DNA of 61,010 bases, the filler included, from Deltaproteobacteria bacterium (GTDB lineage Bacteria > CG2-30-53-67), in the NCBI GenBank assembly GCA_013151235.1. It is 4 parts of 4 records of this genome, joined end to end, with 100 filler letters (N's around TTAATTAATTAA, not from the genome) between each part and the next. Parts side by side here need not be neighbours in the genome. Positions count along the whole stretch, not along the records: positions 49,263 to 61,010 come from JAADIO010000037.1; 3 more parts are not named here. The stretch is one strand, 5' to 3'. The notes below the pieces were generated by a model, which saw only the letters and a list, made by a program, of their open reading frames with translations, did no database searches and was not told where the DNA came from. The position numbers were made by a program, and so were the translations under genes. This document shows, in pieces, positions 1-61,010 of this stretch. Position 1 is the stretch's first letter. Each line of letters begins with the position of its first letter.

Positions 1-1143
1 GACGGGACCAACCTGGAGTTTTCCCATAACGAAAGGGCAGAAGCCGCAAAGGGGGCGGATACCCGGACGATCGAAGCGCTGGAACACGCAGCGGGACGGA
101 TCCGGCGCTTTCATGAAAAACAGCGGGAATCGACGTGGTCCGAGCGGGACGACGACGGCGTTGAATTGGGGCAGATCATCCGCCCCCTGAAACGGGTGGG
201 CATCTATGTCCCCGGCGGGAAGGCCTCTTACCCCTCGTCGGTCCTGATGAATGCCGTAACCGCAAAAGTGGCCGGGGTCTCCGAGATCATCATGGTCACG
301 CCGACCCCGAATGGGGAGATCAACCCTTACGTCCTCGCCGCCGCCCGGATCGCCGGAGTGGACCGGATCTTCCGGATCGGCGGCGCCCAGGCCGTGGCCG
401 CCCTGGCCTACGGGACCGAAAGGATTCCTCAGGTGGACAAGATCGTAGGGCCCGGCAACATTTACGTCGCCCTGGCGAAAAAGCTCGTCTTCGGCCTGGT
501 CGACATAGACATGATTGCCGGCCCGAGCGAAATCCTGGTCCTCGCGGACGAGACCGCCGATCCCGGGTTCATCGCCGCCGATCTCCTCTCACAGGCGGAA
601 CATGACGAACTGGCCTGGCCGATCCTGGTCGCGACTTCCCGGTCCCTCATTGATGCCGTGGAGAAAGCCATCGAAAAACAGCTTGAGGAACTGCCCCGCC
701 GGGAGATCGCCCGGAAATCCCTCGACCGCTTCGGCTCTCTCATCTTCGTGCCCAATCTCGAAAAAGGCGCCGAGGTAGCCAACGCCATCGGTCCGGAACA
801 CTTAGAGGTGATGACTGCCGTACCGAAGGAGATCCTGGGCAGTCTGGAAAACGCCGGCGCCATCTTCTGCGGCCCCTTTACCCCGGAGCCGGTGGGAGAT
901 TACATGGCCGGGCCGAACCATGTCCTCCCCACGGGCGGGACCTCCCGCTTCTTCTCTCCCCTCCATGTGGGGGATTTCTATAAACGTTCCAGCCTCCTCT
1001 CTTTTACCGAGGCGGGCTTCCGTAAAATCGCCGACGATACGATCCGGCTGGCGGAACTGGAAGGGCTGCCGGGGCACGCCCGTTCCGTCCGTATCCGCAA
1101 GGATGCAATGAAAGGAGAGACTGCCGATGAGTCATCCCCTTGA
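1..1143 (+). CDS. hisD: Histidinol dehydrogenase (5' truncated by window edge)
   Basis: Frame open from base 1; motifs GIYVPGG..YPSSVLM, DMIAGPSE, LLSQAEHD, GDYMAGPNHVLPT. Confidence 0.97.
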   Translation, partial: DGTNLEFSHNERAEAAKGADTRTIEALEHAAGRIRRFHEKQRESTWSERDDDGVELGQIIRPLKRVGIYVPGGKASYPSSVLMNAVTAKVAGVSEIIMVTPTPNGEINPYVLAAARIAGVDRIFRIGGAQAVAALAYGTERIPQVDKIVGPGNIYVALAKKLVFGLVDIDMIAGPSEILVLADETADPGFIAADLLSQAEHDELAWPILVATSRSLIDAVEKAIEKQLEELPRREIARKSLDRFGSLIFVPNLEKGAEVANAIGPEHLEVMTAVPKEILGSLENAGAIFCGPFTPEPVGDYMAGPNHVLPTGGTSRFFSPLHVGDFYKRSSLLSFTEAGFRKIADDTIRLAELEGLPGHARSVRIRKDAMKGETADESSP

Positions 1144-2203
1144 ACACCTGCGGCCGGAGATCCGGGCCCTCTCCCCCTACACGATCTCCCATACTGAGGC
1201 ACGGATCAAGCTCGATGCCAACGAGAACCCCTTCGGACCATCAGAGAAGATTCGGCGTGAAATCCGGGAGGTCCTCGACCGGATCGCCGTCAACCGTTAT
1301 CCCGACCCCGCCGCCACGGAGCTGAAGGCGGTCATCGCAAAATTTCTGCGGATCCCGGCAGACCGGTTGCTCTTAGGGAACGGATCGGACGAACTAATCG
1401 GTTATCTCATCACCACCTTTGCCGGCAAAGGAAACGGGGTTCTCTACCCCGCCCCCACCTTCTCCATGTACGGAATTATCGCCGCAGCCTTCGGGCAGAA
1501 GCGGATTGAAGTCCCTCTGGATGCCCATTTCAAGATCGACCCGGACCGTCTGACATCAACCATTCACGAAGCCTCGCCGGAAATCATCTTCCTTGCCTCG
1601 CCGAACAACCCAACGGGCCGGGAGTTTCCGGAAGAAGTTATTCTTTCCCTGCTGGAGGAATCAGGGGCCGTGGTCGTTCTCGATGAAGCCTATATTGACT
1701 TCTCCGGACATGCGGGTTCTCTTCCTCTCCTCGACCGGTATCCGAACCTCATTATTCTCCGAACCCTCTCCAAGATCGGAATGGCCTCCCTCCGTCTCGG
1801 GATCCTGACGGCCGCCCCCGAAATCCTCCGGGAAATCGAGAAGGTGCGCCTCCCCTATAACGTCAACACCTTCTCGCAGGCGGCGGCGACGGTCCTGCTC
1901 GGGCATGAAGAATCGCTTCGGACACAGATCGAAACGATCGTCTCCGAACGGGCCCGGCTCTTTTCCGCTCTGTCGCAAATCCCACAGATCACACCGATTC
2001 CTTCCACGGCGAACTTCATCCTTTTCCGAACAGATGAAGCAGACCGTCTCTTTAACTCCCTCCTGAATGCCGGGATTCTGATCCGCAACCTGAACATCCC
2101 CGGCCCCCTTGCGGGATCTCTTCGGGTGACCATCGGTACACCGGAGGAAAATCACGAATTCATTTGCCATCTTCAAAATTTTTTTCAGGGAGAGAAATCA
2201 TGA
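1127..2203 (+). CDS. hisC: Histidinol-phosphate aminotransferase
   Basis: [32 protein letters not shown] (PLP lysine); lies between hisD and hisB. Confidence 0.95.
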
Positions 2204-2790
2204 CACGGCGCGCAAAGATTGACCGGAAAACCGGCGAAACATCCATCAAAGTCACCCTGAAATTAGACGGCAAAGGAACCTACAAGATCCAGACCCCCAT
2301 TCCCTTTCTGAACCACATGCTGGAACTCTTTACCCGGCACGGTCTCTTTGATATCGACCTCTCCGCCACGGGTGATACGGAGGTCGATTTTCACCACACC
2401 GTAGAGGATGTCGGCATTTGCCTCGGCAAGGCATTCGACAAGGCCCTCGGGGAAAAGAAAGGAATCTGCCGCTATGGTCACGCAGCCGTCCCCATGGACG
2501 AGACCCTGACCCAGGTCACCATCGATCTCTCCGGAAGGCCCTACCTTAAATTCCGGGCGGAACTTCCGAAAGAGAAGGTCGGTGAATTCGACCTGGAACT
2601 GGCCGAAGAGTTTTTCCGGGCCTTCACCAATCACATCAAGGCAAACCTCCACATCAATCTTCTCTACGGAGAAAACCTCCACCATATCCTCGAATCAATA
2701 TTCAAGGCCACGGCCCGGGCACTGCGGCAGGCCACAGGGAAGGATCCCGGACAGGCCGGCATCCCCTCCACCAAGGGGGTGTTGGAGTGA
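2200..2790 (+). CDS. hisB: Imidazoleglycerol-phosphate dehydratase
   Basis: [32 protein letters not shown] at 2200 overlaps the hisC stop. Confidence 0.97.
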
Positions 2791-3000
2791 ATTCCCAAGG
2801 AAGCTCGGTGCAAATTCACTTTTTGTTTTGCCTTTGATCCCGCCTTTTCGCATCGGCTGAACAGGAACCTGAATCAATCCGGGAAATCGGGCAAAATCCT
2901 GCTGTTTTTATTATTGCCCGCTCGAAACAACTCTGTTATTATATACATAAATAGTTCATCTACTTTCACCTTATTAATCTACATTTACGGCGGCAACCGG

Positions 3001-4425
3001 ATGGATAACAAAGCAAAAATCCTCATTGTCGATGACAGTGAATCAATACGGCAAAACCTTGCGGCAATACTGACCAAAGAAGGGTATTCCATCACAACTG
3101 CCGAAAACGGCGCGACCGGCCTGCAGAAAATCAAGGTCGGGCATCCGGATCTTGTGATTCTCGATCTGGTGATGCCGACGCTGGACGGAATGAAGGTCTG
3201 CAATGCCATGAAAGGGGATCCGGAACTGAAGAAAATCCCCGTCCTCATGAACACCTCCAAAGGAAGCAAGGATGATATCATCCAGGGGCTCGAAGCAGGG
3301 GCCAACGACTATATCGTCAAACCTTTTCATGAAGAGGAACTGCTTGCCCGGGTCCATTCCCTGCTTCGCTCCGGCAGCATGGTAAAACAACTCGAACGGG
3401 ACAAACTGGACCTGCTGGCAATCCTGGAAATCAGTAATGCAATCACCTCCACCCTCGATTCCAGGGAGGTTCTCTATTCCATTGTCAAGAAGATCTCCGA
3501 AATTATTCATGTGATACGCTGCTCCATCGTCCGGATCGACTCCAATGAGTCCAAAGGATATGTGGTCGCCACCAATGAGGATCCCAATATTTACAATCTG
3601 GTTATCGACCTGAAGAAGTATCCCGAAATCAATGAAGCACTTCAAACCCGGGAGATCGTTATCATCAACGATACGGCGAAAGATCCCATTGTCGGCCCGG
3701 TACGGGAGGTTCTCTCCCGGATCAACATTCATTCCCTCCTGGTCCTGCCGGTCATTATGAAACAGAACGTAATCGGCACACTTCTGTTACGAACCTCACG
3801 GAAAGAACATGCCTTCACGGAACGGGAGATCCAGCTCTGCCAGATCGTGGCCAATGCCTCGGCAAACGCCCTGATCAACGCCTCGCTCTTCGAATCAATG
3901 GAGCTGGCCAATATTCAGCTTGAGCGTCTCGCGACGACCGACGGGCTGACAAACATTTTCAACCACCGCTATTTTTATATGCGGCTTGATGAGGAATTCA
4001 ACCGGTCGGAACGGTACCGGACACCACTCTCCGTCATTATGAGTGATGTAAACAACTTCAAAACGATCAACGATACCTATGGGCACCGGACGGGAGACCT
4101 CATTCTTAAGGAACTGGCCCGGATTCTCAAGACAAGCATCCGGAAGAGCGATATCGTTGCCCGGTATGGAGGAGACGAATTCGTGATTCTTCTTCCACAG
4201 ACCGACCGGAAAGGCGCTGAAGCCGAAGCCGCCCGGATCATCAAGGCCATCTCCGAGCACAAATTTACCTCGATGGAAGGTCTTTCTCCCACGATCAGTC
4301 ACGGGATCTCCACCTATCCCGACCCGAAGATCACAAAGGCAGATGACCTCGTAAAACTTGCAGACCGTCAGCTCTACATTCTCAAGAATGAACAGAAGAA
4401 AGACCTGGTGGCCCCCCACCGATAA
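3001..4425 (+). CDS. Response-regulator diguanylate cyclase (REC-GAF-GGDEF)
   Basis: ILIVDD...DLVMP...KPF receiver; GAF-like middle region; NDTYGH..GD, RKSD I-site, intact RYGGDEF. Confidence 0.92.
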   Translation: MDNKAKILIVDDSESIRQNLAAILTKEGYSITTAENGATGLQKIKVGHPDLVILDLVMPTLDGMKVCNAMKGDPELKKIPVLMNTSKGSKDDIIQGLEAGANDYIVKPFHEEELLARVHSLLRSGSMVKQLERDKLDLLAILEISNAITSTLDSREVLYSIVKKISEIIHVIRCSIVRIDSNESKGYVVATNEDPNIYNLVIDLKKYPEINEALQTREIVIINDTAKDPIVGPVREVLSRINIHSLLVLPVIMKQNVIGTLLLRTSRKEHAFTEREIQLCQIVANASANALINASLFESMELANIQLERLATTDGLTNIFNHRYFYMRLDEEFNRSERYRTPLSVIMSDVNNFKTINDTYGHRTGDLILKELARILKTSIRKSDIVARYGGDEFVILLPQTDRKGAEAEAARIIKAISEHKFTSMEGLSPTISHGISTYPDPKITKADDLVKLADRQLYILKNEQKKDLVAPHR

Positions 4426-4456
4426 ATATTTTCCCCACCTGATTCCGAAGGAAAAA

Positions 4457-5539
4457 TCAGACAAACCTTCGAACCACCGCCTGAAAAGTCTCGAGCAAAA
4501 GGCCGTTCTCCTCGGAAGAACGGATGGCGATTCGAAAAAAACGGGGGCCGAGTCCGGAAAAGGAAGCACAGTTCCGGACGAGAATCCCGGCACGAAGAAG
4601 GGCGCCGAAAAGCCGGTCCGGTTCCGGCATGGGGGAAGAAGTTTCCAGTAGAAGAAAGTTGGCCGATGAGGGAAAAACCCGCACACCCGGCAGGGATGCA
4701 AGCCTTCCGACCAAGACGGCCCTCTCTGCATCAATGAGCTCAAGGGTCCTCTCCCGGTATTCAGCGTCATCAAGCGCCGCAGCCACGGCGGCGCCCGCAA
4801 GGCGGTTCATGGTCCAGGGCTCCTGGCATGCGCCGATCCTCCTGACCAGCACCCCGTCTCCATAAATCGCCCCCGCACGCAGTCCGGGGATCCCGTAGAA
4901 CTTCGTGAAGGAACGAAGAACCAGGAGGTTCGGAAACTCCTTCACACGATGCCGGACCGACCCGTCCGGGACGAAGTCGATGAAGGCCTCATCGCAAAGC
5001 ACAATGATTCCCCGGTCCGCCGCCGCATCCACGACCATGAGAACCTCTTCAGCAGAAAGGAGCCCCCCCGTCGGGTTATTGGGGTTGCAGAGGACAAGCA
5101 GATCTATTTTCTCCGACAGCGCGTCAATCAACCTTCCGGGATCGAGCCGGAACGACTCTTCGGCAATCAGGGGAAAAGAGACAACCCCGCATCCGGCGAG
5201 TCTCAGTGCCCGCCCGTAATCGGAGAAGGATGGGACCGGGACCAGCGCCCGCCTCGGCGACAAGACCCTCGGCACAAGGTAGACAAACTCACTGCTTCCG
5301 TTGCCGACAAGTACGTTCTCAACAGAGAGGTTCCCCTCCCCGGCCAGGCGCTCACGCAGCGTCATCCCGTCGATCTCGGGATAGTGGACAAGCCGGTCCA
5401 TCCCGTCGAGGATAGCCTTGAGCGCCCCTTTCGGCGGCCCCAGCGGATTGATCGAGGCCGAGAAATCGAGGATCTCTTCCTCTGGAATCCCGCAGGCCTT
5501 CGAGATCTCCCGAAGGTTCCCGCCATGTTGTTGAATCAT
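4457..5539 (-). CDS. cobD: L-threonine-O-3-phosphate decarboxylase
   Basis: HGGN, DFSASINPLG, CNPNNPTG, RSFTKFY..PGLR; last gene of the cob operon. Confidence 0.92.
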   Translation of the reverse strand: MIQQHGGNLREISKACGIPEEEILDFSASINPLGPPKGALKAILDGMDRLVHYPEIDGMTLRERLAGEGNLSVENVLVGNGSSEFVYLVPRVLSPRRALVPVPSFSDYGRALRLAGCGVVSFPLIAEESFRLDPGRLIDALSEKIDLLVLCNPNNPTGGLLSAEEVLMVVDAAADRGIIVLCDEAFIDFVPDGSVRHRVKEFPNLLVLRSFTKFYGIPGLRAGAIYGDGVLVRRIGACQEPWTMNRLAGAAVAAALDDAEYRERTLELIDAERAVLVGRLASLPGVRVFPSSANFLLLETSSPMPEPDRLFGALLRAGILVRNCASFSGLGPRFFRIAIRSSEENGLLLETFQAVVRRFV

Positions 5540-5559
5540 CGGTTTCCCCTGGCTTGTTT

Positions 5560-5652
5560 TTCTCTGCGACCTCCGCGTCTTTGCGGTGATTGCTTTTCAG
5601 CTTTGATTTTATCTTGAGTCTTTTCCCCGTGCTCTCCGTGGTGAATGCTTTT
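5560..5652. repeat. Two copies of a short repeat with 9-nt periodicity (e.g. CTCTGCGAC CTCCGCGTC TTTGCGGTG ... TGCTTTT)
   Basis: Related units at about 8181-8212, 8765-8800, 35447-35475 and 40570-40595. Confidence 0.6.
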
Positions 5653-5672
5653 TGTTTTTTCAATTTTCATCT

Positions 5673-6620
5673 TTACCGCAGCATCAGCGCGAGCACCCCC
5701 GCCATCGCCATCAGGAAGAAGGCGCCGTACATCAACTGCACGGCCCCCCGGACGGCACCGGGAGTCAGGGGGCGGACCGGTTCCCCGATCACCGGTTTCT
5801 CGATCATGACTCCTCCGTAGAAATTCCTGCCGCCGAGCTGAATGCCGAGCGCTCCTGCGGCGGCGGCCTCGGGGATCCCCGCATTGGGACTTGAATGTTT
5901 CCGCCCGTCCCGCCGGAGGATTCTGAAGGCATCCCGGCCCGATCCTTTCCACAGGAATGAGACAACCACCAGGAGGAGCCCCGTAACCCGGGCGGGGATA
6001 AAGTTCACCAGGTCGTCGAAACGGGCCGGGAAAAAACCGAGATCCCGGCAGGCCTCGTCTTTGTACCCCAGCATGGAGTCGAGGGTGTTCACCGCCTTGT
6101 AGGCCATGGCGAGGGGCGCGCCTCCGAGGATCAGATAGAAGAGGGGAGCGATCACCCCGTCGGAGCTGTTCTCGGCGACGGTCTCCACGGCAGCCCGGAT
6201 GATCCCTTCCCGGGAAAGTACGGACGTGTCCCGACCGACGATCCCGGAAAGCTCCCGCCGCGCCTTTTCAAGATCCTCTTCCCGGAGAGCCTTCTCAACC
6301 TTCGCCGCCTCGCGGTGCAGCGTCCGGGCGGCCAGCGTGGTCCAGGCGAGGAAGACCGAGAGAAGCGAGCCAAACCAAGGATGGAGAACCGAAGCGGCTT
6401 TTACAACAAAGAAGGTCGTCTCGAAGGAGAAGACAACCACGATCAGGACGATCCCCCCTCCGGCAATCCGGTGTCCCCAACCGGGCCGGGTGAGCTTCCG
6501 TGCCGCCTTTTCGAGTATAACGATCAGACGGCCCATGAGGACAACGGGGTGGGGAAACCATTCCGGATCGCCCAGCAGGAGATCGAGCATGCAGGCGGCA
6601 AGAAGCGCTAAAGGCGGCAT
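5673..6620 (-). CDS. cbiB: Adenosylcobinamide-phosphate synthase
   Basis: GDP...HPV, IVGRDT, ETVAENSSDG, YKAVNTLDSMLGY, SPNAG.PEAA. Confidence 0.95.
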   Translation of the reverse strand: MPPLALLAACMLDLLLGDPEWFPHPVVLMGRLIVILEKAARKLTRPGWGHRIAGGGIVLIVVVFSFETTFFVVKAASVLHPWFGSLLSVFLAWTTLAARTLHREAAKVEKALREEDLEKARRELSGIVGRDTSVLSREGIIRAAVETVAENSSDGVIAPLFYLILGGAPLAMAYKAVNTLDSMLGYKDEACRDLGFFPARFDDLVNFIPARVTGLLLVVVSFLWKGSGRDAFRILRRDGRKHSSPNAGIPEAAAAGALGIQLGGRNFYGGVMIEKPVIGEPVRPLTPGAVRGAVQLMYGAFFLMAMAGVLALMLR

Positions 6621-8125
6621 CTCTTCTCCCGGGCAAGGCCGGCCATGTTACGGATCGCCTCAAGATCGACGTGCTCCCGGAAGAGCCCGGCCAGGCGGTC
6701 AAAGGCCGCCTCCTTGCGGCTTCCGTAGTCCTGCCCCCCGGCGGCGACATCGTTGTTCTTTTTCAAACCGGACAGAAACCACCGGGTGAAAGAAGCATTC
6801 TCGAAAATACCGTGGAGATAGCTCCCCCAGAGGTTCCCGCTCCCGTTGATCCATCCCTCTTCGTCATTCACCGGCCTGCCGTTCCGCTCAATGATCCGGA
6901 AAAGGCTTCGGCACCTCCCCGTTGCAACGCTCCTTCCCATGTGGATCTCGTACCCCTCCAGCTCCTCCGTCCCCCCTGCCATGACCGCGCGGACACGGGC
7001 CGTGATCTTCTCCGGCACAAGGACCGTTCGGAAGGGGAGGAGGGCCAGTCCTTCCGCCTTCACGCGGCGGCTCTCCACGCCGCCCGGATCCTCCACGCAC
7101 TCCCCGAGCATCTGGAATCCCCCGCAGATCCCGGCAACGGTCCCGCCCCGCCTCGCGAAGTCCCGGATCGACGCGGCAAGACCGCTCTTTCCGAGAAAGT
7201 CGAGATCCCCCAGGGTGTCCTTGCTCCCCGGCAGGATCACGGCATCGCAGGTATCGACAACACCGGGATCCTCAAGATAGATAACCTCCACCCCGTCGAT
7301 CCCCCCGAGGGGATCGAAATCGGTATAGTTGGAGATCCGGGGAAGGCGGACGACACCGATGGTCAGCCCCGGTCCGTTGCCGGCAACCGCTTTGCCTTCC
7401 AGCGCTACGCTGTCCTCCTCCTCGATCCCGAGATCGGCACACCAGGGAAGGACGCCCAGGACCCGTTTGCCCGCCCGCCCTTCAATCTGCCTCAAACCGG
7501 GCGCAAGGAGAGACGGGTCCCCCCGGAACTTGTTGATGAGAAGACCGGAAACGCGGTCACGCCACGGCCGGGGAAGAAGCATCAGGGTCCCCAGGAGGGA
7601 GGCAAAGACCCCGCCCCGGTCGATGTCGGCCACAAGGAGGACCGGGGCATCGGCCATTTCGGCCGTCCGCATATTGACGATATCCCGGTCCATCAGGTTG
7701 ATCTCGGCGGGACTTCCCGCCCCTTCGATCACGATGAGATCGAACCCGGCGGCCAGGGTCTCGTAGGCCTCCCGGACCAGTGCGACAGCCTTCTCCTTGA
7801 GGTCATAGTATCCCCGTGCCGTGAAGTTCCCCACGGGGCGGCCCATGAAGATCACCTGGGAGCCGGAGTCGGTCGTCGGCTTGAGGAGTATCGGGTTCAT
7901 CGCCGCCACCGGTTCGATCCCCGCCGCCTCGGCCTGAACCGCCTGGGCCCGGCCGATCTCGAGCCCCTCCTTCGTCACGTAGGAGTTGAGGGCCATGTTC
8001 TGGGCCTTGAAGGGAGCGACCCGCACCCCCTCCTGCGCAAAGATCCGGCAGAGGGCGGCGGTCACAATGCTCTTGCCTACATTCGATGCCGTCCCCTGAA
8101 CCATGATCGATTTACACCGTTTCAT
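6608..8125 (-). CDS. cobQ: Cobyric acid synthase
   Basis: QGTASNVGKS, PFKAQNMALNS, EGAGSPAEINL, GICGGFQMLG, GYEIHMG. Confidence 0.97.
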   Translation of the reverse strand: MKRCKSIMVQGTASNVGKSIVTAALCRIFAQEGVRVAPFKAQNMALNSYVTKEGLEIGRAQAVQAEAAGIEPVAAMNPILLKPTTDSGSQVIFMGRPVGNFTARGYYDLKEKAVALVREAYETLAAGFDLIVIEGAGSPAEINLMDRDIVNMRTAEMADAPVLLVADIDRGGVFASLLGTLMLLPRPWRDRVSGLLINKFRGDPSLLAPGLRQIEGRAGKRVLGVLPWCADLGIEEEDSVALEGKAVAGNGPGLTIGVVRLPRISNYTDFDPLGGIDGVEVIYLEDPGVVDTCDAVILPGSKDTLGDLDFLGKSGLAASIRDFARRGGTVAGICGGFQMLGECVEDPGGVESRRVKAEGLALLPFRTVLVPEKITARVRAVMAGGTEELEGYEIHMGRSVATGRCRSLFRIIERNGRPVNDEEGWINGSGNLWGSYLHGIFENASFTRWFLSGLKKNNDVAAGGQDYGSRKEAAFDRLAGLFREHVDLEAIRNMAGLAREKRCRL

Positions 8126-8129
8126 TAAC

Positions 8130-8880
8130 TTTCGACCCTTCCCATCTTTGAGGGTTCGTCTCTGTCATGTTCTTGCTTTTCTCTGTGACCTTCGTGCGCT
8201 TCGTGGTGATTGCTTTCGCCTTTTGCGGGGGTGGTTTTCCTCTGCGCTTTCCGCGTCTGGCTTACTGTTGTCAAGCAGCTCTTTTTGCCTCAGGTTTTTC
8301 TCCCCGCATCCCCGGTGGTTCATTGCTTCTACAGTGACAACTCATCCTGCGTTTTCGTTCATTCTCTTTGCTCGCCCAAAGAAGATGGTCTCGTAAAAAG
8401 TCGTTTTTCGGATTCCGTTCATGGTTCGACAAGCTACCGAGCATGGTGAGCCGGTCGAACCACACGAACGGAATATCAATGACTTACACCGTTCGCCCTG
8501 AGCGGGCCGAAGGGCCTGCCCTGAGCATGCCGAAGGGGAGAGGGGAGTTCGATAACATGCTCCGCATGGTCGCCCCTGAACGGTCTATATCTTTGGGTTT
8601 CCGAGCATGGTAAGCTCAGCCGAACCACACGATCTCACTCTCTTTCCCGACCTTTCTCCGATGCTCGGCTTCGTGAAGGGGTTGCTCTCCCCCTGCGGGG
8701 GAGTCGGGAAAGTGCCGTCCCGGATAAACCGGAACGCTACAGGTTTCGTGGACGATTTCTATTCCTTCATGATCTTCATGTCCTTCATGGTGAATGCTTT
8801 TGCTTTTCCCCGTGACACCCCGCCTGCCTGTGCGTGTCCGCACGCAGACAGGTGTTCCCCGTGGTTGACGGCTTTTGACT
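8130..8880. repeat. Cluster of several short palindromic/REP-like repeats inside the cob operon
   Basis: TGGTTCGAC..GTCGAACCA (8422-8462); GCCCTGAGC..CCGAAGGG twice (about 8495-8538); CTCCCCCTGCGGGGGAG (about 8688-8703); CCTGCCTGTGCGTGTCCGCACGCAGACAGG (8823-8852); a 40-nt unit at 8384-8423 repeated at 10689-10728. Confidence 0.75.
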
Positions 8881-9621
8881 TTGACCGTATCCCCGCTTCG
8901 TCACCATGACATCACCGAAACGGGACGTATCGCTGTTGCCTACGATCACCGTCGTCAGCATGTCGATCTCGTGGTCGAGCATCCCGTCAATGTCGGTCAG
9001 CACCACGCGGCCGGCTCCCCGGTGTGCGGACCGGACGATCCCGACCGGCGTCTTCCCGTCCCGGTATTCCAGCAGGATCCGCCGTGCCTCGACGATCTGC
9101 TCCCGGCGCCCCCGGCTCCTCGGATTGATCAGGACGACAACGAAGTCCCCCGACCCGGCCGCATGGAGCCGTTTCACGATCCTGTCCCACGGCGTCAGCA
9201 GATCGCTCAGGGAGATGGATGCGTAGTCGTTCATGAGAGGCGCGCCGAGCAGGCTCGCCGACGCCTGGGCCGCCGATACGCCGGGGACGATCTCCAGACC
9301 GATTTCCCCTTCTCCTCCCTGCCGGTCCCTGATGAGTTCCAGGACGAGTCCGGCCATCCCGTAGACACCGGAGTCTCCGCTGGAGACAAGGGCTACCCTC
9401 CGCCCGGCGAAGGCGGCCTCGATCGCCTCCCTGCAACGATCGACCTCCTTCATCATCCCCGACCCCCGGAATTCCTTCCCTGCGAATTCCGGCCTGAGCA
9501 GTTCCAGGTAGGTCCGGTAACCGAAGATCAACTCCGACGCCGAAAGCGCCTCCCGCGCCCGGCCGGTCATCTGCACGGCATCCCCCGGCCCCATCCCTAC
9601 GACAAAGAGAGTCCCGCCCCC
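8785..9621 (-). CDS. cbiH: Precorrin-3B C17-methyltransferase (start uncertain, see findings)
   Basis: TLFVVGMGPG, VSSGDSGVYGMAG, LGAPLMND..SISLSDLLTPW, MVTKRGY. Confidence 0.9.
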   Translation of the reverse strand, partial: GGGTLFVVGMGPGDAVQMTGRAREALSASELIFGYRTYLELLRPEFAGKEFRGSGMMKEVDRCREAIEAAFAGRRVALVSSGDSGVYGMAGLVLELIRDRQGGEGEIGLEIVPGVSAAQASASLLGAPLMNDYASISLSDLLTPWDRIVKRLHAAGSGDFVVVLINPRSRGRREQIVEARRILLEYRDGKTPVGIVRSAHRGAGRVVLTDIDGMLDHEIDMLTTVIVGNSDTSRFGDVMVTKRGYGQSQKPSTTGNTCLRADTHRQAGCHGEKQKHSP

Positions 9622-10727
9622 TCGGCCACGGCCATCGTCACATTTCCGGATCTCGCCTTGGGGACGACAAGTGAATCCGTGCCCGCCCCCTTCATCGCCG
9701 CCTGCTCGCATACACCCTTGACTCCCAACTCCTTCAACGCCCAAGGCGACGGCCCCGTGCCGTCGGGCATGGCGTTCAGTTCATCCCTCGCATAGTAACG
9801 GACCGGCACACCGATCTCATCTGCAAAATCACGGAGGCCCACCTCATCCGCCTTGGCATCGATCGTGGCGATCCGTCCCACAGAGAGGTTCGAAAGCCCC
9901 CGCTCCCGGAAAAGACGGAGGAAGAATTCCCTGATCTCCGGCGCCCCGGTTCCCCTGTTGCACCCGATCCCGCAGACAAGGTTCTTCGGCCGGAGCAAAA
10001 GGGTCCTGCTGTCCTTCCCGCATTCCGCAATCCTCCGGTTGCTGACAACCACCCGGGCAGTGCAGTCCGAGGCGAAGAGCTCGGCAAGGTTCTCAAAGGG
10101 GATCCAGGGCCCGGACGCATCACGGATCCACCCGGGCCGCCCGCTGAATATCCCGACCCGGTCCCCGTTGACAAGGGCGGCGTTGATCCCGCGGACCGTC
10201 CCGGGATTTTCGATCACCAGGCCCATCTCTCCGGCCCACACCTCGGCGGCCGGCAATCCCGAAAGATCGGTCGCCGTCGTAATCACCGGATCGGCTCCGG
10301 TCGCCTTCGCCACCTTCAGGGTCAGGGCATTGGCGCCTCCCATGTGACCTGAAAGGAGGCTGATCACATGCCTCCCCTTTTCATCCATCACCAGGACCGC
10401 CGGGTCGCAACGCTTATCGGTTATGAGGCCCGAGATCACCCGGACGACAATCCCCGTGGCCATGACAAAGACAAAAGACCTGTACTCCGGCCAGAGCCGT
10501 TCCACCAGTTTCGAGAGGGGGGGATCAAAGGAGATCTCCCCATCCGGTTCCCGGACCAGATCCCGGGGCGTATAGACGGTGCACTCCGGCAGGAGCCCCG
10601 AAAGTCTCCGGGCCAGGTCCCGGCCGTTTCTCGTGACGGAGATGAGGGCAATCTTATTGTTCTTCGTCAGATTCTTCATGGCAAGATTGATGGTGTCGTA
10701 AAAAGTCGTTTTCCGGATTCCGTTCAT
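9597..10727 (-). CDS. cbiG: Cobalt-precorrin-5A hydrolase
   Basis: MATGIVVR, DPAVLVMDE.G..VISLLSGH.GGAN, GIGCNRG, GVCEQAA. Confidence 0.95.
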   Translation of the reverse strand: MNGIRKTTFYDTINLAMKNLTKNNKIALISVTRNGRDLARRLSGLLPECTVYTPRDLVREPDGEISFDPPLSKLVERLWPEYRSFVFVMATGIVVRVISGLITDKRCDPAVLVMDEKGRHVISLLSGHMGGANALTLKVAKATGADPVITTATDLSGLPAAEVWAGEMGLVIENPGTVRGINAALVNGDRVGIFSGRPGWIRDASGPWIPFENLAELFASDCTARVVVSNRRIAECGKDSRTLLLRPKNLVCGIGCNRGTGAPEIREFFLRLFRERGLSNLSVGRIATIDAKADEVGLRDFADEIGVPVRYYARDELNAMPDGTGPSPWALKELGVKGVCEQAAMKGAGTDSLVVPKARSGNVTMAVAEGAGLSLS

Positions 10728-11521
10728 GAATCTTCATCTTTCCCCCTCCGATACCCGTGCGAGAAATGCCTGTCGTAGAGCTTCGACCTTGGAAAACGGT
10801 CGATCGTCTTCAGCACCGGGTCGAGGACATCCCCCACGACAATCAGGGCCTGACGGTCGATTTCGGCCTCACGAACCTGCGCCGCAATCGTATCGAGCCT
10901 CCCTTCGAGAATCTTTTCATCGGGCCAGCCCGCACGATAGACCACGGCACAGGGGGTATCGCGGCGGTATGCCTCCTGAAGATCGGCAACAACCTTTTCG
11001 ATCATACCAATACTGAGGAAGATCACCATCGTCGCGTTGTGACCGGCCAGGAGGGAGAGACGCTCTTTCTCCGGCACCGGCGTCCGCCCTTCCCGGCGGG
11101 TCAGGATCACCGTCTGGGAAAGGCCGGGGATGGTCAGCTCCTGTCTGAGCGCGGCGGCCGCCGCCGAAGCCGCACTCACACCCGGCACGACCTCAAAAGG
11201 AATCTCATAACGATCGAGTTCCACCATCTGCTCGAAGATGGCGCCGTAGAACGCGGGGTCGCCCGTATGGAGGCGGGCCACCATCTTCCCCTCCGCAACG
11301 GCCGTCACCATCAGGTGCACGATCTCATCAAGATCCATCTTTGCCGTGTCGTGAATCTCAGCACCTTCCTTCGCCCGGTCCAAAACCACGGGATTGACGA
11401 GAGAACCGGCATAGAGGATCAGATCGGCCCCGGAGATGATCCTTGCCCCCTTCAGGGTCATCAGCTCCGGATCGCCGGGGCCGGCTCCAATGAAATAAAC
11501 ACGCGACATACTGCCTCTCAT
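10724..11521 (-). CDS. cbiF: Precorrin-4 C11-methyltransferase (CobM/CbiF)
   Basis: GAGPGDPELMTLKG, YAGSLV, RLHTGDP..YGAI.EQ, SKLYD. Confidence 0.95.
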   Translation of the reverse strand: MRGSMSRVYFIGAGPGDPELMTLKGARIISGADLILYAGSLVNPVVLDRAKEGAEIHDTAKMDLDEIVHLMVTAVAEGKMVARLHTGDPAFYGAIFEQMVELDRYEIPFEVVPGVSAASAAAAALRQELTIPGLSQTVILTRREGRTPVPEKERLSLLAGHNATMVIFLSIGMIEKVVADLQEAYRRDTPCAVVYRAGWPDEKILEGRLDTIAAQVREAEIDRQALIVVGDVLDPVLKTIDRFPRSKLYDRHFSHGYRRGKDEDS

Positions 11522-12252
11522 ACGGATTTCGTCACGATCAATGTCGAAAGGTAATCAAGATCAGCCCCGTCGACCTCCCGGAGATCACGGTAGATCCGCT
11601 CCCCGGCGGTCCCGCACCGGGTGACGAGAACGGCCCGGTCGAGAATCCCCATCCTGCCGATCACGTCCCTGACCTCATCGAAGACGCGGTTGACCTTCAT
11701 GAAGACCACCGTTTCGAAACGATCCAGCGCCTCTTCGATCTCTCCGGGACGGTAGACCGCCGGAAGGATCATGACCCGCTCGTCCGTCCGGGCGAGGGAA
11801 ACCCCCGCCGCTGCGGCAACGGCCGTTACGGAGGTCACGCCGGGGACAACCTCAGATGCGAGGCCGGAGAACCGTCGGGCCATCTCGTCGAGTATGTAGC
11901 CGAAGGTACTGTAAAGGAGGGGGTCGCCGATGGTAAGGAAGGCAGCGTCCCGGCCCGATTGCAGAACGGCGCCGATCCTCTCCGCCGCCCCGGCCCAGGC
12001 CGGTTCCATGACATCCTTCTCCCGGGCCATCGGGAAATGGAGGAATACCACCTCCTGCCGGCCGGAATCGAGGAGATGCTCCACGACCTTCAGCGCGCGG
12101 CTCCCTCCGCCCGCCCTCGCCTCAGGCGTGAAGATCACCGGCACCCGCCCGACAAGGCGCGCCGCCCTCAACGTCAGGAGTTCCGGATCCCCCGGTCCGA
12201 CGCCGATCCCGTAAAACCTTCCTGTTCCCGGTGTCACATCTTCCTTCTTCAT
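11518..12252 (-). CDS. cbiL: Precorrin-2 C20-methyltransferase (CobI/CbiL)
   Basis: YGIGVGPGDPELLT, FLTIGDPLLYSTF, VFMKV, YLSTLIV. Confidence 0.93.
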   Translation of the reverse strand: MKKEDVTPGTGRFYGIGVGPGDPELLTLRAARLVGRVPVIFTPEARAGGGSRALKVVEHLLDSGRQEVVFLHFPMAREKDVMEPAWAGAAERIGAVLQSGRDAAFLTIGDPLLYSTFGYILDEMARRFSGLASEVVPGVTSVTAVAAAAGVSLARTDERVMILPAVYRPGEIEEALDRFETVVFMKVNRVFDEVRDVIGRMGILDRAVLVTRCGTAGERIYRDLREVDGADLDYLSTLIVTKSV

Positions 12253-12481
12253 CCAGGCCCTCCCCCTGCCCTTCCACTGCTTACAATGAAAACCGTATTT
12301 CCCGCTTCCAGGAGGGTCCGGCCGGCCAGTTCCCTCCCGCGGGCAATCTGCAAAGCGACAACCTCCGGGGAAAATCCGGCCGCGGCAAGACCCTTGCGCG
12401 CATCTTCAAGGCTTTCCAGTGTCACCATGTTCACGACAATCCGCCCGCCCTTCCTGAGCCGCCGCAGGGACGTCCGAAGAA
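12249..12481 (-). CDS. C-terminal fragment of precorrin-6Y methyltransferase/decarboxylase (CbiT/CbiET), cut by contig end
   Basis: ...LRKGGRIVVNMVTLESL...AGNTVFIVS; directly upstream of cbiL. Confidence 0.75.
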
Positions 12482-12581
12482 NNNNNNNNNNNNNNNNNNN
12501 NNNNNNNNNNNNNNNNNNNNNNNNNTTAATTAATTAANNNNNNNNNNNNNNNNNNNNNNNNNNNNNNNNNNNNNNNNNNNN
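12482..12581. other. Artificial contig linker (N-run/TTAATTAATTAA/N-run)
   Basis: Stop-codon spacer flanked by Ns; the same structure occurs three times. Confidence 0.99.
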
Positions 12582-13082
12582 AGCGTCCGGCCGACTTCGG
12601 ACCGTGCCAAGGAGACCCTCTTCAATATTTTCGGAGACCGGGTGCGAGGGGGCGTTTTTCTCGATCTCTTTTCCGGGTCGGGAAGTATCGGTCTGGAAGC
12701 GGCCAGCCGGGGGGCCTCCGAGGTGGTCCTGGTGGAGAAAGACCCGGCGACCTTTGCCCTGCTTTGTGAGAATCTGGCACGCTGCGGACTTGATGATCGG
12801 GTGACGGCTCTCCGGTTGGACGGGGCGGAAAGCCTTGATCTCTTTCGGGAGCAGGGCAGATCCTTTGATGTGATCTTCCTCGATCCGCCGTACAGGGACC
12901 CGGAGGCTTACGGTTTGATTTCGCTGCTTGATCGGGAAGGCCTGCTCGCCGCAGAAGGAGTATTGGTGGCGGAACACGACCGCAGGCGTCTCCTGCCGGA
13001 ACAGGAGGGTTCTTTGGTGCGGGTACGTCAAAAGAGGGTTGGGGATACGATCTTTTCATTTTACCGGAAGGCGGGGAAATGA
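12582..13082 (+). CDS. rsmD: 16S rRNA m2G966 methyltransferase (5' truncated)
   Basis: RPTSDRAKETLFN, LDLFSGSGSIGLEAASRGA, DPPY; precedes coaD. Confidence 0.93.
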   Translation, partial: SVRPTSDRAKETLFNIFGDRVRGGVFLDLFSGSGSIGLEAASRGASEVVLVEKDPATFALLCENLARCGLDDRVTALRLDGAESLDLFREQGRSFDVIFLDPPYRDPEAYGLISLLDREGLLAAEGVLVAEHDRRRLLPEQEGSLVRVRQKRVGDTIFSFYRKAGK

Positions 13083-13576
13083 CCAAAGGGAAGAGGAGAG
13101 AGAAAATCGCCGTCTATCCCGGCACCTTCGACCCGATCACCAACGGTCATGTCGATCTCATCGAACGGGGGCTCCGCATCTTCGACCGGATCATCATTGC
13201 GGTGGCGCCCAGTGAGAACAAGGCGCCTTTTTTTGCGCTGAACGAACGGGTGGAGATGATCCGGGAGGTTCTGACAGGCCGTTCCGATGTGGAGATCGAT
13301 ATCCTGCAGGGGCTGCTGGTAGAGTATGTCCGAGAGAAGAAGGCGGTCGCCGTGATTCGCGGCCTGCGGGCGGTCTCCGATTTTGAATATGAATTTCAGT
13401 TGTCCCTGATGAACCGGAAGATGGATGCCGATTTTGAAGCGGTCTTTTTGATGCCGAGCGCCCGGTATACGTATCTGAGTTCCAGTATCATCAAGGAGGT
13501 GGCTCAACTCGGTGGATCCCTCAAGGATATGGTCCCCGAAGCAGTGGAACGAAAATTGAAACGGAAAAGGAAATAG
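13079..13576 (+). CDS. coaD: Phosphopantetheine adenylyltransferase
   Basis: YPGTFDPITNGH, RGLRAVSDFEYE, SSSIIKE. Confidence 0.98.
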   Translation: MTKGKRREKIAVYPGTFDPITNGHVDLIERGLRIFDRIIIAVAPSENKAPFFALNERVEMIREVLTGRSDVEIDILQGLLVEYVREKKAVAVIRGLRAVSDFEYEFQLSLMNRKMDADFEAVFLMPSARYTYLSSSIIKEVAQLGGSLKDMVPEAVERKLKRKRK

Positions 13577-13653
13577 CTGGCCGGTTTTTGCCGGGCCGGC
13601 TCCCTTCGAAGATCCCGGTAATTCAGCGGATCAAATGTTCAGGAGAGAATCAA

Positions 13654-14850
13654 ATGAAATCTTTAGCCAATCGTGTCGGTTCCGTAAAACCTTCCATTAC
13701 GCTGGCGATCAGCGCCAAGGCCAAGGAATTGCGGGCACAGGGAGTGGATGTGGTCGGTTTCGGTGCCGGTGAGCCCGATTTCGATACGCCGGAAAACATC
13801 AAGGATGCCGCTCGCCGGGCGATTGCCGATGGGTTCACCAAGTACACGCCGGCTTCCGGAACGCTGGAACTGAAAGAGGCGGTCTGTGCGAAGATGAAAA
13901 GGGACAACGGTCTCGATTATGCCCCCTCTCAGGTGATTGTTTCCTGCGGGGCCAAACACTCCCTCTATAATATCGCCCAGACCCTCTTTGAGGCGGGAGA
14001 TGAAGTGATCATTCCAGCGCCCTACTGGGTCTCCTACCCGGACCAGGTGATTTTGCAGGATGCCCGTCCGAAGATCGTCCGGACCCGGGAAGAGGATGGT
14101 TTCCGACTTACTGCGGAGCTTTTGCGTGCGAATATTTCGGACAAGACCAAGGCGGTCATCCTGAACAGTCCCTCCAATCCAACCGGGTGCGGCTATTCCC
14201 TGGATCATCTGAAGGAGATCGCCGAGGTGATCGTAGAGCATGATCTTTATGTAATTTCCGACGAGATCTATGAAAAGCTGGTTTATGATGGTTTTGTCTT
14301 TTGTTCCATTGCCGAGGTCGGTGATGCCGTCCGCGAGCGGACCCTTGTGGTCAACGGGGTTTCTAAATCCCACTCCATGACGGGCTGGCGGATCGGCTGG
14401 ACGGCCGGTCCGGAGAATATCATTCGGGCCATGGGAACCCTTCAGAGTCAGAGCACGTCGAACCCGAATTCCATTGCCCAGAAGGCGGCGGAGGAGGCCT
14501 TGACCGGTCCCCAGGAGGCGGTCTCGATGATGACCGGCGAGTTCGCGAAGCGGAGAAACTATATTGTGGAACGTCTGAACGCCATGGAAGGGGTCTCCTG
14601 CCTTATGCCCGTGGGGGCGTTCTATGTCTTTCCGAGGGTTTCCAAACTTTACGGAAGAAAAGCCGGGAATCATTTGATCCGGTCTTCCCTTGATCTTGCG
14701 GCCTATCTTCTCGATTCCTCCAAGGTGGCCGTGGTCCCCGGTTCCGCTTTCGGAGATGACGACTATATCCGGCTTTCTTACGCGACATCCATGGAAATGA
14801 TCGAAAAAGGGATGGACCGTATCGACAAGTCTTTCCGTAATTTAAAGTGA
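13654..14850 (+). CDS. aspC: Aspartate aminotransferase (class I PLP enzyme)
   Basis: GAGEPDF, NSPSNPTG, SDEIYE, SKSHSMTGWRIG; AGGAG ribosome-binding site before ATG 13654. Confidence 0.88.
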   Translation: MKSLANRVGSVKPSITLAISAKAKELRAQGVDVVGFGAGEPDFDTPENIKDAARRAIADGFTKYTPASGTLELKEAVCAKMKRDNGLDYAPSQVIVSCGAKHSLYNIAQTLFEAGDEVIIPAPYWVSYPDQVILQDARPKIVRTREEDGFRLTAELLRANISDKTKAVILNSPSNPTGCGYSLDHLKEIAEVIVEHDLYVISDEIYEKLVYDGFVFCSIAEVGDAVRERTLVVNGVSKSHSMTGWRIGWTAGPENIIRAMGTLQSQSTSNPNSIAQKAAEEALTGPQEAVSMMTGEFAKRRNYIVERLNAMEGVSCLMPVGAFYVFPRVSKLYGRKAGNHLIRSSLDLAAYLLDSSKVAVVPGSAFGDDDYIRLSYATSMEMIEKGMDRIDKSFRNLK

Positions 14851-15014
14851 TTCCCGTCGTTTTGCTCCCGTTTATCCGTTTATGAGTCCTCCGGCTCCTT
14901 CTTTGCTTTACTCTCTTTAACTTATTATTTTGTGTATATTCACTGTGATTCTGTGTATTTACGAGGGATAAGCCGGATAAAGGCTGAAATAGCCAAAAAT
15001 TTACAATTTTTTTC

Positions 15015-15043
15015 TTGACGGCACGGGAGGCCGGTCCTATAAT
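15015..15043 (+). promoter_or_regulatory. Sigma-70 promoter
   Basis: TTGACG-17 bp-TATAAT with AT-rich upstream sequence. Confidence 0.8.
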
Positions 15044-15202
15044 GAAGTTATACGGAGATAGAAGAACCTCCTCGGATACCCTGTTCGTCAGGACGAGCGG
15101 GAGAGCCGGGTGGGGTTGTTGAATTATTCAGGATGAAATCGGATCGATCCGGGAGGTGATGCCGGGAAGAAACTTGTAACAGACATCGATATTTGACGGT
15201 AA

Positions 15203-15289
15203 ATTTACCGACAAAGGCAAACCATCCGCGAGGGTGAGGCGCAAAGCTACCTGCCTGGTATCCAGGTCGAGGGGCTACCGAAGTAAGTT
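15203..15289 (+). ncRNA. c-di-GMP-I (GEMM-I) riboswitch
   Basis: AAAGGCAAACCATCCGCGAGGGTGAGGCGCAAAGC...GGCTACCGAA matches GEMM architecture; G at the position-20 equivalent indicates c-di-GMP rather than cGAMP. Confidence 0.88.
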
Positions 15290-15322
15290 CTTGCAATAAA
15301 TGGTATTGTAAGATCCGGATCA

Positions 15323-15466
15323 GCCGAACCAAGTTTGTTTTTGAGGTTCGGCGTTTTTTTTGCTTGTGGCGAAGCCGAACCTGTTTGCTCTTTGAGGTTC
15401 GGTTATTTTTTTGATGCTTGTGGCGAGGCCGAACCTGTTTGCTTCTTGAGGTTCGGCATTTTTTTT
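15323..15466 (+). terminator. Three tandem terminator-like hairpin + U-tract units (about 52-nt period)
   Basis: GCCGAACC..GGTTCGG(C/T) followed by a T-run, starting at 15323, 15374 and 15428. Confidence 0.75.
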
Positions 15467-15475
15467 GAGGGCATT

Positions 15476-18400
15476 ATGAAAAAACCAGTCACCAAAATAA
15501 AACAGATCGGGTTGTTGTTTCTGGCCTTCTTCCTTTTATCTTTTCTGCTGATTCCATCATTAAATACGGTGCGACACAACGAGGATTCCTCCCTGAATGT
15601 TGATGCCGTAAACCTGGGGCATAAAACTCCGGTCTCTTCCATGAAAGACCGGACCCGAGTCGATTCGTCCCGGAAAGAAGAATCTGTTCCGCCGGCCCCG
15701 GAAACCCTGCAGGTGGATTTGAGGAAGAATCCGGGGGACACGGCTGCGGCGGGTAAACGCCCCAAGGCGAAACCTTATGTCGAGCATGAGATCCTGGTCC
15801 GTTTTGCATCGAAGGTTTCCCCGGCAAAACTGACGGAAATCCTGGCCGATCATGATATGACCGTGGTCCGGATGTTGATGGGGAATCACCTCGCTTTTGT
15901 CCGGCTTCCTGAAACCCGGAGTGTTGCCGAGGCGGAGCGGATCCTGCGGAAGGTGCCGGGGGTCCTTTTCAGCGAACCCAATTATATCGTCCACACCACG
16001 AGCATCCCCGATGATTCCTCCTTTTCCAACCAGTGGGGATTTCAGAACACCGGCGCAGGCGGCGGGACGAATGATGCCGATATCGATGCCGTCGAGGCCT
16101 GGGACAAATCGACCGGTTCCTCTTCTATTGTGGTGGCGGTTGTCGATGAAGGGATCGACTACACCCATCCCGATCTTGCCGGCAATATCTGGACCAACCC
16201 GAACGAGATTCCCGGGAATGGAATCGATGATGACGGAAACGGCTTTATTGATGATGTACACGGCTGGGATTTCAATCACAATGATGCTACGACCTATGAC
16301 GGGGCGAGCGAAGACCGGCACGGGACGGAGGTCGCCGGAGTCATCGGTGCGGTGGGAAACAACGGTGTCGGCGTGGCCGGGGTCTGCTGGAATGTCCGGA
16401 TCATGTCGGTGAAGTTCATCTCCTATGGGAACGGGACCGTGGCCGATGCGATTTCCGCACTCGAATATGCCGCCAAGGAAGGGGCCCGGGTCGTGAATTG
16501 CAGCTGGGGCGGTACTTCCTATTCCGCCGCACTGGAGTCGGCCTTTCGTGATCTGGAAAACGCCGGTGTTTTAGTGGTGACCTCGGCCGGAAACAGCGGA
16601 AAGAATACCGATCTCTCTTCCCACTATCCTTCCAATTATGATCTTCCGAACATTATTTCCGTGGCCGCCACCGACAGAAACGATCTGTTGAGCTCCTTTT
16701 CCAATTACGGGGTGACGACCGTCGATCTCGGAGCACCCGGTTCTTCCATTTATACGACAGCTCCGGGCGGGAACTATGCTTATTTCAGCGGGACTTCGGC
16801 GGCATCCCCTTTCGTGACCGGGGCTGCGGCCCTGGCTCTTTCCGTTTTTCCCAATCTGACCTACCAGGAGTTGAAGGACCAGATCCTGAATCATGTTGAT
16901 CCCATTGCATCCCTGACGGGAAAGACCGTGACCGGCGGCCGTCTGAATGTGAACAATCTGGTCTCAGCGCTTTCGAACGGAGATTCCGATGGGGACGGCA
17001 TGCCCAACGGTTTTGAAAGCCGGTACGGGCTGAATCCTTTGGATGCCTCCGATGCGAATGCGGATGCCGATGGTGACGGGCTCACCAATCTGCAGGAGTA
17101 CCGGGACGGCACCTCTCCTGTGAACAAAGACAGCGATGGGGACGGCCTCTCCGACGGTTTTGAGGTCACTTATCACTTGGATCCGACCGATGCTTCCGAT
17201 GCTTCCAAAGATCTGGATGGAGACGGTCTGTCGAATCTGACGGAATATGAGGCGGGAATGGCGGTTAACAACGTTGATTCCGATCACGACGGGATCGACG
17301 ATTTCACGGAATACGGTCCCCGGCAGTTTGCCTCCGATTCGGACGGTGATGGGATCATCGATGCCCTTGATACCGATTCCGATAATGACGGACGTCCGGA
17401 TGCAGAGGAAGGAACGGGCGACGATGATAACGACGGTATTGCAAATTATGTCGATATGAACGACAGCGACGGGCCCTCCGGCGACCAGGATGGAGACGGT
17501 CTTTCCAATTCGCTGGAGGTTACCTACATGTTCTATCCGAACCGGGTTGATTCGGACAATGACGGGATCGATGACCGGACGGAATTCGGCCCGAACGCAA
17601 CCCCTCTCGATACCGATGGAGACGGGATCTATGATGCCCTGGATACGGATTCCGACAATGACGGCAAAACGGACCTTTCCGAGGGGACCGGTGATTCCGA
17701 CGGGGACGGGGTCCCGAATTACAGGGATAGCGACGACTCCGACGGTCCCGTCGGGGATGCCGACGGCGATGGTCTTTCGAATCAGCTTGAAGCACGGTTC
17801 GGTTTGAACACGAACCTTGCGGACAGCGATGGAGACGGGATCTCCGATGGTGAGGAATTCGGGACGGGTGATCTTCCGCTGGATACCGACGGGGATGGAA
17901 TCATCGACGCCCTTGATACCGATTCCGATAATGATGGCGCCCTTGATATAAACGAAGGGGATCTGGACTCGGACGGCGACGGAATTCCCGACCGGCTCGA
18001 TGCGAATACGGCGACCCTGTTAACGGGGTCCGGCGCCCTCTCGCTGATTCTCGGAAAGGGTGCGCGTCTGAAAGATGTTCTCTTTATCGCCCGGCCCCGG
18101 GCGGAAGCCGACATTCGGAATATCGATTTTCCTTATGGCGGGGTACAGTTCAAGGTAAGCGGGCTTGAGCCCGGTGCCGCTGTGACGATGACCCTGAAGA
18201 CTTCCGCCGTGCTTCCTTCGAATGCCGAATACTGGAAGGAGGATGGAAACGGGAATTATGCCCGGTATGATGCGGTCATTAACGGCAATACCCTGCAGTT
18301 TGTTCTGACCGACGGTGGAACCGGAGATAACGACGGTGTGGCGGATGGTTCCATCAGCGATCCCGGTTACATCGGGATTCCGGTGGCGGCCGAAAGTCCC

Positions 18401-18586
18401 TCCGTTTCCTCCGGCGGAGGCGGCGGAGGCGGTGGGGGCGGCGGAAGCGGTGGGTGCGCTCTCTCCACGCAGCCGGTGCCGCCGGAAAATGGATTGATCG
18501 ATCTTGTTCTTCTCCTGCTGCCGCTCGGTTTTCCAGCAACGCGGCGTCTTAGCGTTTTACTCGGCCACAAGCGGTTCCGGTCCTGA
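15476..18586 (+). CDS. Secreted S8 (subtilisin-family) serine protease with DxDxDG Ca-binding repeats, a choice-of-anchor-U-like domain and a Gly-rich/Cys/TM C-terminal sorting signal
   Basis: Catalytic triad VVDEG, HGTEVAG, SGTSAASP; hydrophobic N-terminus; many DSDGDG repeats; LTDGG.GD.DG..DG.I.DPG; GGGGSGGC..hydrophobic..RR tail. Confidence 0.9.
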   Translation: MKKPVTKIKQIGLLFLAFFLLSFLLIPSLNTVRHNEDSSLNVDAVNLGHKTPVSSMKDRTRVDSSRKEESVPPAPETLQVDLRKNPGDTAAAGKRPKAKPYVEHEILVRFASKVSPAKLTEILADHDMTVVRMLMGNHLAFVRLPETRSVAEAERILRKVPGVLFSEPNYIVHTTSIPDDSSFSNQWGFQNTGAGGGTNDADIDAVEAWDKSTGSSSIVVAVVDEGIDYTHPDLAGNIWTNPNEIPGNGIDDDGNGFIDDVHGWDFNHNDATTYDGASEDRHGTEVAGVIGAVGNNGVGVAGVCWNVRIMSVKFISYGNGTVADAISALEYAAKEGARVVNCSWGGTSYSAALESAFRDLENAGVLVVTSAGNSGKNTDLSSHYPSNYDLPNIISVAATDRNDLLSSFSNYGVTTVDLGAPGSSIYTTAPGGNYAYFSGTSAASPFVTGAAALALSVFPNLTYQELKDQILNHVDPIASLTGKTVTGGRLNVNNLVSALSNGDSDGDGMPNGFESRYGLNPLDASDANADADGDGLTNLQEYRDGTSPVNKDSDGDGLSDGFEVTYHLDPTDASDASKDLDGDGLSNLTEYEAGMAVNNVDSDHDGIDDFTEYGPRQFASDSDGDGIIDALDTDSDNDGRPDAEEGTGDDDNDGIANYVDMNDSDGPSGDQDGDGLSNSLEVTYMFYPNRVDSDNDGIDDRTEFGPNATPLDTDGDGIYDALDTDSDNDGKTDLSEGTGDSDGDGVPNYRDSDDSDGPVGDADGDGLSNQLEARFGLNTNLADSDGDGISDGEEFGTGDLPLDTDGDGIIDALDTDSDNDGALDINEGDLDSDGDGIPDRLDANTATLLTGSGALSLILGKGARLKDVLFIARPRAEADIRNIDFPYGGVQFKVSGLEPGAAVTMTLKTSAVLPSNAEYWKEDGNGNYARYDAVINGNTLQFVLTDGGTGDNDGVADGSISDPGYIGIPVAAESPSVSSGGGGGGGGGGGSGGCALSTQPVPPENGLIDLVLLLLPLGFPATRRLSVLLGHKRFRS

Positions 18587-18603
18587 ACGGAACCCGCCCT
18601 CAG

Positions 18604-18639
18604 AAAAGCCCTGCACCTTTATGGTGTGGGGCTTTTTTT
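18604..18639 (+). terminator. Intrinsic terminator
   Basis: AAAAGCCCTGCACC..GGTGTGGGGC followed by T7. Confidence 0.75.
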
Positions 18640-18692
18640 GCTTGATTTTTCAGAAGCCCTGTGGTATTTTTCGGCAAAATTCAGTTCACTAA

Positions 18693-18724
18693 TAAAAAGT
18701 GGGCTCTTAAGGAGCCCTTTTTTT
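18693..18724 (+). promoter_or_regulatory. rimP leader hairpin
   Basis: AAAAAGTGGGCTC-TTAAG-GAGCCC-T-run upstream of rimP, resembling the conserved rimP leader element. Confidence 0.55.
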
Positions 18725-18753
18725 ATGGTACGGAGGTTAGCTGTTTTAAAGAG

Positions 18754-19206
18754 ATGAACGTTACGGAAAAGGTCAGGGCGCTGGTTCAGCCGATTCTTGA
18801 CGGCTTGGGACTTGAATTGTTTGATCTTACATACAGTCAGGCCGGGCAGGGGCTCCTCCGGATTTTTATCGACAAGGAGGAGGGGGTCACCCTGGATGAT
18901 TGCACACAGGTCAGCCGCGAACTGGAAACCCTGCTGGATGTTAAAGAGGTCGTTCCGGGAAGTTACCGTCTCGAAGTCTCTTCTCCCGGGATCAACCGTC
19001 CCATGCGTCATGAGGCGGATTATCGGAAATATTCCGGCCGCAGGATCAAGGTGAAACTGGTCCGAAAGATTTCCGACCGGAAAACCTTCGTCGGGGTCAA
19101 CCGGGGCGTTTCCGGGGGGATTCTGCAACTGGAGGTCTCACCGGAACAGATGGTAGAGATCCCGCTGCAGGAAGTGGTACGGGCCAGCCTGGAGGTCGAT
19201 TTCTAA
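18754..19206 (+). CDS. rimP: Ribosome maturation factor RimP
   Basis: LRIFIDK..GVTLDDC..VSR, YRLEVSSPGINRP. Confidence 0.95.
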   Translation: MNVTEKVRALVQPILDGLGLELFDLTYSQAGQGLLRIFIDKEEGVTLDDCTQVSRELETLLDVKEVVPGSYRLEVSSPGINRPMRHEADYRKYSGRRIKVKLVRKISDRKTFVGVNRGVSGGILQLEVSPEQMVEIPLQEVVRASLEVDF

Positions 19207-19233
19207 GCGGAAAGGAGCTTTAAGGAGAATATC

Positions 19234-20823
19234 ATGGAACCGAATCTGATCCAGATCATCAATATCCTGGGCAAAGAAAAGAATATCCCCAAAGAGACGA
19301 TCGTTGAAGCGATTGAGACCGCTATTACGACGGCAGCCAAGAAGAAGTATGGCGAAGATGAGGATATTGAGGTCGAGGTCAACATGCAAAAGGGCGAGAT
19401 CGAGGCCTACCGCTTCCGGGAAGTTGTGGAGAATGTGGAGGATGAACACCGCGAGATTCTCCTCACCGAAGCGCAGGAATACGATGATACGATCGAGGTC
19501 GGGGATGAATTTGCCGTTCGTCTCGATGTTGTTGAATTGGGACGCATTGCCGCCCAGACGGCCAAACAGATTATCGTCCAGCGGGTGAGAGAGGCGGAGC
19601 GGGAGGTGATCCTCGAAGAATACGGCAACCGGATCGGTGAGACGGTGAACGGGATCGTGATGCGTATGGAGCGGGGGGCCCTGGTGGTGGATCTTGGCAA
19701 AGCCGAGGGGATTCTGGCGCATGGCGGAAGGATCCCGGGTGAACGTTACAACCGGGGGGACCGGATTCGTGCCTTGATCAAAGGGGTGCAGGATTCGAGT
19801 AAGACCCCTCAGGTGATTCTCTCACGGACCGACCCGGAATATCTGATCAAGCTCTTTGCCGTTGAGGTTCCCGAGGTTTATGAAGGGATCGTCAAAATCA
19901 CGAAAGTTGTCCGGGAGCCGGGGCAGCGGGCGAAGATCTCCGTGATTTCCGATGACTCCAATGTCGATCCCGTCGGGGCCTGTGTCGGGATCAAGGGGTC
20001 GAGGGTGCAGGCGGTCGTGCAGGAACTGCGGGGAGAGAAGATTGATATTATTGAGTATACCGACGTGACCCGGGATATGATCGAAAAGGCCTTAAGTCCT
20101 GCGGCGATCTCCCGGATTGCCGTTAACGAAGAAGACAAATCGGCGCTGGTTGTGGTGGAAGAGAGTCAGCTTTCCCTGGCCATCGGCAGAAGAGGGCAGA
20201 ATGTTCGGTTTGCCTCGCAACTGACGAATCATCAGATCAATATCATGAGTGAGACCGAGTATCAGCAGGCCCTGCTGGATCAGCAGAAGGAAGCCGAGGC
20301 GGAAATTGCCGCCCGTGCCCGTGCTCTGGAAGAGATTGCCCGTTTGGAAGGCGTGGGTGAAAAAACGGCGCAGGCCATCCATGAAGGAGGTTTTGCCTCC
20401 GTGGCGGAGATTGCCGGGAGTACTCCGGCGGAATTATCGGCCGTTCCCGGGATCGGGGAAAAAACAGCCGAAAAAATTATCCAACAAGCCGTAGGACTCG
20501 CAAAAATACTGGAAGAGGAAGCGGCGATCCGGGCGGAGAAAGAAGCGAAAGAGGCGGCCCGGGCGGAGCAGGAAGCCGAAGAAGCCGCTGCACGTGCGGA
20601 GCAGGAGGCGGAGGAAGCGGCGACCCGGACCGAAGAAGAATCGGGATCCGGGAGTACACAGGAGGACCCGGCCGGGGAAGCTTCGGAGCCGGAGGATGCA
20701 GCCTTGCCGGAAGAGAAGGTCCCTGCGGAAGAGGATGCCTCCGGGCCGGAGTCGGATGGTGTCGGAGAAAAAACGGATTCGGAGGAGACCTCCACACAGA
20801 GGGACGAGGAGGTTGTTTCTTAA
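19234..20823 (+). CDS. nusA: Transcription termination/antitermination factor NusA with C-terminal HhH repeats and an acidic tail
   Basis: GRIAAQTAKQ, DPVGACVG.KGSRV, LSLAIGRRGQNVR. Confidence 0.97.
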   Translation: MEPNLIQIINILGKEKNIPKETIVEAIETAITTAAKKKYGEDEDIEVEVNMQKGEIEAYRFREVVENVEDEHREILLTEAQEYDDTIEVGDEFAVRLDVVELGRIAAQTAKQIIVQRVREAEREVILEEYGNRIGETVNGIVMRMERGALVVDLGKAEGILAHGGRIPGERYNRGDRIRALIKGVQDSSKTPQVILSRTDPEYLIKLFAVEVPEVYEGIVKITKVVREPGQRAKISVISDDSNVDPVGACVGIKGSRVQAVVQELRGEKIDIIEYTDVTRDMIEKALSPAAISRIAVNEEDKSALVVVEESQLSLAIGRRGQNVRFASQLTNHQINIMSETEYQQALLDQQKEAEAEIAARARALEEIARLEGVGEKTAQAIHEGGFASVAEIAGSTPAELSAVPGIGEKTAEKIIQQAVGLAKILEEEAAIRAEKEAKEAARAEQEAEEAAARAEQEAEEAATRTEEESGSGSTQEDPAGEASEPEDAALPEEKVPAEEDASGPESDGVGEKTDSEETSTQRDEEVVS

Positions 20824-20824
20824 A

Positions 20825-21409
20825 GTGACTCCAGGCAAGAGGGCAGTGCCGCATCGTACCTGTATCGGGTGCCGCGAGGCCTTCGAGAAGACGGCACTGA
20901 TCCGGATTGTACAGTCGCCGGATGGTCGGCTGGTTCCCGATCTCAAGGCGAAGCTTCCGGGGCGGGGTGTCTATCTGTGCAGCAGGCCTTCCTGTCTTCA
21001 AAAGGCCGTGCGGAAAAATCTTCTTTCCCGTGCCTTGCGCAGCCCGGTGCCGGCTTCGGAGCTTGCGGGGCTGGAAGAAAAAATTTGCGGTGTGCTGGAG
21101 AATAAGATCCGGTCGTTTCTGAGCGTATTGCGGAAAGGGAACCGGATTGTCGCCGGTCGTGAATCGATACAAAAAAGGATTCATCAAGGGGAGGTTTATC
21201 TGCTCATCCTGGCAGAGGAGTCTTCGAAAAAGCGTGCCGGTTATGAGCGAAAAAATATTCCATTGCGGATATTCTTCTCTCGTGAGCGTCTGGGACGGGC
21301 CGTTGGGAAAGCACCCCAGCCGGTCCTTGGGGTACTTGACGAGCGGGCGAGTCTGGAGCTGATCCGGTGGATCGATTGGGTGGATGGTTTTTGTGCCGGT
21401 AGGGGGTGA
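20825..21409 (+). CDS. YlxR/RnpM (DUF448) fused to an L7Ae-like domain
   Basis: RTCIGCR, GRGVYLC...CL, then an L7Ae-like segment; lies between nusA and infB. Confidence 0.85.
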
Positions 21410-23940
21410 AACGTTTTATGGGGAATAAAAAACTGAGGGTCCATGAAGTTGCAAGGGAGATCGGGATTGCCTCGAAAGAACTCCTGGAATACTTCAAGAA
21501 AACAAATCCTGAGATCAAGAGTAATCTCTCCGTGGTTCCGGATGAGGTGGCGGAAGAGGTGCGGGAGCAGTATTCCTCCACAGGAGGACTGAAGGCATCC
21601 AAGGCCCGGAAGAAGCCCAAACCGAAGGTGGAATTCAAGGTCCGCCGGAAGAGGAAAAAGGTCCCGGAGCCCGAAGTTGCTGCCGAGGGAATCTCGGCAG
21701 AACCTGAAAAGGCGGCGGTGAAAGACGCGGTCCCTCCGGTTGAGGAAAAGGAAGCGCCGGCGCCGATCCCGGAGACCCCGCAGGAAGCGGTGGTTGAGGC
21801 GCCTCCCGTGAAGGCACCGAAGGTCCAGCCGCCGAAAGAAGAGCCGGCGGCGAAGGCTCCTGCCGAGCCGGAAAAAGAAAAACAAAAGCTCAAGAAGAAA
21901 GAGAAGAAGAAAGGGAAAAAAGAAGAGGTCAAAAAAGAGAAACAGAACCGGGCCCGGGCGGGGGTGGAGAAGGCCAAGGGAAAGAAGGGAAAGATCAGTC
22001 TCAAGACGGAGAAGGTAGACCGCGGTGCACTGAAGAAACCGAAAAAGATCAGTGCCAGCCAGATGCTGGAGCTGCAGGTTCGCCGAACCCCGAAGAAACT
22101 CAGGGTCAAGCCGAAGAAGAAAACCCGGGCCGAGAAGTCCAAGGCTCGGGAGAAGGTCATACAGGAACAGCCGGTTGTGGAAGAGACCGGCAGCCTCATT
22201 CGTTGGGATGAGACGACCACCGTCAAGGAGGTCGCGGAACAGCTGCATCTGCCGGTGAATAATCTCATTATGAAATTCATGGAAATGGGTTCCATGGTGA
22301 CCGTGAATCAGCCGGTGGACCTGGAAGCCGTTTCCCTGGTCGCCGCGGAGTACGATTACGAGGTCAAGGCCGTTTCCCTGGAATCGGATGATGCCCTGAT
22401 TGAAGAGGTGGAGGACAATCCGGAGAATCTGGTCTCCCGTCCTCCGGTGGTTACGATCATGGGGCATGTTGATCATGGGAAGACCTCGCTGCTGGATGAG
22501 ATCCGGAAGTCCAACATTGTCGGCGATGAAGCCGGCGGAATTACCCAGCATATCGGCGCCTATACGGTGAAGCTGAAAGACCGGCAGATCACGTTTCTGG
22601 ATACGCCCGGCCATGAGGCCTTTACCTCCATGCGGGCCCGGGGTGCGAAGGTGACGGATATCGTGATCCTCGTGGTGGCTGCCGACGATGGTGTGATGCC
22701 GCAGACCGTGGAAGCGATCCATCATGCCGAGGCCGCCCGGGTTCCGATTGTGGTGGCGGTGAACAAGATCGATAAGGCGAATGCAAACCCGGATCGGGTC
22801 AAGCAGCAGTTGGCCGAGCACAAACTGGTCCCCGAGGAGTGGGGGGGACAGACGATCTTTGTGGAGGTTTCCGCCAAGAAAAAGATCGGTCTCGATTCTC
22901 TGCTGGAGATGGTCCTGCTTCAGGCGGACATGATGGAGTTGAAAGCCGATCCTCAGCACCTGGCGCGGGGTGTCATCATTGAAGCCCGGCTGGATAAGAC
23001 GCGGGGGCCGCTGGCAACGGTGCTGGTGGAATCCGGGACGATCAAAGTCGGGGATCCTTTTGTGACCGGCGGGTTTGCCGGGAAGGTCCGGGCCATGTTG
23101 AATGACCGGGGGAAAAAAATTACCTCTGCGGGACCTTCCGTTCCGGTGGAAATTCTCGGGATCTCCGGTGTGCCGATGGCGGGAGAGACGTTTGTGGCGG
23201 TGGAAGAAGAACGGAAGGCCCGGCAGATTGCCATGGTGCGTTCCACCCGGATGCGGGAGGCGGCGCTCTCCAAAGGGCATCGGCTGACGCTGGACGACCT
23301 GTTCCAACAGATCCAGCAGGGGGCGGTCAAGGAACTTCCCATCATAATCAAGGGGGATGTGCAGGGGTCAGTGGAAGCCCTTTCCGATACTTTAGAGCGC
23401 CTGAGTACGAGTGCCGTGGAGCTGAAAGTGATCCACGGTTCGGTCGGAGGAATTAACGAAACCGATGTGAATCTGGCGACCGCCTCCAATGCCGTGATTA
23501 TCGGTTTTAATGTTCGTCCGGAACCGAAGGCTGCGTCGCTGGCCGATGCCGAGCATGTGGATATTCGTTTGTACAATGTAATCTACGATGCGGCGGATGA
23601 TGTCCGAAAGGCGATGGAAGGACTCCTGGAACCGATCCTGAAAGAGCGGCAGTTAGGCCGTGCCGAAGTGCGGGAGGTCTTTTCCATTTCCCGGATCGGC
23701 AATGTCGCAGGCTGTTATGTGCTGGACGGGACCCTGGAACGATCCGCCCATATTCGTCTGATTCGGGACAACGTTGTCATTTTTGAAGGGAAAGCCTCCT
23801 CCCTGAAACGTTTCAAGGATGATGTCAAAGAGGTTGCCACCGGCTATGAGTGCGGGGTAACCATCGAAAATTACAATGACATCAAGCCGAAGGATATTAT
23901 TGAGTTTTATACCTTCGACAAGGTGGCGGCCAAATTATAG
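21406..23940 (+). CDS. infB: Translation initiation factor IF-2
   Basis: [30 protein letters not shown]. Confidence 0.98.
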
Positions 23941-24018
23941 TTGCGCTATTCTGAAGAAGGGACATGACGCGTACCGGTTTGTTGGAACAGGTCCGGTTGA
24001 AGGGGCGGGAGTTCGGGT

Positions 24019-24300
24019 ATGCACGTTGGTGCCTTGATCGTTGATTTATATCTTCCGGGATGTACTTCTCTGAAGGGGAAACGGAGCATTGTCAAATCGA
24101 TCAAGGAGCGGGTGAAAAATAAGTTTAATGTTTCCGTGGCGGAAGTAGATTATCATGATCTGCATCAGCGGGCCTTGATCGGTGTGGCCATGATCGGCAA
24201 TGATGCAAAAAAGATCAACAGTGCGCTGGATAAGGTTTTGAGCTTTTTGGAACTGTTTCGTGATGCGGACCTGGCGGGTCATCAGCTTGAAATCATGTAA
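24019..24300 (+). CDS. DUF503 (YlxP) family protein
   Basis: SLKGKR, KFNVSVAEV..D.HQ; conserved position between infB and rbfA. Confidence 0.9.
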   Translation: MHVGALIVDLYLPGCTSLKGKRSIVKSIKERVKNKFNVSVAEVDYHDLHQRALIGVAMIGNDAKKINSALDKVLSFLELFRDADLAGHQLEIM

Positions 24301-24324
24301 CGGCCAAGGATATGAAGGATATGG

Positions 24325-24699
24325 ATGATGTCTTCTCCGAGAATGGAACGGATTTCCGATCTCATGATTTCCGAGATCTCGCAGGTTTTGTTACGGAAAG
24401 TCAAAGACCCCCGCGTGCGGCATGTAACCATTTCCGACGTGGACGTGGCCCGGGACCTCAAGACGGCAAAAGTATATTTCAGTGTCTTGCCGGGCGGGAT
24501 GGATAAAGACGAAGTCCTCGACGGTTTGAACCGTGCCGCCGGATACATCCGCAGTGAACTGTTTCATGTCCTCCGATTCAAATCGATCCCCCGGTTGATT
24601 TTTAAATTGGACCCCTCCATTGAATACGGCGCGCACATTGAAAAACTCCTGCACACCCTCCACAATGGAAAGGACGAGGATGAAGACGGGGAATCTTGA
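24325..24699 (+). CDS. rbfA: 30S ribosome-binding factor A
   Basis: KDPR, DL..AKVY, AAGYIR, P.L.F..D.SIEYG. Confidence 0.95.
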   Translation: MMSSPRMERISDLMISEISQVLLRKVKDPRVRHVTISDVDVARDLKTAKVYFSVLPGGMDKDEVLDGLNRAAGYIRSELFHVLRFKSIPRLIFKLDPSIEYGAHIEKLLHTLHNGKDEDEDGES

Positions 24700-25671
24700 A
24701 CGCGTACGGCAGGTCCTGGCGGACGCCCATCGTATTCTGCTCACCACCCATGTGAACCCGGATGGGGACGGGTTGAGTTCCGAACTGGCGTTGGCTCGTT
24801 TCCTGGATCTGTCGGGCAAGGAAGTCCGGATCGTCAACCGGGACCCCGTTCCCGAGATCTTTGCGTTTCTGCCCGGCGCCGACCGGATTCAGCGGTCGGA
24901 CCGTCTGCCCGCGGACACGGACCTGGTGGTGGTCCTGGACTGCGGGGGACTGGAGCGATCCGGTCTGAAGGTGGAGGACGGCGCCGATCCGAAGGTGGTG
25001 GTGATCGACCATCATCTGACCGACGATCATGACGGNNNNNNNNNNNNNNNNNNNNNNNNNNNNNNNNNNNNNNNNNNNNNNNNNNNNNNNNNNNNNNNAT
25101 GGAGGAGCAGGGGACCGTTACCCTCGATTTTTCCATGGCCCTCTGTCTGTATACCTCGATCTTCACCGATACCGGCTCCTTCCGTTATTCCAATACAACA
25201 CCGCAGGCCATGGCTTTTGCCTCGGAACTGCTGGCCTATGGTGTCGATTCCTGGATGGTGGCGGAGCAGGTTTATGAATCCAAGTCCTTCCCCGTATTAA
25301 AACTGACGGGTACCTTCCTGGAGTCGCTTGGGGTCAGCCGCCGGGGGCGTTTTGCCTGGGGAATCATCCGGCAGGCGGACCTGAAGGCGACCGGGACACG
25401 GGAAGAGCATACCGACGGTTTCGTGAACTATCCCCGTTCGATCCGGGGAGTGGAGGTCGCCATTCTCTTCCGGGAGGTTTCCGGCACGTCCGTCAAGATC
25501 AGCATGCGTTCCAAGGGAAAGGTGAATGTGGCGGCCGTGGCGGAAAAATTCGGCGGCGGCGGACACCACAATGCCGCCGGCTGTGTCCTCGAGGGAACAC
25601 TGCCCGAAGTCACCCGGCGCGTGCTGGAAATCGTCGGCGATTCTCTGGACGATGAGGTCGATCCCGTCTGA
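24680..25671 (+). CDS. nrnA: DHH/DHHA1 phosphoesterase (NrnA-like), interrupted by scaffold gap 25036-25098
   Basis: HVNPDGD, DCG, IDHH, TDTGSFRY, SMRS, GGGGH..AAG. Confidence 0.85.
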
Positions 25672-25707
25672 GCGTACTCTTCCGAATCCTTTTCACTGTA
25701 GGGTTCC

Positions 25708-26664
25708 ATGCCGCAAAAAAACATATCATCCATGGGAGCAGGGGCGCCGTTCGAAGGGATACTCGTGGTGGATAAACCGGCCGGCTGGACCTCTCACGAC
25801 GTGGTGGCCAAATGCCGGGGGGTGATCGGGATCCGGAAGATCGGCCATGCGGGGACGCTGGATCCTGAGGCGACGGGGCTTCTTCCTCTCTGTGTCGGCC
25901 GGGCCACCCGGATTGTCGAATACCTGATGGATCTACCGAAGAGCTATGCGGTTCGGATGAAATTAGGCGTGGAGACCGACACGGAAGATGCCGCCGGGCA
26001 GGTGATTGCCGAACACGATCTTGCCGAGATTACGGAATCTGCGGTTCGCCTCTGCCTGCAACGTTATCGCGGGGAACGGGAACAGGTTCCTCCCATGTTT
26101 TCCGCCCTCAAGCAGGGAGGGAAACGGCTCTACCAGTATGCCCGGGCAGGGAAGGTCGTGGAACGGAAACCGCGCAAGGTGATCTTCTATGAAATTGCCG
26201 ATCTTGTTTTTGATCTTCCTTTTTTAACCTTTCGTGTTCGCTGTTCCCGGGGGACCTACGTCCGATCCCTCTGCCGGGACCTCGGACGGGATCTCGGGGT
26301 GGGGGGACATCTGACGGCCCTCCGAAGGACGGAGAGCGCCGGTTTTGTCGAGGCCGATGCCGTTCCGCTGAGTCGTCTGCTGGAGATGGATCGACGGAAA
26401 ATCCCGGGATTGCTGTTTCCGATCGACCGCCCTCTCGCCGGGATGCCGCGCCTGACCGTCCGACCGGATGGTGAGCGCAGGATCTCCCGGGGACGGATGT
26501 TGTCGGACGAGGACTTGCAGGCGGGGGAGGCGGAAAGGATCGTCGCCGGACGGGTGCGGGTCTATGGTCCGAACGATCGGTTTCTGGCGATCGGGGAATG
26601 CGAATTTACCCCCGCAGGTCATTTGCGGGTGATCCCGAAAAAGGTCTTCTGCCTGCCGTCATAA
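25708..26664 (+). CDS. truB: tRNA pseudouridine(55) synthase
   Basis: DKPAGWTSHDVV, GHAGTLDP, QVPPMFSALK, GTYVRSL. Confidence 0.97.
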   Translation: MPQKNISSMGAGAPFEGILVVDKPAGWTSHDVVAKCRGVIGIRKIGHAGTLDPEATGLLPLCVGRATRIVEYLMDLPKSYAVRMKLGVETDTEDAAGQVIAEHDLAEITESAVRLCLQRYRGEREQVPPMFSALKQGGKRLYQYARAGKVVERKPRKVIFYEIADLVFDLPFLTFRVRCSRGTYVRSLCRDLGRDLGVGGHLTALRRTESAGFVEADAVPLSRLLEMDRRKIPGLLFPIDRPLAGMPRLTVRPDGERRISRGRMLSDEDLQAGEAERIVAGRVRVYGPNDRFLAIGECEFTPAGHLRVIPKKVFCLPS

Positions 26665-26784
26665 TTCTCTTTACTTCCCTGCCTCAATATGCTAAAAATC
26701 AATCGGTAAATTACTGTGTGCTTGTTATTGGAACTTGCACAATTCAAGTGAATCATTCACGGAAAGGAGCGGAAGAAAAAAGCA

Positions 26785-27054
26785 ATGACTTTAGTCAAAG
26801 AAGACAAGAAGGAGATTATCGACGATTACAAGCGTCACGACAACGACACCGGTTCGCCCGAAGTTCAGATTGCAATCATCTCGGAACGGATCAAGTATCT
26901 CACGGAGCATTTTAAAACCCATAAGAAAGATCATCACTCCCGGCGCGGTTTGCTGAAACTGGTCGGGAAACGACGAAGACTTCTCGATTATCTGATCAAG
27001 AAAGATATCAGCCGTTATCGTCAAGTCATCAGCCGGCTCGGTATCCGTCGGTAA
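26785..27054 (+). CDS. rpsO: 30S ribosomal protein S15
   Basis: [21 protein letters not shown]. Confidence 0.99.
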
Positions 27055-27217
27055 TTTTTCAGCCTGCACCTCTGCCACAGATGGACACAGGTGAGGATCG
27101 GCACGGTTTCTTTTCCTGCAGCGTCGGTCCTTGGCTGCGTTTATCTGTGGTCCCTTTTGCAGGCGTTTACGTATTTTTCCGCATGCCGGGGAAATGCAAA
27201 GGAGCACAGATAAGCTT

Positions 27218-29317
27218 ATGAAACAGACTGTTGAGATTGAAGTCGGGGGCAGACCCCTTATCATAGAGACGGGCAACGTGGCCAAACAGGCCAATGGTGC
27301 CGTCATGATGACCTACGGAGAGACGGTAGTGTTGGTGACCGCCGTATCCGCAACGACCGCGCGGGAAGGGACCGATTTTCTCCCCCTGACCGTAAATTAT
27401 CAGGAAAAATTCTACGCCGCCGGAAAGATCCCCGGGGGCTTTTTCAAACGGGAAGGGCGGCCCACCAACATGGATACGCTGACTTCCCGATTGATTGATC
27501 GTCCGCTTCGTCCTCTCTTTCCGGACAACTACTTCTTTGAAACCCAGATCATTGCAACGGTTCTTTCCGCCGATGATGAGAATTGTCCCGATACCCTGGC
27601 CCTGACCGGGGCTTCAGCCGCCCTGGCGATTTCCGACATCCCTTTTGCCGGACCCGTCGCCGGTGTTCGTGTCGGCCGGGTCGATGGAGAACTGATCGTC
27701 AACCCGACATTTGCGCAGTTGGAGGAGAGTGACCTGAATCTGACCGTCGCCGGGACTCGGGAAGCCGTGACCATGGTGGAAGCGGGGGCCGATGAGCTGT
27801 CCGAAGAGAACATGATCGAGGCGATCGAATTCGCACACCGGGAGATCGTCCGGATTGTGGAGATCCAGGAGGAACTGCAAAGCAAGATTGCGCCGGTCAA
27901 GCGGGTTGTGGAGGCGCCTGCCCCGACGGAAGAGGAAAGGAAACTTGAGGAAGAGATCCGGGCCGTTGCCACGGAAAAGATTCGTGCCGTGAATACAGTA
28001 CCGGAAAAACATGACCGGCAACATGCCTTGGACGCGGTCGTCGATGAGATTGTTGCGCAATTTGGTGATGAAGAGGGAAACCGCAGGGGGTTTATCCGGG
28101 AGGTCTGCGAGGAGATCGAAAAGGAAGATCTCCGGCGGCTGATCCTCAAAGAGAAAAAGCGTGTCGATGGACGTGCTCTGAACGAAGTACGTCCGATCAC
28201 CTGCGAAATCGGTTTTCTGCCCCGCGTCCACGGCTCGGCTCTTTTTACGCGGGGAGAGACACAGGCGATTGTGACCACAACACTGGGGACTTCTTCGGAT
28301 GAGCAACGAATCGATGCCCTTCAGGGGGAATCGACCAAACGGTTTCTGCTTCATTACAATTTCCCGCCTTACAGTGTGGGGGAGGCAAAATTTCTCCGGG
28401 GGCCCGGTCGTCGTGAAATCGGCCACGGGGCGTTGGCGGAACGGGCTCTTGTTTCACAGATCCCTGATGACGAACGTTTCCCCTATACCCTGCGGGTGGT
28501 GTCGGAGGTGACCGAATCGAACGGTTCCTCTTCCATGGCGACGGTTTGCGGCGGGACGCTCTCTTTGATGGATGCCGGCGTGCCGCTTCGTGCACCGGTC
28601 TCCGGGATTGCCATGGGCCTGATCAAGGAAGGGGACGAGGTGGCCATCCTTTCCGATATTCTCGGGGTGGAAGATCACCTCGGAGATATGGATTTTAAGG
28701 TGACCGGCACCTCAAAAGGGATTACCGCTCTCCAGATGGACATCAAGATCGCCGGTGTGAATCGGGAGATCCTGACGCGTGCGTTGGCCCAGGCGAAGGA
28801 AGGGCGTGCCTTTATTCTCAACAAGATGCTGGAGTCGATCCAGTCGCCCCGGAAAGAGATCTCCCCGCATGCGCCGCGGATCACCACGATTAAGATCCAT
28901 CCCGACAAAATCCGGGATGTCATCGGACCCGGGGGAAAGATGATCCGGAGTATTGTGGAACGGACCGGCGCCAAGATTGACGTAGAGGATGACGGCAGTA
29001 TCAAGATCGCCACGGTCGATTCCGAGGCCAGCGCAAAAGCGATCAAGATTATTGAGGATTTAACCCAGGAAGCGAAGGTCGGGAAACTCTATATGGGGAC
29101 GGTACGGAAGATCATGGATTTCGGTGCCTTTGTGGAGATCTTTCCCGGTACCGACGGCCTGGTGCATATCTCGCAATTAGCCGAACACCGTGTGAACAAG
29201 GTCCAGGACATCCTCAAGGAAGGGGACCAGGTCATGGTCAAGGTGCTGGAAATCGACCGGCAGGGGAAGATCCGGTTGAGCCGGAAAGAGGCGATGCAGG
29301 ATCAGAAAGGTAAATAG
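27218..29317 (+). CDS. pnp: Polyribonucleotide nucleotidyltransferase
   Basis: [46 protein letters not shown] and S1 domains. Confidence 0.98.
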
Positions 29318-29340
29318 CCAGGATGATGGAATGTCCCGTG

Positions 29341-29368
29341 GAGGAGGTGAAAGCCTCCTCTTTTTTTT
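29341..29368 (+). terminator. Intrinsic terminator after pnp
   Basis: GAGGAGG-TGAAAG-CCTCCTC-T8. Confidence 0.75.
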
Positions 29369-29399
29369 CCTGCGAAAATATAGAGAACAAAAGAGAACC

Positions 29400-30665
29400 A
29401 TGAAAAATAAAACACAGCAGGGGTTGTTTCGGAAGACCGTTCTGCCGAACGGTCTGACCGTGCTGACCGAAAAGATGCCCCATGTCCGCTCGGTCTGCAT
29501 CGGTATCTGGGTCCCGACGGGAAGTCGTTTCGAGACAAAGGAGAAAAACGGGATCTCCCACTTCCTGGAGCATATGTTCTTCAAGGGAACGGAGAAACGG
29601 AGTGCCCTGGATATAGCGATGGAAGTCGATTCCCTGGGAGGGGAGATGAATGCCTTTACCTCCAGGGAACAGACCACCTACTACATCAAGGTTCTCGATA
29701 CGCACCTCCGGCTGGCCCTGGATATCTTGACCGATATTTTCCTGCATTCCACACTGGATGCGAAGGAACTCGAGAGGGAACGACAGGTTATCCTCGAAGA
29801 GATCCGGATGCAGGAGGACCAGCCGGAAGATCTGGTCCATGACGTGATGAATGAGATGATCTGGCCGGATCAGGCCCTCGGTTTTCCTGTGGCCGGCCGG
29901 GAAGAGAATGTGATTGCACTGAACCGGGAGGATCTGGTCGCATACGTCCGGGAGATGTACAACCGTGAGAAACTGGTGATCTCCTGTGCGGGCAACATCG
30001 AGCATGAAAAATTCGTCGCGGATATCGCCGAATATTTCAAGGACTTTTCTTCTATGGAAAAGGCTCGGGTCCCGGTTCCTCCCCGTTTTGTGCCGGGCAT
30101 GAAAGTTCTGACCCGTGAACTTGAACAGGTTCACCTCTGCCTCTCCCTGCCCGGTGTTGCTCAAGCCGATCCGGATCGCTTCGCATTTTATATTCTGAAT
30201 ACACTCTTGGGCGCCAACATGAGTTCCCGTCTTTTTCAGGAGGTTCGGGAGAAGAGGGGGTTGGCCTATTCCGTCTATTCTTACCTGTCGAGTTACCGGG
30301 ATGGGGGGAATCTGACCATCTATACCGGGGCCAACCGCGACCGTATCCGGGAGGTTCTTGAAGTGATCCGCGTGGAACTGGACCGGATTGCTCGGCACCC
30401 CGTTACGGCGAAGGAGTTGCACCGTGCCAAGGAATATATGAAAGGCGGGCTCATGCTCAGCCTTGAAAGCTCCTCCAGTGTGATGAGCCGGATCGCCAAG
30501 CAGGAAATCTCACTGGAGGGTTATCAGAGTGTGGATGAGATTGTCCGGCAGGTTGAAGCCGTGACAGCGGACCGCATCCGGGAGATTGCGGCAAAATGCT
30601 TTCAGAAAGACAGGATCGCTCTGGCAGCGATCGGCCCCGTTGAGGAGAAGGACCTGCTTCAATGA
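29400..30665 (+). CDS. M16 family (pitrilysin-like) zinc peptidase
   Basis: [11 protein letters not shown] (HxxEH), [22 protein letters not shown]. Confidence 0.93.
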
Positions 30666-31666
30666 AAAAGATACGTGTTCCCGTCTGCAAAAGTGAAGCG
30701 TGCAACGATCTTCCCTATCCGGCCTACATGACCGCCCAGGCCGCGGGAATGGACTTGTACGCATCGGTGGAGCAGGAGGAGATTCTCCCGCCCGGGGGGC
30801 GTGTAAGGATTCCCACGGGGATCTTCATTGCACTGCCTTCCGGTGTGGAGGCCCAGATCCGCGCACGAAGCGGGTTGGCCTTTAAACACGGGATCGGTCT
30901 CGTCAATGGTCCCGGAACGATCGATGCCGACTATCGGGGGGAGATCGGGGTCCTGTTGGTTAATCACGGTTCCGACCCCTTTCCGATTCACCGGGGCGAC
31001 CGGATTGCACAGATGGTCATTGCTCCCGTACTCCAGGCTGAATGGGAGGCCGTGAAAACACTGCCCGAATCGGAGCGCTCCGACGGCGGGTTCGGACATA
31101 CGGGGCATGCTGCCGAATCCCCCATGCGGATCCCCATCAAAAAGGAAGAGATTGAAGAGAAGGCAAAAAAAATCGGATGGATCTTTCTCGATGTAGACGG
31201 CGTGCTCACCGATGGCCGGATTACCTATGACAGCCGGGGAGATGAACTCAAGACCTTTTACGCCCGGGACGGTCACGGGATCAAACTGGCGCAACGCGTC
31301 GGGATCCGTTTTGCCCTGATCACCGGCCGGGAATCCCGGATCGTCAATCGTCGTGCGGCCGAGCTGGGGATCCGGGAGGTCCACCAGGGATCACTCCGGA
31401 AGCTTGACGCTTATCATGAGATCACCGGGCGTCTCAAACTCTCCGATGAAGAAATTTCCTATGTCGGTGACGACCTGATCGACCTTCCGGTCATGCGGCG
31501 GGTTGGTCTTTCCGCCGCTGTCGCCGATGCAGACCCGGAAACCCGTGACCAGGCGGACCTCATTCTTACCCAACCCGGCGGCCGGGGCGCCGTCAGGGAA
31601 TTCATCGAACTCATCCTCAAGGCCCGGAACAAGTGGGTCGAAGCGACGAAACGCTATTATCCCTGA
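30662..31666 (+). CDS. dut: Fused dUTP diphosphatase / KDO-8-phosphate phosphatase (KdsC-like HAD)
   Basis: N-terminal [32 protein letters not shown]-terminal [32 protein letters not shown]. Confidence 0.88.
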
Positions 31667-31710
31667 GAAGAGTTCTTTCCCTCGTGTTTTTCTCCTTTGT
31701 TTACTCCTGA

Positions 31711-32127
31711 TCATCCTTTCGCGACGGTTTCGGCGATGAAGAGGGTCATAATCATATTGAACCCGAAGATGAAGATGGAGAGGACCTCAAGGAGCCCGGA
31801 GAGGATGAAAAGAGTATAAAGGGAATCTCCCGGACCGTTCTGTCCGGTGATTGCAATTCCGGCCAGACCGATGAGTCCCGCATTGGCAAGCCAGAATTGC
31901 AGCTCTCCTAAGCGATTGCTGAAAAGAGGTTTTCCCGAGAAGCGGGGGAGGATATGATAACCGACGCCATAGATAAGCATCGACATCCAGCCTAAAAGAT
32001 TCAGATGTACATGCGCGAACCGGAGATTTCCCGATCCCGGATGTACGATCATGAAGACTCCCAGTGCACTTGCAATCATCAGATAAATGATTCCCATCAG
32101 GATGAACCGTTTGACGAATCCTTCCAT
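31711..32127 (-). CDS. Small four-helix membrane protein resembling part of heme-copper oxidase subunit I
   Basis: Hydrophobic helices; AHVHLNLLGW, GVGYHILPRF; GGAGG ribosome-binding site; divergent from norC. Confidence 0.7.
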   Translation of the reverse strand: MEGFVKRFILMGIIYLMIASALGVFMIVHPGSGNLRFAHVHLNLLGWMSMLIYGVGYHILPRFSGKPLFSNRLGELQFWLANAGLIGLAGIAITGQNGPGDSLYTLFILSGLLEVLSIFIFGFNMIMTLFIAETVAKG

Positions 32128-32188
32128 TTTTTCTCCTCCTTATATGGTTTGTATCTCTTCCATCCTCGATTAATGAGCTTTCTTTTCT

Positions 32189-32258
32189 ATCTTATCCCGG
32201 CAAAACAGACCTCTCTGTGATACAAGTCACGGTTTGGTCCACTTGCCGATGTTATAGT
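32189..32258. promoter_or_regulatory. Bidirectional class II Crp/Fnr-family promoter (TGTGA-N6-TCACG site at 32216-32231)
   Basis: Site centre is -41.5 relative to both a + strand TGnTATAGT (32253-32258) and a - strand TAAGAT (32194-32189). Confidence 0.7.
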
Positions 32259-32395
32259 TGAATGGTAAACTCATACCGCAAAAACCATTTCTTTGCAATA
32301 CATTCCAGCGGATCATGCGGGAAAGGAGGTGAGACCGGCGGGAGAAACGAAATTTCCGGAGGCAATCGTTACTGGAGCTGATAAGGAGATGAAAG

Positions 32396-33136
32396 ATGAC
32401 AAAAAATAGTGCAAGGAACCTGTTCTTTATCGGGACCTTTGTCTGCATGGTGGCTTTTTTTGCCCTCTCGATTCATACCATGTCGACCATACCGAAATTT
32501 ACCCATTCGGATAAATTGACGGATGACGTTGTTGCGGGGAAGAAGGTTTGGGAAAAACATGACTGTATCGGCTGCCATACGCTGATCGGAGAGGGATCCT
32601 ATTATGCGCCGGAGCTGAAGGATGTTTACAGCCGCAAGGGGCCTGCCTTTATCCGTGCCTTCCTGAAGGATCCGGTGAAAACCTGGTATGGAAGCGCCGA
32701 GGCGGCGGTGGGGCAGCGCAAGATGCCGAATCTTCATCTGTCGGATCAGGAGATTAATCATCTGATCGCATTTTTTGCGTGGGTGGACAAGATCGATACG
32801 CACAACTGGCCGCCGAGGGCGAAGAAGGGATCGATACAGGCGGCAGGACCGGCAGCTATGGTCGCCGGGGCGACAGCACAGTCGGCGATGGACCCGCAGG
32901 TGCAAAAGGGGGAGGCCCTGGTGCAGGCGAAGGCCTGTACGGCCTGTCACAAGATCAAGGGGGCGGGCACTACGGTCGGTCCCGACCTGACCGGGGTGAC
33001 GAAACGGCTTGATATCGAAATCATCCGGAAGCGGCTCCACGATCCCCGTTCGGTGAAGCCTGATTCGATCATGCCCAACTTCGGTTTCTCCGATACCGAG
33101 GTCGAGGCGATCATTGCCTATCTCAAAACCCTATAG
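32396..33136 (+). CDS. norC: Nitric oxide reductase subunit C with an extra C-terminal cytochrome c domain (diheme)
   Basis: N-terminal TM helix, GKKVWE, CIGCHTL.GEG.YYAPEL, MP; second CTACH...GPDL...MPNF. Confidence 0.88.
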   Translation: MTKNSARNLFFIGTFVCMVAFFALSIHTMSTIPKFTHSDKLTDDVVAGKKVWEKHDCIGCHTLIGEGSYYAPELKDVYSRKGPAFIRAFLKDPVKTWYGSAEAAVGQRKMPNLHLSDQEINHLIAFFAWVDKIDTHNWPPRAKKGSIQAAGPAAMVAGATAQSAMDPQVQKGEALVQAKACTACHKIKGAGTTVGPDLTGVTKRLDIEIIRKRLHDPRSVKPDSIMPNFGFSDTEVEAIIAYLKTL

Positions 33137-33148
33137 GAGGAGACGAGA

Positions 33149-34480
33149 ATGAAATATCAAAGCCATAGTGTGGCCTACAACCATTTCGTGGTGGCCCTCC
33201 TGCTCTTTGCGCTTCAGGTGATCGCCGGACTTTTCATCGGGGTTCAGTATGTCTTCCCGGATTTTTTCTATCAGGTAATCGATTTCAATGTCATGCGGAC
33301 GATTCATATTAATCTGCTTATCGTCTGGATCCTGATCGGTTTCATGGGGGCATCGTACTATCTTGTTGTGGAAGAGTCGGAGACCGAGGTCTGGAGCCCG
33401 GCCCTGGCGAACATCCATCTTGCGGCTTTTGTCATCGGCGGTGTGGCCGCCATCGTGGGATACCTCTTCGGCTGGACCGACGGTCGGGAGTTTCTGGAAC
33501 AGCCCTTTATTATCAAGTTGGCGATCACCGCTGTGGTTCTGGCCTTTGTCCTGAATATCATCATGACGATCATCAAAGGGGGGCGATGGACTTCGATCCA
33601 GATTGTCCTTGTCATGGGACTTGTCGGCGCGGCCCTCTTCTTCCTGCCGGCCATGGGGAACGATGTGGGGCTCTTGAACAATCTTGCCGTCGACAAGTTC
33701 TTCTGGTGGTGGACGGTGCATCTCTGGGTGGAGGGGGTCTGGGAGCTGATTATGGGCGCCATGCTTTCCTTCCTGCTGTTGAAACTGACCGGGGTGGACC
33801 GGGAGGTCCTTGAAAAATGGCTCTATGTGATCGTAGGGCTTACCTTTTTCTCCGGAGTCCTCGGAACGGGACACCATTACTACTGGGAAGGATATCCTTC
33901 CTACTGGCTCTGGATCGGCGGGATCTTTTCCGCCACCGAACCTCTGGCTTTTCTCGGTATGACGATCTATGCCTTTACCATGATGGAGCGGGCGGGGCGG
34001 ACCCATCCGAACCGGGTGGCGATCTATATGACCCTGGGGTGTGCCATCTTCGCTTTCATCGGTGCCGGTGTCTGGGGGGAGATCCATACCATCCCGATGA
34101 TTAACCGGTATACCCATGGGACGCAGCTCACGGCCTCTCACGGGCATATTGCTTTCTTCGGCGCCTATGCCATGATCGTGATTGCGATGATGGCTTATGC
34201 CATCCCGGAGATGAAGGGGTACGAAAGTTTTAACAAACGGACGGGACTGACCGCCTTCTGGCTCATGGTCATCGGAATGTCGGATATGACCCTGGCCCTC
34301 TTCGGCGCCGGTGTGGTGCAGGCCTTTATGGAACGATACAATCATGTTCCTTACCTGGAGGTGCAGAACCAGATGTGGCTCTTTTATGCCGTCCGTCTGG
34401 CCGGAGGGGTCGTCTTCGCTATCGGCGTTGTCTACCTGATCAAAGCCTTCTTTGAGCCGGGCGAGAAGCGCACGGCGTAA
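33149..34480 (+). CDS. norB: Nitric oxide reductase subunit B (cNOR)
   Basis: GREFLEQP, VHLWVEG.WE, GTGHHYYW, NRYTHGT..TASHGH.AFFGAY. Confidence 0.95.
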   Translation: MKYQSHSVAYNHFVVALLLFALQVIAGLFIGVQYVFPDFFYQVIDFNVMRTIHINLLIVWILIGFMGASYYLVVEESETEVWSPALANIHLAAFVIGGVAAIVGYLFGWTDGREFLEQPFIIKLAITAVVLAFVLNIIMTIIKGGRWTSIQIVLVMGLVGAALFFLPAMGNDVGLLNNLAVDKFFWWWTVHLWVEGVWELIMGAMLSFLLLKLTGVDREVLEKWLYVIVGLTFFSGVLGTGHHYYWEGYPSYWLWIGGIFSATEPLAFLGMTIYAFTMMERAGRTHPNRVAIYMTLGCAIFAFIGAGVWGEIHTIPMINRYTHGTQLTASHGHIAFFGAYAMIVIAMMAYAIPEMKGYESFNKRTGLTAFWLMVIGMSDMTLALFGAGVVQAFMERYNHVPYLEVQNQMWLFYAVRLAGGVVFAIGVVYLIKAFFEPGEKRTA

Positions 34481-34588
34481 AACCTTCGTTGTCAGCGGTC
34501 GGCTTCCAGCCGTCACTCCAGGGGCGTTTGACGTCCTGACGGAGAGCCGGACGCCGACCGCCGGCAACATCCTGTAAGGATACAACCC

Positions 34589-35407
34589 GTGAATTCAGAG
34601 ATAAAAGAGATTCGGCAAGCGAACCCGGATGAAGAAGGTGTCCCTTACTACCTACCTTCCGGTGACGAGGAATCGGTTTTTAAAGCCGCCTGGCGAAAGA
34701 AACTTCCTCTCCTTCTCAAGGGGCCGACGGGGTGCGGGAAAACCCGGTTTGTCCGCTACATGGCACACCGTATGGGAAGGCCGCTGGTGACCGTTGCCTG
34801 CCATGACGATCTGACGGCGAGCGATCTGGTAGGGCGCTATCTCGTGAAGGGCGGCGAGACGGTCTGGATCGACGGTCCCCTGACCCATGCCGTGCGGACA
34901 GGCGCAATCTGTTATCTTGATGAGATCGTCGAGGCACGGCAGGATACGACCGTTGTGATCCATCCCCTGACCGACGACCGGCGGATCCTTCCGGTGGAAA
35001 AGACCGGTGAACTCTTGCAGGCCCCGGATGATTTCATGCTGGTGATCTCCTTTAACCCCGGTTACCAGAGCCTGCTGAAGGATCTGAAGCCGAGTACCAA
35101 GCAGCGTTTTGTCGCCCTCGAGTTCAACTTTCCGGAAACCGCCCGGGAGGAAGAGATTGTCGTCCACGAAGGGGGAGTTGATGAGAAAACGGCCCGTGCC
35201 CTGGTTCTTCTGGGAGGCAAGATCCGGAATCTCAAGGACAAGGGTTTGGACGAGACGGTTAGCACCCGCCTTCTTGTCTATGCGGCGCAGTTGATCGAGG
35301 ATGGAATTTTACCCCGCCGGGCCTGCGAGATCGCCATGCTGCAACCGATCACCGATGAGCCGGAGGTGAAGCGGGGTATCTACGAGCTGATCACGTCGGT
35401 GTTTTAA
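34589..35407 (+). CDS. norQ: CbbQ/NirQ/NorQ MoxR-type AAA+ ATPase
   Basis: [38 protein letters not shown]. Confidence 0.93.
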
Positions 35408-35541
35408 GACCAGGGGCAAAGGCACAGAGGCAAGGGCAAAGGCATGAACCACGGGGGACACGGGGGACACGGGGAGTGACGGGGAAGGCAAGAAAATTAA
35501 AGTACGGGTTTTTCCTATGCTCCCCCGTAGGGGGAGAGTAA

Positions 35542-35641
35542 NNNNNNNNNNNNNNNNNNNNNNNNNNNNNNNNNNNNNNNNNNNNTTAATTAATTAANNN
35601 NNNNNNNNNNNNNNNNNNNNNNNNNNNNNNNNNNNNNNNNN
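35542..35641. other. Artificial contig linker
   Basis: N-run/TTAATTAATTAA/N-run. Confidence 0.99.
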
Positions 35642-35847
35642 ATGGTATAGAATTTCGCCCATTTGAAGAGAAAAGAGGACATGACCAGAATGGTCAGCCC
35701 CAGGAGCATCTGCAGCGCCCGGGTCCCCTTGAAGAGCTGAAACGACTTATAGAGGACATAGGCCACAATGAAGATATCGACGGCATCCTGCCAGCGGAAG
35801 GTATGGAGAAACCATCGAACCAGGTTTGCAATTTCCATCCACATCAT
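35642..35847 (-). CDS. cdaA: Diadenylate cyclase CdaA/DacA, N-terminal fragment (3' truncated)
   Basis: DAVDIFIVAYVLY...KGTRALQMLLG; ftsH-folP-cdaA synteny. Confidence 0.8.
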
Positions 35848-35956
35848 CCGACCTGCTTTCTTCGTGGTCTTGTTCGCAAAATCCGCAACGTACCGGGAGG
35901 GTCGACCAACCCGTCTCTGCACGCAGACCCGCCCCCGGCTCTACGGCCCGGGATAT

Positions 35957-37165
35957 TCAGTTCCGCTGCATCACGGCATCGGCCATTCGAACGGCCCGTG
36001 CGGTTTCCCGAACATCATGCACCCGCACCAGATTCGCACCGTTCAATACCCCCAAAACCGCCGTCGCAAGACTCCCTTCCATCCGTTCGGCCACGGGAAG
36101 GTCAAGGATGGCACCGATCATGGATTTTCGGGAGGTCCCGAGGAGGAGGGGACGGCCCAGCACTTTGAACTCGGAGAGATGTTTCAACAGATCGAGATTA
36201 TCCTGAAGACGTTTTCCAAAACCGATCCCGGGGTCCAGGATCATCTGTTCATCCCGCATTCCCGCGGCCCGGCCGATCTCCATGCTACCCTCCAGGTAGG
36301 CCAGAACCTCCCCCACAACATCTTCATAAGAAGGATCCTGCTGCATATCCTTCGGCGTCCCCAGGATATGCATCAAAACCACGGGCACATCCCGTTCGGC
36401 AACCAGAGAGGCCATCTCCGGATCGAACCGCAAACCGGAGATATCGTTAATCATGTGTGCCCCGGCATCAAGAGCCGCCCGGGCAACAGAAGCCTTGCAG
36501 GTATCAACGGAGATCCGAAGCCCCGCCTCCCGGACGAGACGTTCCACCACCGGCAGAACCCGTTTAAGTTCTTCCTCCTCCGGAACCCGCGCCGATCCCG
36601 GCCGGGTCGATTCCCCGCCGACGTCAATGAAATCCGCTCCCTCTTCCGCCATCCGTATCGCCTGTATGACAGCAGCATCCACGCTGTCGTATGCGCCGCC
36701 GTCGAAGAAGGAATCGGGCGTCACATTGAGGACCCCCATGATGTAGGTTCGTTCTCCCAGATCAATAAGCTCGGAGCCGAACCGGCAGGGAAAGCGGTTC
36801 TGGTTGAAGGAGCGAATGCACAAGGCCAGATCATCGGCAAGAGCGGGCAAACCGAAGAAGTTCTGCCGCTTCAGTTTACGGACCAGCCCCCGGTAGTGCC
36901 GCTCTGTCGCCACCATCAGAACGTCCGTCGTCTCCACGGAATGGGTCAGAGTCCCATGAGCAACGGCACAATCGCCCCCCCGGGAGAGCAGCTCCTGTTT
37001 GAGAAGGTTGGCAACAGGGCAGGGAACATCCGAAAGACGGATCATGCGCGTCAATCCCTTGGGAAACATCAGACCGATCCCCGGCGGATCTGCGCCAAGA
37101 CGCCTCATTTCATGAATGATCTCCTCCCGTGTGTTAAGCTGCAGGATTCGCATCCCGTACTTCAT
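35957..37165 (-). CDS. folP: Dihydropteroate synthase with N-terminal extension
   Basis: [43 protein letters not shown]. Confidence 0.96.
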
Positions 37166-38973
37166 TCACCAACCTCTTGGGGGAGCTTTCCATTAATGAG
37201 TTCATCGATCTGTTCCGCGCTGAGAACCTCGACCTCCAGCAGGTTTTCGGAGATCCGCTTCAAAGTCTCCAGGTTTTCTTTAAGAAGAGTTCGGGCTTTC
37301 CCGTAGCACTGCGTGACAATCTGTTTCACCTCGGTATCGATTTCCATTGCCGTCGCCTCGCTGTAATCCCGATGCTGGGAAATCTCCCGTCCGAGAAAGA
37401 TCTGCTCATCTTTCTTCCCGAAAGAGAGCGGCCCCAACTGGTCACTCATCCCCCACTCACAGACCATTTTCCTTGCGAGCGAAGTCGCCTGCTCAATGTC
37501 ATTGCCTGCCCCCGTCGTCATCTGGCTGAAGATCAATTCCTCCGCCGCCCTCCCGCCCATCAGAACGGCGATTCTGCCGAGCATGAATTCTTTCGAAAAG
37601 GTGTACTTGTCCGATTCGGGAAGTTGCTGCGTAACCCCGAGGGCACGACCCCGGGGGATGATGGTCACCTTGTGAACCGGATCTGTCCCCGGAATCATTT
37701 TCGCAACGAGAACATGACCGGCCTCGTGGTAAGCGGTATTCCGTTTTTCCTCATCACTCATGATCATGCTTTTCCGTTCCGCCCCCATGAGAACCTTGTC
37801 CTTGGCCTCTTCCAGGTCGGTCATTTCCACCTCATCCTTGTTCCTGCGTGCGGCAAGCAGCGCCGCCTCATTCACGAGATTGGCAAGATCGGCGCCGGAG
37901 AAACCGGGCGTGCCCCGGGCCAGAACATGAAGATCGACTTCCGCTGCGACGGGGATCTTTCGGGTATGCACTTTGAGTATCCCTTCCCTCCCCTTGATAT
38001 CGGGGTTCGGCACAACCACCTGCCGATCGAAACGGCCGGGCCGCAGGAGGGCCGGGTCGAGAACATCCGGCCGGTTTGTTGCAGCAATCAGGATCACACT
38101 CTCATGGGATTCGAAACCGTCCATCTCGACCAAGAGCTGATTCAAGGTCTGTTCCCGCTCGTCATGCCCGCCGCCGAGGCCGGCGCCACGGTGACGACCG
38201 ACGGCATCAATTTCATCAATAAAGATGATGCAGGGGGCATGCTTCTTCCCCTGATTGAACAGGTCGCGTACCCTGGACGCCCCCACACCGACGAACATCT
38301 CGACAAAATCGGAACCACTGATGGTAAAAAACGGAACGTCCGCCTCTCCGGCGATGGCCCGGGCCAGCAGGGTCTTGCCTGTGCCGGGAGGTCCCATCAG
38401 GAGGACCCCCTTCGGGATTTTCCCGCCCAATCTCTGAAATTTCTTGGGATCCTTGAGATACTCGATGATCTCCTGCAGTTCATCTTTGGCCTCATCGATC
38501 CCGGATACATCTTTGAAAGTCACCTTCTGCTGATCTTCATTGAGCAGTTTCGCGCGGCTCTTCCCGAAAGAAAGTGCCTTGTTCCCTCCCCCCTGCATCT
38601 GCCGCATGAAGAAGACCCAGACGCCGATGAGGAGCAGAAAGGGAAACCAGGAAACCAGGATCGTTACAAAAAGTGATTCCTTCTTCGGCGGTTTGGCAAC
38701 AATTTTGACCTCCTTTTTTCGCAGGTCATTCACCAGCTCGGGATAATTCGGTGAATAGACCTTGAAGGTCTTGCCTTCATTAGTCTTCCCGTGAATCATC
38801 CCTCCATCTTCGATCACGACCTCACTGACGTCTCCCGCATCGACCTTATTCATGAACTCGGTAAAAGAAACTTCACGGACCATTTCCTTCTGGTAACTAA
38901 AAAGATTGAAGAGCAGGACCATCACCATTCCGATGACGAGCCAGAGGGTCAAGCTTTTGTAAAATGAATTCAC
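37162..38973 (-). CDS. ftsH: ATP-dependent zinc metalloprotease FtsH
   Basis: Two TM helices, [29 protein letters not shown] start with GGAGG. Confidence 0.98.
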
Positions 38974-39142
38974 GAAAGACCTCCGGTACAAAGGAGAAGC
39001 CCCATAACACAAAAGGTGGCTTCATCTTCTATCTTATTGAAATTAATTAATATTTCACGTTATTGATTTTCAGATCCTATCACAAACTCCCTCATGTGAC
39101 AACAGAAAAAGGGCTGAAATTTATAGTGATAAGGAGTCATCA

Positions 39143-40537
39143 CTAAAAATGGTGTATCGATAAACAGAGGATCCGGGCTGTCTCTTCCCCGACGGCAAAA
39201 CGGACATCGGTGCGCAGCCCGCCGATCCAGAGGATCTCATCCCGCCCGTTGACCAGGAGGGGGAGACGATTCCGCCGGGAGCAGGGGATCTTTTCATCGA
39301 TGAGAAACCGTTTCACCTTCTTCGTCCTTCCAAAACCGGAAGGACGGAAGCGGTCTCCAGGCCGTCGGGTTCTGACCCTCAGCGGCAACACGCATTTATC
39401 GTAATCAAAACAGGCGGTCATAGAAGATGAGGAGAAGGGAACCTTTGAATCAGCGGCCAGGATCTCCGAGCGCACCTCAATACCGAGAGCCGGAATCCGC
39501 CCGGTCCCCGGAATCGGAATTTCATACATCCCCGGCGATACCTCCGCCCGCACCGCCCGCAGAAATTCCAGTCGATCGTAAACCTTGCGTACCTGCATTC
39601 CGCAGGGCAGATCAATGCGGGCCGATGACCCCCCGGCCTTCATCAAACGGATCACGGCCTCCACCTGCTCGAAGCTCCCTCCCTGCAGGGCATCATCCAG
39701 CTCGCAAAGTGCCTGCCGGATCACCCGCCGCAATAATGCCGGCGGCAGGGAGCTGAGCGGATCGCAGAGCAGTGCGATCCCCCCATCGAGGGGAATGGGA
39801 TGAAACTGATCCGCCGCCAACTCCGAAAGCAAGGTCTCCTCATCCCGAAGAATTTCGGCGGTCCGGCAAAGATCTTCGACAAGATTGGGATTGTACTCTT
39901 TCTTCAAAACCGGCAGAAGTTCCCGGCGAATCCGGTTTCGAAGATAGATCGTCTTTTCGTTGGATCGATCCTCCCGCCAGGCAATTCCCTCCCCCATCAG
40001 AAAATCCTGAATCTCACGGCGGGTCACCTGCAGGAACGGACGAATAATTCCGGGAGAACGTTGAAGGGGAATTCCGGCGAGGCCGCGGGTACCCGAACCC
40101 CGGAACAGGCGCATGAGAAGGGTTTCCGCCTGATCATCCGCGTGATGCCCTAAGGCGACCCGGTCCGCATAAAACCGCTCGACGGTACGACGGAGGAAAT
40201 CGTATCGTACCCTCCGGGCCGTTTCCTGGGCCGACCCCTTCTTCTCCGTTACCAGGGCCGGGACATCGACAAATTCGGAAACGAGCGACAACCCGCGACG
40301 CGCCGCTTCGGCCTCGCAGAAGTCCCGGTCTCCCTCCGCCTCGCCCCCCCGGAAACCATGGTTAAGGTGCGCCGGGATCAAGGTCAGGTCATAACATTCC
40401 CGCAGACGGTACAGGACCTCGAAAAGCGCCATGGAATCGGGACCTCCCGAAAGAGCGATGACCACGGTATCGCCTCTGGACAGGAGTCCATGCTGCTCGA
40501 TCGTTCTTTTAATTTTGGAGATAAATTTCGTCGGCAT
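39143..40537 (-). CDS. tilS: tRNA(Ile)-lysidine synthase
   Basis: SGGPDS, ARRVRY, GHHADDQAET, RNRIR. Confidence 0.95.
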   Translation of the reverse strand: MPTKFISKIKRTIEQHGLLSRGDTVVIALSGGPDSMALFEVLYRLRECYDLTLIPAHLNHGFRGGEAEGDRDFCEAEAARRGLSLVSEFVDVPALVTEKKGSAQETARRVRYDFLRRTVERFYADRVALGHHADDQAETLLMRLFRGSGTRGLAGIPLQRSPGIIRPFLQVTRREIQDFLMGEGIAWREDRSNEKTIYLRNRIRRELLPVLKKEYNPNLVEDLCRTAEILRDEETLLSELAADQFHPIPLDGGIALLCDPLSSLPPALLRRVIRQALCELDDALQGGSFEQVEAVIRLMKAGGSSARIDLPCGMQVRKVYDRLEFLRAVRAEVSPGMYEIPIPGTGRIPALGIEVRSEILAADSKVPFSSSSMTACFDYDKCVLPLRVRTRRPGDRFRPSGFGRTKKVKRFLIDEKIPCSRRNRLPLLVNGRDEILWIGGLRTDVRFAVGEETARILCLSIHHF

Positions 40538-40669
40538 GATTCTTTGTTGGTTTCCAGAGCCATCCTCTCGCCAAACTCGCAAAGAACGCAAAGAAAAAAG
40601 AAGCAGTTCATTTTGATCTTAAACTTTGTGCTTTTGACCCTTTGTCCCTTGTCTTGTCCTTCGGTCAAA

Positions 40670-42361
40670 TCACATCATCGTATACTTCGGTCCTCCCCCC
40701 CCTTCCGGCGGAACCCAGGTGATAATCCCGTAAGGATCCCGGATATCGCAGGTCTTGCAGTGAACACAGTTGGCAAAGTTGATCCGCAGTTTTTCCTCCC
40801 CACTCTCCTCGTCTGCGACCATCTCGTAAACCCCGGCGGGACAGAATTTCACGCAGGGATTTCCGTATTCTTCCCGGCAGCGGCCGTGGCAGATCGAGGG
40901 ATCCTCAACATGGAGGTGACAGGGCTGATCCTCATCGTGTGTTGTCCCGGAATGATAGACCGAGGTTACCTTGTCAAAGGTCAAAGTCCCGTCGGTAATC
41001 ACCGGCTCCTTCACGGCCCCCTTTTCGTGATAGTCGGCCACTTTTTTCATCTGCTCGCAATCGGCCTTCTCCGATTTCCAGTTTGTCAACCCCTTGCCCC
41101 CCGTCACCATCCCGAAGGCGGCGTTGAGCATCCCGGTGATCCGCCCCCGGTCAAACGCCTGGTGAAAATTCCGGGCCGCCCGGAGATCCTGCCACACATA
41201 ACTTTTCCGGAGACTCTCCTCGTAGCCGGCCAGCACTTCGCGGGAGGCATCCCCCGAAAGCAGCGCCGAGAAGGCCGCCTCCGCCGCCAGCATTCCGGAC
41301 TTCATGGCAAGATGAACTCCCTTGATCCGCCGGCTGTCAAAGAGAGCGCCGTCATCTCCGACCAACAGCCCGCCGTCAAAGGCAAGCTGCGGCACGGAAT
41401 GATAACCACTTATGGAGACTGTCTTGGCACCGTATTCGAGGAGTTTTCCCCCCGAGATCATCTGTTGGATGAAATCATGATCCTTGTAACGCTGGAAAGC
41501 CTCGTGCGTATCGAAGAAGGGATCGGGCGAATTGACCCCGGCCAGCAGTCCGAGGATCAGCCGGCGGTCCGCCATGGGATAAATGAAGCCCCCGCCGTAA
41601 GTGTCCGGGGGGAGCGGATGACCGAGGGTATGAATCACCTCGTCCGAAACCTCATTCCCTTCCGGTAGTTCCCAGACCTCCTTCACCCCCGTCAAGTAAC
41701 CGATGGGGGCCTTTCCCTCCGCCAGACCGAGACGGGGGATCAGGGTCTTGGCCAGATTGCCCCGGGGCCCTTCCCCGAAGATCGTCACACGGGCCACAAG
41801 ATCGATCCCCGGTTCGAAATTTCCTTTGCGATTCCCCTCCTTGTCGATTCCCTTGTCTCCGGTCCGGACACCGATGACCCGATCGCCTTCGTAGAGGACT
41901 TCAATACCGGGAAAACCGGGGAAGATCTCACAGCCCGCTTCCGCGACCAGACTTCCCAGCCAGCGGTTGAAACGGGAAAGGGAAATCACCAGTCCTCCCC
42001 GGTTTTCCAGGGGCGGCGGGATGAAAGGAGAATGGAACTGAGAGACGGAAGTCAGATAATAGAGGGACTCCTTCCGAACCACATGTTCGATGGGGGCCCC
42101 CTGTTCTTCATAATCCGGGACGAGTTCCTTGAGAGCAACGGGGTCCAGAACGGCCCCCGAAAGAGAATGTGCCCCGATTTCCGCCCCCTTCTCCAGGAGA
42201 ACGATCATCGGCTCTTTCAGTGCCTCACCCTTTGCCTCCCCTCTTTCCACAAGGTCATTGTGTTTCGCAATCTTCCGCATCAGGTACAGTGCCCCCGACA
42301 GGCAGGCAGGCCCGCCCCCGACGAAGAGTACATCCACCTCCATTCGTTCCCGGCTCTCCAT
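40670..42361 (-). CDS. Electron transfer flavoprotein-quinone oxidoreductase
   Basis: VGGGPA, GAHSLSGA, IKGVHLAMKSG, HDEDQPCHL, FCPAGVYE, NCVHCKTCDI.DP, EGGGGPKY. Confidence 0.93.
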   Translation of the reverse strand: MESRERMEVDVLFVGGGPACLSGALYLMRKIAKHNDLVERGEAKGEALKEPMIVLLEKGAEIGAHSLSGAVLDPVALKELVPDYEEQGAPIEHVVRKESLYYLTSVSQFHSPFIPPPLENRGGLVISLSRFNRWLGSLVAEAGCEIFPGFPGIEVLYEGDRVIGVRTGDKGIDKEGNRKGNFEPGIDLVARVTIFGEGPRGNLAKTLIPRLGLAEGKAPIGYLTGVKEVWELPEGNEVSDEVIHTLGHPLPPDTYGGGFIYPMADRRLILGLLAGVNSPDPFFDTHEAFQRYKDHDFIQQMISGGKLLEYGAKTVSISGYHSVPQLAFDGGLLVGDDGALFDSRRIKGVHLAMKSGMLAAEAAFSALLSGDASREVLAGYEESLRKSYVWQDLRAARNFHQAFDRGRITGMLNAAFGMVTGGKGLTNWKSEKADCEQMKKVADYHEKGAVKEPVITDGTLTFDKVTSVYHSGTTHDEDQPCHLHVEDPSICHGRCREEYGNPCVKFCPAGVYEMVADEESGEEKLRINFANCVHCKTCDIRDPYGIITWVPPEGGGGPKYTMM

Positions 42362-42672
42362 GGGTCCTCCTCTCCAAAAAGATGAAGGGTAAGTTCTGTC
42401 GGCATTATACCATTTTCATTTCCACTTTCAACCTGAAGTGTTCGAAATATTATCTAATGTTTTACATGCAAAGTATTCCATAACAGTATGTTTTATATAT
42501 GTTTACCATTATATTCAAAACAGGGTTGAAATATTTGCGTTCATACACTATATTTAAATCGTCATTTTGCTGAAAACAATTTTTCGTCTGATCTAAGTGG
42601 TCCTGTTCGTAAATAGTGTGACACACTGAGAGGGTTGCAGGCTCATCCGGAACCGTACAGGAGGAAAGCGCT

Positions 42673-43074
42673 ATGCAGGAGGGGAAAGAAGAGATTCTGC
42701 TTGTCGACGATGAACCTACTTTATTGAAATTAGGAGAACGACTTCTGACGACCCTGGGCTACACGGTCCGAACCGCCGACAACGGGAAAGATGCCTGCCG
42801 GATCTATCGTGAAGGAAGTTCCGAGATCCAACTGGTAATCCTGGACTATCTCATGCCGGGCATGAGCGGAGAGGAAACCTTTTCCGTTCTGAAAGAGATC
42901 AACCCCAGTGTTCGTGTCCTGCTTACCTCGGGACTTGACGGGGAAGGAGAAGTCCGGAAACTGATCGACACAGGAGTTCAGGGATTTATCCCGAAGCCCT
43001 TTATGCTCCAGGATTTCTCCCAAGCCGTACGAAAGGCCCTTGACAAACCGATCGGCGCCACCCCCAAAACGTAA
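42673..43074 (+). CDS. Single-domain response regulator
   Basis: ILLVDDE, LD..MPGM.G, TSG, KPF. Confidence 0.9.
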   Translation: MQEGKEEILLVDDEPTLLKLGERLLTTLGYTVRTADNGKDACRIYREGSSEIQLVILDYLMPGMSGEETFSVLKEINPSVRVLLTSGLDGEGEVRKLIDTGVQGFIPKPFMLQDFSQAVRKALDKPIGATPKT

Positions 43075-43087
43075 AATCCGTTCAAGC

Positions 43088-44902
43088 CTAATCCGCATCA
43101 CGGTATAACGGGATACGCAGGATGCAGACCGCCTGCCCGGATTCATTCCGGATCTCCATCTTACCGTGATTGGCCTGGACGAATCGAAAAATGATATTCA
43201 ACCCCCGACCCTGCACCTCTCCCCGCCGCACTTCTTCAATCTTTTCCTTCGGAACCTCACCCGTATTCCGCACTTCCAGAGCGGCCATAGGCCCGTCAAG
43301 ATAGGTTCGCAGGGCAACCTCCCCCCCCTGATCGGGGACAGCCCGGGAGGCATTGTTCAGCAGATTGTCTAAAATCCGTTCCAGGCCGAAGCGGGAGCAA
43401 AAGACCCGGAGGTCCGGTTCCAGAACCGCCGGACGGACAAGGACATTCCGGCGCCTCGCCTCCCGGAGTGTCTCTTCGTTGATCCGGTACCGGGCAAGAG
43501 CAATCTCGCTCAGATTGACGATCTCTTCCCGGCCTTCAACACTCATGGAAAAGGTCAAATCCTGAAGGCGCGTCGTCTCCCGGACGACAATATCCAGGTA
43601 GGAGGCCAGCTTTTCCCGCAGGGCTTCCGGTTTCGCTCCACTGATCAGTTTCCGTGCCCGGGCGGCAAAGCCGGCGATGGCAATGGCCGGATTCTTGAAA
43701 TCATGGAGCACATCATCAAGGAGTTCCAACCGCGAAGCCTTGAGAATCTCCCGGCCGAAAAAGCTGAGAAGCTCAATCTCCTCTTCCGAAAAGAAGCGCC
43801 GCTGGTCCATAGCATAGAACATCATGATATACCGCACGATCTGATTGACATGAAGCGGAACGAGAAGAATCGAATGGATTTTGTTCCGTTGCACAAACGC
43901 CCGGATTCCCCGGCTCGTCATCAGGCTCCTCGCCGGCTCCTTGATCAACAGGTAGGCCGGATCGACACGCTCACAGTCATACTCTCCTCCGGGAATCGTT
44001 TTGTGAACAACACATTCGAAATAGGGATGGTGACTGACCGTGTAGGTATACCCCAATTCATGGTAGGTCTTCTCCAGCGGATAACCCGCCTCCAGGCGGA
44101 TGTATTGCTGGTCCCTGGAAACGGAGAAGAGGGAACAGCTCTGTACCTGAAGGAATTCACCGATTTCCGGTATGAGCTGGGAAAAAAGATCCCTGAGTTT
44201 GACCCCTTCCCGGTTACTCAACTTCACAAAAATCTTTTCCACGATCTTTTCCTTGCGGGTGTTCAGTTTCTGCAGATCGAGGATCTTCTTCTTGGCCAGC
44301 ACATAGCTGACCCGCCGCGCCAGGAGTTCCGCATGAATCATCAAAAGAGCGCCGAATTGCCGGTTATCCTCTTTGAAATAGATCTGGAGTGAACCCAGAA
44401 TATCTTCGTCACGTCCCATGAATCGCGGGATTCGCAGAGGAACAGCCAACAGGGAACGGTAGCCCTTTCGCTCCACAATCTCCTTGTTCTTGTAATTGGG
44501 GTCCTTGAGAATACTCGGAACGGCGATACTATGATGCTCCTTCACCACACGTCCGGCAATGGAATCGTGAAAAGGGATCGACATCAACCGCTCATCGTCC
44601 GGATACCGGTAAGAACCGAAGCTGGTCATCTTCAGAGTTTCCGGATCAAATAACCGAATCGACGCGGCCTCGGCATCCAGATTGTGGACGATCCGTTCGG
44701 CGGCGATCTCCAGGATCTTCTTCTCCGGAAGCCCCGGATCGATCTTCATGATCTCTTCCGTCTCTTCGATTAACCGGGATAGAACCCCGGAGAGGCAATC
44801 CTCTTCAATGGCCCGGGCAAGTGCCTCCCGGTCGGCATCATTCAACGAAAGCCGCTGAAAAACGGGATGGGTGGAAAAGAAATTTTCCAGACGCCCTTTC
44901 AT
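43088..44902 (-). CDS. Cytoplasmic tandem-GAF sensor histidine kinase with a divergent ATPase domain
   Basis: GAF motifs (SLLAVPL, SILLVPL), H-box HDFKNP, N-box NLLNNA, G2 GRGL. Confidence 0.8.
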   Translation of the reverse strand: MKGRLENFFSTHPVFQRLSLNDADREALARAIEEDCLSGVLSRLIEETEEIMKIDPGLPEKKILEIAAERIVHNLDAEAASIRLFDPETLKMTSFGSYRYPDDERLMSIPFHDSIAGRVVKEHHSIAVPSILKDPNYKNKEIVERKGYRSLLAVPLRIPRFMGRDEDILGSLQIYFKEDNRQFGALLMIHAELLARRVSYVLAKKKILDLQKLNTRKEKIVEKIFVKLSNREGVKLRDLFSQLIPEIGEFLQVQSCSLFSVSRDQQYIRLEAGYPLEKTYHELGYTYTVSHHPYFECVVHKTIPGGEYDCERVDPAYLLIKEPARSLMTSRGIRAFVQRNKIHSILLVPLHVNQIVRYIMMFYAMDQRRFFSEEEIELLSFFGREILKASRLELLDDVLHDFKNPAIAIAGFAARARKLISGAKPEALREKLASYLDIVVRETTRLQDLTFSMSVEGREEIVNLSEIALARYRINEETLREARRRNVLVRPAVLEPDLRVFCSRFGLERILDNLLNNASRAVPDQGGEVALRTYLDGPMAALEVRNTGEVPKEKIEEVRRGEVQGRGLNIIFRFVQANHGKMEIRNESGQAVCILRIPLYRDAD

Positions 44903-46248
44903 TCGCCCTCTTCCTTTCCGGTATTTTTCTCCGCACTCCCCCGGTCCAGGACCGGAATCTGAATCACAAAAGTGCTCCCCCGGCCCTCAACACTCTTCAC
45001 GGAGATAGTGCCGTGATGTTCCTCCACAATCCGGCGACTGACGGAAAGTCCCAGTCCGGTCCCTTCAGCACTCTCTTTCGTGGTAAAGAAAGGATCAAAA
45101 ATCCGGTCGAGGTTTTCCGAAGGAATTCCTGTCCCGGTATCCTGGATCTCGACCCGGACCCACTCCATACCGTCCTTCACGAAGGGTTCGGTAACAACCG
45201 TCAGGGTCCCCTTCCCGTCCATCGCCTGAGCGGCGTTGAGGATAATATTCATCAAGGCCTTTTCCATCTGTCCCCGGTCTCCGAGAACCCTCGGAAGAGC
45301 CGGATCGATCCTGCGGACCACCCGGATCTCTTTCTCTTTCAACTCGTCACGATTCATCGCAATCCCCCGCTCCAGGATCTTTGACAAATTGATCTCCTGC
45401 AACTCCCGGGCCGGGCCGTGGGTAAACATCAGCAGGTCCCGGAGGATCCTCTCCAACCGGGCCGTTTCGTCCACGATGATCTGGACATAACGTCTCTCCC
45501 GGGAATCGGGATCGATCGTATGCAGACATTTCCGGGCGAAGCCGCCGATGGAAACCAGGGGATTCCGAATCTCGTGGGCCACGTCGGAGGTCATCCGGCC
45601 CAGTGCGGAAAGCTTTGCCGTCTCCACCAGTTTCTGCTGGGCCTCTTCAAGGTTTTTCAACGACTCCTCCAGATGATGATTCAAAAGGGAGATCTTTTCC
45701 CGGTCCTTCCGCATCATCCTCGAGAGAAGCCCCGCCGAAATCGAGAGAATGTACAAAAAGAAAATCCGCAGCGCAAAATCCGTCCAGTGCATGGAATATC
45801 CGCTGTCCACATAACTTACGAAATAGATCAGGCCGGAGGCCGTCGAGACGAACAACCCCACGACCAGTCCGTAATAAAAGGAATGAAGGGCAACCAGAAT
45901 ATAAAAGGCGATAAAAAAACTGCTGGCCGCCCCTCCCGTCAGCATGAGGAGAAGAAAGATAAACAGGAGATCAAAAAGCATCCCCACGAGATAAAAAAAA
46001 CGGATTCGTTCCAGATTGAAGAAAATGGTTACATAGAGAACGGAGACATAAAAGGAGTAGAAGAGAAAAACGCTGAAGGCCCGAAGTTTCAGGTCATGGT
46101 TCAGGGGGACAAAATAGAGCCAGCTCAGACCGCCGGCCAACACCACCAGACGAAGCCCCAGGAAGAGATTATCCATGGGACCGAAGGAAGGCGCTGAATC
46201 CTCCTGAAGGAGATGTGGATCGAAAGTGTCCTGCATCAATTCCTCCAT
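44899..46248 (-). CDS. Membrane-bound sensor histidine kinase
   Basis: Multi-TM N-terminus; AHEIRNPL, NIILNA, DTGTG, FDPFFTTK, GTGLGL. Confidence 0.93.
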   Translation of the reverse strand: MEELMQDTFDPHLLQEDSAPSFGPMDNLFLGLRLVVLAGGLSWLYFVPLNHDLKLRAFSVFLFYSFYVSVLYVTIFFNLERIRFFYLVGMLFDLLFIFLLLMLTGGAASSFFIAFYILVALHSFYYGLVVGLFVSTASGLIYFVSYVDSGYSMHWTDFALRIFFLYILSISAGLLSRMMRKDREKISLLNHHLEESLKNLEEAQQKLVETAKLSALGRMTSDVAHEIRNPLVSIGGFARKCLHTIDPDSRERRYVQIIVDETARLERILRDLLMFTHGPARELQEINLSKILERGIAMNRDELKEKEIRVVRRIDPALPRVLGDRGQMEKALMNIILNAAQAMDGKGTLTVVTEPFVKDGMEWVRVEIQDTGTGIPSENLDRIFDPFFTTKESAEGTGLGLSVSRRIVEEHHGTISVKSVEGRGSTFVIQIPVLDRGSAEKNTGKEEGE

Positions 46249-46353
46249 GATGGAAGTTTACTATACCTCGAAACGGTAGGATTGCATAGAAAAAGTTTAG
46301 CAGAAAAGCCGAAATGAAGTCACGAAGATCAACGGAAGGTTTTCCACCGACGC

Positions 46354-47064
46354 CTATCCTCTGCCGATCCGCCTGAATCCGAGAAGGGGAAGGGCTCCGA
46401 TGAGAAAGAGGATCGATCCGGCCAGGGCCACCCGCGCGCCGGGGTCGTCGGCCACCTCACAAACGGCGTAAGGAATGGGGCGGAAGCCGAAAGTCTTCAG
46501 GTAGATCGGGATACCCTTGTAGAAGGCCGGCGCGTTCGGTGCCAACGTCCGGGTCACGCTCCCCTCTTTCGTGATCAACACGACCTCTGCGGAATAGTCC
46601 TTCGGCATGCCGTTGGGATAAGGAACATAATCAATGCGGCTCAACCGCAGTTTCAGATTGAGCCGGGCAACCGAAACGGCATGTCCCTTCGGCAGGACGA
46701 TCCCGCTCTCACGGAATCCGGTGGAAGCGGAGACGAGGTGTGCCAGCAGAATCAGGAGAAAACCGGCATGGGTGATATGGGCGAAAAGTGACGGGCCGAT
46801 CCGGAGGGAACGGACCGTACAGACCAGGGTGTTGAGCGTCAGGATCGCCATCAGGAATATGGCAAGAGGAAGCCATCCGTTCTGCGGAAAGAAGGCCCGG
46901 CCGGACCTTCTCCACCACGCAAAAAGCGGCGCGGCGTTCATTCCCCGGTGCGCCTCGGGAAAGAGAGGCATCAGAACAGCACCGAGCAGGAATACGGCAA
47001 TGAGGAGCGTCAGGACCCAGACCGTCAGTTTCAGTGAGGAGAACCAGCGTAAGAGGAATGGCAT
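46354..47064 (-). CDS. Short ResB/Ccs1-like cytochrome c biogenesis protein
   Basis: FSSLKLT, NTLVCT, H.GFLLIL..H, DPG; next to ccsA. Confidence 0.75.
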   Translation of the reverse strand: MPFLLRWFSSLKLTVWVLTLLIAVFLLGAVLMPLFPEAHRGMNAAPLFAWWRRSGRAFFPQNGWLPLAIFLMAILTLNTLVCTVRSLRIGPSLFAHITHAGFLLILLAHLVSASTGFRESGIVLPKGHAVSVARLNLKLRLSRIDYVPYPNGMPKDYSAEVVLITKEGSVTRTLAPNAPAFYKGIPIYLKTFGFRPIPYAVCEVADDPGARVALAGSILFLIGALPLLGFRRIGRG

Positions 47065-47207
47065 CCATCATCCCTTTCAAAATCTTTCTCTGACAAATTC
47101 CTCCGATCCCCTATTTTCACAAAGGCACAGGCGTAAAGGGGCAAAGGAACATAGGCACAAAGTTCAAAGTCAAAGTCAACAGCAACGGTATTCCCCTCAT
47201 TTCCGTA

Positions 47208-47963
47208 TCAGAAGGAATGGGACGACTTCATAAGCAACCCCACTCCCGCATAAGTGAAAAGCACGACGGCAAATCCGGTCATGGCCAGCACAGCCCGCGT
47301 CGAATCCTTCCACCCTCGAACGATGCGGGCGTGAAGATACAAAGAGTAGTAGAACCAGACGATCGTCGTCCAGAGTTCCTTCGGTGTCCAGAGCCAGTAA
47401 GTCCCCCATGCATAATAGGCCCAGATCCCGCCGGCGATCATCGCCACGGAAAACAAAAGATAGCCCCGGAGATTCGCACGGTATTCGGCTTCGAGGACCT
47501 CCTCCCTGCGACCGGAAAGAAAATAGTCGAGCCCGCCTAAAAATCCGACGGCAAAAAGGGCATAGGAAATGAAGGAGAGCCCCACATGGATTTCGAACCA
47601 GACCGTTCGGAGCACCGGTGGAAGGGGGTACAATTCCCTCGGCGCCAGGAGATCACAGGACAACATCATCGCTGCAAGGATCGTCCCCCCCTGAAGAAAA
47701 GTCATCCGGCGGTATTTCCGGTAGAAAAGTCCGCTGCAAACCGCCGTCGCGAGGGCAAAAAAAGAGAGTGTGTCAAAGACCCCGGCCAAGGGAATCCTGC
47801 CGGCCGAAACGGTTCGGATGGAAATAGCAATCGTATGACAAGAGACGGCGGTGAAAAGTGCAATCCCCTTCATTCGGAAAGAGAGAAAGACCGAGATGAG
47901 ATAACCTGCCAGGGCGGCATAAAAGAAACCGTCAAACCATTGATGTGACAAGGGCATCATCAT
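47208..47963 (-). CDS. ccsA: Cytochrome c biogenesis protein CcsA/ResC (system II)
   Basis: GRIPL, L.PVL...WF.IHV, G.IWA..AWG.YWLWTPKE.W, YLHAR, terminal HSF. Confidence 0.88.
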   Translation of the reverse strand: MMMPLSHQWFDGFFYAALAGYLISVFLSFRMKGIALFTAVSCHTIAISIRTVSAGRIPLAGVFDTLSFFALATAVCSGLFYRKYRRMTFLQGGTILAAMMLSCDLLAPRELYPLPPVLRTVWFEIHVGLSFISYALFAVGFLGGLDYFLSGRREEVLEAEYRANLRGYLLFSVAMIAGGIWAYYAWGTYWLWTPKELWTTIVWFYYSLYLHARIVRGWKDSTRAVLAMTGFAVVLFTYAGVGLLMKSSHSF

Positions 47964-48135
47964 TTTGTCATTGTACATGGATCGGCCTTTTGCCTCAAGG
48001 AAGAAAGTCTCTTTGTTTGACAAAAATCGAAGAGAAGGGCTATATTCTTTGAGACATGAAACCGGAATTTGTGGANNNNNNNNNNNNNNNNNNNNNNNNN
48101 NNNNNNNNNNNNNNNNNNNNNNNNNNNNNNNNNNN

Positions 48136-49162
48136 ACCGACGACACGCTGGAAGGATTGTGTGAGAAATGCAGCGAGCTGCCGAATATCAAGCGAATGAT
48201 CATCAACACGCTCGATCAGATCTACCGGCTTGAGAGGAATGAGTCCGGCGACCTCCGGGTGAACCGCCCCGAATTTCTGGGCCTTTTTTATGAACGAAAG
48301 AACACCGGAACCTTGACCGGGGATCTCTTCCAATCAACACCCGATGGTTTCGGCGCCCTCACGATCGGACTGACCCTGCCGAAAGACGGTTGCAGCAGCC
48401 TTGATCTGGCCCGGATCGACGTCTTTGTTTTCAATTCTCCCCTCACTTCCGATGAAAGCAAAAACTTTCTGCATGATTTTCTCCCCCGGATCCGGGAACA
48501 GATCGGCACAAAGATTGTAAATTGTGTCGGATACCATCTCCACGGAGAAGAGGATGGAATCATTATCGGTCTCAACTATCCGGAAGAGGTCACCCGCTAT
48601 GACGGCGAGGTCATGAAATCCCTGGCCGTAACCGTCGGCTCCCTTTCCACCCTGGCCCGGCAGATCACGGCGATCAAGGAAGGGTTCATCTATCTTATTG
48701 AGTCCCTGGCCCGCGCCTCGGAAGTAAACGACATGGATACGGGAAACCATATCGTCCGGGTCAACACCTTCGCCAAGCATTTGGCACTGGCCATGGGCAA
48801 ACCGGCGGCTTTCTGCAACGAGATCGGCCTGGTCGCCCAGATGCACGATGTAGGGAAAATCCACACGCCCTCGGAGATCCTGCGAAAACCGGGCGAACTG
48901 ACAGCGGATGAACTCCGGGTCATGCAGCAGCATAGCCTTCAGGGAGAGGTGATCCTCGGCACCGCCCCGAAACTCTCCATGGCCCATCATATCGCCGGCG
49001 CCCATCACGAAAATTTCGACGGGACGGGATACCCCCGCGGCCTGAAGGGAGAAGCAATCCCCATTGAGGCGCAGATCGTCAAAATCGCCGATGTCTACGA
49101 TGCCCTCCGGTCGGAACGGCCCTACAAAGAGGCCTTCTCTCACGATCGGTCCATGGAGATAA
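48136..49162 (+). CDS. HD-GYP phosphodiesterase (partial: scaffold gap at 5', contig end at 3')
   Basis: DTGNHIVRV, MHDVGK, HHENFDGTGYP, ADVYDALRSERPYK. Confidence 0.88.
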
Positions 49163-49262
49163 NNNNNNNNNNNNNNNNNNNNNNNNNNNNNNNNNNNNNN
49201 NNNNNNTTAATTAATTAANNNNNNNNNNNNNNNNNNNNNNNNNNNNNNNNNNNNNNNNNNNN
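49163..49262. other. Artificial contig linker
   Basis: N-run/TTAATTAATTAA/N-run. Confidence 0.99.
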
Positions 49263-49269
49263 CAGAAGT

Positions 49270-49899
49270 GTTATGTAAGAAGGAGACTTTACGAAGTTCT
49301 GAAACACCAGACATACTGGCCGTCACCGTCACCTTCTACCTTAGTTATGTAAGAAGGAGACTTTACGAAGTTCTGAAACAATTGGCTTTTGGCAGGGATT
49401 CGCCGGCAGTGCCACCCAAGGTTATGTAAGAAGGAGACTTTACGAAGTTCTGAAACCCCCTGAGCGTCACTGTTTCGCCCACCTTGTGCCGAGTTATGTA
49501 AGAAGGAGACTTTACGAAGTTCTGAAACATTTGTTTGGGAGGATTATATGAGCCCTCAGATCTTTAAAGTTATGTAAGAAGGAGACTTTACGAAGTTCTG
49601 AAACGAAACATTGTTTTGGCGTATTTTTTCGCTATTTTTTCTGTTATGTAAGAAGGAGACTTTACGAAGTTCTGAAACGTTTCAAATTATTGTCAAAAAG
49701 ACAATAGAGCAGGGGAGTTATGTAAGAAGGAGACTTTACGAAGTTCTGAAACACCTTTTTGGCGCAGGTGGTGCTTCAGAAACTTGATGTTATGTAAGAA
49801 GGAGACTTTACGAAGTTCTGAAACGGAAACATAATCCAGTGGTTGGTCATCTCCCCAGCTTTGGTTATGTAAGAAGGAGACTTTACGAAGTTCTGTTCA
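49270..49899 (+). CRISPR. CRISPR array: 9 repeats of 36 bp GTTATGTAAGAAGGAGACTTTACGAAGTTCTGAAAC, 8 complete spacers of 36-41 bp, truncated at contig start
   Basis: Repeats start at 49270, 49344, 49421, 49493, 49569, 49643, 49717, 49789 and 49864; the last ends TTCA instead of AAAC (trailer end); spacers are unique. Confidence 0.98.
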
Positions 49900-50230
49900 G
49901 TATTCTCCGTACAATTTAAAGAAGAAAAATGTCTTAGTGGCTCTTGTTCGTAAGCGCAGTGTTGTGTAGGTGCACAGAACGGCCTCTTTTTGTTTCCATT
50001 CCTGTCGTTCTACATATCACATATAGCAGGTTTTTTATCCCTTTTCCCCCGATAAAACCCTCCACTGTGTGTTTCAATCATCCCTGTTTCGTGTAATTCT
50101 TCTGCGGTGTACGTATCAATGTCCTTTTTCTCATGCAGGCAGGATGGGAACGCAAGGGGAGAGGGCGCCAATTTTTGTAACTGCAGGGCGATTGCGTCAT
50201 GCAGTGCAAACAGTGTAAAGGAGGAGGTCC

Positions 50231-50428
50231 ATGAAAAAGTTTTATCTGTTCGGGTTGATACTGGGATCCGCCGTTATCATGTCCTGCGCTCCTGTGACGG
50301 TTTCGAAGTGCAGAACGGACTACACCTACGACGGCGATAAGGTCCAGAGTGAGTACCGGGAGTGCATTACCCAGACGCCGGAAAAGATGCCGCCGATTCA
50401 CCTGAAGCATCAGGAACTTTATGAATAG
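50231..50428 (+). CDS. Small hypothetical lipoprotein
   Basis: GGAGG ribosome-binding site; MKK-hydrophobic-IMSC lipobox. Confidence 0.65.
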   Translation: MKKFYLFGLILGSAVIMSCAPVTVSKCRTDYTYDGDKVQSEYRECITQTPEKMPPIHLKHQELYE

Positions 50429-50521
50429 TTGGTGGTCTTTCAGGGGAAAGGGGGTGATCCTTTCTGAATCCCCCTTGGTCCCCCTTCAGCGAAGGGGGAG
50501 GTGGTTTAAGGAGAGATTGAT

Positions 50522-50887
50522 ATGAAAAACGTGCTTGTGATCCTGCTGGTCCCATTGTTGTTCTGTGCCTGCGCGACGGCGGGGAAAGAGATCGACCTGA
50601 CCACGGTCCACGACAAAATCAGCGTGAACCAATCGACGAAGGAAGACGTCCGGGCACTCTTTGGAGAGCCCCTTTCGAAGAGTTTTGATGCCGAGAATGA
50701 AAGCGAGATCTGGCACTATGCCTATGTGAAAAAGAATATCACCGGGGCCGGCCTGATCGAGCACACCTTCCGGATCGGATCGGAATGGAAGACGAAGACC
50801 TCGGTCGTTGATTTCTATTTCCGGAAGGGTGTCGTTGTCGACATCAAGAGCGAAAGCTCGCAGACGAAGAAATTCCATCTCCAATAA
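50522..50887 (+). CDS. SmpA/BamE-like lipoprotein
   Basis: Lipobox FCAC; STKEDVRALFGEP, W.YAY pattern. Confidence 0.7.
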   Translation: MKNVLVILLVPLLFCACATAGKEIDLTTVHDKISVNQSTKEDVRALFGEPLSKSFDAENESEIWHYAYVKKNITGAGLIEHTFRIGSEWKTKTSVVDFYFRKGVVVDIKSESSQTKKFHLQ

Positions 50888-51284
50888 TCCGCATCTGAAG
50901 CGATTACTCCGGTTTATCCCTCGCCCACACGGGTATTCCAGGGGCGGATCCTGATCCCTGGAATACCCGGAGACAACTCTTTTCTCCATTCATATCCCGG
51001 ATTTTCAGATTGATCTTTGCTCTCCGGTTTTCCCCGGAAAATTTTCGCGGGGAGAAACAAAAGTCCTCTTTTCCCCGTCTTTATATCAAGAATTTCATGA
51101 TTCATTTTGCAGGTGGCACTGGACGTATCAAGGTTCATGGCCGGGGTGATTGCATTTCGAAAGTAGAGATCGGAACCCTGTCTGTGTCTTATCCCAACGA
51201 AAAGGAGGTGAGTACGCTTATACGGTTTGTCCCATTTGGGACTTGTGTGTTTAATTAAAACGAAGAAACAGAAAGGACGATGTT

Positions 51285-52055
51285 ATGAAGACACTGTGGA
51301 TTGCAGTACTCTTTCTCTTCGGAAGCGTTACAATGGCGAATGCCGTACCTCTGGCAGGCGGGCTGGGTGGAACGGCAGGCTACGGCGAGCATCAGCTTGC
51401 CGACAACGATGACGGATCGACGTCTTTCATAGATCTTTCATCGGTTTTCGATAACGGCATGAATTTCTACGGAACGACCTATACCGGGCTTTACCTCAAC
51501 AACAATGGTAATGTGACGTTCTCTGCCCCGTTGTCTACGTATACTCCATACAGTATGACGGGATCGACCGCCAACCCGATTATTGCTCCTTTCTTTGCGG
51601 ATGTCGATACAAGGGGAAGTGGAGACGTCTATTGGGACGAAGATACGGTGAACGGCATTTTTACGGCCACATGGAATGCCGTTGGTTATTTTTCGTACCA
51701 TACAAATCCTCTGGATTCGTTCCAGTTACGGTTGATCGATCAGGGTGGCGGCGACTTTGGCATCGAATTCAGATATGCCTCCCTGGGATGGACCGTAGGG
51801 GATGTGAGTGGCACGGCGTATGCCAGGGCCGGCTACAATTCCGGCAATGGGACCGATTATTACGAGCTGCCGGAATCAGGGAATAATGCCGCCATGCTCG
51901 ATCTGGTCAACAGGAGCAATGCCGGGACGGATGGTCTGTTTCAATGGCAGGTCAGAAACGGCAACCCGGCGCCGGTCCCCGAACCGGGCTCTATGGCTCT
52001 GATGAGCATCGGCCTCGCCGGCCTCTTCTCCCTCCGCAGGCGGCAGGCTGCCTGA
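51285..52055 (+). CDS. Nidogen-like (NIDO) domain PEP-CTERM protein
   Basis: Signal peptide; NDDGS, NNNGNVTF, IAPFFADVDTR, FQLRL; VPEPGSMALMSIGLAGL..RRR. Confidence 0.9.
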   Translation: MKTLWIAVLFLFGSVTMANAVPLAGGLGGTAGYGEHQLADNDDGSTSFIDLSSVFDNGMNFYGTTYTGLYLNNNGNVTFSAPLSTYTPYSMTGSTANPIIAPFFADVDTRGSGDVYWDEDTVNGIFTATWNAVGYFSYHTNPLDSFQLRLIDQGGGDFGIEFRYASLGWTVGDVSGTAYARAGYNSGNGTDYYELPESGNNAAMLDLVNRSNAGTDGLFQWQVRNGNPAPVPEPGSMALMSIGLAGLFSLRRRQAA

Positions 52056-52437
52056 TCCCTTCGGACCGGGGTTCACAGTCGCAAACGGACCGGCATCTCC
52101 GGATGCCGGTCCTTCCTGAACCCTGCGTCAAATGAGCCCCCGGTTTTTCAGGGTATGACCCTTTCCGGGGGGGCGATTCCTTCCAGTTCCTCCATTGTGA
52201 ATTACGAATCAAAATGTTTTCTCTCATTTCAGCCCCTTTCCCGGAGCCGGGAACGCCCTGTATCCATCCCTCTGTTCCGGCAGCGTAATCCTTTATGAGA
52301 AAGATTTTGAAAAAGATGACGGGTTATGATAAATAATGTTATCTTTCTGTTGACGGCAGGCCGGTCATTGTCGGCGGAGGATAGGATAAGAGTAAGCTTG
52401 GTTATCGTTTTGAAGGATGTGTAGTGGAGCCGATTTT

Positions 52438-54192
52438 ATGTTCTCCATAGAGAAGCTGGACGCGCATCATATCCTTGCCCAGATCGGCGAGGATGTAACG
52501 GTCATGGCCTCCGAGGGACGTCTCCCAGCTTTTTTCGGGAGGGAGGAGGAGCTTGCCCGGATGGTCAAGATCCTCGGGCGGAGGCGGAAGTGCAATCCCC
52601 TGATCCTGGGGGGGGCCGGTGTCGGGAAGTCTTCCCTTTGTTATGCCCTGGCCGACCGGATCGTGAAGGGGAAGGTTCCTCCCTGGCTGGTTGGCCGCAA
52701 GGTGATCCGGACGAGCTTCTTCGAGATATGGGGTTCTCTTCTCCATTCGGATGAGGCCTTTGCCGAATATGCAAGGATCCTCAAAAATGTGCTGAAGCAG
52801 TGCCGGGAGAATCCGGTTATCCTCTTCATGGACGAGTTCCATACCCTGGTGAACTTTCCCGTCAGCTCCAATGTGATCAAGCCCGCTTTGGCCGACGGTT
52901 CCCTCCACATGATCGCTGCGACGACCCTTCGTGAGTACCGGCGAGATCTTGAAGGGGACGAGGCGCTGACCCGCCGTTTTGTTCCGATCATGCTGGATGA
53001 ACCTTCTCCGGCGGAGACCCGGAGGATTCTTTCTTCTTTGAAGAAAAGTTATGAAGAAGACTATCCGGTTTCCATCGGGGATGATTTTGTGGACGAGGTG
53101 GTGGATCTGACGGAGACCTATCTGCCGGGGCGCAACCAGCCGGACAAGTCGATCGATCTTCTCGAACTCTCCTGTATAGAGACGGTCTATGATCGTTTGA
53201 ATGGAGGGGGTGGCGGGGAGCGGATGTCTGTGACCGAGGATACGGCACACCGGGTGATTTCATCAATGACGGGGATCCCGGAGGAGATCGTGGCGGGGAA
53301 GATGGACCGTCTCGAAAGTTTGACGAAGCTGCTGTCGGATCGTTACTCCGGGCAGGAGGAGGCCTTGAAGCCTATCGCTTTTCGCCTGGCTTTGACCAAG
53401 TCGCGGGTGGGAATCGACGCGCACCGGCCCGACGGCATCTTCCTCGTGGCCGGTGAACGGGGCTCGGGAAAAACGGAACTGGCAAGAACTGTAGTTGATT
53501 TTCTCTCAGAGGACCCGGAAGAGGATTTCCTCTCCATCGATATGGAGGTCTATGGTGACTTTCATTCCTTCGTAATGTTGATGGGAGGAGGTCCGGGGCG
53601 GTCTTCTCTCCTGAGCGAATTTGTCCGGAACCGGCCGACCGGTGTGATCCTTCTCAGAAATTTCGACCGGGCGGACAAAAAGGTCCTGTCGATTCTTCGC
53701 CAGATCTTTGAAACCGGGAAAGGACGGGATTACCAGGGGAAAGAGCTAGTTTTCGATCATGTGACCTTTTTCCTGACGACGAGGGTCGGTTTCGAGGAGA
53801 AAAAGCCGATCGGAATTGTTTCAGAGTGTGAAAATGTGGCGTGGGAACAACAGGAAGATGCCGTGCTGGATGGACTTGGTGAGGTCTTTCCGGAGGATTT
53901 TCTTTCTTCCGTGGATGAGCTGATCGTGCTGAAACCGGTTTGCGAAGAGATGATTCGCTCCCTTCTGGATAGGAAGATAGAGGCCTGGTCCCGCCAGGTC
54001 GGAAAGACCCTTCGAATTGAACAGCTTTTGAAAGACCTTCTTCTGGAAATCCTCGTCAAGGAAGAGTCTCCCGCTCATGCTCTTTCCCGCGTATTCGACC
54101 GGGAAGTGGGAGAGGACCTTCTGCGATTGCGGAGAAGCCGGGAGTGGGAGGAACTCGAATCGGTGGAGTTGAAGCGGGACGGTGAGGCTTAG
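52438..54192 (+). CDS. Clp/Hsp100 (ClpA/C-like) AAA+ ATPase lacking the N-domain, with a degenerate second ATPase module
   Basis: GREEE, NP.ILGGAGVGKS, LFMDEFH, D.AL.RRF, R.QPDKSIDLL; D2 GERGSGKT but Walker B reads ILLRNF. Confidence 0.85.
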   Translation: MFSIEKLDAHHILAQIGEDVTVMASEGRLPAFFGREEELARMVKILGRRRKCNPLILGGAGVGKSSLCYALADRIVKGKVPPWLVGRKVIRTSFFEIWGSLLHSDEAFAEYARILKNVLKQCRENPVILFMDEFHTLVNFPVSSNVIKPALADGSLHMIAATTLREYRRDLEGDEALTRRFVPIMLDEPSPAETRRILSSLKKSYEEDYPVSIGDDFVDEVVDLTETYLPGRNQPDKSIDLLELSCIETVYDRLNGGGGGERMSVTEDTAHRVISSMTGIPEEIVAGKMDRLESLTKLLSDRYSGQEEALKPIAFRLALTKSRVGIDAHRPDGIFLVAGERGSGKTELARTVVDFLSEDPEEDFLSIDMEVYGDFHSFVMLMGGGPGRSSLLSEFVRNRPTGVILLRNFDRADKKVLSILRQIFETGKGRDYQGKELVFDHVTFFLTTRVGFEEKKPIGIVSECENVAWEQQEDAVLDGLGEVFPEDFLSSVDELIVLKPVCEEMIRSLLDRKIEAWSRQVGKTLRIEQLLKDLLLEILVKEESPAHALSRVFDREVGEDLLRLRRSREWEELESVELKRDGEA

Positions 54193-54209
54193 CACGGGCT
54201 GGACGATTT

Positions 54210-55205
54210 GTGAAGATTATGGCAGGGAAACAAAAAAAACGGGATCAACGTCTATTGGAAGAAGACCTGCAACTCGTCCGGAATATGACGGATGAAAACA
54301 AAGAGGTCCGGGAAGAAGGATGGCGGATATTCTATGAACGGTATTATGCTGTACTGGAACGTAAAATTATCAGCTCGCTTCGGAATGGATATATGGTTGA
54401 TAAGGCCTGGGACTCTTTTCTTGACCGGATCATGAGAAATGACTTTGAGAATCTCAGAAAGTATGAAGGCAGGGGGTCGCTGGCAAGCTGGCTGTATCAA
54501 AGTCTGGCTTGGGCGATGAAGGATGTTCTCAGAAAAGAGGGAAAACTGTCGGCAGGGTCGGTCTCTTTTGAGGATGTGCAAAAGGTGATTCCGGAGGATA
54601 CCGCAAAGGATGGTCATATTGACGAGGATGCTGTGATGGCGAAGGATGCCGGCCGATCTTCTCAGAGGAGGCCTGAGCCTGAGTGTGGACCCAATCAGGG
54701 AAATGATCTGGAGAATGATTTGCGTGTTGCCTTCAGTCAACTTCCTGATATGGAGCGGTGGGTTTTTTCCCTTCGTCATTATGATGTGCTCGGGTTTCCT
54801 GAGGATGAGATCAGAAAGCTGGCTCAGTATATAAATCGCGATGCTGTTGAGGTGGCAGCGATGATTGATGATATTTTCCTCGACGGGGACCTCCTTTCCG
54901 GAAAACGAGAAAATGTAATGAAAGCGGAGGAAAAAGCGGTCCGTGATTTTTCTCGTCGGTTGGCTGCGGAATCGGAGCGATACATCGAATTGGAAGTTGA
55001 GGAGACTCCAGCACCGGACAATGAAGTGAAGACTGAAAACAAGTCGCAATCCGGGAAGAAAAGAGTGCCGGCCCTGATCAAAACACCTTACGATGTGATC
55101 AGTGGAATCCTCCAGGGAAGGAATGTGTCAACATTGCACGGTGATGTACGAAAGGCGAAAAATAGACTGAAACAGTTTCTGCAGGAAGAGGGATATAACA
55201 TTTAG
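54210..55205 (+). CDS. Divergent ECF-like sigma-70 family factor
   Basis: Region 2-like W..FYERY..L...YEGRGSLASWL....KD.LRK; region 4-like FSQLPDMERWVFSLRH..., Y..ISGIL..NVSTL..DVRKAKNRL, with an insertion. Confidence 0.7.
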   Translation: MKIMAGKQKKRDQRLLEEDLQLVRNMTDENKEVREEGWRIFYERYYAVLERKIISSLRNGYMVDKAWDSFLDRIMRNDFENLRKYEGRGSLASWLYQSLAWAMKDVLRKEGKLSAGSVSFEDVQKVIPEDTAKDGHIDEDAVMAKDAGRSSQRRPEPECGPNQGNDLENDLRVAFSQLPDMERWVFSLRHYDVLGFPEDEIRKLAQYINRDAVEVAAMIDDIFLDGDLLSGKRENVMKAEEKAVRDFSRRLAAESERYIELEVEETPAPDNEVKTENKSQSGKKRVPALIKTPYDVISGILQGRNVSTLHGDVRKAKNRLKQFLQEEGYNI

Positions 55206-55215
55206 AGAGTCTGCC

Positions 55216-55632
55216 ATGATCAGAGAATATGAACCACCGGAACATCCTTCCCGAAAGTCTTGGGAAGAATTTATCGAGAGGGAAGGATATCTGGAGGAGA
55301 ACTCTCAAGAGATGATGCACATCCAGGAGTGTCGGGTGTGCCGTGAAAGGGTTTCCCAAATCCTTGAAGGGGATCGTTTTCTCCTGGACCGGCTTGCAGA
55401 TGCCCTCCATCCTGAAAGGATGATCGATCCGGAAAAGGGGGAAACCTGTTTCGAAACGAAAGATCTATGGGACTATACGGCCTGGCGATTATCCCGGGAT
55501 GCCGGGGATGAGAGAGCCGATTCCTCACCGGAGAAATATAGTTTTTTTGATGATCATATCAATGAATGTGATCGTTGTCTGAAAGAATTTCGAAGAATCC
55601 GTAAGATCCAGAGCCGACTCAGGAATTCCTGA
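55216..55632 (+). CDS. Soluble protein with two zf-HC2/ZAS-like motifs (putative anti-sigma factor)
   Basis: H...HIQECRVC and C...HINECDRC; directly downstream of the sigma gene; no TM helix. Confidence 0.65.
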   Translation: MIREYEPPEHPSRKSWEEFIEREGYLEENSQEMMHIQECRVCRERVSQILEGDRFLLDRLADALHPERMIDPEKGETCFETKDLWDYTAWRLSRDAGDERADSSPEKYSFFDDHINECDRCLKEFRRIRKIQSRLRNS

Positions 55633-55647
55633 TCCTTCCCTTTCCTT

Positions 55648-55722
55648 GCAGGGGGCCTTACGGCTTCCTGCTTCTTGTCATGATTTTCTGCTCCAAAAGG
55701 CCCCAATCGGGGTCTTTTTTTT
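55648..55722 (+). terminator. Two hairpins, the second with a U-tract, ending the Clp-sigma-anti-sigma operon
   Basis: GCAGGGGGCC..GGCTTCCTGC; AAAAGGCCCC-AATC-GGGGTC-T8. Confidence 0.7.
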
Positions 55723-55903
55723 CTTCTGAAAAAATCTTCCGTGAAACATTTTCATTCTTTTGCACGTCTTACGAATGAATTCGTGAGTGTCCAGAAACGA
55801 AAATGCCATTTATAGCCGATATTGTGACCAATCAAAGAAGGAGGAGCCGTCCATCGTGAGTTTATCGGAATATCTCGATCTATATAATCCTTATGGAGAT
55901 TTT

Positions 55904-56257
55904 GTGGATGAGGAGGATTGCGTGCTTCGGGATTTCGGGGAACGGTTGCGCATACTGCGCAAAAAACGGTGTCTGACGCAGCAGATGTTAGGGGAACGGG
56001 CCGGGGTTTCCTACAAGTACCTGGGAGAGATCGAGCGGGGAGAGAAGAACCCTTCCGTGACGATTCTCTTCAAACTGGCGGCGGCGCTGGAAGTGAATCC
56101 GGCCGAACTGGTCTGCGTCCTCGACGGAGGCTGTGCCGACTGTCATTATTCACGGGTGCAGTTGCGGCGGGTCAACGAGATCCTGATGGAACGGGATCCC
56201 GAGACGTTGAAGCGGATCGTCCGGGTCTTGACGGTCTGGTTCGGGGAGGAGAGATGA
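55904..56257 (+). CDS. XRE-family HTH transcriptional regulator (start uncertain: 55787, 55904 or 55922)
   Basis: FGERLRILRKK..LTQ..L.E.AGVS..YLGEIERGEKNPS. Confidence 0.9.
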   Translation: MDEEDCVLRDFGERLRILRKKRCLTQQMLGERAGVSYKYLGEIERGEKNPSVTILFKLAAALEVNPAELVCVLDGGCADCHYSRVQLRRVNEILMERDPETLKRIVRVLTVWFGEER

Positions 56258-57267
56258 AAAAATTTGTTTTTGTGGTGCATCCCCGGAATTATGAGGATGT
56301 GGTGCGAGTATTTCCGTTTTTCAGGTATCTTCCGGAAAAGGCGGTTGTACGGGGAATCCGCCTGACCCGTCCCTTTCCCCGGTTATGGCTCTGTTCCTCC
56401 TTCGATGTGCTGGGGAAGGTGAGAGGGCATATCCTTGCTGCTCCCCTGACGGCGGAACAGATGCTGACCCGGAATCTGCGGGAGGTTCGGAGGGTGATTC
56501 TCCATACCGTCCTCTATGCTCAGGAAAAACTGCGGGCGGAGGTGATCGGGCTCGGGGCGCTCACCGCCTCAGTGACGAACGGCGGAAAGTGGCTGGCGAA
56601 GCGTTCGGAGGTCCGGGCAGCGGTCACCCACGGTGATACCTTCGCCGTGGCGGTCGCCATGGAAGGAATCGGGGCAATCCTCCGGAAGAAGAGGGGGGCC
56701 GTCGCTGTGACGGGCGCGACCGGGATTATAGGCAGCGCCCTCGCCCGGCTCCTTGCAAAGAAGGACCGTCCTCTCATTCTCCTCGGACGCAACCGGCGAA
56801 AGCTCAAGAGCCTGGCCGCCGGACTCAACGGCGTCCGGAACCTGACAATCTCCACCGATCTTGCTGTTTGCCGGGGGGCGGAGATTGTGGTCGCCGCCAC
56901 CTCTCATTCGGATACGATCCTGAAGGGGGAACACCTGCGGAAGGGGGCGGTGATCTACGACGTCTGTCAACCCGAAGCGGTTTCGTTGGTACTCCTCCGA
57001 AAGAGGCCGGACCTCGTCCGGATCGACGGCTCCCTTGCCGCCATTCCCGGGGTTGACCCCGGCTTTGCGATGGGACCGCCGAAGGGTACGACTTTTGCCT
57101 GTCTGGCGGAGACCATGCTCCATGCGCTGGAGGGGAAACGGGAAGACCGCGTCGGGCCGATCGATGCGACCCATATCGATAATCTCCGGACGGCAGGGAA
57201 GAAGTACGGTTTTGTACATGCGCCGTTTACCTGTTTTGGCCGGCCCTTGAATGGGAAGCTACATTAG
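56254..57267 (+). CDS. NAD(P)-dependent oxidoreductase, COG5322 / acyl-ACP-reductase-like
   Basis: F.FVVHP, GLGALTA, THGDTF, Rossmann VAVTGATGIIGS, FACLAETM; ATG overlaps the XRE stop. Confidence 0.75.
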   Translation: MKKFVFVVHPRNYEDVVRVFPFFRYLPEKAVVRGIRLTRPFPRLWLCSSFDVLGKVRGHILAAPLTAEQMLTRNLREVRRVILHTVLYAQEKLRAEVIGLGALTASVTNGGKWLAKRSEVRAAVTHGDTFAVAVAMEGIGAILRKKRGAVAVTGATGIIGSALARLLAKKDRPLILLGRNRRKLKSLAAGLNGVRNLTISTDLAVCRGAEIVVAATSHSDTILKGEHLRKGAVIYDVCQPEAVSLVLLRKRPDLVRIDGSLAAIPGVDPGFAMGPPKGTTFACLAETMLHALEGKREDRVGPIDATHIDNLRTAGKKYGFVHAPFTCFGRPLNGKLH

Positions 57268-57415
57268 ATTTCCTTCGGTAGGTGTGTTTCCTGAAAGGAG
57301 GGATCGGGATGGATGTGTAACCTGCCGGATTTTTACGGAGGTGCAGGTTGGAGAAATGGATGATCGGGGAGCCGACGGGGATGATCACGGTCCAAACGTC
57401 CGCGACAGGAGGAAA

Positions 57416-58084
57416 ATGATGAGCAAAGAGGAATCATCAAAGAACCACAAGGATCTAAAGGAACATGGGATCATCTATCTTGCCGGCGGCATTGACGAAA
57501 GCCTTTCGGAGAATGTGTGCAAGGAAATCATCGAATACAATATTTCCGGGAAAGTCGAGTGTATCCAGATGATTATCAACTCCCACGGCGGCAGTTGTAC
57601 GGATGGATTCGCCATTATCGATATCATGGAGTGGTCCCGCCTTCCTGTCTATACAACCGGGATCGGTATGATCTGTTCCATGGCTCTGCTGATTTTCATG
57701 ACAGGGGCTAAAGGGCGGCGGGTCATTACTCCCAGGACCTCCATATTGTCTCACAGGTATTCAACCAAGACGCAGGGAAACCACAGCCAGTTGCTGGCGG
57801 ATCGGAAAGAGCAGGATCTGATGCATGAGCGGGTTGTGGATCATTATCTCCACAACACCCATATTGATACGAGAGAGAAATTGGAGGGATATCTCCTCCG
57901 GGATGTGGATACCTGGCTTTCAACCGGGGAGGCGCTTGAATACGGCATCGCTGACATCGTAGAGCCGTTGAGCCGGGACGGGCTTGAAATAAAAATGAAA
58001 AAGAAGACTTCCGGGAAGAAAAAGAAAGACAGGAAAGATACGGATAAAACACCGGTCTTGTTCGGAAGGCAGGTGCTGGGTTAG
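57416..58084 (+). CDS. ClpP-family protease (divergent paralog)
   Basis: IYLAGGID, INSHGG...G.AI.D.M, G.ICSM (Ser), G..GRR, SILSH (His), DTWLS..EALEYG.AD; AGGAGG ribosome-binding site. Confidence 0.88.
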   Translation: MMSKEESSKNHKDLKEHGIIYLAGGIDESLSENVCKEIIEYNISGKVECIQMIINSHGGSCTDGFAIIDIMEWSRLPVYTTGIGMICSMALLIFMTGAKGRRVITPRTSILSHRYSTKTQGNHSQLLADRKEQDLMHERVVDHYLHNTHIDTREKLEGYLLRDVDTWLSTGEALEYGIADIVEPLSRDGLEIKMKKKTSGKKKKDRKDTDKTPVLFGRQVLG

Positions 58085-58095
58085 ATCCGGGATGT

Positions 58096-59145
58096 TTGCC
58101 TTACAGAAAACTGACTGACGTGGAGGTGCGGGTGGAAGAAAAAGTGAGAACGTTATTCCGTGAAATCGAGTGTTGCCGTGATGCATTCATGGACTGCGAG
58201 AGGATGTCTCAGGATCTTCCCATTCATGCAGTAAAGGGGTATGTCGACTGGGTGCTGGAGGGACTTCTCGATGTCTGTGGCGATTATGAGAGAAAGTACG
58301 GCAGGAATGTTGTGCAACTGGAGGTGGTCCGGGAACGATTTCAGAAAGAATTCTTCTCAATCGATGCGATAGGCCGGAGTCCTTTCCTGCGGCAGTGCTT
58401 CCTCAAGCCCTATGGTTATTCCGGTGATTTCAGAACGATCGACATGATCTACCGGAACCGGCCTGCTCCGGATGGTGTGGTAACCCATGTGGAACGCTTC
58501 GCATATGATGCACCTGCCTGCCGTGCCGTACGGAACCGCAAAGAGTTTCTGAAAGAGAAAGTCCGGGAAGAAAAGTGCATGAAGAGGGAACTTTCGATCT
58601 TGAATCTCGCATCAGGGCCTGCTCGTGAGATCGCCGAGCTGGCCGAAGAAGGGACCCTGGATGAGAACTGCCGGGTGATCAACATCGACCATGAACCGGA
58701 GGCTCATGACTATGCCATGGGACTTCTGAACGGGGTGACGAAACAGACCGGGATAGACTACATTGTGGAAGACGCCTATCGTTTCTCCCTGCGGAAGGAC
58801 AACCTCGACCGCTACGGCGCACAGGACCTGATCCTCTGCGCCGGACTCTTCGACTATCTCGATGATGCCTGGGCCGTCCGGGTGTTGCGTGCGCTTTTTG
58901 CGCTTCTCCGGGAAGACGGGATTCTGATCGTCGGGAATTTCAGTCATGAAAATCCGTCGAGGACACTCATGGAGTGGTTCGCCGATTGGAAACTGATCCA
59001 CCGTGATGAAGAGACCTTTGCCGGGCTCTTTCGAAAGGCCGGGATCACCGATATGGTCATTGAAAAGGAGTCTCTCGGGGTCAACCTCTTCGGTGTCGCG
59101 GGAAAAGGCTCAACCGTGAAACCTTTTCCGGATGATGCCGCTTGA
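58096..59145 (+). CDS. Class I SAM-dependent methyltransferase, PhcB-like
   Basis: KPYGYSGDF..IDMIY, AVRNR, ILNLASGPARE, AGLFDYL, GNF...NPSR..MEW..DW.LIHR. Confidence 0.75.
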   Translation: MPYRKLTDVEVRVEEKVRTLFREIECCRDAFMDCERMSQDLPIHAVKGYVDWVLEGLLDVCGDYERKYGRNVVQLEVVRERFQKEFFSIDAIGRSPFLRQCFLKPYGYSGDFRTIDMIYRNRPAPDGVVTHVERFAYDAPACRAVRNRKEFLKEKVREEKCMKRELSILNLASGPAREIAELAEEGTLDENCRVINIDHEPEAHDYAMGLLNGVTKQTGIDYIVEDAYRFSLRKDNLDRYGAQDLILCAGLFDYLDDAWAVRVLRALFALLREDGILIVGNFSHENPSRTLMEWFADWKLIHRDEETFAGLFRKAGITDMVIEKESLGVNLFGVAGKGSTVKPFPDDAA

Positions 59146-59182
59146 GGGTATCTATAACGATCAACATTTCCAATGAAACTGC

Positions 59183-59662
59183 TTGGAAGCAGGGAGGCGG
59201 CCGGTGGAACGAAGCAATCCGCAACAATCCATTTTACGGATTCTGTTCGTGGAGGACAACCTGGAGCGGGAGAAGATCTTCCGTTCATGGCTGCCGGATG
59301 ACATTTTGCCCGTCTTCGCCGTCAGCGCCGGACAGGCCCTCGGGGTGATCCGGCGGGACCGGGGACGGGTCTACGCCGGAATCGCCCTCGATTTTGATCT
59401 GCCGGAAAGAGCCCGGACCAGTGATGACAAGTACCGAAGCGGCCGGGATGTGATGAAGGCGATCATGCAGTTTATCCATAAAGATACGGCGATCCTTGTT
59501 CACTCCATGAATTCGAGCCAGTCTGTTTCCGTGGCGAATACCCTCTCCGGCGCCGGATTTGCCGTGGACCGAATCCCCATGGCCTTGCTGACCCGGGGAC
59601 GGTTCCATGACTGGATTGATTATGCCAGGGAGATCTGGTCGGACCGGCAGGAGGGGGAATGA
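59183..59662 (+). CDS. Atypical receiver domain, cyclic-phosphate-processing REC (cREC)-like
   Basis: RILFVEDN..R, LDFDL, SG.DV, ILVHSMN; lacks the canonical KP motif. Confidence 0.7.
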   Translation: MEAGRRPVERSNPQQSILRILFVEDNLEREKIFRSWLPDDILPVFAVSAGQALGVIRRDRGRVYAGIALDFDLPERARTSDDKYRSGRDVMKAIMQFIHKDTAILVHSMNSSQSVSVANTLSGAGFAVDRIPMALLTRGRFHDWIDYAREIWSDRQEGE

Positions 59663-59851
59663 AGAAGAGAAGATGGGAATTTTCGGGCTGGCCGGCATCG
59701 GCGCGACGATGTAAACGATTTTTTCTGACGGATCCGTCGCAGGGAAGGTGCGGGAGGCCCGGACCCGGAACCGTCCGGAAGAGGGGATGGCTGTCGTCTT
59801 TCAGACGGCTGACGGTTCCCGGACCGTGATTGATTGCAGAGGAGGATTGTC

Positions 59852-60373
59852 GTGAAGGAACTGTACGGAACATTTTCCGAATGGCTCGATATTGTTGATG
59901 ACCGGGACCGGGTCGTCGGACGGATGAGGCGGGCGGAAGTCTATCGATTCGGCCTGACGAATTTCCGGGTTGTCAATGCATTTCTGGAAAACGCCGAAGG
60001 GAAGCTCTGGATCCCCCGCCGGACGGCAGAGAAGAAACTGATCCCCCTGGGTCTCGATACGAGTATGGGGGGCCATGTTAAGAGTGGTGAGACCTATGAG
60101 GAGGCCTTTGCCCGGGAGTTACAGGAGGAACTCGGTCTGGAGTTGATGAACGTCAATTGGAACGAGATCGGCTATCTTTCTCCCCACATGGACGGAGTCA
60201 CTGCCTTCATGAAAGTTTACCGTATTGAGATGGACAGCACACCCCCCTATAATCGTCATGACTTTATCGAAGCCTTCTGGCTGACCCCGAAGGAAATCCG
60301 GAAGAAACTCAACGAGGGGGATTGCGGCAAGGATGATCTTTCACGGCTACTGGACCGGTTTTATGGAGATTGA
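59852..60373 (+). CDS. NUDIX hydrolase (IPP-isomerase/YfcD-like)
   Basis: LDIVD..D.VVG, RR...K...P..LD...GGHV..GETYEEA..RELQEELGL. Confidence 0.9.
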   Translation: MKELYGTFSEWLDIVDDRDRVVGRMRRAEVYRFGLTNFRVVNAFLENAEGKLWIPRRTAEKKLIPLGLDTSMGGHVKSGETYEEAFARELQEELGLELMNVNWNEIGYLSPHMDGVTAFMKVYRIEMDSTPPYNRHDFIEAFWLTPKEIRKKLNEGDCGKDDLSRLLDRFYGD

Positions 60374-60631
60374 GAGGATTTCAAAAGGGATCATCGAATA
60401 GATTGAGTCATTGGCATTTCTGCAAAGAATAATCAGATGAGATGCCCCGATGGGGAGAAGTCGGGTCGCGTGTTCGCAGAGTCTGTTTCAATCACCCGGG
60501 GAAAGGTTTTGGCTTTTTCCGTGTCTTGAAGACCTTCAATGCGTCGCTCTGGAAAATGGATCCTCGACAGGAGGATTCCGCCTATATAAGCGTCTTCTTT
60601 CGAGATGACAAGCTTCCAAGGCTTGGAGGTG

Positions 60632-60804
60632 TGTAAATATTTTCCACAATCGTGCAAAACTTTTCACAATAGTGGAAAATGTTTTCCCTCTCCACCGACA
60701 TAACGGTCTTGCCTGGAGCCTTCATTTCAGGCAAAAAACCCGCTTTTATAAAGGGTTATCTCTTTTATGGGCCTTTCAGAGAAAAAGAGGTATAAATATT
60801 GCTT
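60632..60804 (+). promoter_or_regulatory. Putative sigma-54 promoter (60788-60804) with upstream enhancer boxes (TGT-N11-ACA at 60632-60648)
   Basis: AGGTATAAATATTGCT fits GG-N10-GC; TGTAAATATTTTCCACA plus two related boxes extending to about 60688. Confidence 0.55.
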
Positions 60805-60878
60805 GTAATTGAAGGGGGGGTATGACTTAATCCTTTACAAGGAAAATTACGGAAAAGGGGGGGCGAGGAGGAAGAGCC

Positions 60879-61010
60879 ATGAAAAAGATTATCGGAGTTA
60901 TTGTTGCGTTTGTTGTTTTGTGCCTCTTTTCTGCCGTTTGGCAGGCGGAGGCGATCCCGTTCCCGGGGTTATTGAAGTTCAACGGTACCAACACTTGGTG
61001 GTGCCAGGAC
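60879..61010 (+). CDS. Secreted protein, N-terminal fragment (possibly PEP-CTERM)
   Basis: GAGGAGG ribosome-binding site; MKKIIGVIVAFVVLCLFSAVWQAEA-IP signal peptide; runs off the window. Confidence 0.65.
   Translation, partial: MKKIIGVIVAFVVLCLFSAVWQAEAIPFPGLLKFNGTNTWWCQD

Follow-up and report, generated by a model that had tools for sequence, protein, structure and literature searches.

A divergent ECF-type sigma factor and its tandem zinc-type anti-sigma factor, probably controlled by a stripped-down Clp-type ATPase

A three-gene run from a deltaproteobacterium encodes a Clp/Hsp100-like ATPase, a divergent ECF-type sigma factor of 331 amino acids, and a soluble protein of 138 amino acids with two ZAS units. 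That the second protein is a sigma factor and that the third is its zinc-type anti-sigma factor is well supported, by the predicted fold, the conserved pairing of the two genes, and a model of the complex. A stripped-down ATPase of the Clp type probably controls this sigma switch. A ClpP paralog that is encoded downstream is more likely something that the switch turns on than part of its input machinery, and a CRISPR array on the same contig looks unrelated to the switch.

The window (the entire stretch of 61,010 nucleotides that we analyzed) is a pseudo-molecule of at least four contigs, with runs of N and TTAATTAATTAA linkers at 12526, 35586, and 49207. The contig with the three-gene run spans 49263-61010 (Table 1). 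All of the features described in a first-pass annotation of this DNA are present, each in its place. In particular, the three genes do form a tight run, with gaps of 17 nt (ATPase to sigma) and 10 nt (sigma to ZAS). The run is closed by two terminator-like hairpins of 10 bp each, at 55648-55671 and 55695-55718, which follow the stop codon of the ZAS gene; a run of T lies behind the second hairpin.

Table 1. Features on the contig that carries the three-gene operon (positions in the window)
Feature	Position	Strand	Basis or remark
CRISPR array	about 49270-49903		nine copies of a 36-nt repeat
AAACA-N16-CGTCT promoter-like motif	51055-51080	+	about 205 nt upstream of the NIDO/PEP-CTERM gene
Secreted NIDO-domain protein, PEP-CTERM anchor	51285-52055	+	Pfam NIDO 3.9e-30, PEP-CTERM 2.8e-07
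Conserved DNA block shared with the sister genome	51493-55619		about 79% identical
GGAAC-N16-TCTGT, sigmaE-type promoter-like motif	52250-52275	+	upstream of the ATPase gene
Clp/Hsp100-family double-AAA+ ATPase	52417-54192	+	591-aa ORF; family matches and residue-level alignments
Divergent ECF-like sigma factor	54210-55205	+	331 aa; fold, Foldseek, VIA-align
AAACA-N16-CGTCT promoter-like motif	54228-54253	+	inside the sigma ORF near its 5' end, 36 nt behind the ATPase stop codon
Soluble tandem ZAS anti-sigma factor	55216-55632	+	138 aa; invariant motifs, complex model
Two intrinsic-terminator-like hairpins	55648-55718	+	end of the three-gene operon
AAACA-N16-CGTCT promoter-like motif	55744-55769	+	in the 68 nt that separate the XRE gene from the terminators
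XRE-family HTH regulator	55787-56257	+	Pfam HTH_3 1.3e-15
Candidate output operon (reductase-like, ClpP paralog, methyltransferase)	56254-59145	+	
Acyl-ACP-reductase/PigE-N-like Rossmann protein	56254-57267	+	family matches
ClpP paralog	57416-58084 (possible earlier start 57251)	+	Pfam CLP_protease 118 bits
SAM methyltransferase	58096-59145	+	family matches

The sigma factor has no match in Pfam, and it scores below the threshold of every curated sigma model (for TIGR02937, 21.7 bits against a cutoff of 42.9). Structure comparison supports the earlier assignment as a divergent sigma factor and places it with the ECF type. When we compared an AF2 model (pLDDT 78.5) to known structures with Foldseek, the best rows were all ECF sigma factors (1or7, 5zx2, 8z6g, 4nqw, and 5wuq), with a probability of about 1 and E-values of 0.0065-0.1, which are above the tool's line of 0.001. 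VIA-align gave Z scores of 9.7-9.8 for sigma2 (for 4nqw_A, Z = 9.7, rmsd 1.9, and 84 residues aligned across 18-110 of the model). For sigma4, all 69 residues of 2h27_D (region 4 of sigmaE) aligned, with Z = 8.5 and an rmsd of 1.6 Å. These 69 residues are spread across 162-330 of the model, which implies an insertion in sigma4. Overall, the protein has an N-terminal helix, sigma2 at about 17-116, a disordered linker at 115-163, and a sigma4 that is interrupted by about 100 inserted residues (about 198-293). When 1.84 billion representatives were searched with a profile, the family came to 29 proteins (E ≤ 1e-3), nearly all of 300-350 amino acids; Sigma70_r4_2 from Pfam was weakly matched by 14 of 24 family members.

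The third protein was described in the first-pass annotation as soluble with two HxxxCxxC motifs, and this is correct. The motifs are H35-x3-C39-x2-C42 and H114-x3-C118-x2-C121, and their residues are invariant in all 11 aligned relatives. The ligands are H10/H35/C39/C42 in unit 1 and C78/H114/C118/C121 in unit 2. No hydrophobic segment was found in the protein (the best Kyte-Doolittle mean over 19 residues is 0.34). In relatives, the product of the gene that follows the sigma gene has an N-terminal part of about 115 amino acids that is homologous to the 138-aa protein, and three of these relatives reach Pfam's zf-HC2. The predicted complex of the sigma factor with the ZAS protein, which the annotation's proposal implied, passes with an ipSAE of 0.84 (best control, 0.01); the mark for such predictions is reached by 58 of 80 solved complexes and by 2 of 110 mismatched pairs, and because sigma/ZAS complexes have already been solved, resemblance to these may account for part of this pass. 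Between runs, at least 77% of contacts agree, the partner pLDDT is at least 78, and the predicted contacts are on residues 34-79, 167-250, and 289-331 of the sigma factor. The model thus suggests that the sigma factor binds the ZAS protein.

The pairing of these two genes is conserved. A gene with two HxxxCxxC motifs directly follows the sigma gene in locus L001 and in 11 of the 12 metagenome loci whose sequence extends 300 nt or more beyond the sigma gene (about 8 distinct elements). The twelfth locus, L013, is probably an assembly chimera: halfway along the sigma gene, it diverges from L008, its twin. In 6 of the 8 loci with sequence after the anti-sigma gene, the third gene encodes a HEAT-TPR-CHAT protein of about 910 amino acids (Pfam CHAT at 2e-68 and 3e-58). 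We found no transmembrane segment in these relatives' CHAT proteins, which are cytoplasmic, or in the anti-sigma proteins. The recurrence of a protease gene suggests that this family of sigma factors needs a third partner, for proteolysis or remodeling, and it indirectly supports, by analogy, a switch that would be gated by a protease or AAA+ component. The Clp-like ATPase takes the place of the TPR-CHAT protease only in the window and in one sister genome (G001).

As annotated at first, the ATPase lacks an N-domain and an M-domain. The ORF aligns to positions 164-715 of the 734 in the ClpA model and to residues 149-387 plus 504-823 of ClpB, so the protein comprises D1 and D2 only. (Its closest database entry is 100% identical and has 584 amino acids, which fits a start at 52438.) It resembles the class I unfoldases ClpA and ClpC in having two AAA+ modules in ClpA order, with AAA_lid_9, and an IG-hydrophobic tripeptide in a flexible loop of D2. 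It scores about 290-320 bits against the models for ClpA, ClpB, and ClpV, but this is far below the curated cutoffs (293.6 vs. 993 for ClpA). The KKPIGIV stretch does lie at the ClpP-docking position, as it aligns with the VGF-containing loop of ClpC. The IGI tripeptide is in a disordered loop (residues 462-473) where ClpA and ClpC dock ClpP, and in the AF2 model (pLDDT 83.1) this is the sole internal segment below 50.

Unlike in ClpA and ClpC, much of the threading machinery is altered. Alignments to ClpB, ClpC, and family members show that D1 is intact, with Walker A, Walker B, and the RR fingers kept, and that its pore motif is EAF instead of KYR. In D2, the GYVG stretch is deleted, RN replaces the DE of Walker B, and the Arg finger and both sensor residues are lost. 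The canonical pore-loop tyrosines are absent from both rings. Together, these losses make classical threading of substrates doubtful. Presumably, the division of labor is like that of NSF, with an active D1 and a structural D2. The ATPase is more degenerate than the first-pass annotation stated. It has few close relatives (four including itself); after the protein from the sister genome, the next are P0033 and P0034, at 55% and 51% identity. Since the two genomes in which it is linked to the sigma and ZAS genes are closely related (NusA is 88% identical), the linkage is weak evidence of shared function.

The loci of this family, 97 kb in total, contain AACA-N16-CGTCT 11 times, as compared to 0.69 times on average, and 5 at most, in 500 shuffles; 184 kb of other DNA that we compared contain no copy. 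We defined the motif post hoc from these very loci, and its sites are concentrated in L005 and the lineage of the window. Within the window, AAACA-N16-CGTCT has three sites, all on the + strand of one contig, where 0.05 are expected (0 of 100 shuffles reach three). In the 2.9 Mb of G001, there are 3 sites, vs. 5 for a control pattern. One of the three sites in the window falls inside the sigma ORF, within 57 nt that match L001 at every position (the rest of the block is about 79% identical), and this may be an autoregulatory or internal promoter. The site after the terminators closely resembles the site before the orthologous XRE gene of L005, and it may serve the downstream operon as a sigma-dependent promoter. 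The XRE gene is the first gene of this operon. It likely starts at 55856, after an AAGGAGG ribosome-binding site, and its stop overlaps the ATG of the next gene. Its product is 39% identical, over 113 amino acids, to the XRE protein that follows the CHAT gene in L005, which makes the gene a candidate conserved target of this sigma family. Similarly, the motif upstream of the NIDO/PEP-CTERM gene makes that gene a candidate member of the regulon; its product is the fourth member of the block that is conserved in the sister genome and is 84% identical in L001. We infer that the sigma factor uses AACA-N16-CGTCT promoters.

On balance, we lean towards a cytoplasmic switch in which an ECF sigma factor is held by a tandem-ZAS anti-sigma factor, the Clp-like ATPase is the input, and genes with AACA-N16-CGTCT sites are the outputs. 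Both ZAS units would contribute to a clamp on sigma2, sigma4, and the insertion. The input device would be the co-transcribed ATPase, in the role of the distant relatives' TPR-CHAT protease, and each step that involves it is our inference. Most likely it would remove or destabilize the anti-sigma factor and so free the sigma factor, either alone, as a remodeler that is driven by D1, or docked via IGI on a housekeeping ClpP. The freed sigma factor would read the sites before the XRE/reductase/ClpP-paralog/methyltransferase operon and the NIDO/PEP-CTERM gene, and possibly the site within its own gene. No DNA of the proposed output operon was found in the G001 assembly, which is a point against this switch model.

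Known systems combine some of these components. One is DdvS/DdvA from Myxococcus xanthus (PMC11506125), in which an ECF sigma factor is paired with a ZAS-TM-TPR-CHAT anti-sigma factor. As predicted for the window, an ECF-type sigma factor is held by a ZAS that contacts sigma2 and sigma4, and as in the window's distant relatives, a TPR-CHAT protease is in the same module. However, DdvA is a single polypeptide that spans the membrane and combines one ZAS unit with a CHAT domain in the periplasm. In the window, the components are cytoplasmic and separate, there are two ZAS units and an insertion in sigma4, a Clp-like ATPase is present instead of the CHAT protease, and neither CBASS nor CRISPR genes are linked to the module. 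In Mycobacterium tuberculosis, the anti-sigma factor RseA is degraded by ClpC1P2, according to PMC11173970; here too, the target of an ATPase of the Clp/Hsp100 type would be a cytoplasmic zinc-type anti-sigma factor, whose loss would free an ECF sigma factor. But ClpC1 is a general housekeeping protein that has an N-domain, pore loops, and two active rings, and its gene lies elsewhere in the genome, while the window's ATPase is encoded in the operon, without N- or M-domains or canonical pore tyrosines, and with a dead D2. The Csx29-Csx30-CASP-sigma and CalpL-CalpT-CalpS cascades share the logic of a sequestered sigma factor whose partner is removed by a dedicated protease (PMC10028731). Compared to these cascades, the window has no cas genes and no cOA-sensing domain, and its anti-sigma factor is of the classical ZAS type, without homology to Csx30 or CalpT. 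The module is probably a protease- or AAA+-gated sigma switch in which a Clp-like ATPase replaces the CHAT protease.

The first-pass annotation instead proposed that the ATPase and the ClpP paralog are a private protease that degrades the ZAS protein and thereby releases the sigma factor. This now seems improbable, even though the disordered loop of the ATPase carries IG(I) where ClpC has VGF, the genes are 3.2 kb apart on one contig, and the paralog has Ser, His, and Asp residues that match the triad in alignments to solved ClpPs, as that annotation had noticed. Two terminators and the XRE and acyl-ACP-reductase-like genes stand between the three-gene operon and the ClpP gene, which belongs to the XRE-led operon; the promoter-like motif before that operon makes the paralog more likely an output of the switch. 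The ClpP clade has 587 proteins (E ≤ 1e-10; the best 120 of the 587 are 63-75% identical), with named members from Desulfobulbaceae, Desulfobacteraceae, Geobacter, and Thermodesulfobacteriota, as against the four close relatives of the ATPase. G001 keeps the ATPase-sigma-ZAS block, and we found no ClpP above 28% identity there; in 12 of the 13 genomes of its phylum, the paralog's matches are just 26-31% identical. Also, the paralog aligns to solved ClpPs only from residue 13-20 onward, so its N-terminal gating region is unmatched, and the ATPase lacks the pore tyrosines and a working D2.

Another explanation is that the sigma factor and the ZAS protein are a self-contained redox or zinc switch of the RsrA/RshA kind, and that the ATPase is a co-transcribed chaperone-like passenger or stress protein that plays no part in gating. 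Among soluble ZAS proteins, those that sense thiol oxidation form an established class. PMC11506125 mentions the targeting of ZAS domains by ROS. The protein's solubility, its eight conserved Cys/His ligands in two CHCC/HHCC units, and the linkage of the ATPase in just two sister genomes would all be consistent with this. We consider it rather unlikely: the distant relatives nearly always add a protease gene (6 of 8 loci), the genes for the ATPase and the sigma factor are tightly coupled in both genomes (in L001, the stop codon of one overlaps the start codon of the other), and the ATPase is about as conserved between the genomes as housekeeping genes are (86%, vs. 88% for NusA). It is highly unlikely that the module works as an accessory to CRISPR-Cas (type III), similar to the cascades discussed above. 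The array does end about 2.5 kb upstream on the same contig, as first annotated, and the relatives' TPR-CHAT protease is the type of protease in Craspase. But the suggested link to CRISPR found no support. No cas gene was found among the larger ORFs that we scanned on this contig and the window's other contigs, or among the annotated neighbors in L005, L008, and L011, and the scanned ORFs had no CARF, SAVED, or Lon domains. The array begins at the very edge of the contig, and the repeat nearest the module is the last, degenerate one, which would put the leader and any cas genes off the contig, on the far side. Finally, G001 has the module, and the repeat was not found there.

In the preferred model of an ATPase-controlled switch, the input might be expressed independently of the sigma factor. 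This fits with our scan of the window, which found no AACA-N16-CGTCT site upstream of the ATPase gene. The GGAAC-N16-TCTGT motif at this location is not significant alone (1 match in the window vs. 0.30 expected, and 28 of 100 shuffles reach 1), and it is kept in L001.

The sigma factor and the tandem-ZAS anti-sigma form a real pair, and they apparently belong to a small family that has not been described. The two genes lie in a tight run with the gene for a Clp-like ATPase, and the first-pass annotation's description of this locus is confirmed. The gaps between the three ORFs are 17 and 10 nt, and terminators follow the run. The ATPase lacks an N-domain and an M-domain, as judged by its coverage of the ClpA and ClpB models. 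The HxxxCxxC motif is present twice in the 138-aa protein, in which no segment is hydrophobic. The ClpP-like ORF further downstream, at 57416-58084, matches Pfam's CLP_protease (118.4 bits vs. a cutoff of 20.2), and its Ser-His-Asp triad aligns with that of solved ClpPs.

Features on the module's contig (positions along the window)
Feature	Position	Strand	Remark
CRISPR array	~49270-49903		36-nt repeat × 9, with a degenerate final copy; abuts the contig edge
AAACA-N16-CGTCT	51055	+	upstream of the NIDO/PEP-CTERM gene
5' region of the NIDO/PEP-CTERM gene	51055-51285		~200 nt; small hairpin at 51229-51242
Clp-like ATPase gene	52417-54192	+	first gene of the run
Sigma gene	54210-55205	+	331 aa
AAACA-N16-CGTCT	54228	+	just within the sigma ORF
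ZAS gene	55216-55632	+	138 aa
Terminators	55648-55718		two hairpins of 10 bp each; a T run comes with the second
AAACA-N16-CGTCT	55744	+	upstream of the XRE gene
XRE regulator, reductase-like gene, ClpP paralog, methyltransferase	to 59145, reductase from 56254	+	translationally coupled operon
Receiver-like protein and NUDIX hydrolase	59183-60373		after the methyltransferase

The 331-aa protein does not reach curated thresholds for sigma factors: it has no match to Pfam's Sigma70_r2 or Sigma70_r4, and it scores 21.7 bits against TIGR02937 (cutoff 42.9). A sequence-only search of the PDB with the sigma profile gave SigH as its best hit, at E = 0.8, so fold comparison was required. A word-based search of 5.8 billion proteins returned the protein itself, one relative (57% identity), and nothing else. 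When we searched 1.84 billion representatives with a HMMER profile, we found 29 proteins at E ≤ 1e-3, of which 20 had E ≤ 1e-10. Our sigma alignment (A2) includes 22 of the 29, the window's sigma, and the protein P0002; the other seven hits were omitted, one being the window's protein itself and six being short or weak. Of the 24 rows in A2, 14 match Sigma70_r4_2 weakly.

An AF2 model of the sigma, built on A2, has a pLDDT of 78.5, and Foldseek ranks only ECF sigmas at the top (E = 0.0065-0.1). Residues 17-116 of the model have the sigma2 fold of ECF (group 4 sigma-70) factors: by VIA-align, they match region 2 of sigmaE (4lup_A; Z 9.8, rmsd 3.0, 89 residues aligned) and SigK (4nqw_A; Z 9.7, rmsd 1.9, 84 residues aligned). 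The sigma4 fold, with its HTH, is also present, though it is interrupted by an insertion. All 69 residues of sigmaE's region 4 (2h27_D; Z 8.5, rmsd 1.6 Å) superpose on residues that are spread across 162-330 of the model, which implies that sigma4 is split by about 100 residues. Similarly, 62 of 62 residues of 3vfz_A align with 166-326 (Z 7.7, rmsd 1.7). In the AF2 model, the insertion has helices over 198-225, continues in one long helix at 230-264, and is partly disordered. Sigma function (binding to core RNA polymerase and promoter-specific initiation) is predicted, and the evidence for it is the enrichment of a promoter-like motif, discussed below.

The 138-aa protein has the zinc-binding pattern of ZAS domains (HxxxCxxC and a fourth ligand upstream) twice, at H10/H35/C39/C42 and at C78/H114/C118/C121. 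The core zinc-ligand residues of both units are invariant in all 11 sequences of the anti-sigma alignment (A4), and the first ligand, which is His10 in the window's protein, is Cys in the relatives. The window's protein has no match to Pfam's zf-HC2 at E ≤ 0.01, and its homologs from three metagenome loci (L005, L011, and L008) score 29-35 bits (cutoff 22.2). In the relatives, the HxxxCxxC motifs are at about positions 30 and 98, and homology to the window's protein covers roughly the first 115 residues. Where they are complete, the relatives are 272-288 amino acids long, with an extra beta-rich C-terminal domain and no TM segments.

A scan of metagenomes with A2 identified 20 loci. We excluded the four weakest (L018-L021, E = 1e-7 to 6e-4) from the family counts; in three of these (L018, L019, and L021), the sigma-like ORFs are 187-192 amino acids, which is the ordinary size for ECF sigmas. 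In 12 of the 16 remaining loci, the sigma gene is followed by 300 nt or more, and a gene for a protein with a pair of HxxxCxxC motifs comes next in 11 of these 12. The same is true of L001, the module's contig in a sister genome. The exception, L013, otherwise matches L008 exactly but diverges from it partway through the sigma gene; it is probably a chimera. Several of the loci are copies of one element, so the number of independent elements is about 8.

The cognate sigma is thus encoded beside the ZAS protein, and modelling of the complex (with A2 plus A4) has the ZAS protein binding both sigma2 and sigma4. The model's score is 0.84, part of which may reflect likeness to sigma/ZAS complexes that have already been solved, vs. 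0.01 for the best of three controls. (Of 80 solved complexes, 58 attain the mark for this score, as do 2 of 110 mismatched pairs.) Between runs, 77% or more of the contacts recur, and the partner is modelled at a pLDDT of 78 or higher. The modelled contacts also extend to the insertion in sigma4, and the tightest pairs are between the second ZAS unit (residues 115-129) and the insertion's helices at 198-220. To our knowledge, the contacts between the insertion and ZAS have no solved counterpart. The fold, the adjacency of the genes, and the complex model together support the pairing that the first-pass annotation had suggested.

We made the comparisons with the sister genome through G001, which is the genome of L001. 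L001 is a 4.2-kb MAG contig with the same gene order as in the window (NIDO, ATPase, sigma, ZAS). NusA is 88% identical between the window and G001, the ATPase is 86% identical, and the NIDO protein is 84% identical, vs. 57% for the whole sigma and 59-61% for the ZAS protein. Within the sigma, identity is 80% in the sigma2 region, 25% in the linker, and 43% in the insertion. Judging from these sequences, the interface regions of the sigma and the anti-sigma are evolving much faster than their neighbours. When we searched G001's DNA with positions 49904-61010 of the window, we recovered only 51493-55619 and a few fragments of 40-55 nt. At the protein level, we did not find a homolog of the reductase-like protein in G001, or any ClpP above 28% identity; G001 is an incomplete MAG and L001 ends 23 nt after the ZAS gene, so these absences are suggestive only. 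Among 13 genomes of G001's phylum, orthologs of the sigma and the ATPase were found in G001 only.

The third component of the module varies across the family. In 6 of the 8 loci with sequence at that position, the gene after the anti-sigma encodes a HEAT-TPR-CHAT protein of about 910 amino acids with no TM segment. The other two loci (L008 and L009) are one element, with no CHAT gene beside the sigma/tandem-ZAS pair. Instead, they have a convergent gene (L008 10499-13891, - strand) for a 1130-aa fusion of a Clp-type AAA_2 domain, a receiver-like (REC) stretch, an FtsH-type AAA domain, and an M41 peptidase. In the window and in L001, the CHAT gene is absent and the gene for the Clp-like ATPase is directly upstream of the sigma gene. 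The described systems that are nearest in theme are DdvA/DdvS and the CRISPR protease-sigma cascades. In DdvA-type proteins, ZAS is fused via a TM helix to TPR-CHAT in one protein, whereas the window's 138-aa protein has neither a TM segment nor CHAT, and its relatives are accompanied by a separate, cytoplasmic TPR-CHAT protein. The relatives' gene arrangement is therefore a split, cytoplasmic version of the DdvA-type theme. Our searches of the literature, on CHAT with anti-sigmas, caspase-like CHAT with ECF sigmas, ECF classification, and degenerate Hsp100 proteins, turned up no account of a sigma whose partners are a tandem-ZAS protein and either a Clp ATPase or a cytoplasmic CHAT protease. 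The searched passages of the ECF re-classification paper (PMC7826278), which lists the groups' contexts in its supplements, contain none of "TPR," "AAA," "tandem," or "CHAT." Downstream of the sigma/ZAS/CHAT module in L011 (12537-15782), the genes code for a pair of vWA-like proteins, an FHA-bearing Ser/Thr kinase, and a zinc-ribbon protein; these neighbours resemble signalling or conflict-system genes.

The ATPase has two AAA+ modules of the Clp/Hsp100 type (Pfam AAA_2, AAA, and AAA_lid_9), and it scores 294-321 bits against the models for ClpA, ClpB, and ClpV, which is far below their cutoffs. Of the ClpA model's 734 positions, 164-715 are covered, so the N-domain is missing; the M-domain is absent too, since the alignment to ClpB runs over 149-387 and then 504-823. 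Consistent with this, the alignments begin at about position 175 of ClpA and 149 of ClpB, and there is no match to Clp_N, the N-terminal domain for substrates or adaptors. The first module (D1) has intact motifs: Walker A (GVGKS), Walker B (DE), and RR fingers. The aromatic pore-1 loops (KYR in D1, GYVG in D2) are lacking: D1 has EAF instead of KYR, with Ala at the position of the Tyr and Phe one position later, and in D2, the five residues that bear GYVG are deleted. D2 has also lost its catalytic residues (Walker B DE to RN, sensor 1 N to R, Arg finger to S, and sensor 2 R to H). With active motifs in D1 and a degenerate D2, the ATPase looks like an NSF-style pair of rings, with an active D1 and a structural D2. 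More broadly, it belongs to a family of ~600-650-aa proteins (P0033-P0051, aligned as A3), none of which has an N-domain, an M-domain, or the canonical pore-loop tyrosines. Identity to the window's ATPase is 55% for P0033, 51% for P0034, and 30-40% for P0035-P0051. In this family, the Walker B motif of D2 decays stepwise, from DE in distant members to ED in P0033, EN in P0034, and RN in the window. (One member is labelled as being from an archaeal MAG.) The ATPase is unlikely to be a classical processive unfoldase. With moderate confidence, we consider it the putative input device of the switch, given its position, its tight coupling to the sigma gene, and the analogy to the CHAT proteases in relatives.

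The first-pass annotation had proposed that the ATPase and the ClpP paralog are a private ClpA/ClpP pair that frees the sigma by degrading the ZAS protein. The ATPase does have an IGI tripeptide that aligns with ClpC's VGF, at the position of the IG(F/L) loop that docks on ClpP. Flexible ClpP-docking loops usually show as low-confidence segments, and IGI lies in residues 462-473, the sole internal low-confidence segment of the ATPase model (pLDDT 83). The ATPase may still dock on a ClpP. As the first-pass annotation had claimed, the paralog is not a housekeeping ClpP: it scores 74.3 bits against TIGR00493 (cutoff 308.6) and 102 against the best subfamily model (cutoff 228). Its clade has 587 proteins at E ≤ 1e-10 among 748 candidates, and the best 120 of the 587 are 63-75% identical and about 190 amino acids long. 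The named members among the matches listed are from Desulfobacterota-type organisms, and the clade is widespread in such metagenomes. The ClpP clade is large and conserved while the ATPase and the sigma are rare, which argues against a co-evolved private pair. Together with the ClpP's location in a second operon and the search of G001, where no close counterpart was found, this leaves the private pair unsupported. This second operon has an overlap between the stop codon of the XRE gene and the ATG of the gene for an acyl-ACP-reductase/PigE-N-like Rossmann protein, the ClpP gene probably starts at about 57419 (a 221-aa database entry at 100% identity fits such a start), and the methyltransferase (SAM) gene starts 11 nt past the ClpP stop codon. 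The ClpP paralog has a Lys-rich C-terminal tail.

The order of a 449-aa ORF, the ClpP-like ORF, and a 349-aa ORF also suggested a phage set of portal, head protease, and capsid, which Pfam and PHROGs rule out: these are the reductase, ClpP, and the methyltransferase, and the 449-aa ORF was over-extended relative to the true start of its gene. The suggested link to CRISPR is unsupported. The window is at least four contigs, joined by N runs flanking TTAATTAATTAA six-frame-stop linkers at 12526, 35586, and 49207. The module lies on the last of these contigs, 49263-61010 (11,748 nt). Because the joins are artificial, no sequence left of 49163 can be taken as adjacent to it. The array is on the module's side of the last join, and its degenerate repeat faces the module, which would place the leader and any cas genes off the contig, on the far side. 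We found no cas genes among the ORFs scanned across the window, and no cas, CARF, SAVED, Lon, or CHAT domains in those scanned on the module's contig. The array's repeat was not found in G001, an incomplete MAG. The features of CRISPR-associated protease-sigma cascades (adjacent cas effectors and a cOA- or RNA-activated protease) were thus not seen among the ORFs scanned on the contig. PADLOC did not assign a defence system to the sigma, the ZAS protein, or the ClpP, and reported only generic AAA matches for the ATPase. Rfam had no match on the module's contig.

The window's XRE regulator is 39% identical to an XRE regulator in L005, whose gene comes after the CHAT gene, and by comparing the regions upstream of these orthologs, we saw a shared element. 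In 97 kb of non-redundant family loci (without L009, L013, and L014, which repeat the L008 element), CAACAT-N15-CGTCT has 4 exact occurrences (block shuffles: mean 0.06, maximum 2 in 200), vs. none in 134 kb of other loci. With up to one mismatch, there are 8 occurrences (vs. a mean of 1.6), and 7 of the 8 are on the sigma strand. The core, AACA-N16-CGTCT, occurs 11 times in the family loci (shuffle mean 0.69, maximum 5 in 500) and not at all in 184 kb of other DNA. In the window, AAACA-N16-CGTCT occurs three times (0.05 expected; none of 100 shuffles reached 3), and all three sites are on the + strand of the module's contig. Spacing of AAC and CGT in this way is typical of ECF promoters. The clustering of these promoter-like sites is striking, despite the pattern being derived post hoc. 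If the sigma reads these sites, the ClpP-paralog operon would be an output of the switch. The site within the sigma ORF lies in a 57-nt stretch over the start codon (within 54200-54260, or 2775-2835 of L001) that is 100% identical between the two genomes, in a conserved block with about 79% identity elsewhere; this site could be an internal promoter or could give an alternative isoform.

G001's whole genome has 3 AAACA-N16-CGTCT sites, vs. 5 for a control pattern, and the site in its contig C250 is probably there by chance, as no convincing gene lies downstream. Neither GGAAC-N16-TCTGT, upstream of the ATPase gene (1 vs. 0.30 expected), nor TGAAAC-N16-18-CGTC (1 vs. 0.37 expected) is significant.

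Sigma/anti-sigma switches that are gated by proteolysis are a major principle of signalling and a recent theme in CRISPR-linked immunity. A tentative reading of all of this, which we consider improbable as a whole, is a family of wholly cytoplasmic sigma switches that has not been described, with a tandem-ZAS inhibitor and, within sigma4, an insertion on which the inhibitor docks. Different proteins would fill the role of releasing component: in most cases a TPR-CHAT caspase-like protease, but at this locus a Clp ATPase without the N-domain, the pore tyrosines, or catalysis by D2. This ATPase would remodel as an "anti-anti-sigma," either without threading or with D1 only. Once freed, the sigma would read AACA-N16-CGTCT and turn on the XRE regulator and the operon of the ClpP paralog, the reductase, and the methyltransferase, and this operon might act back on the switch via the ATPase's IGI loop.

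The sigma family to which the locus points is small and has seldom been sampled, and it combines a divided sigma4 with an anti-sigma that has two zinc-binding heads. Its partner protease seems to have been swapped in the course of evolution, so that the family would offer a natural experiment in the rewiring of such switches. If the degenerate Clp/Hsp100 ATPase, which keeps a docking-type loop, is active, this would test whether Clp rings can function without classical threading. With a defined sigma and inhibitor and a candidate promoter motif, the switch lends itself to direct tests, and the set could become an orthogonal regulatory part.

Other features of the window include the 5' region of the NIDO/PEP-CTERM gene, which is possibly a regulatory leader. 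Of the two proteins encoded after the methyltransferase, the receiver-like one is a weak match (cREC_REC, E = 1.7e-4), and the NUDIX hydrolase is similar to YfcD/IPP-isomerase. Another contig encodes (at 15335-18586) a subtilase of 1083 amino acids, which has TSP3 repeats and a prodomain like that of fervidolysin.
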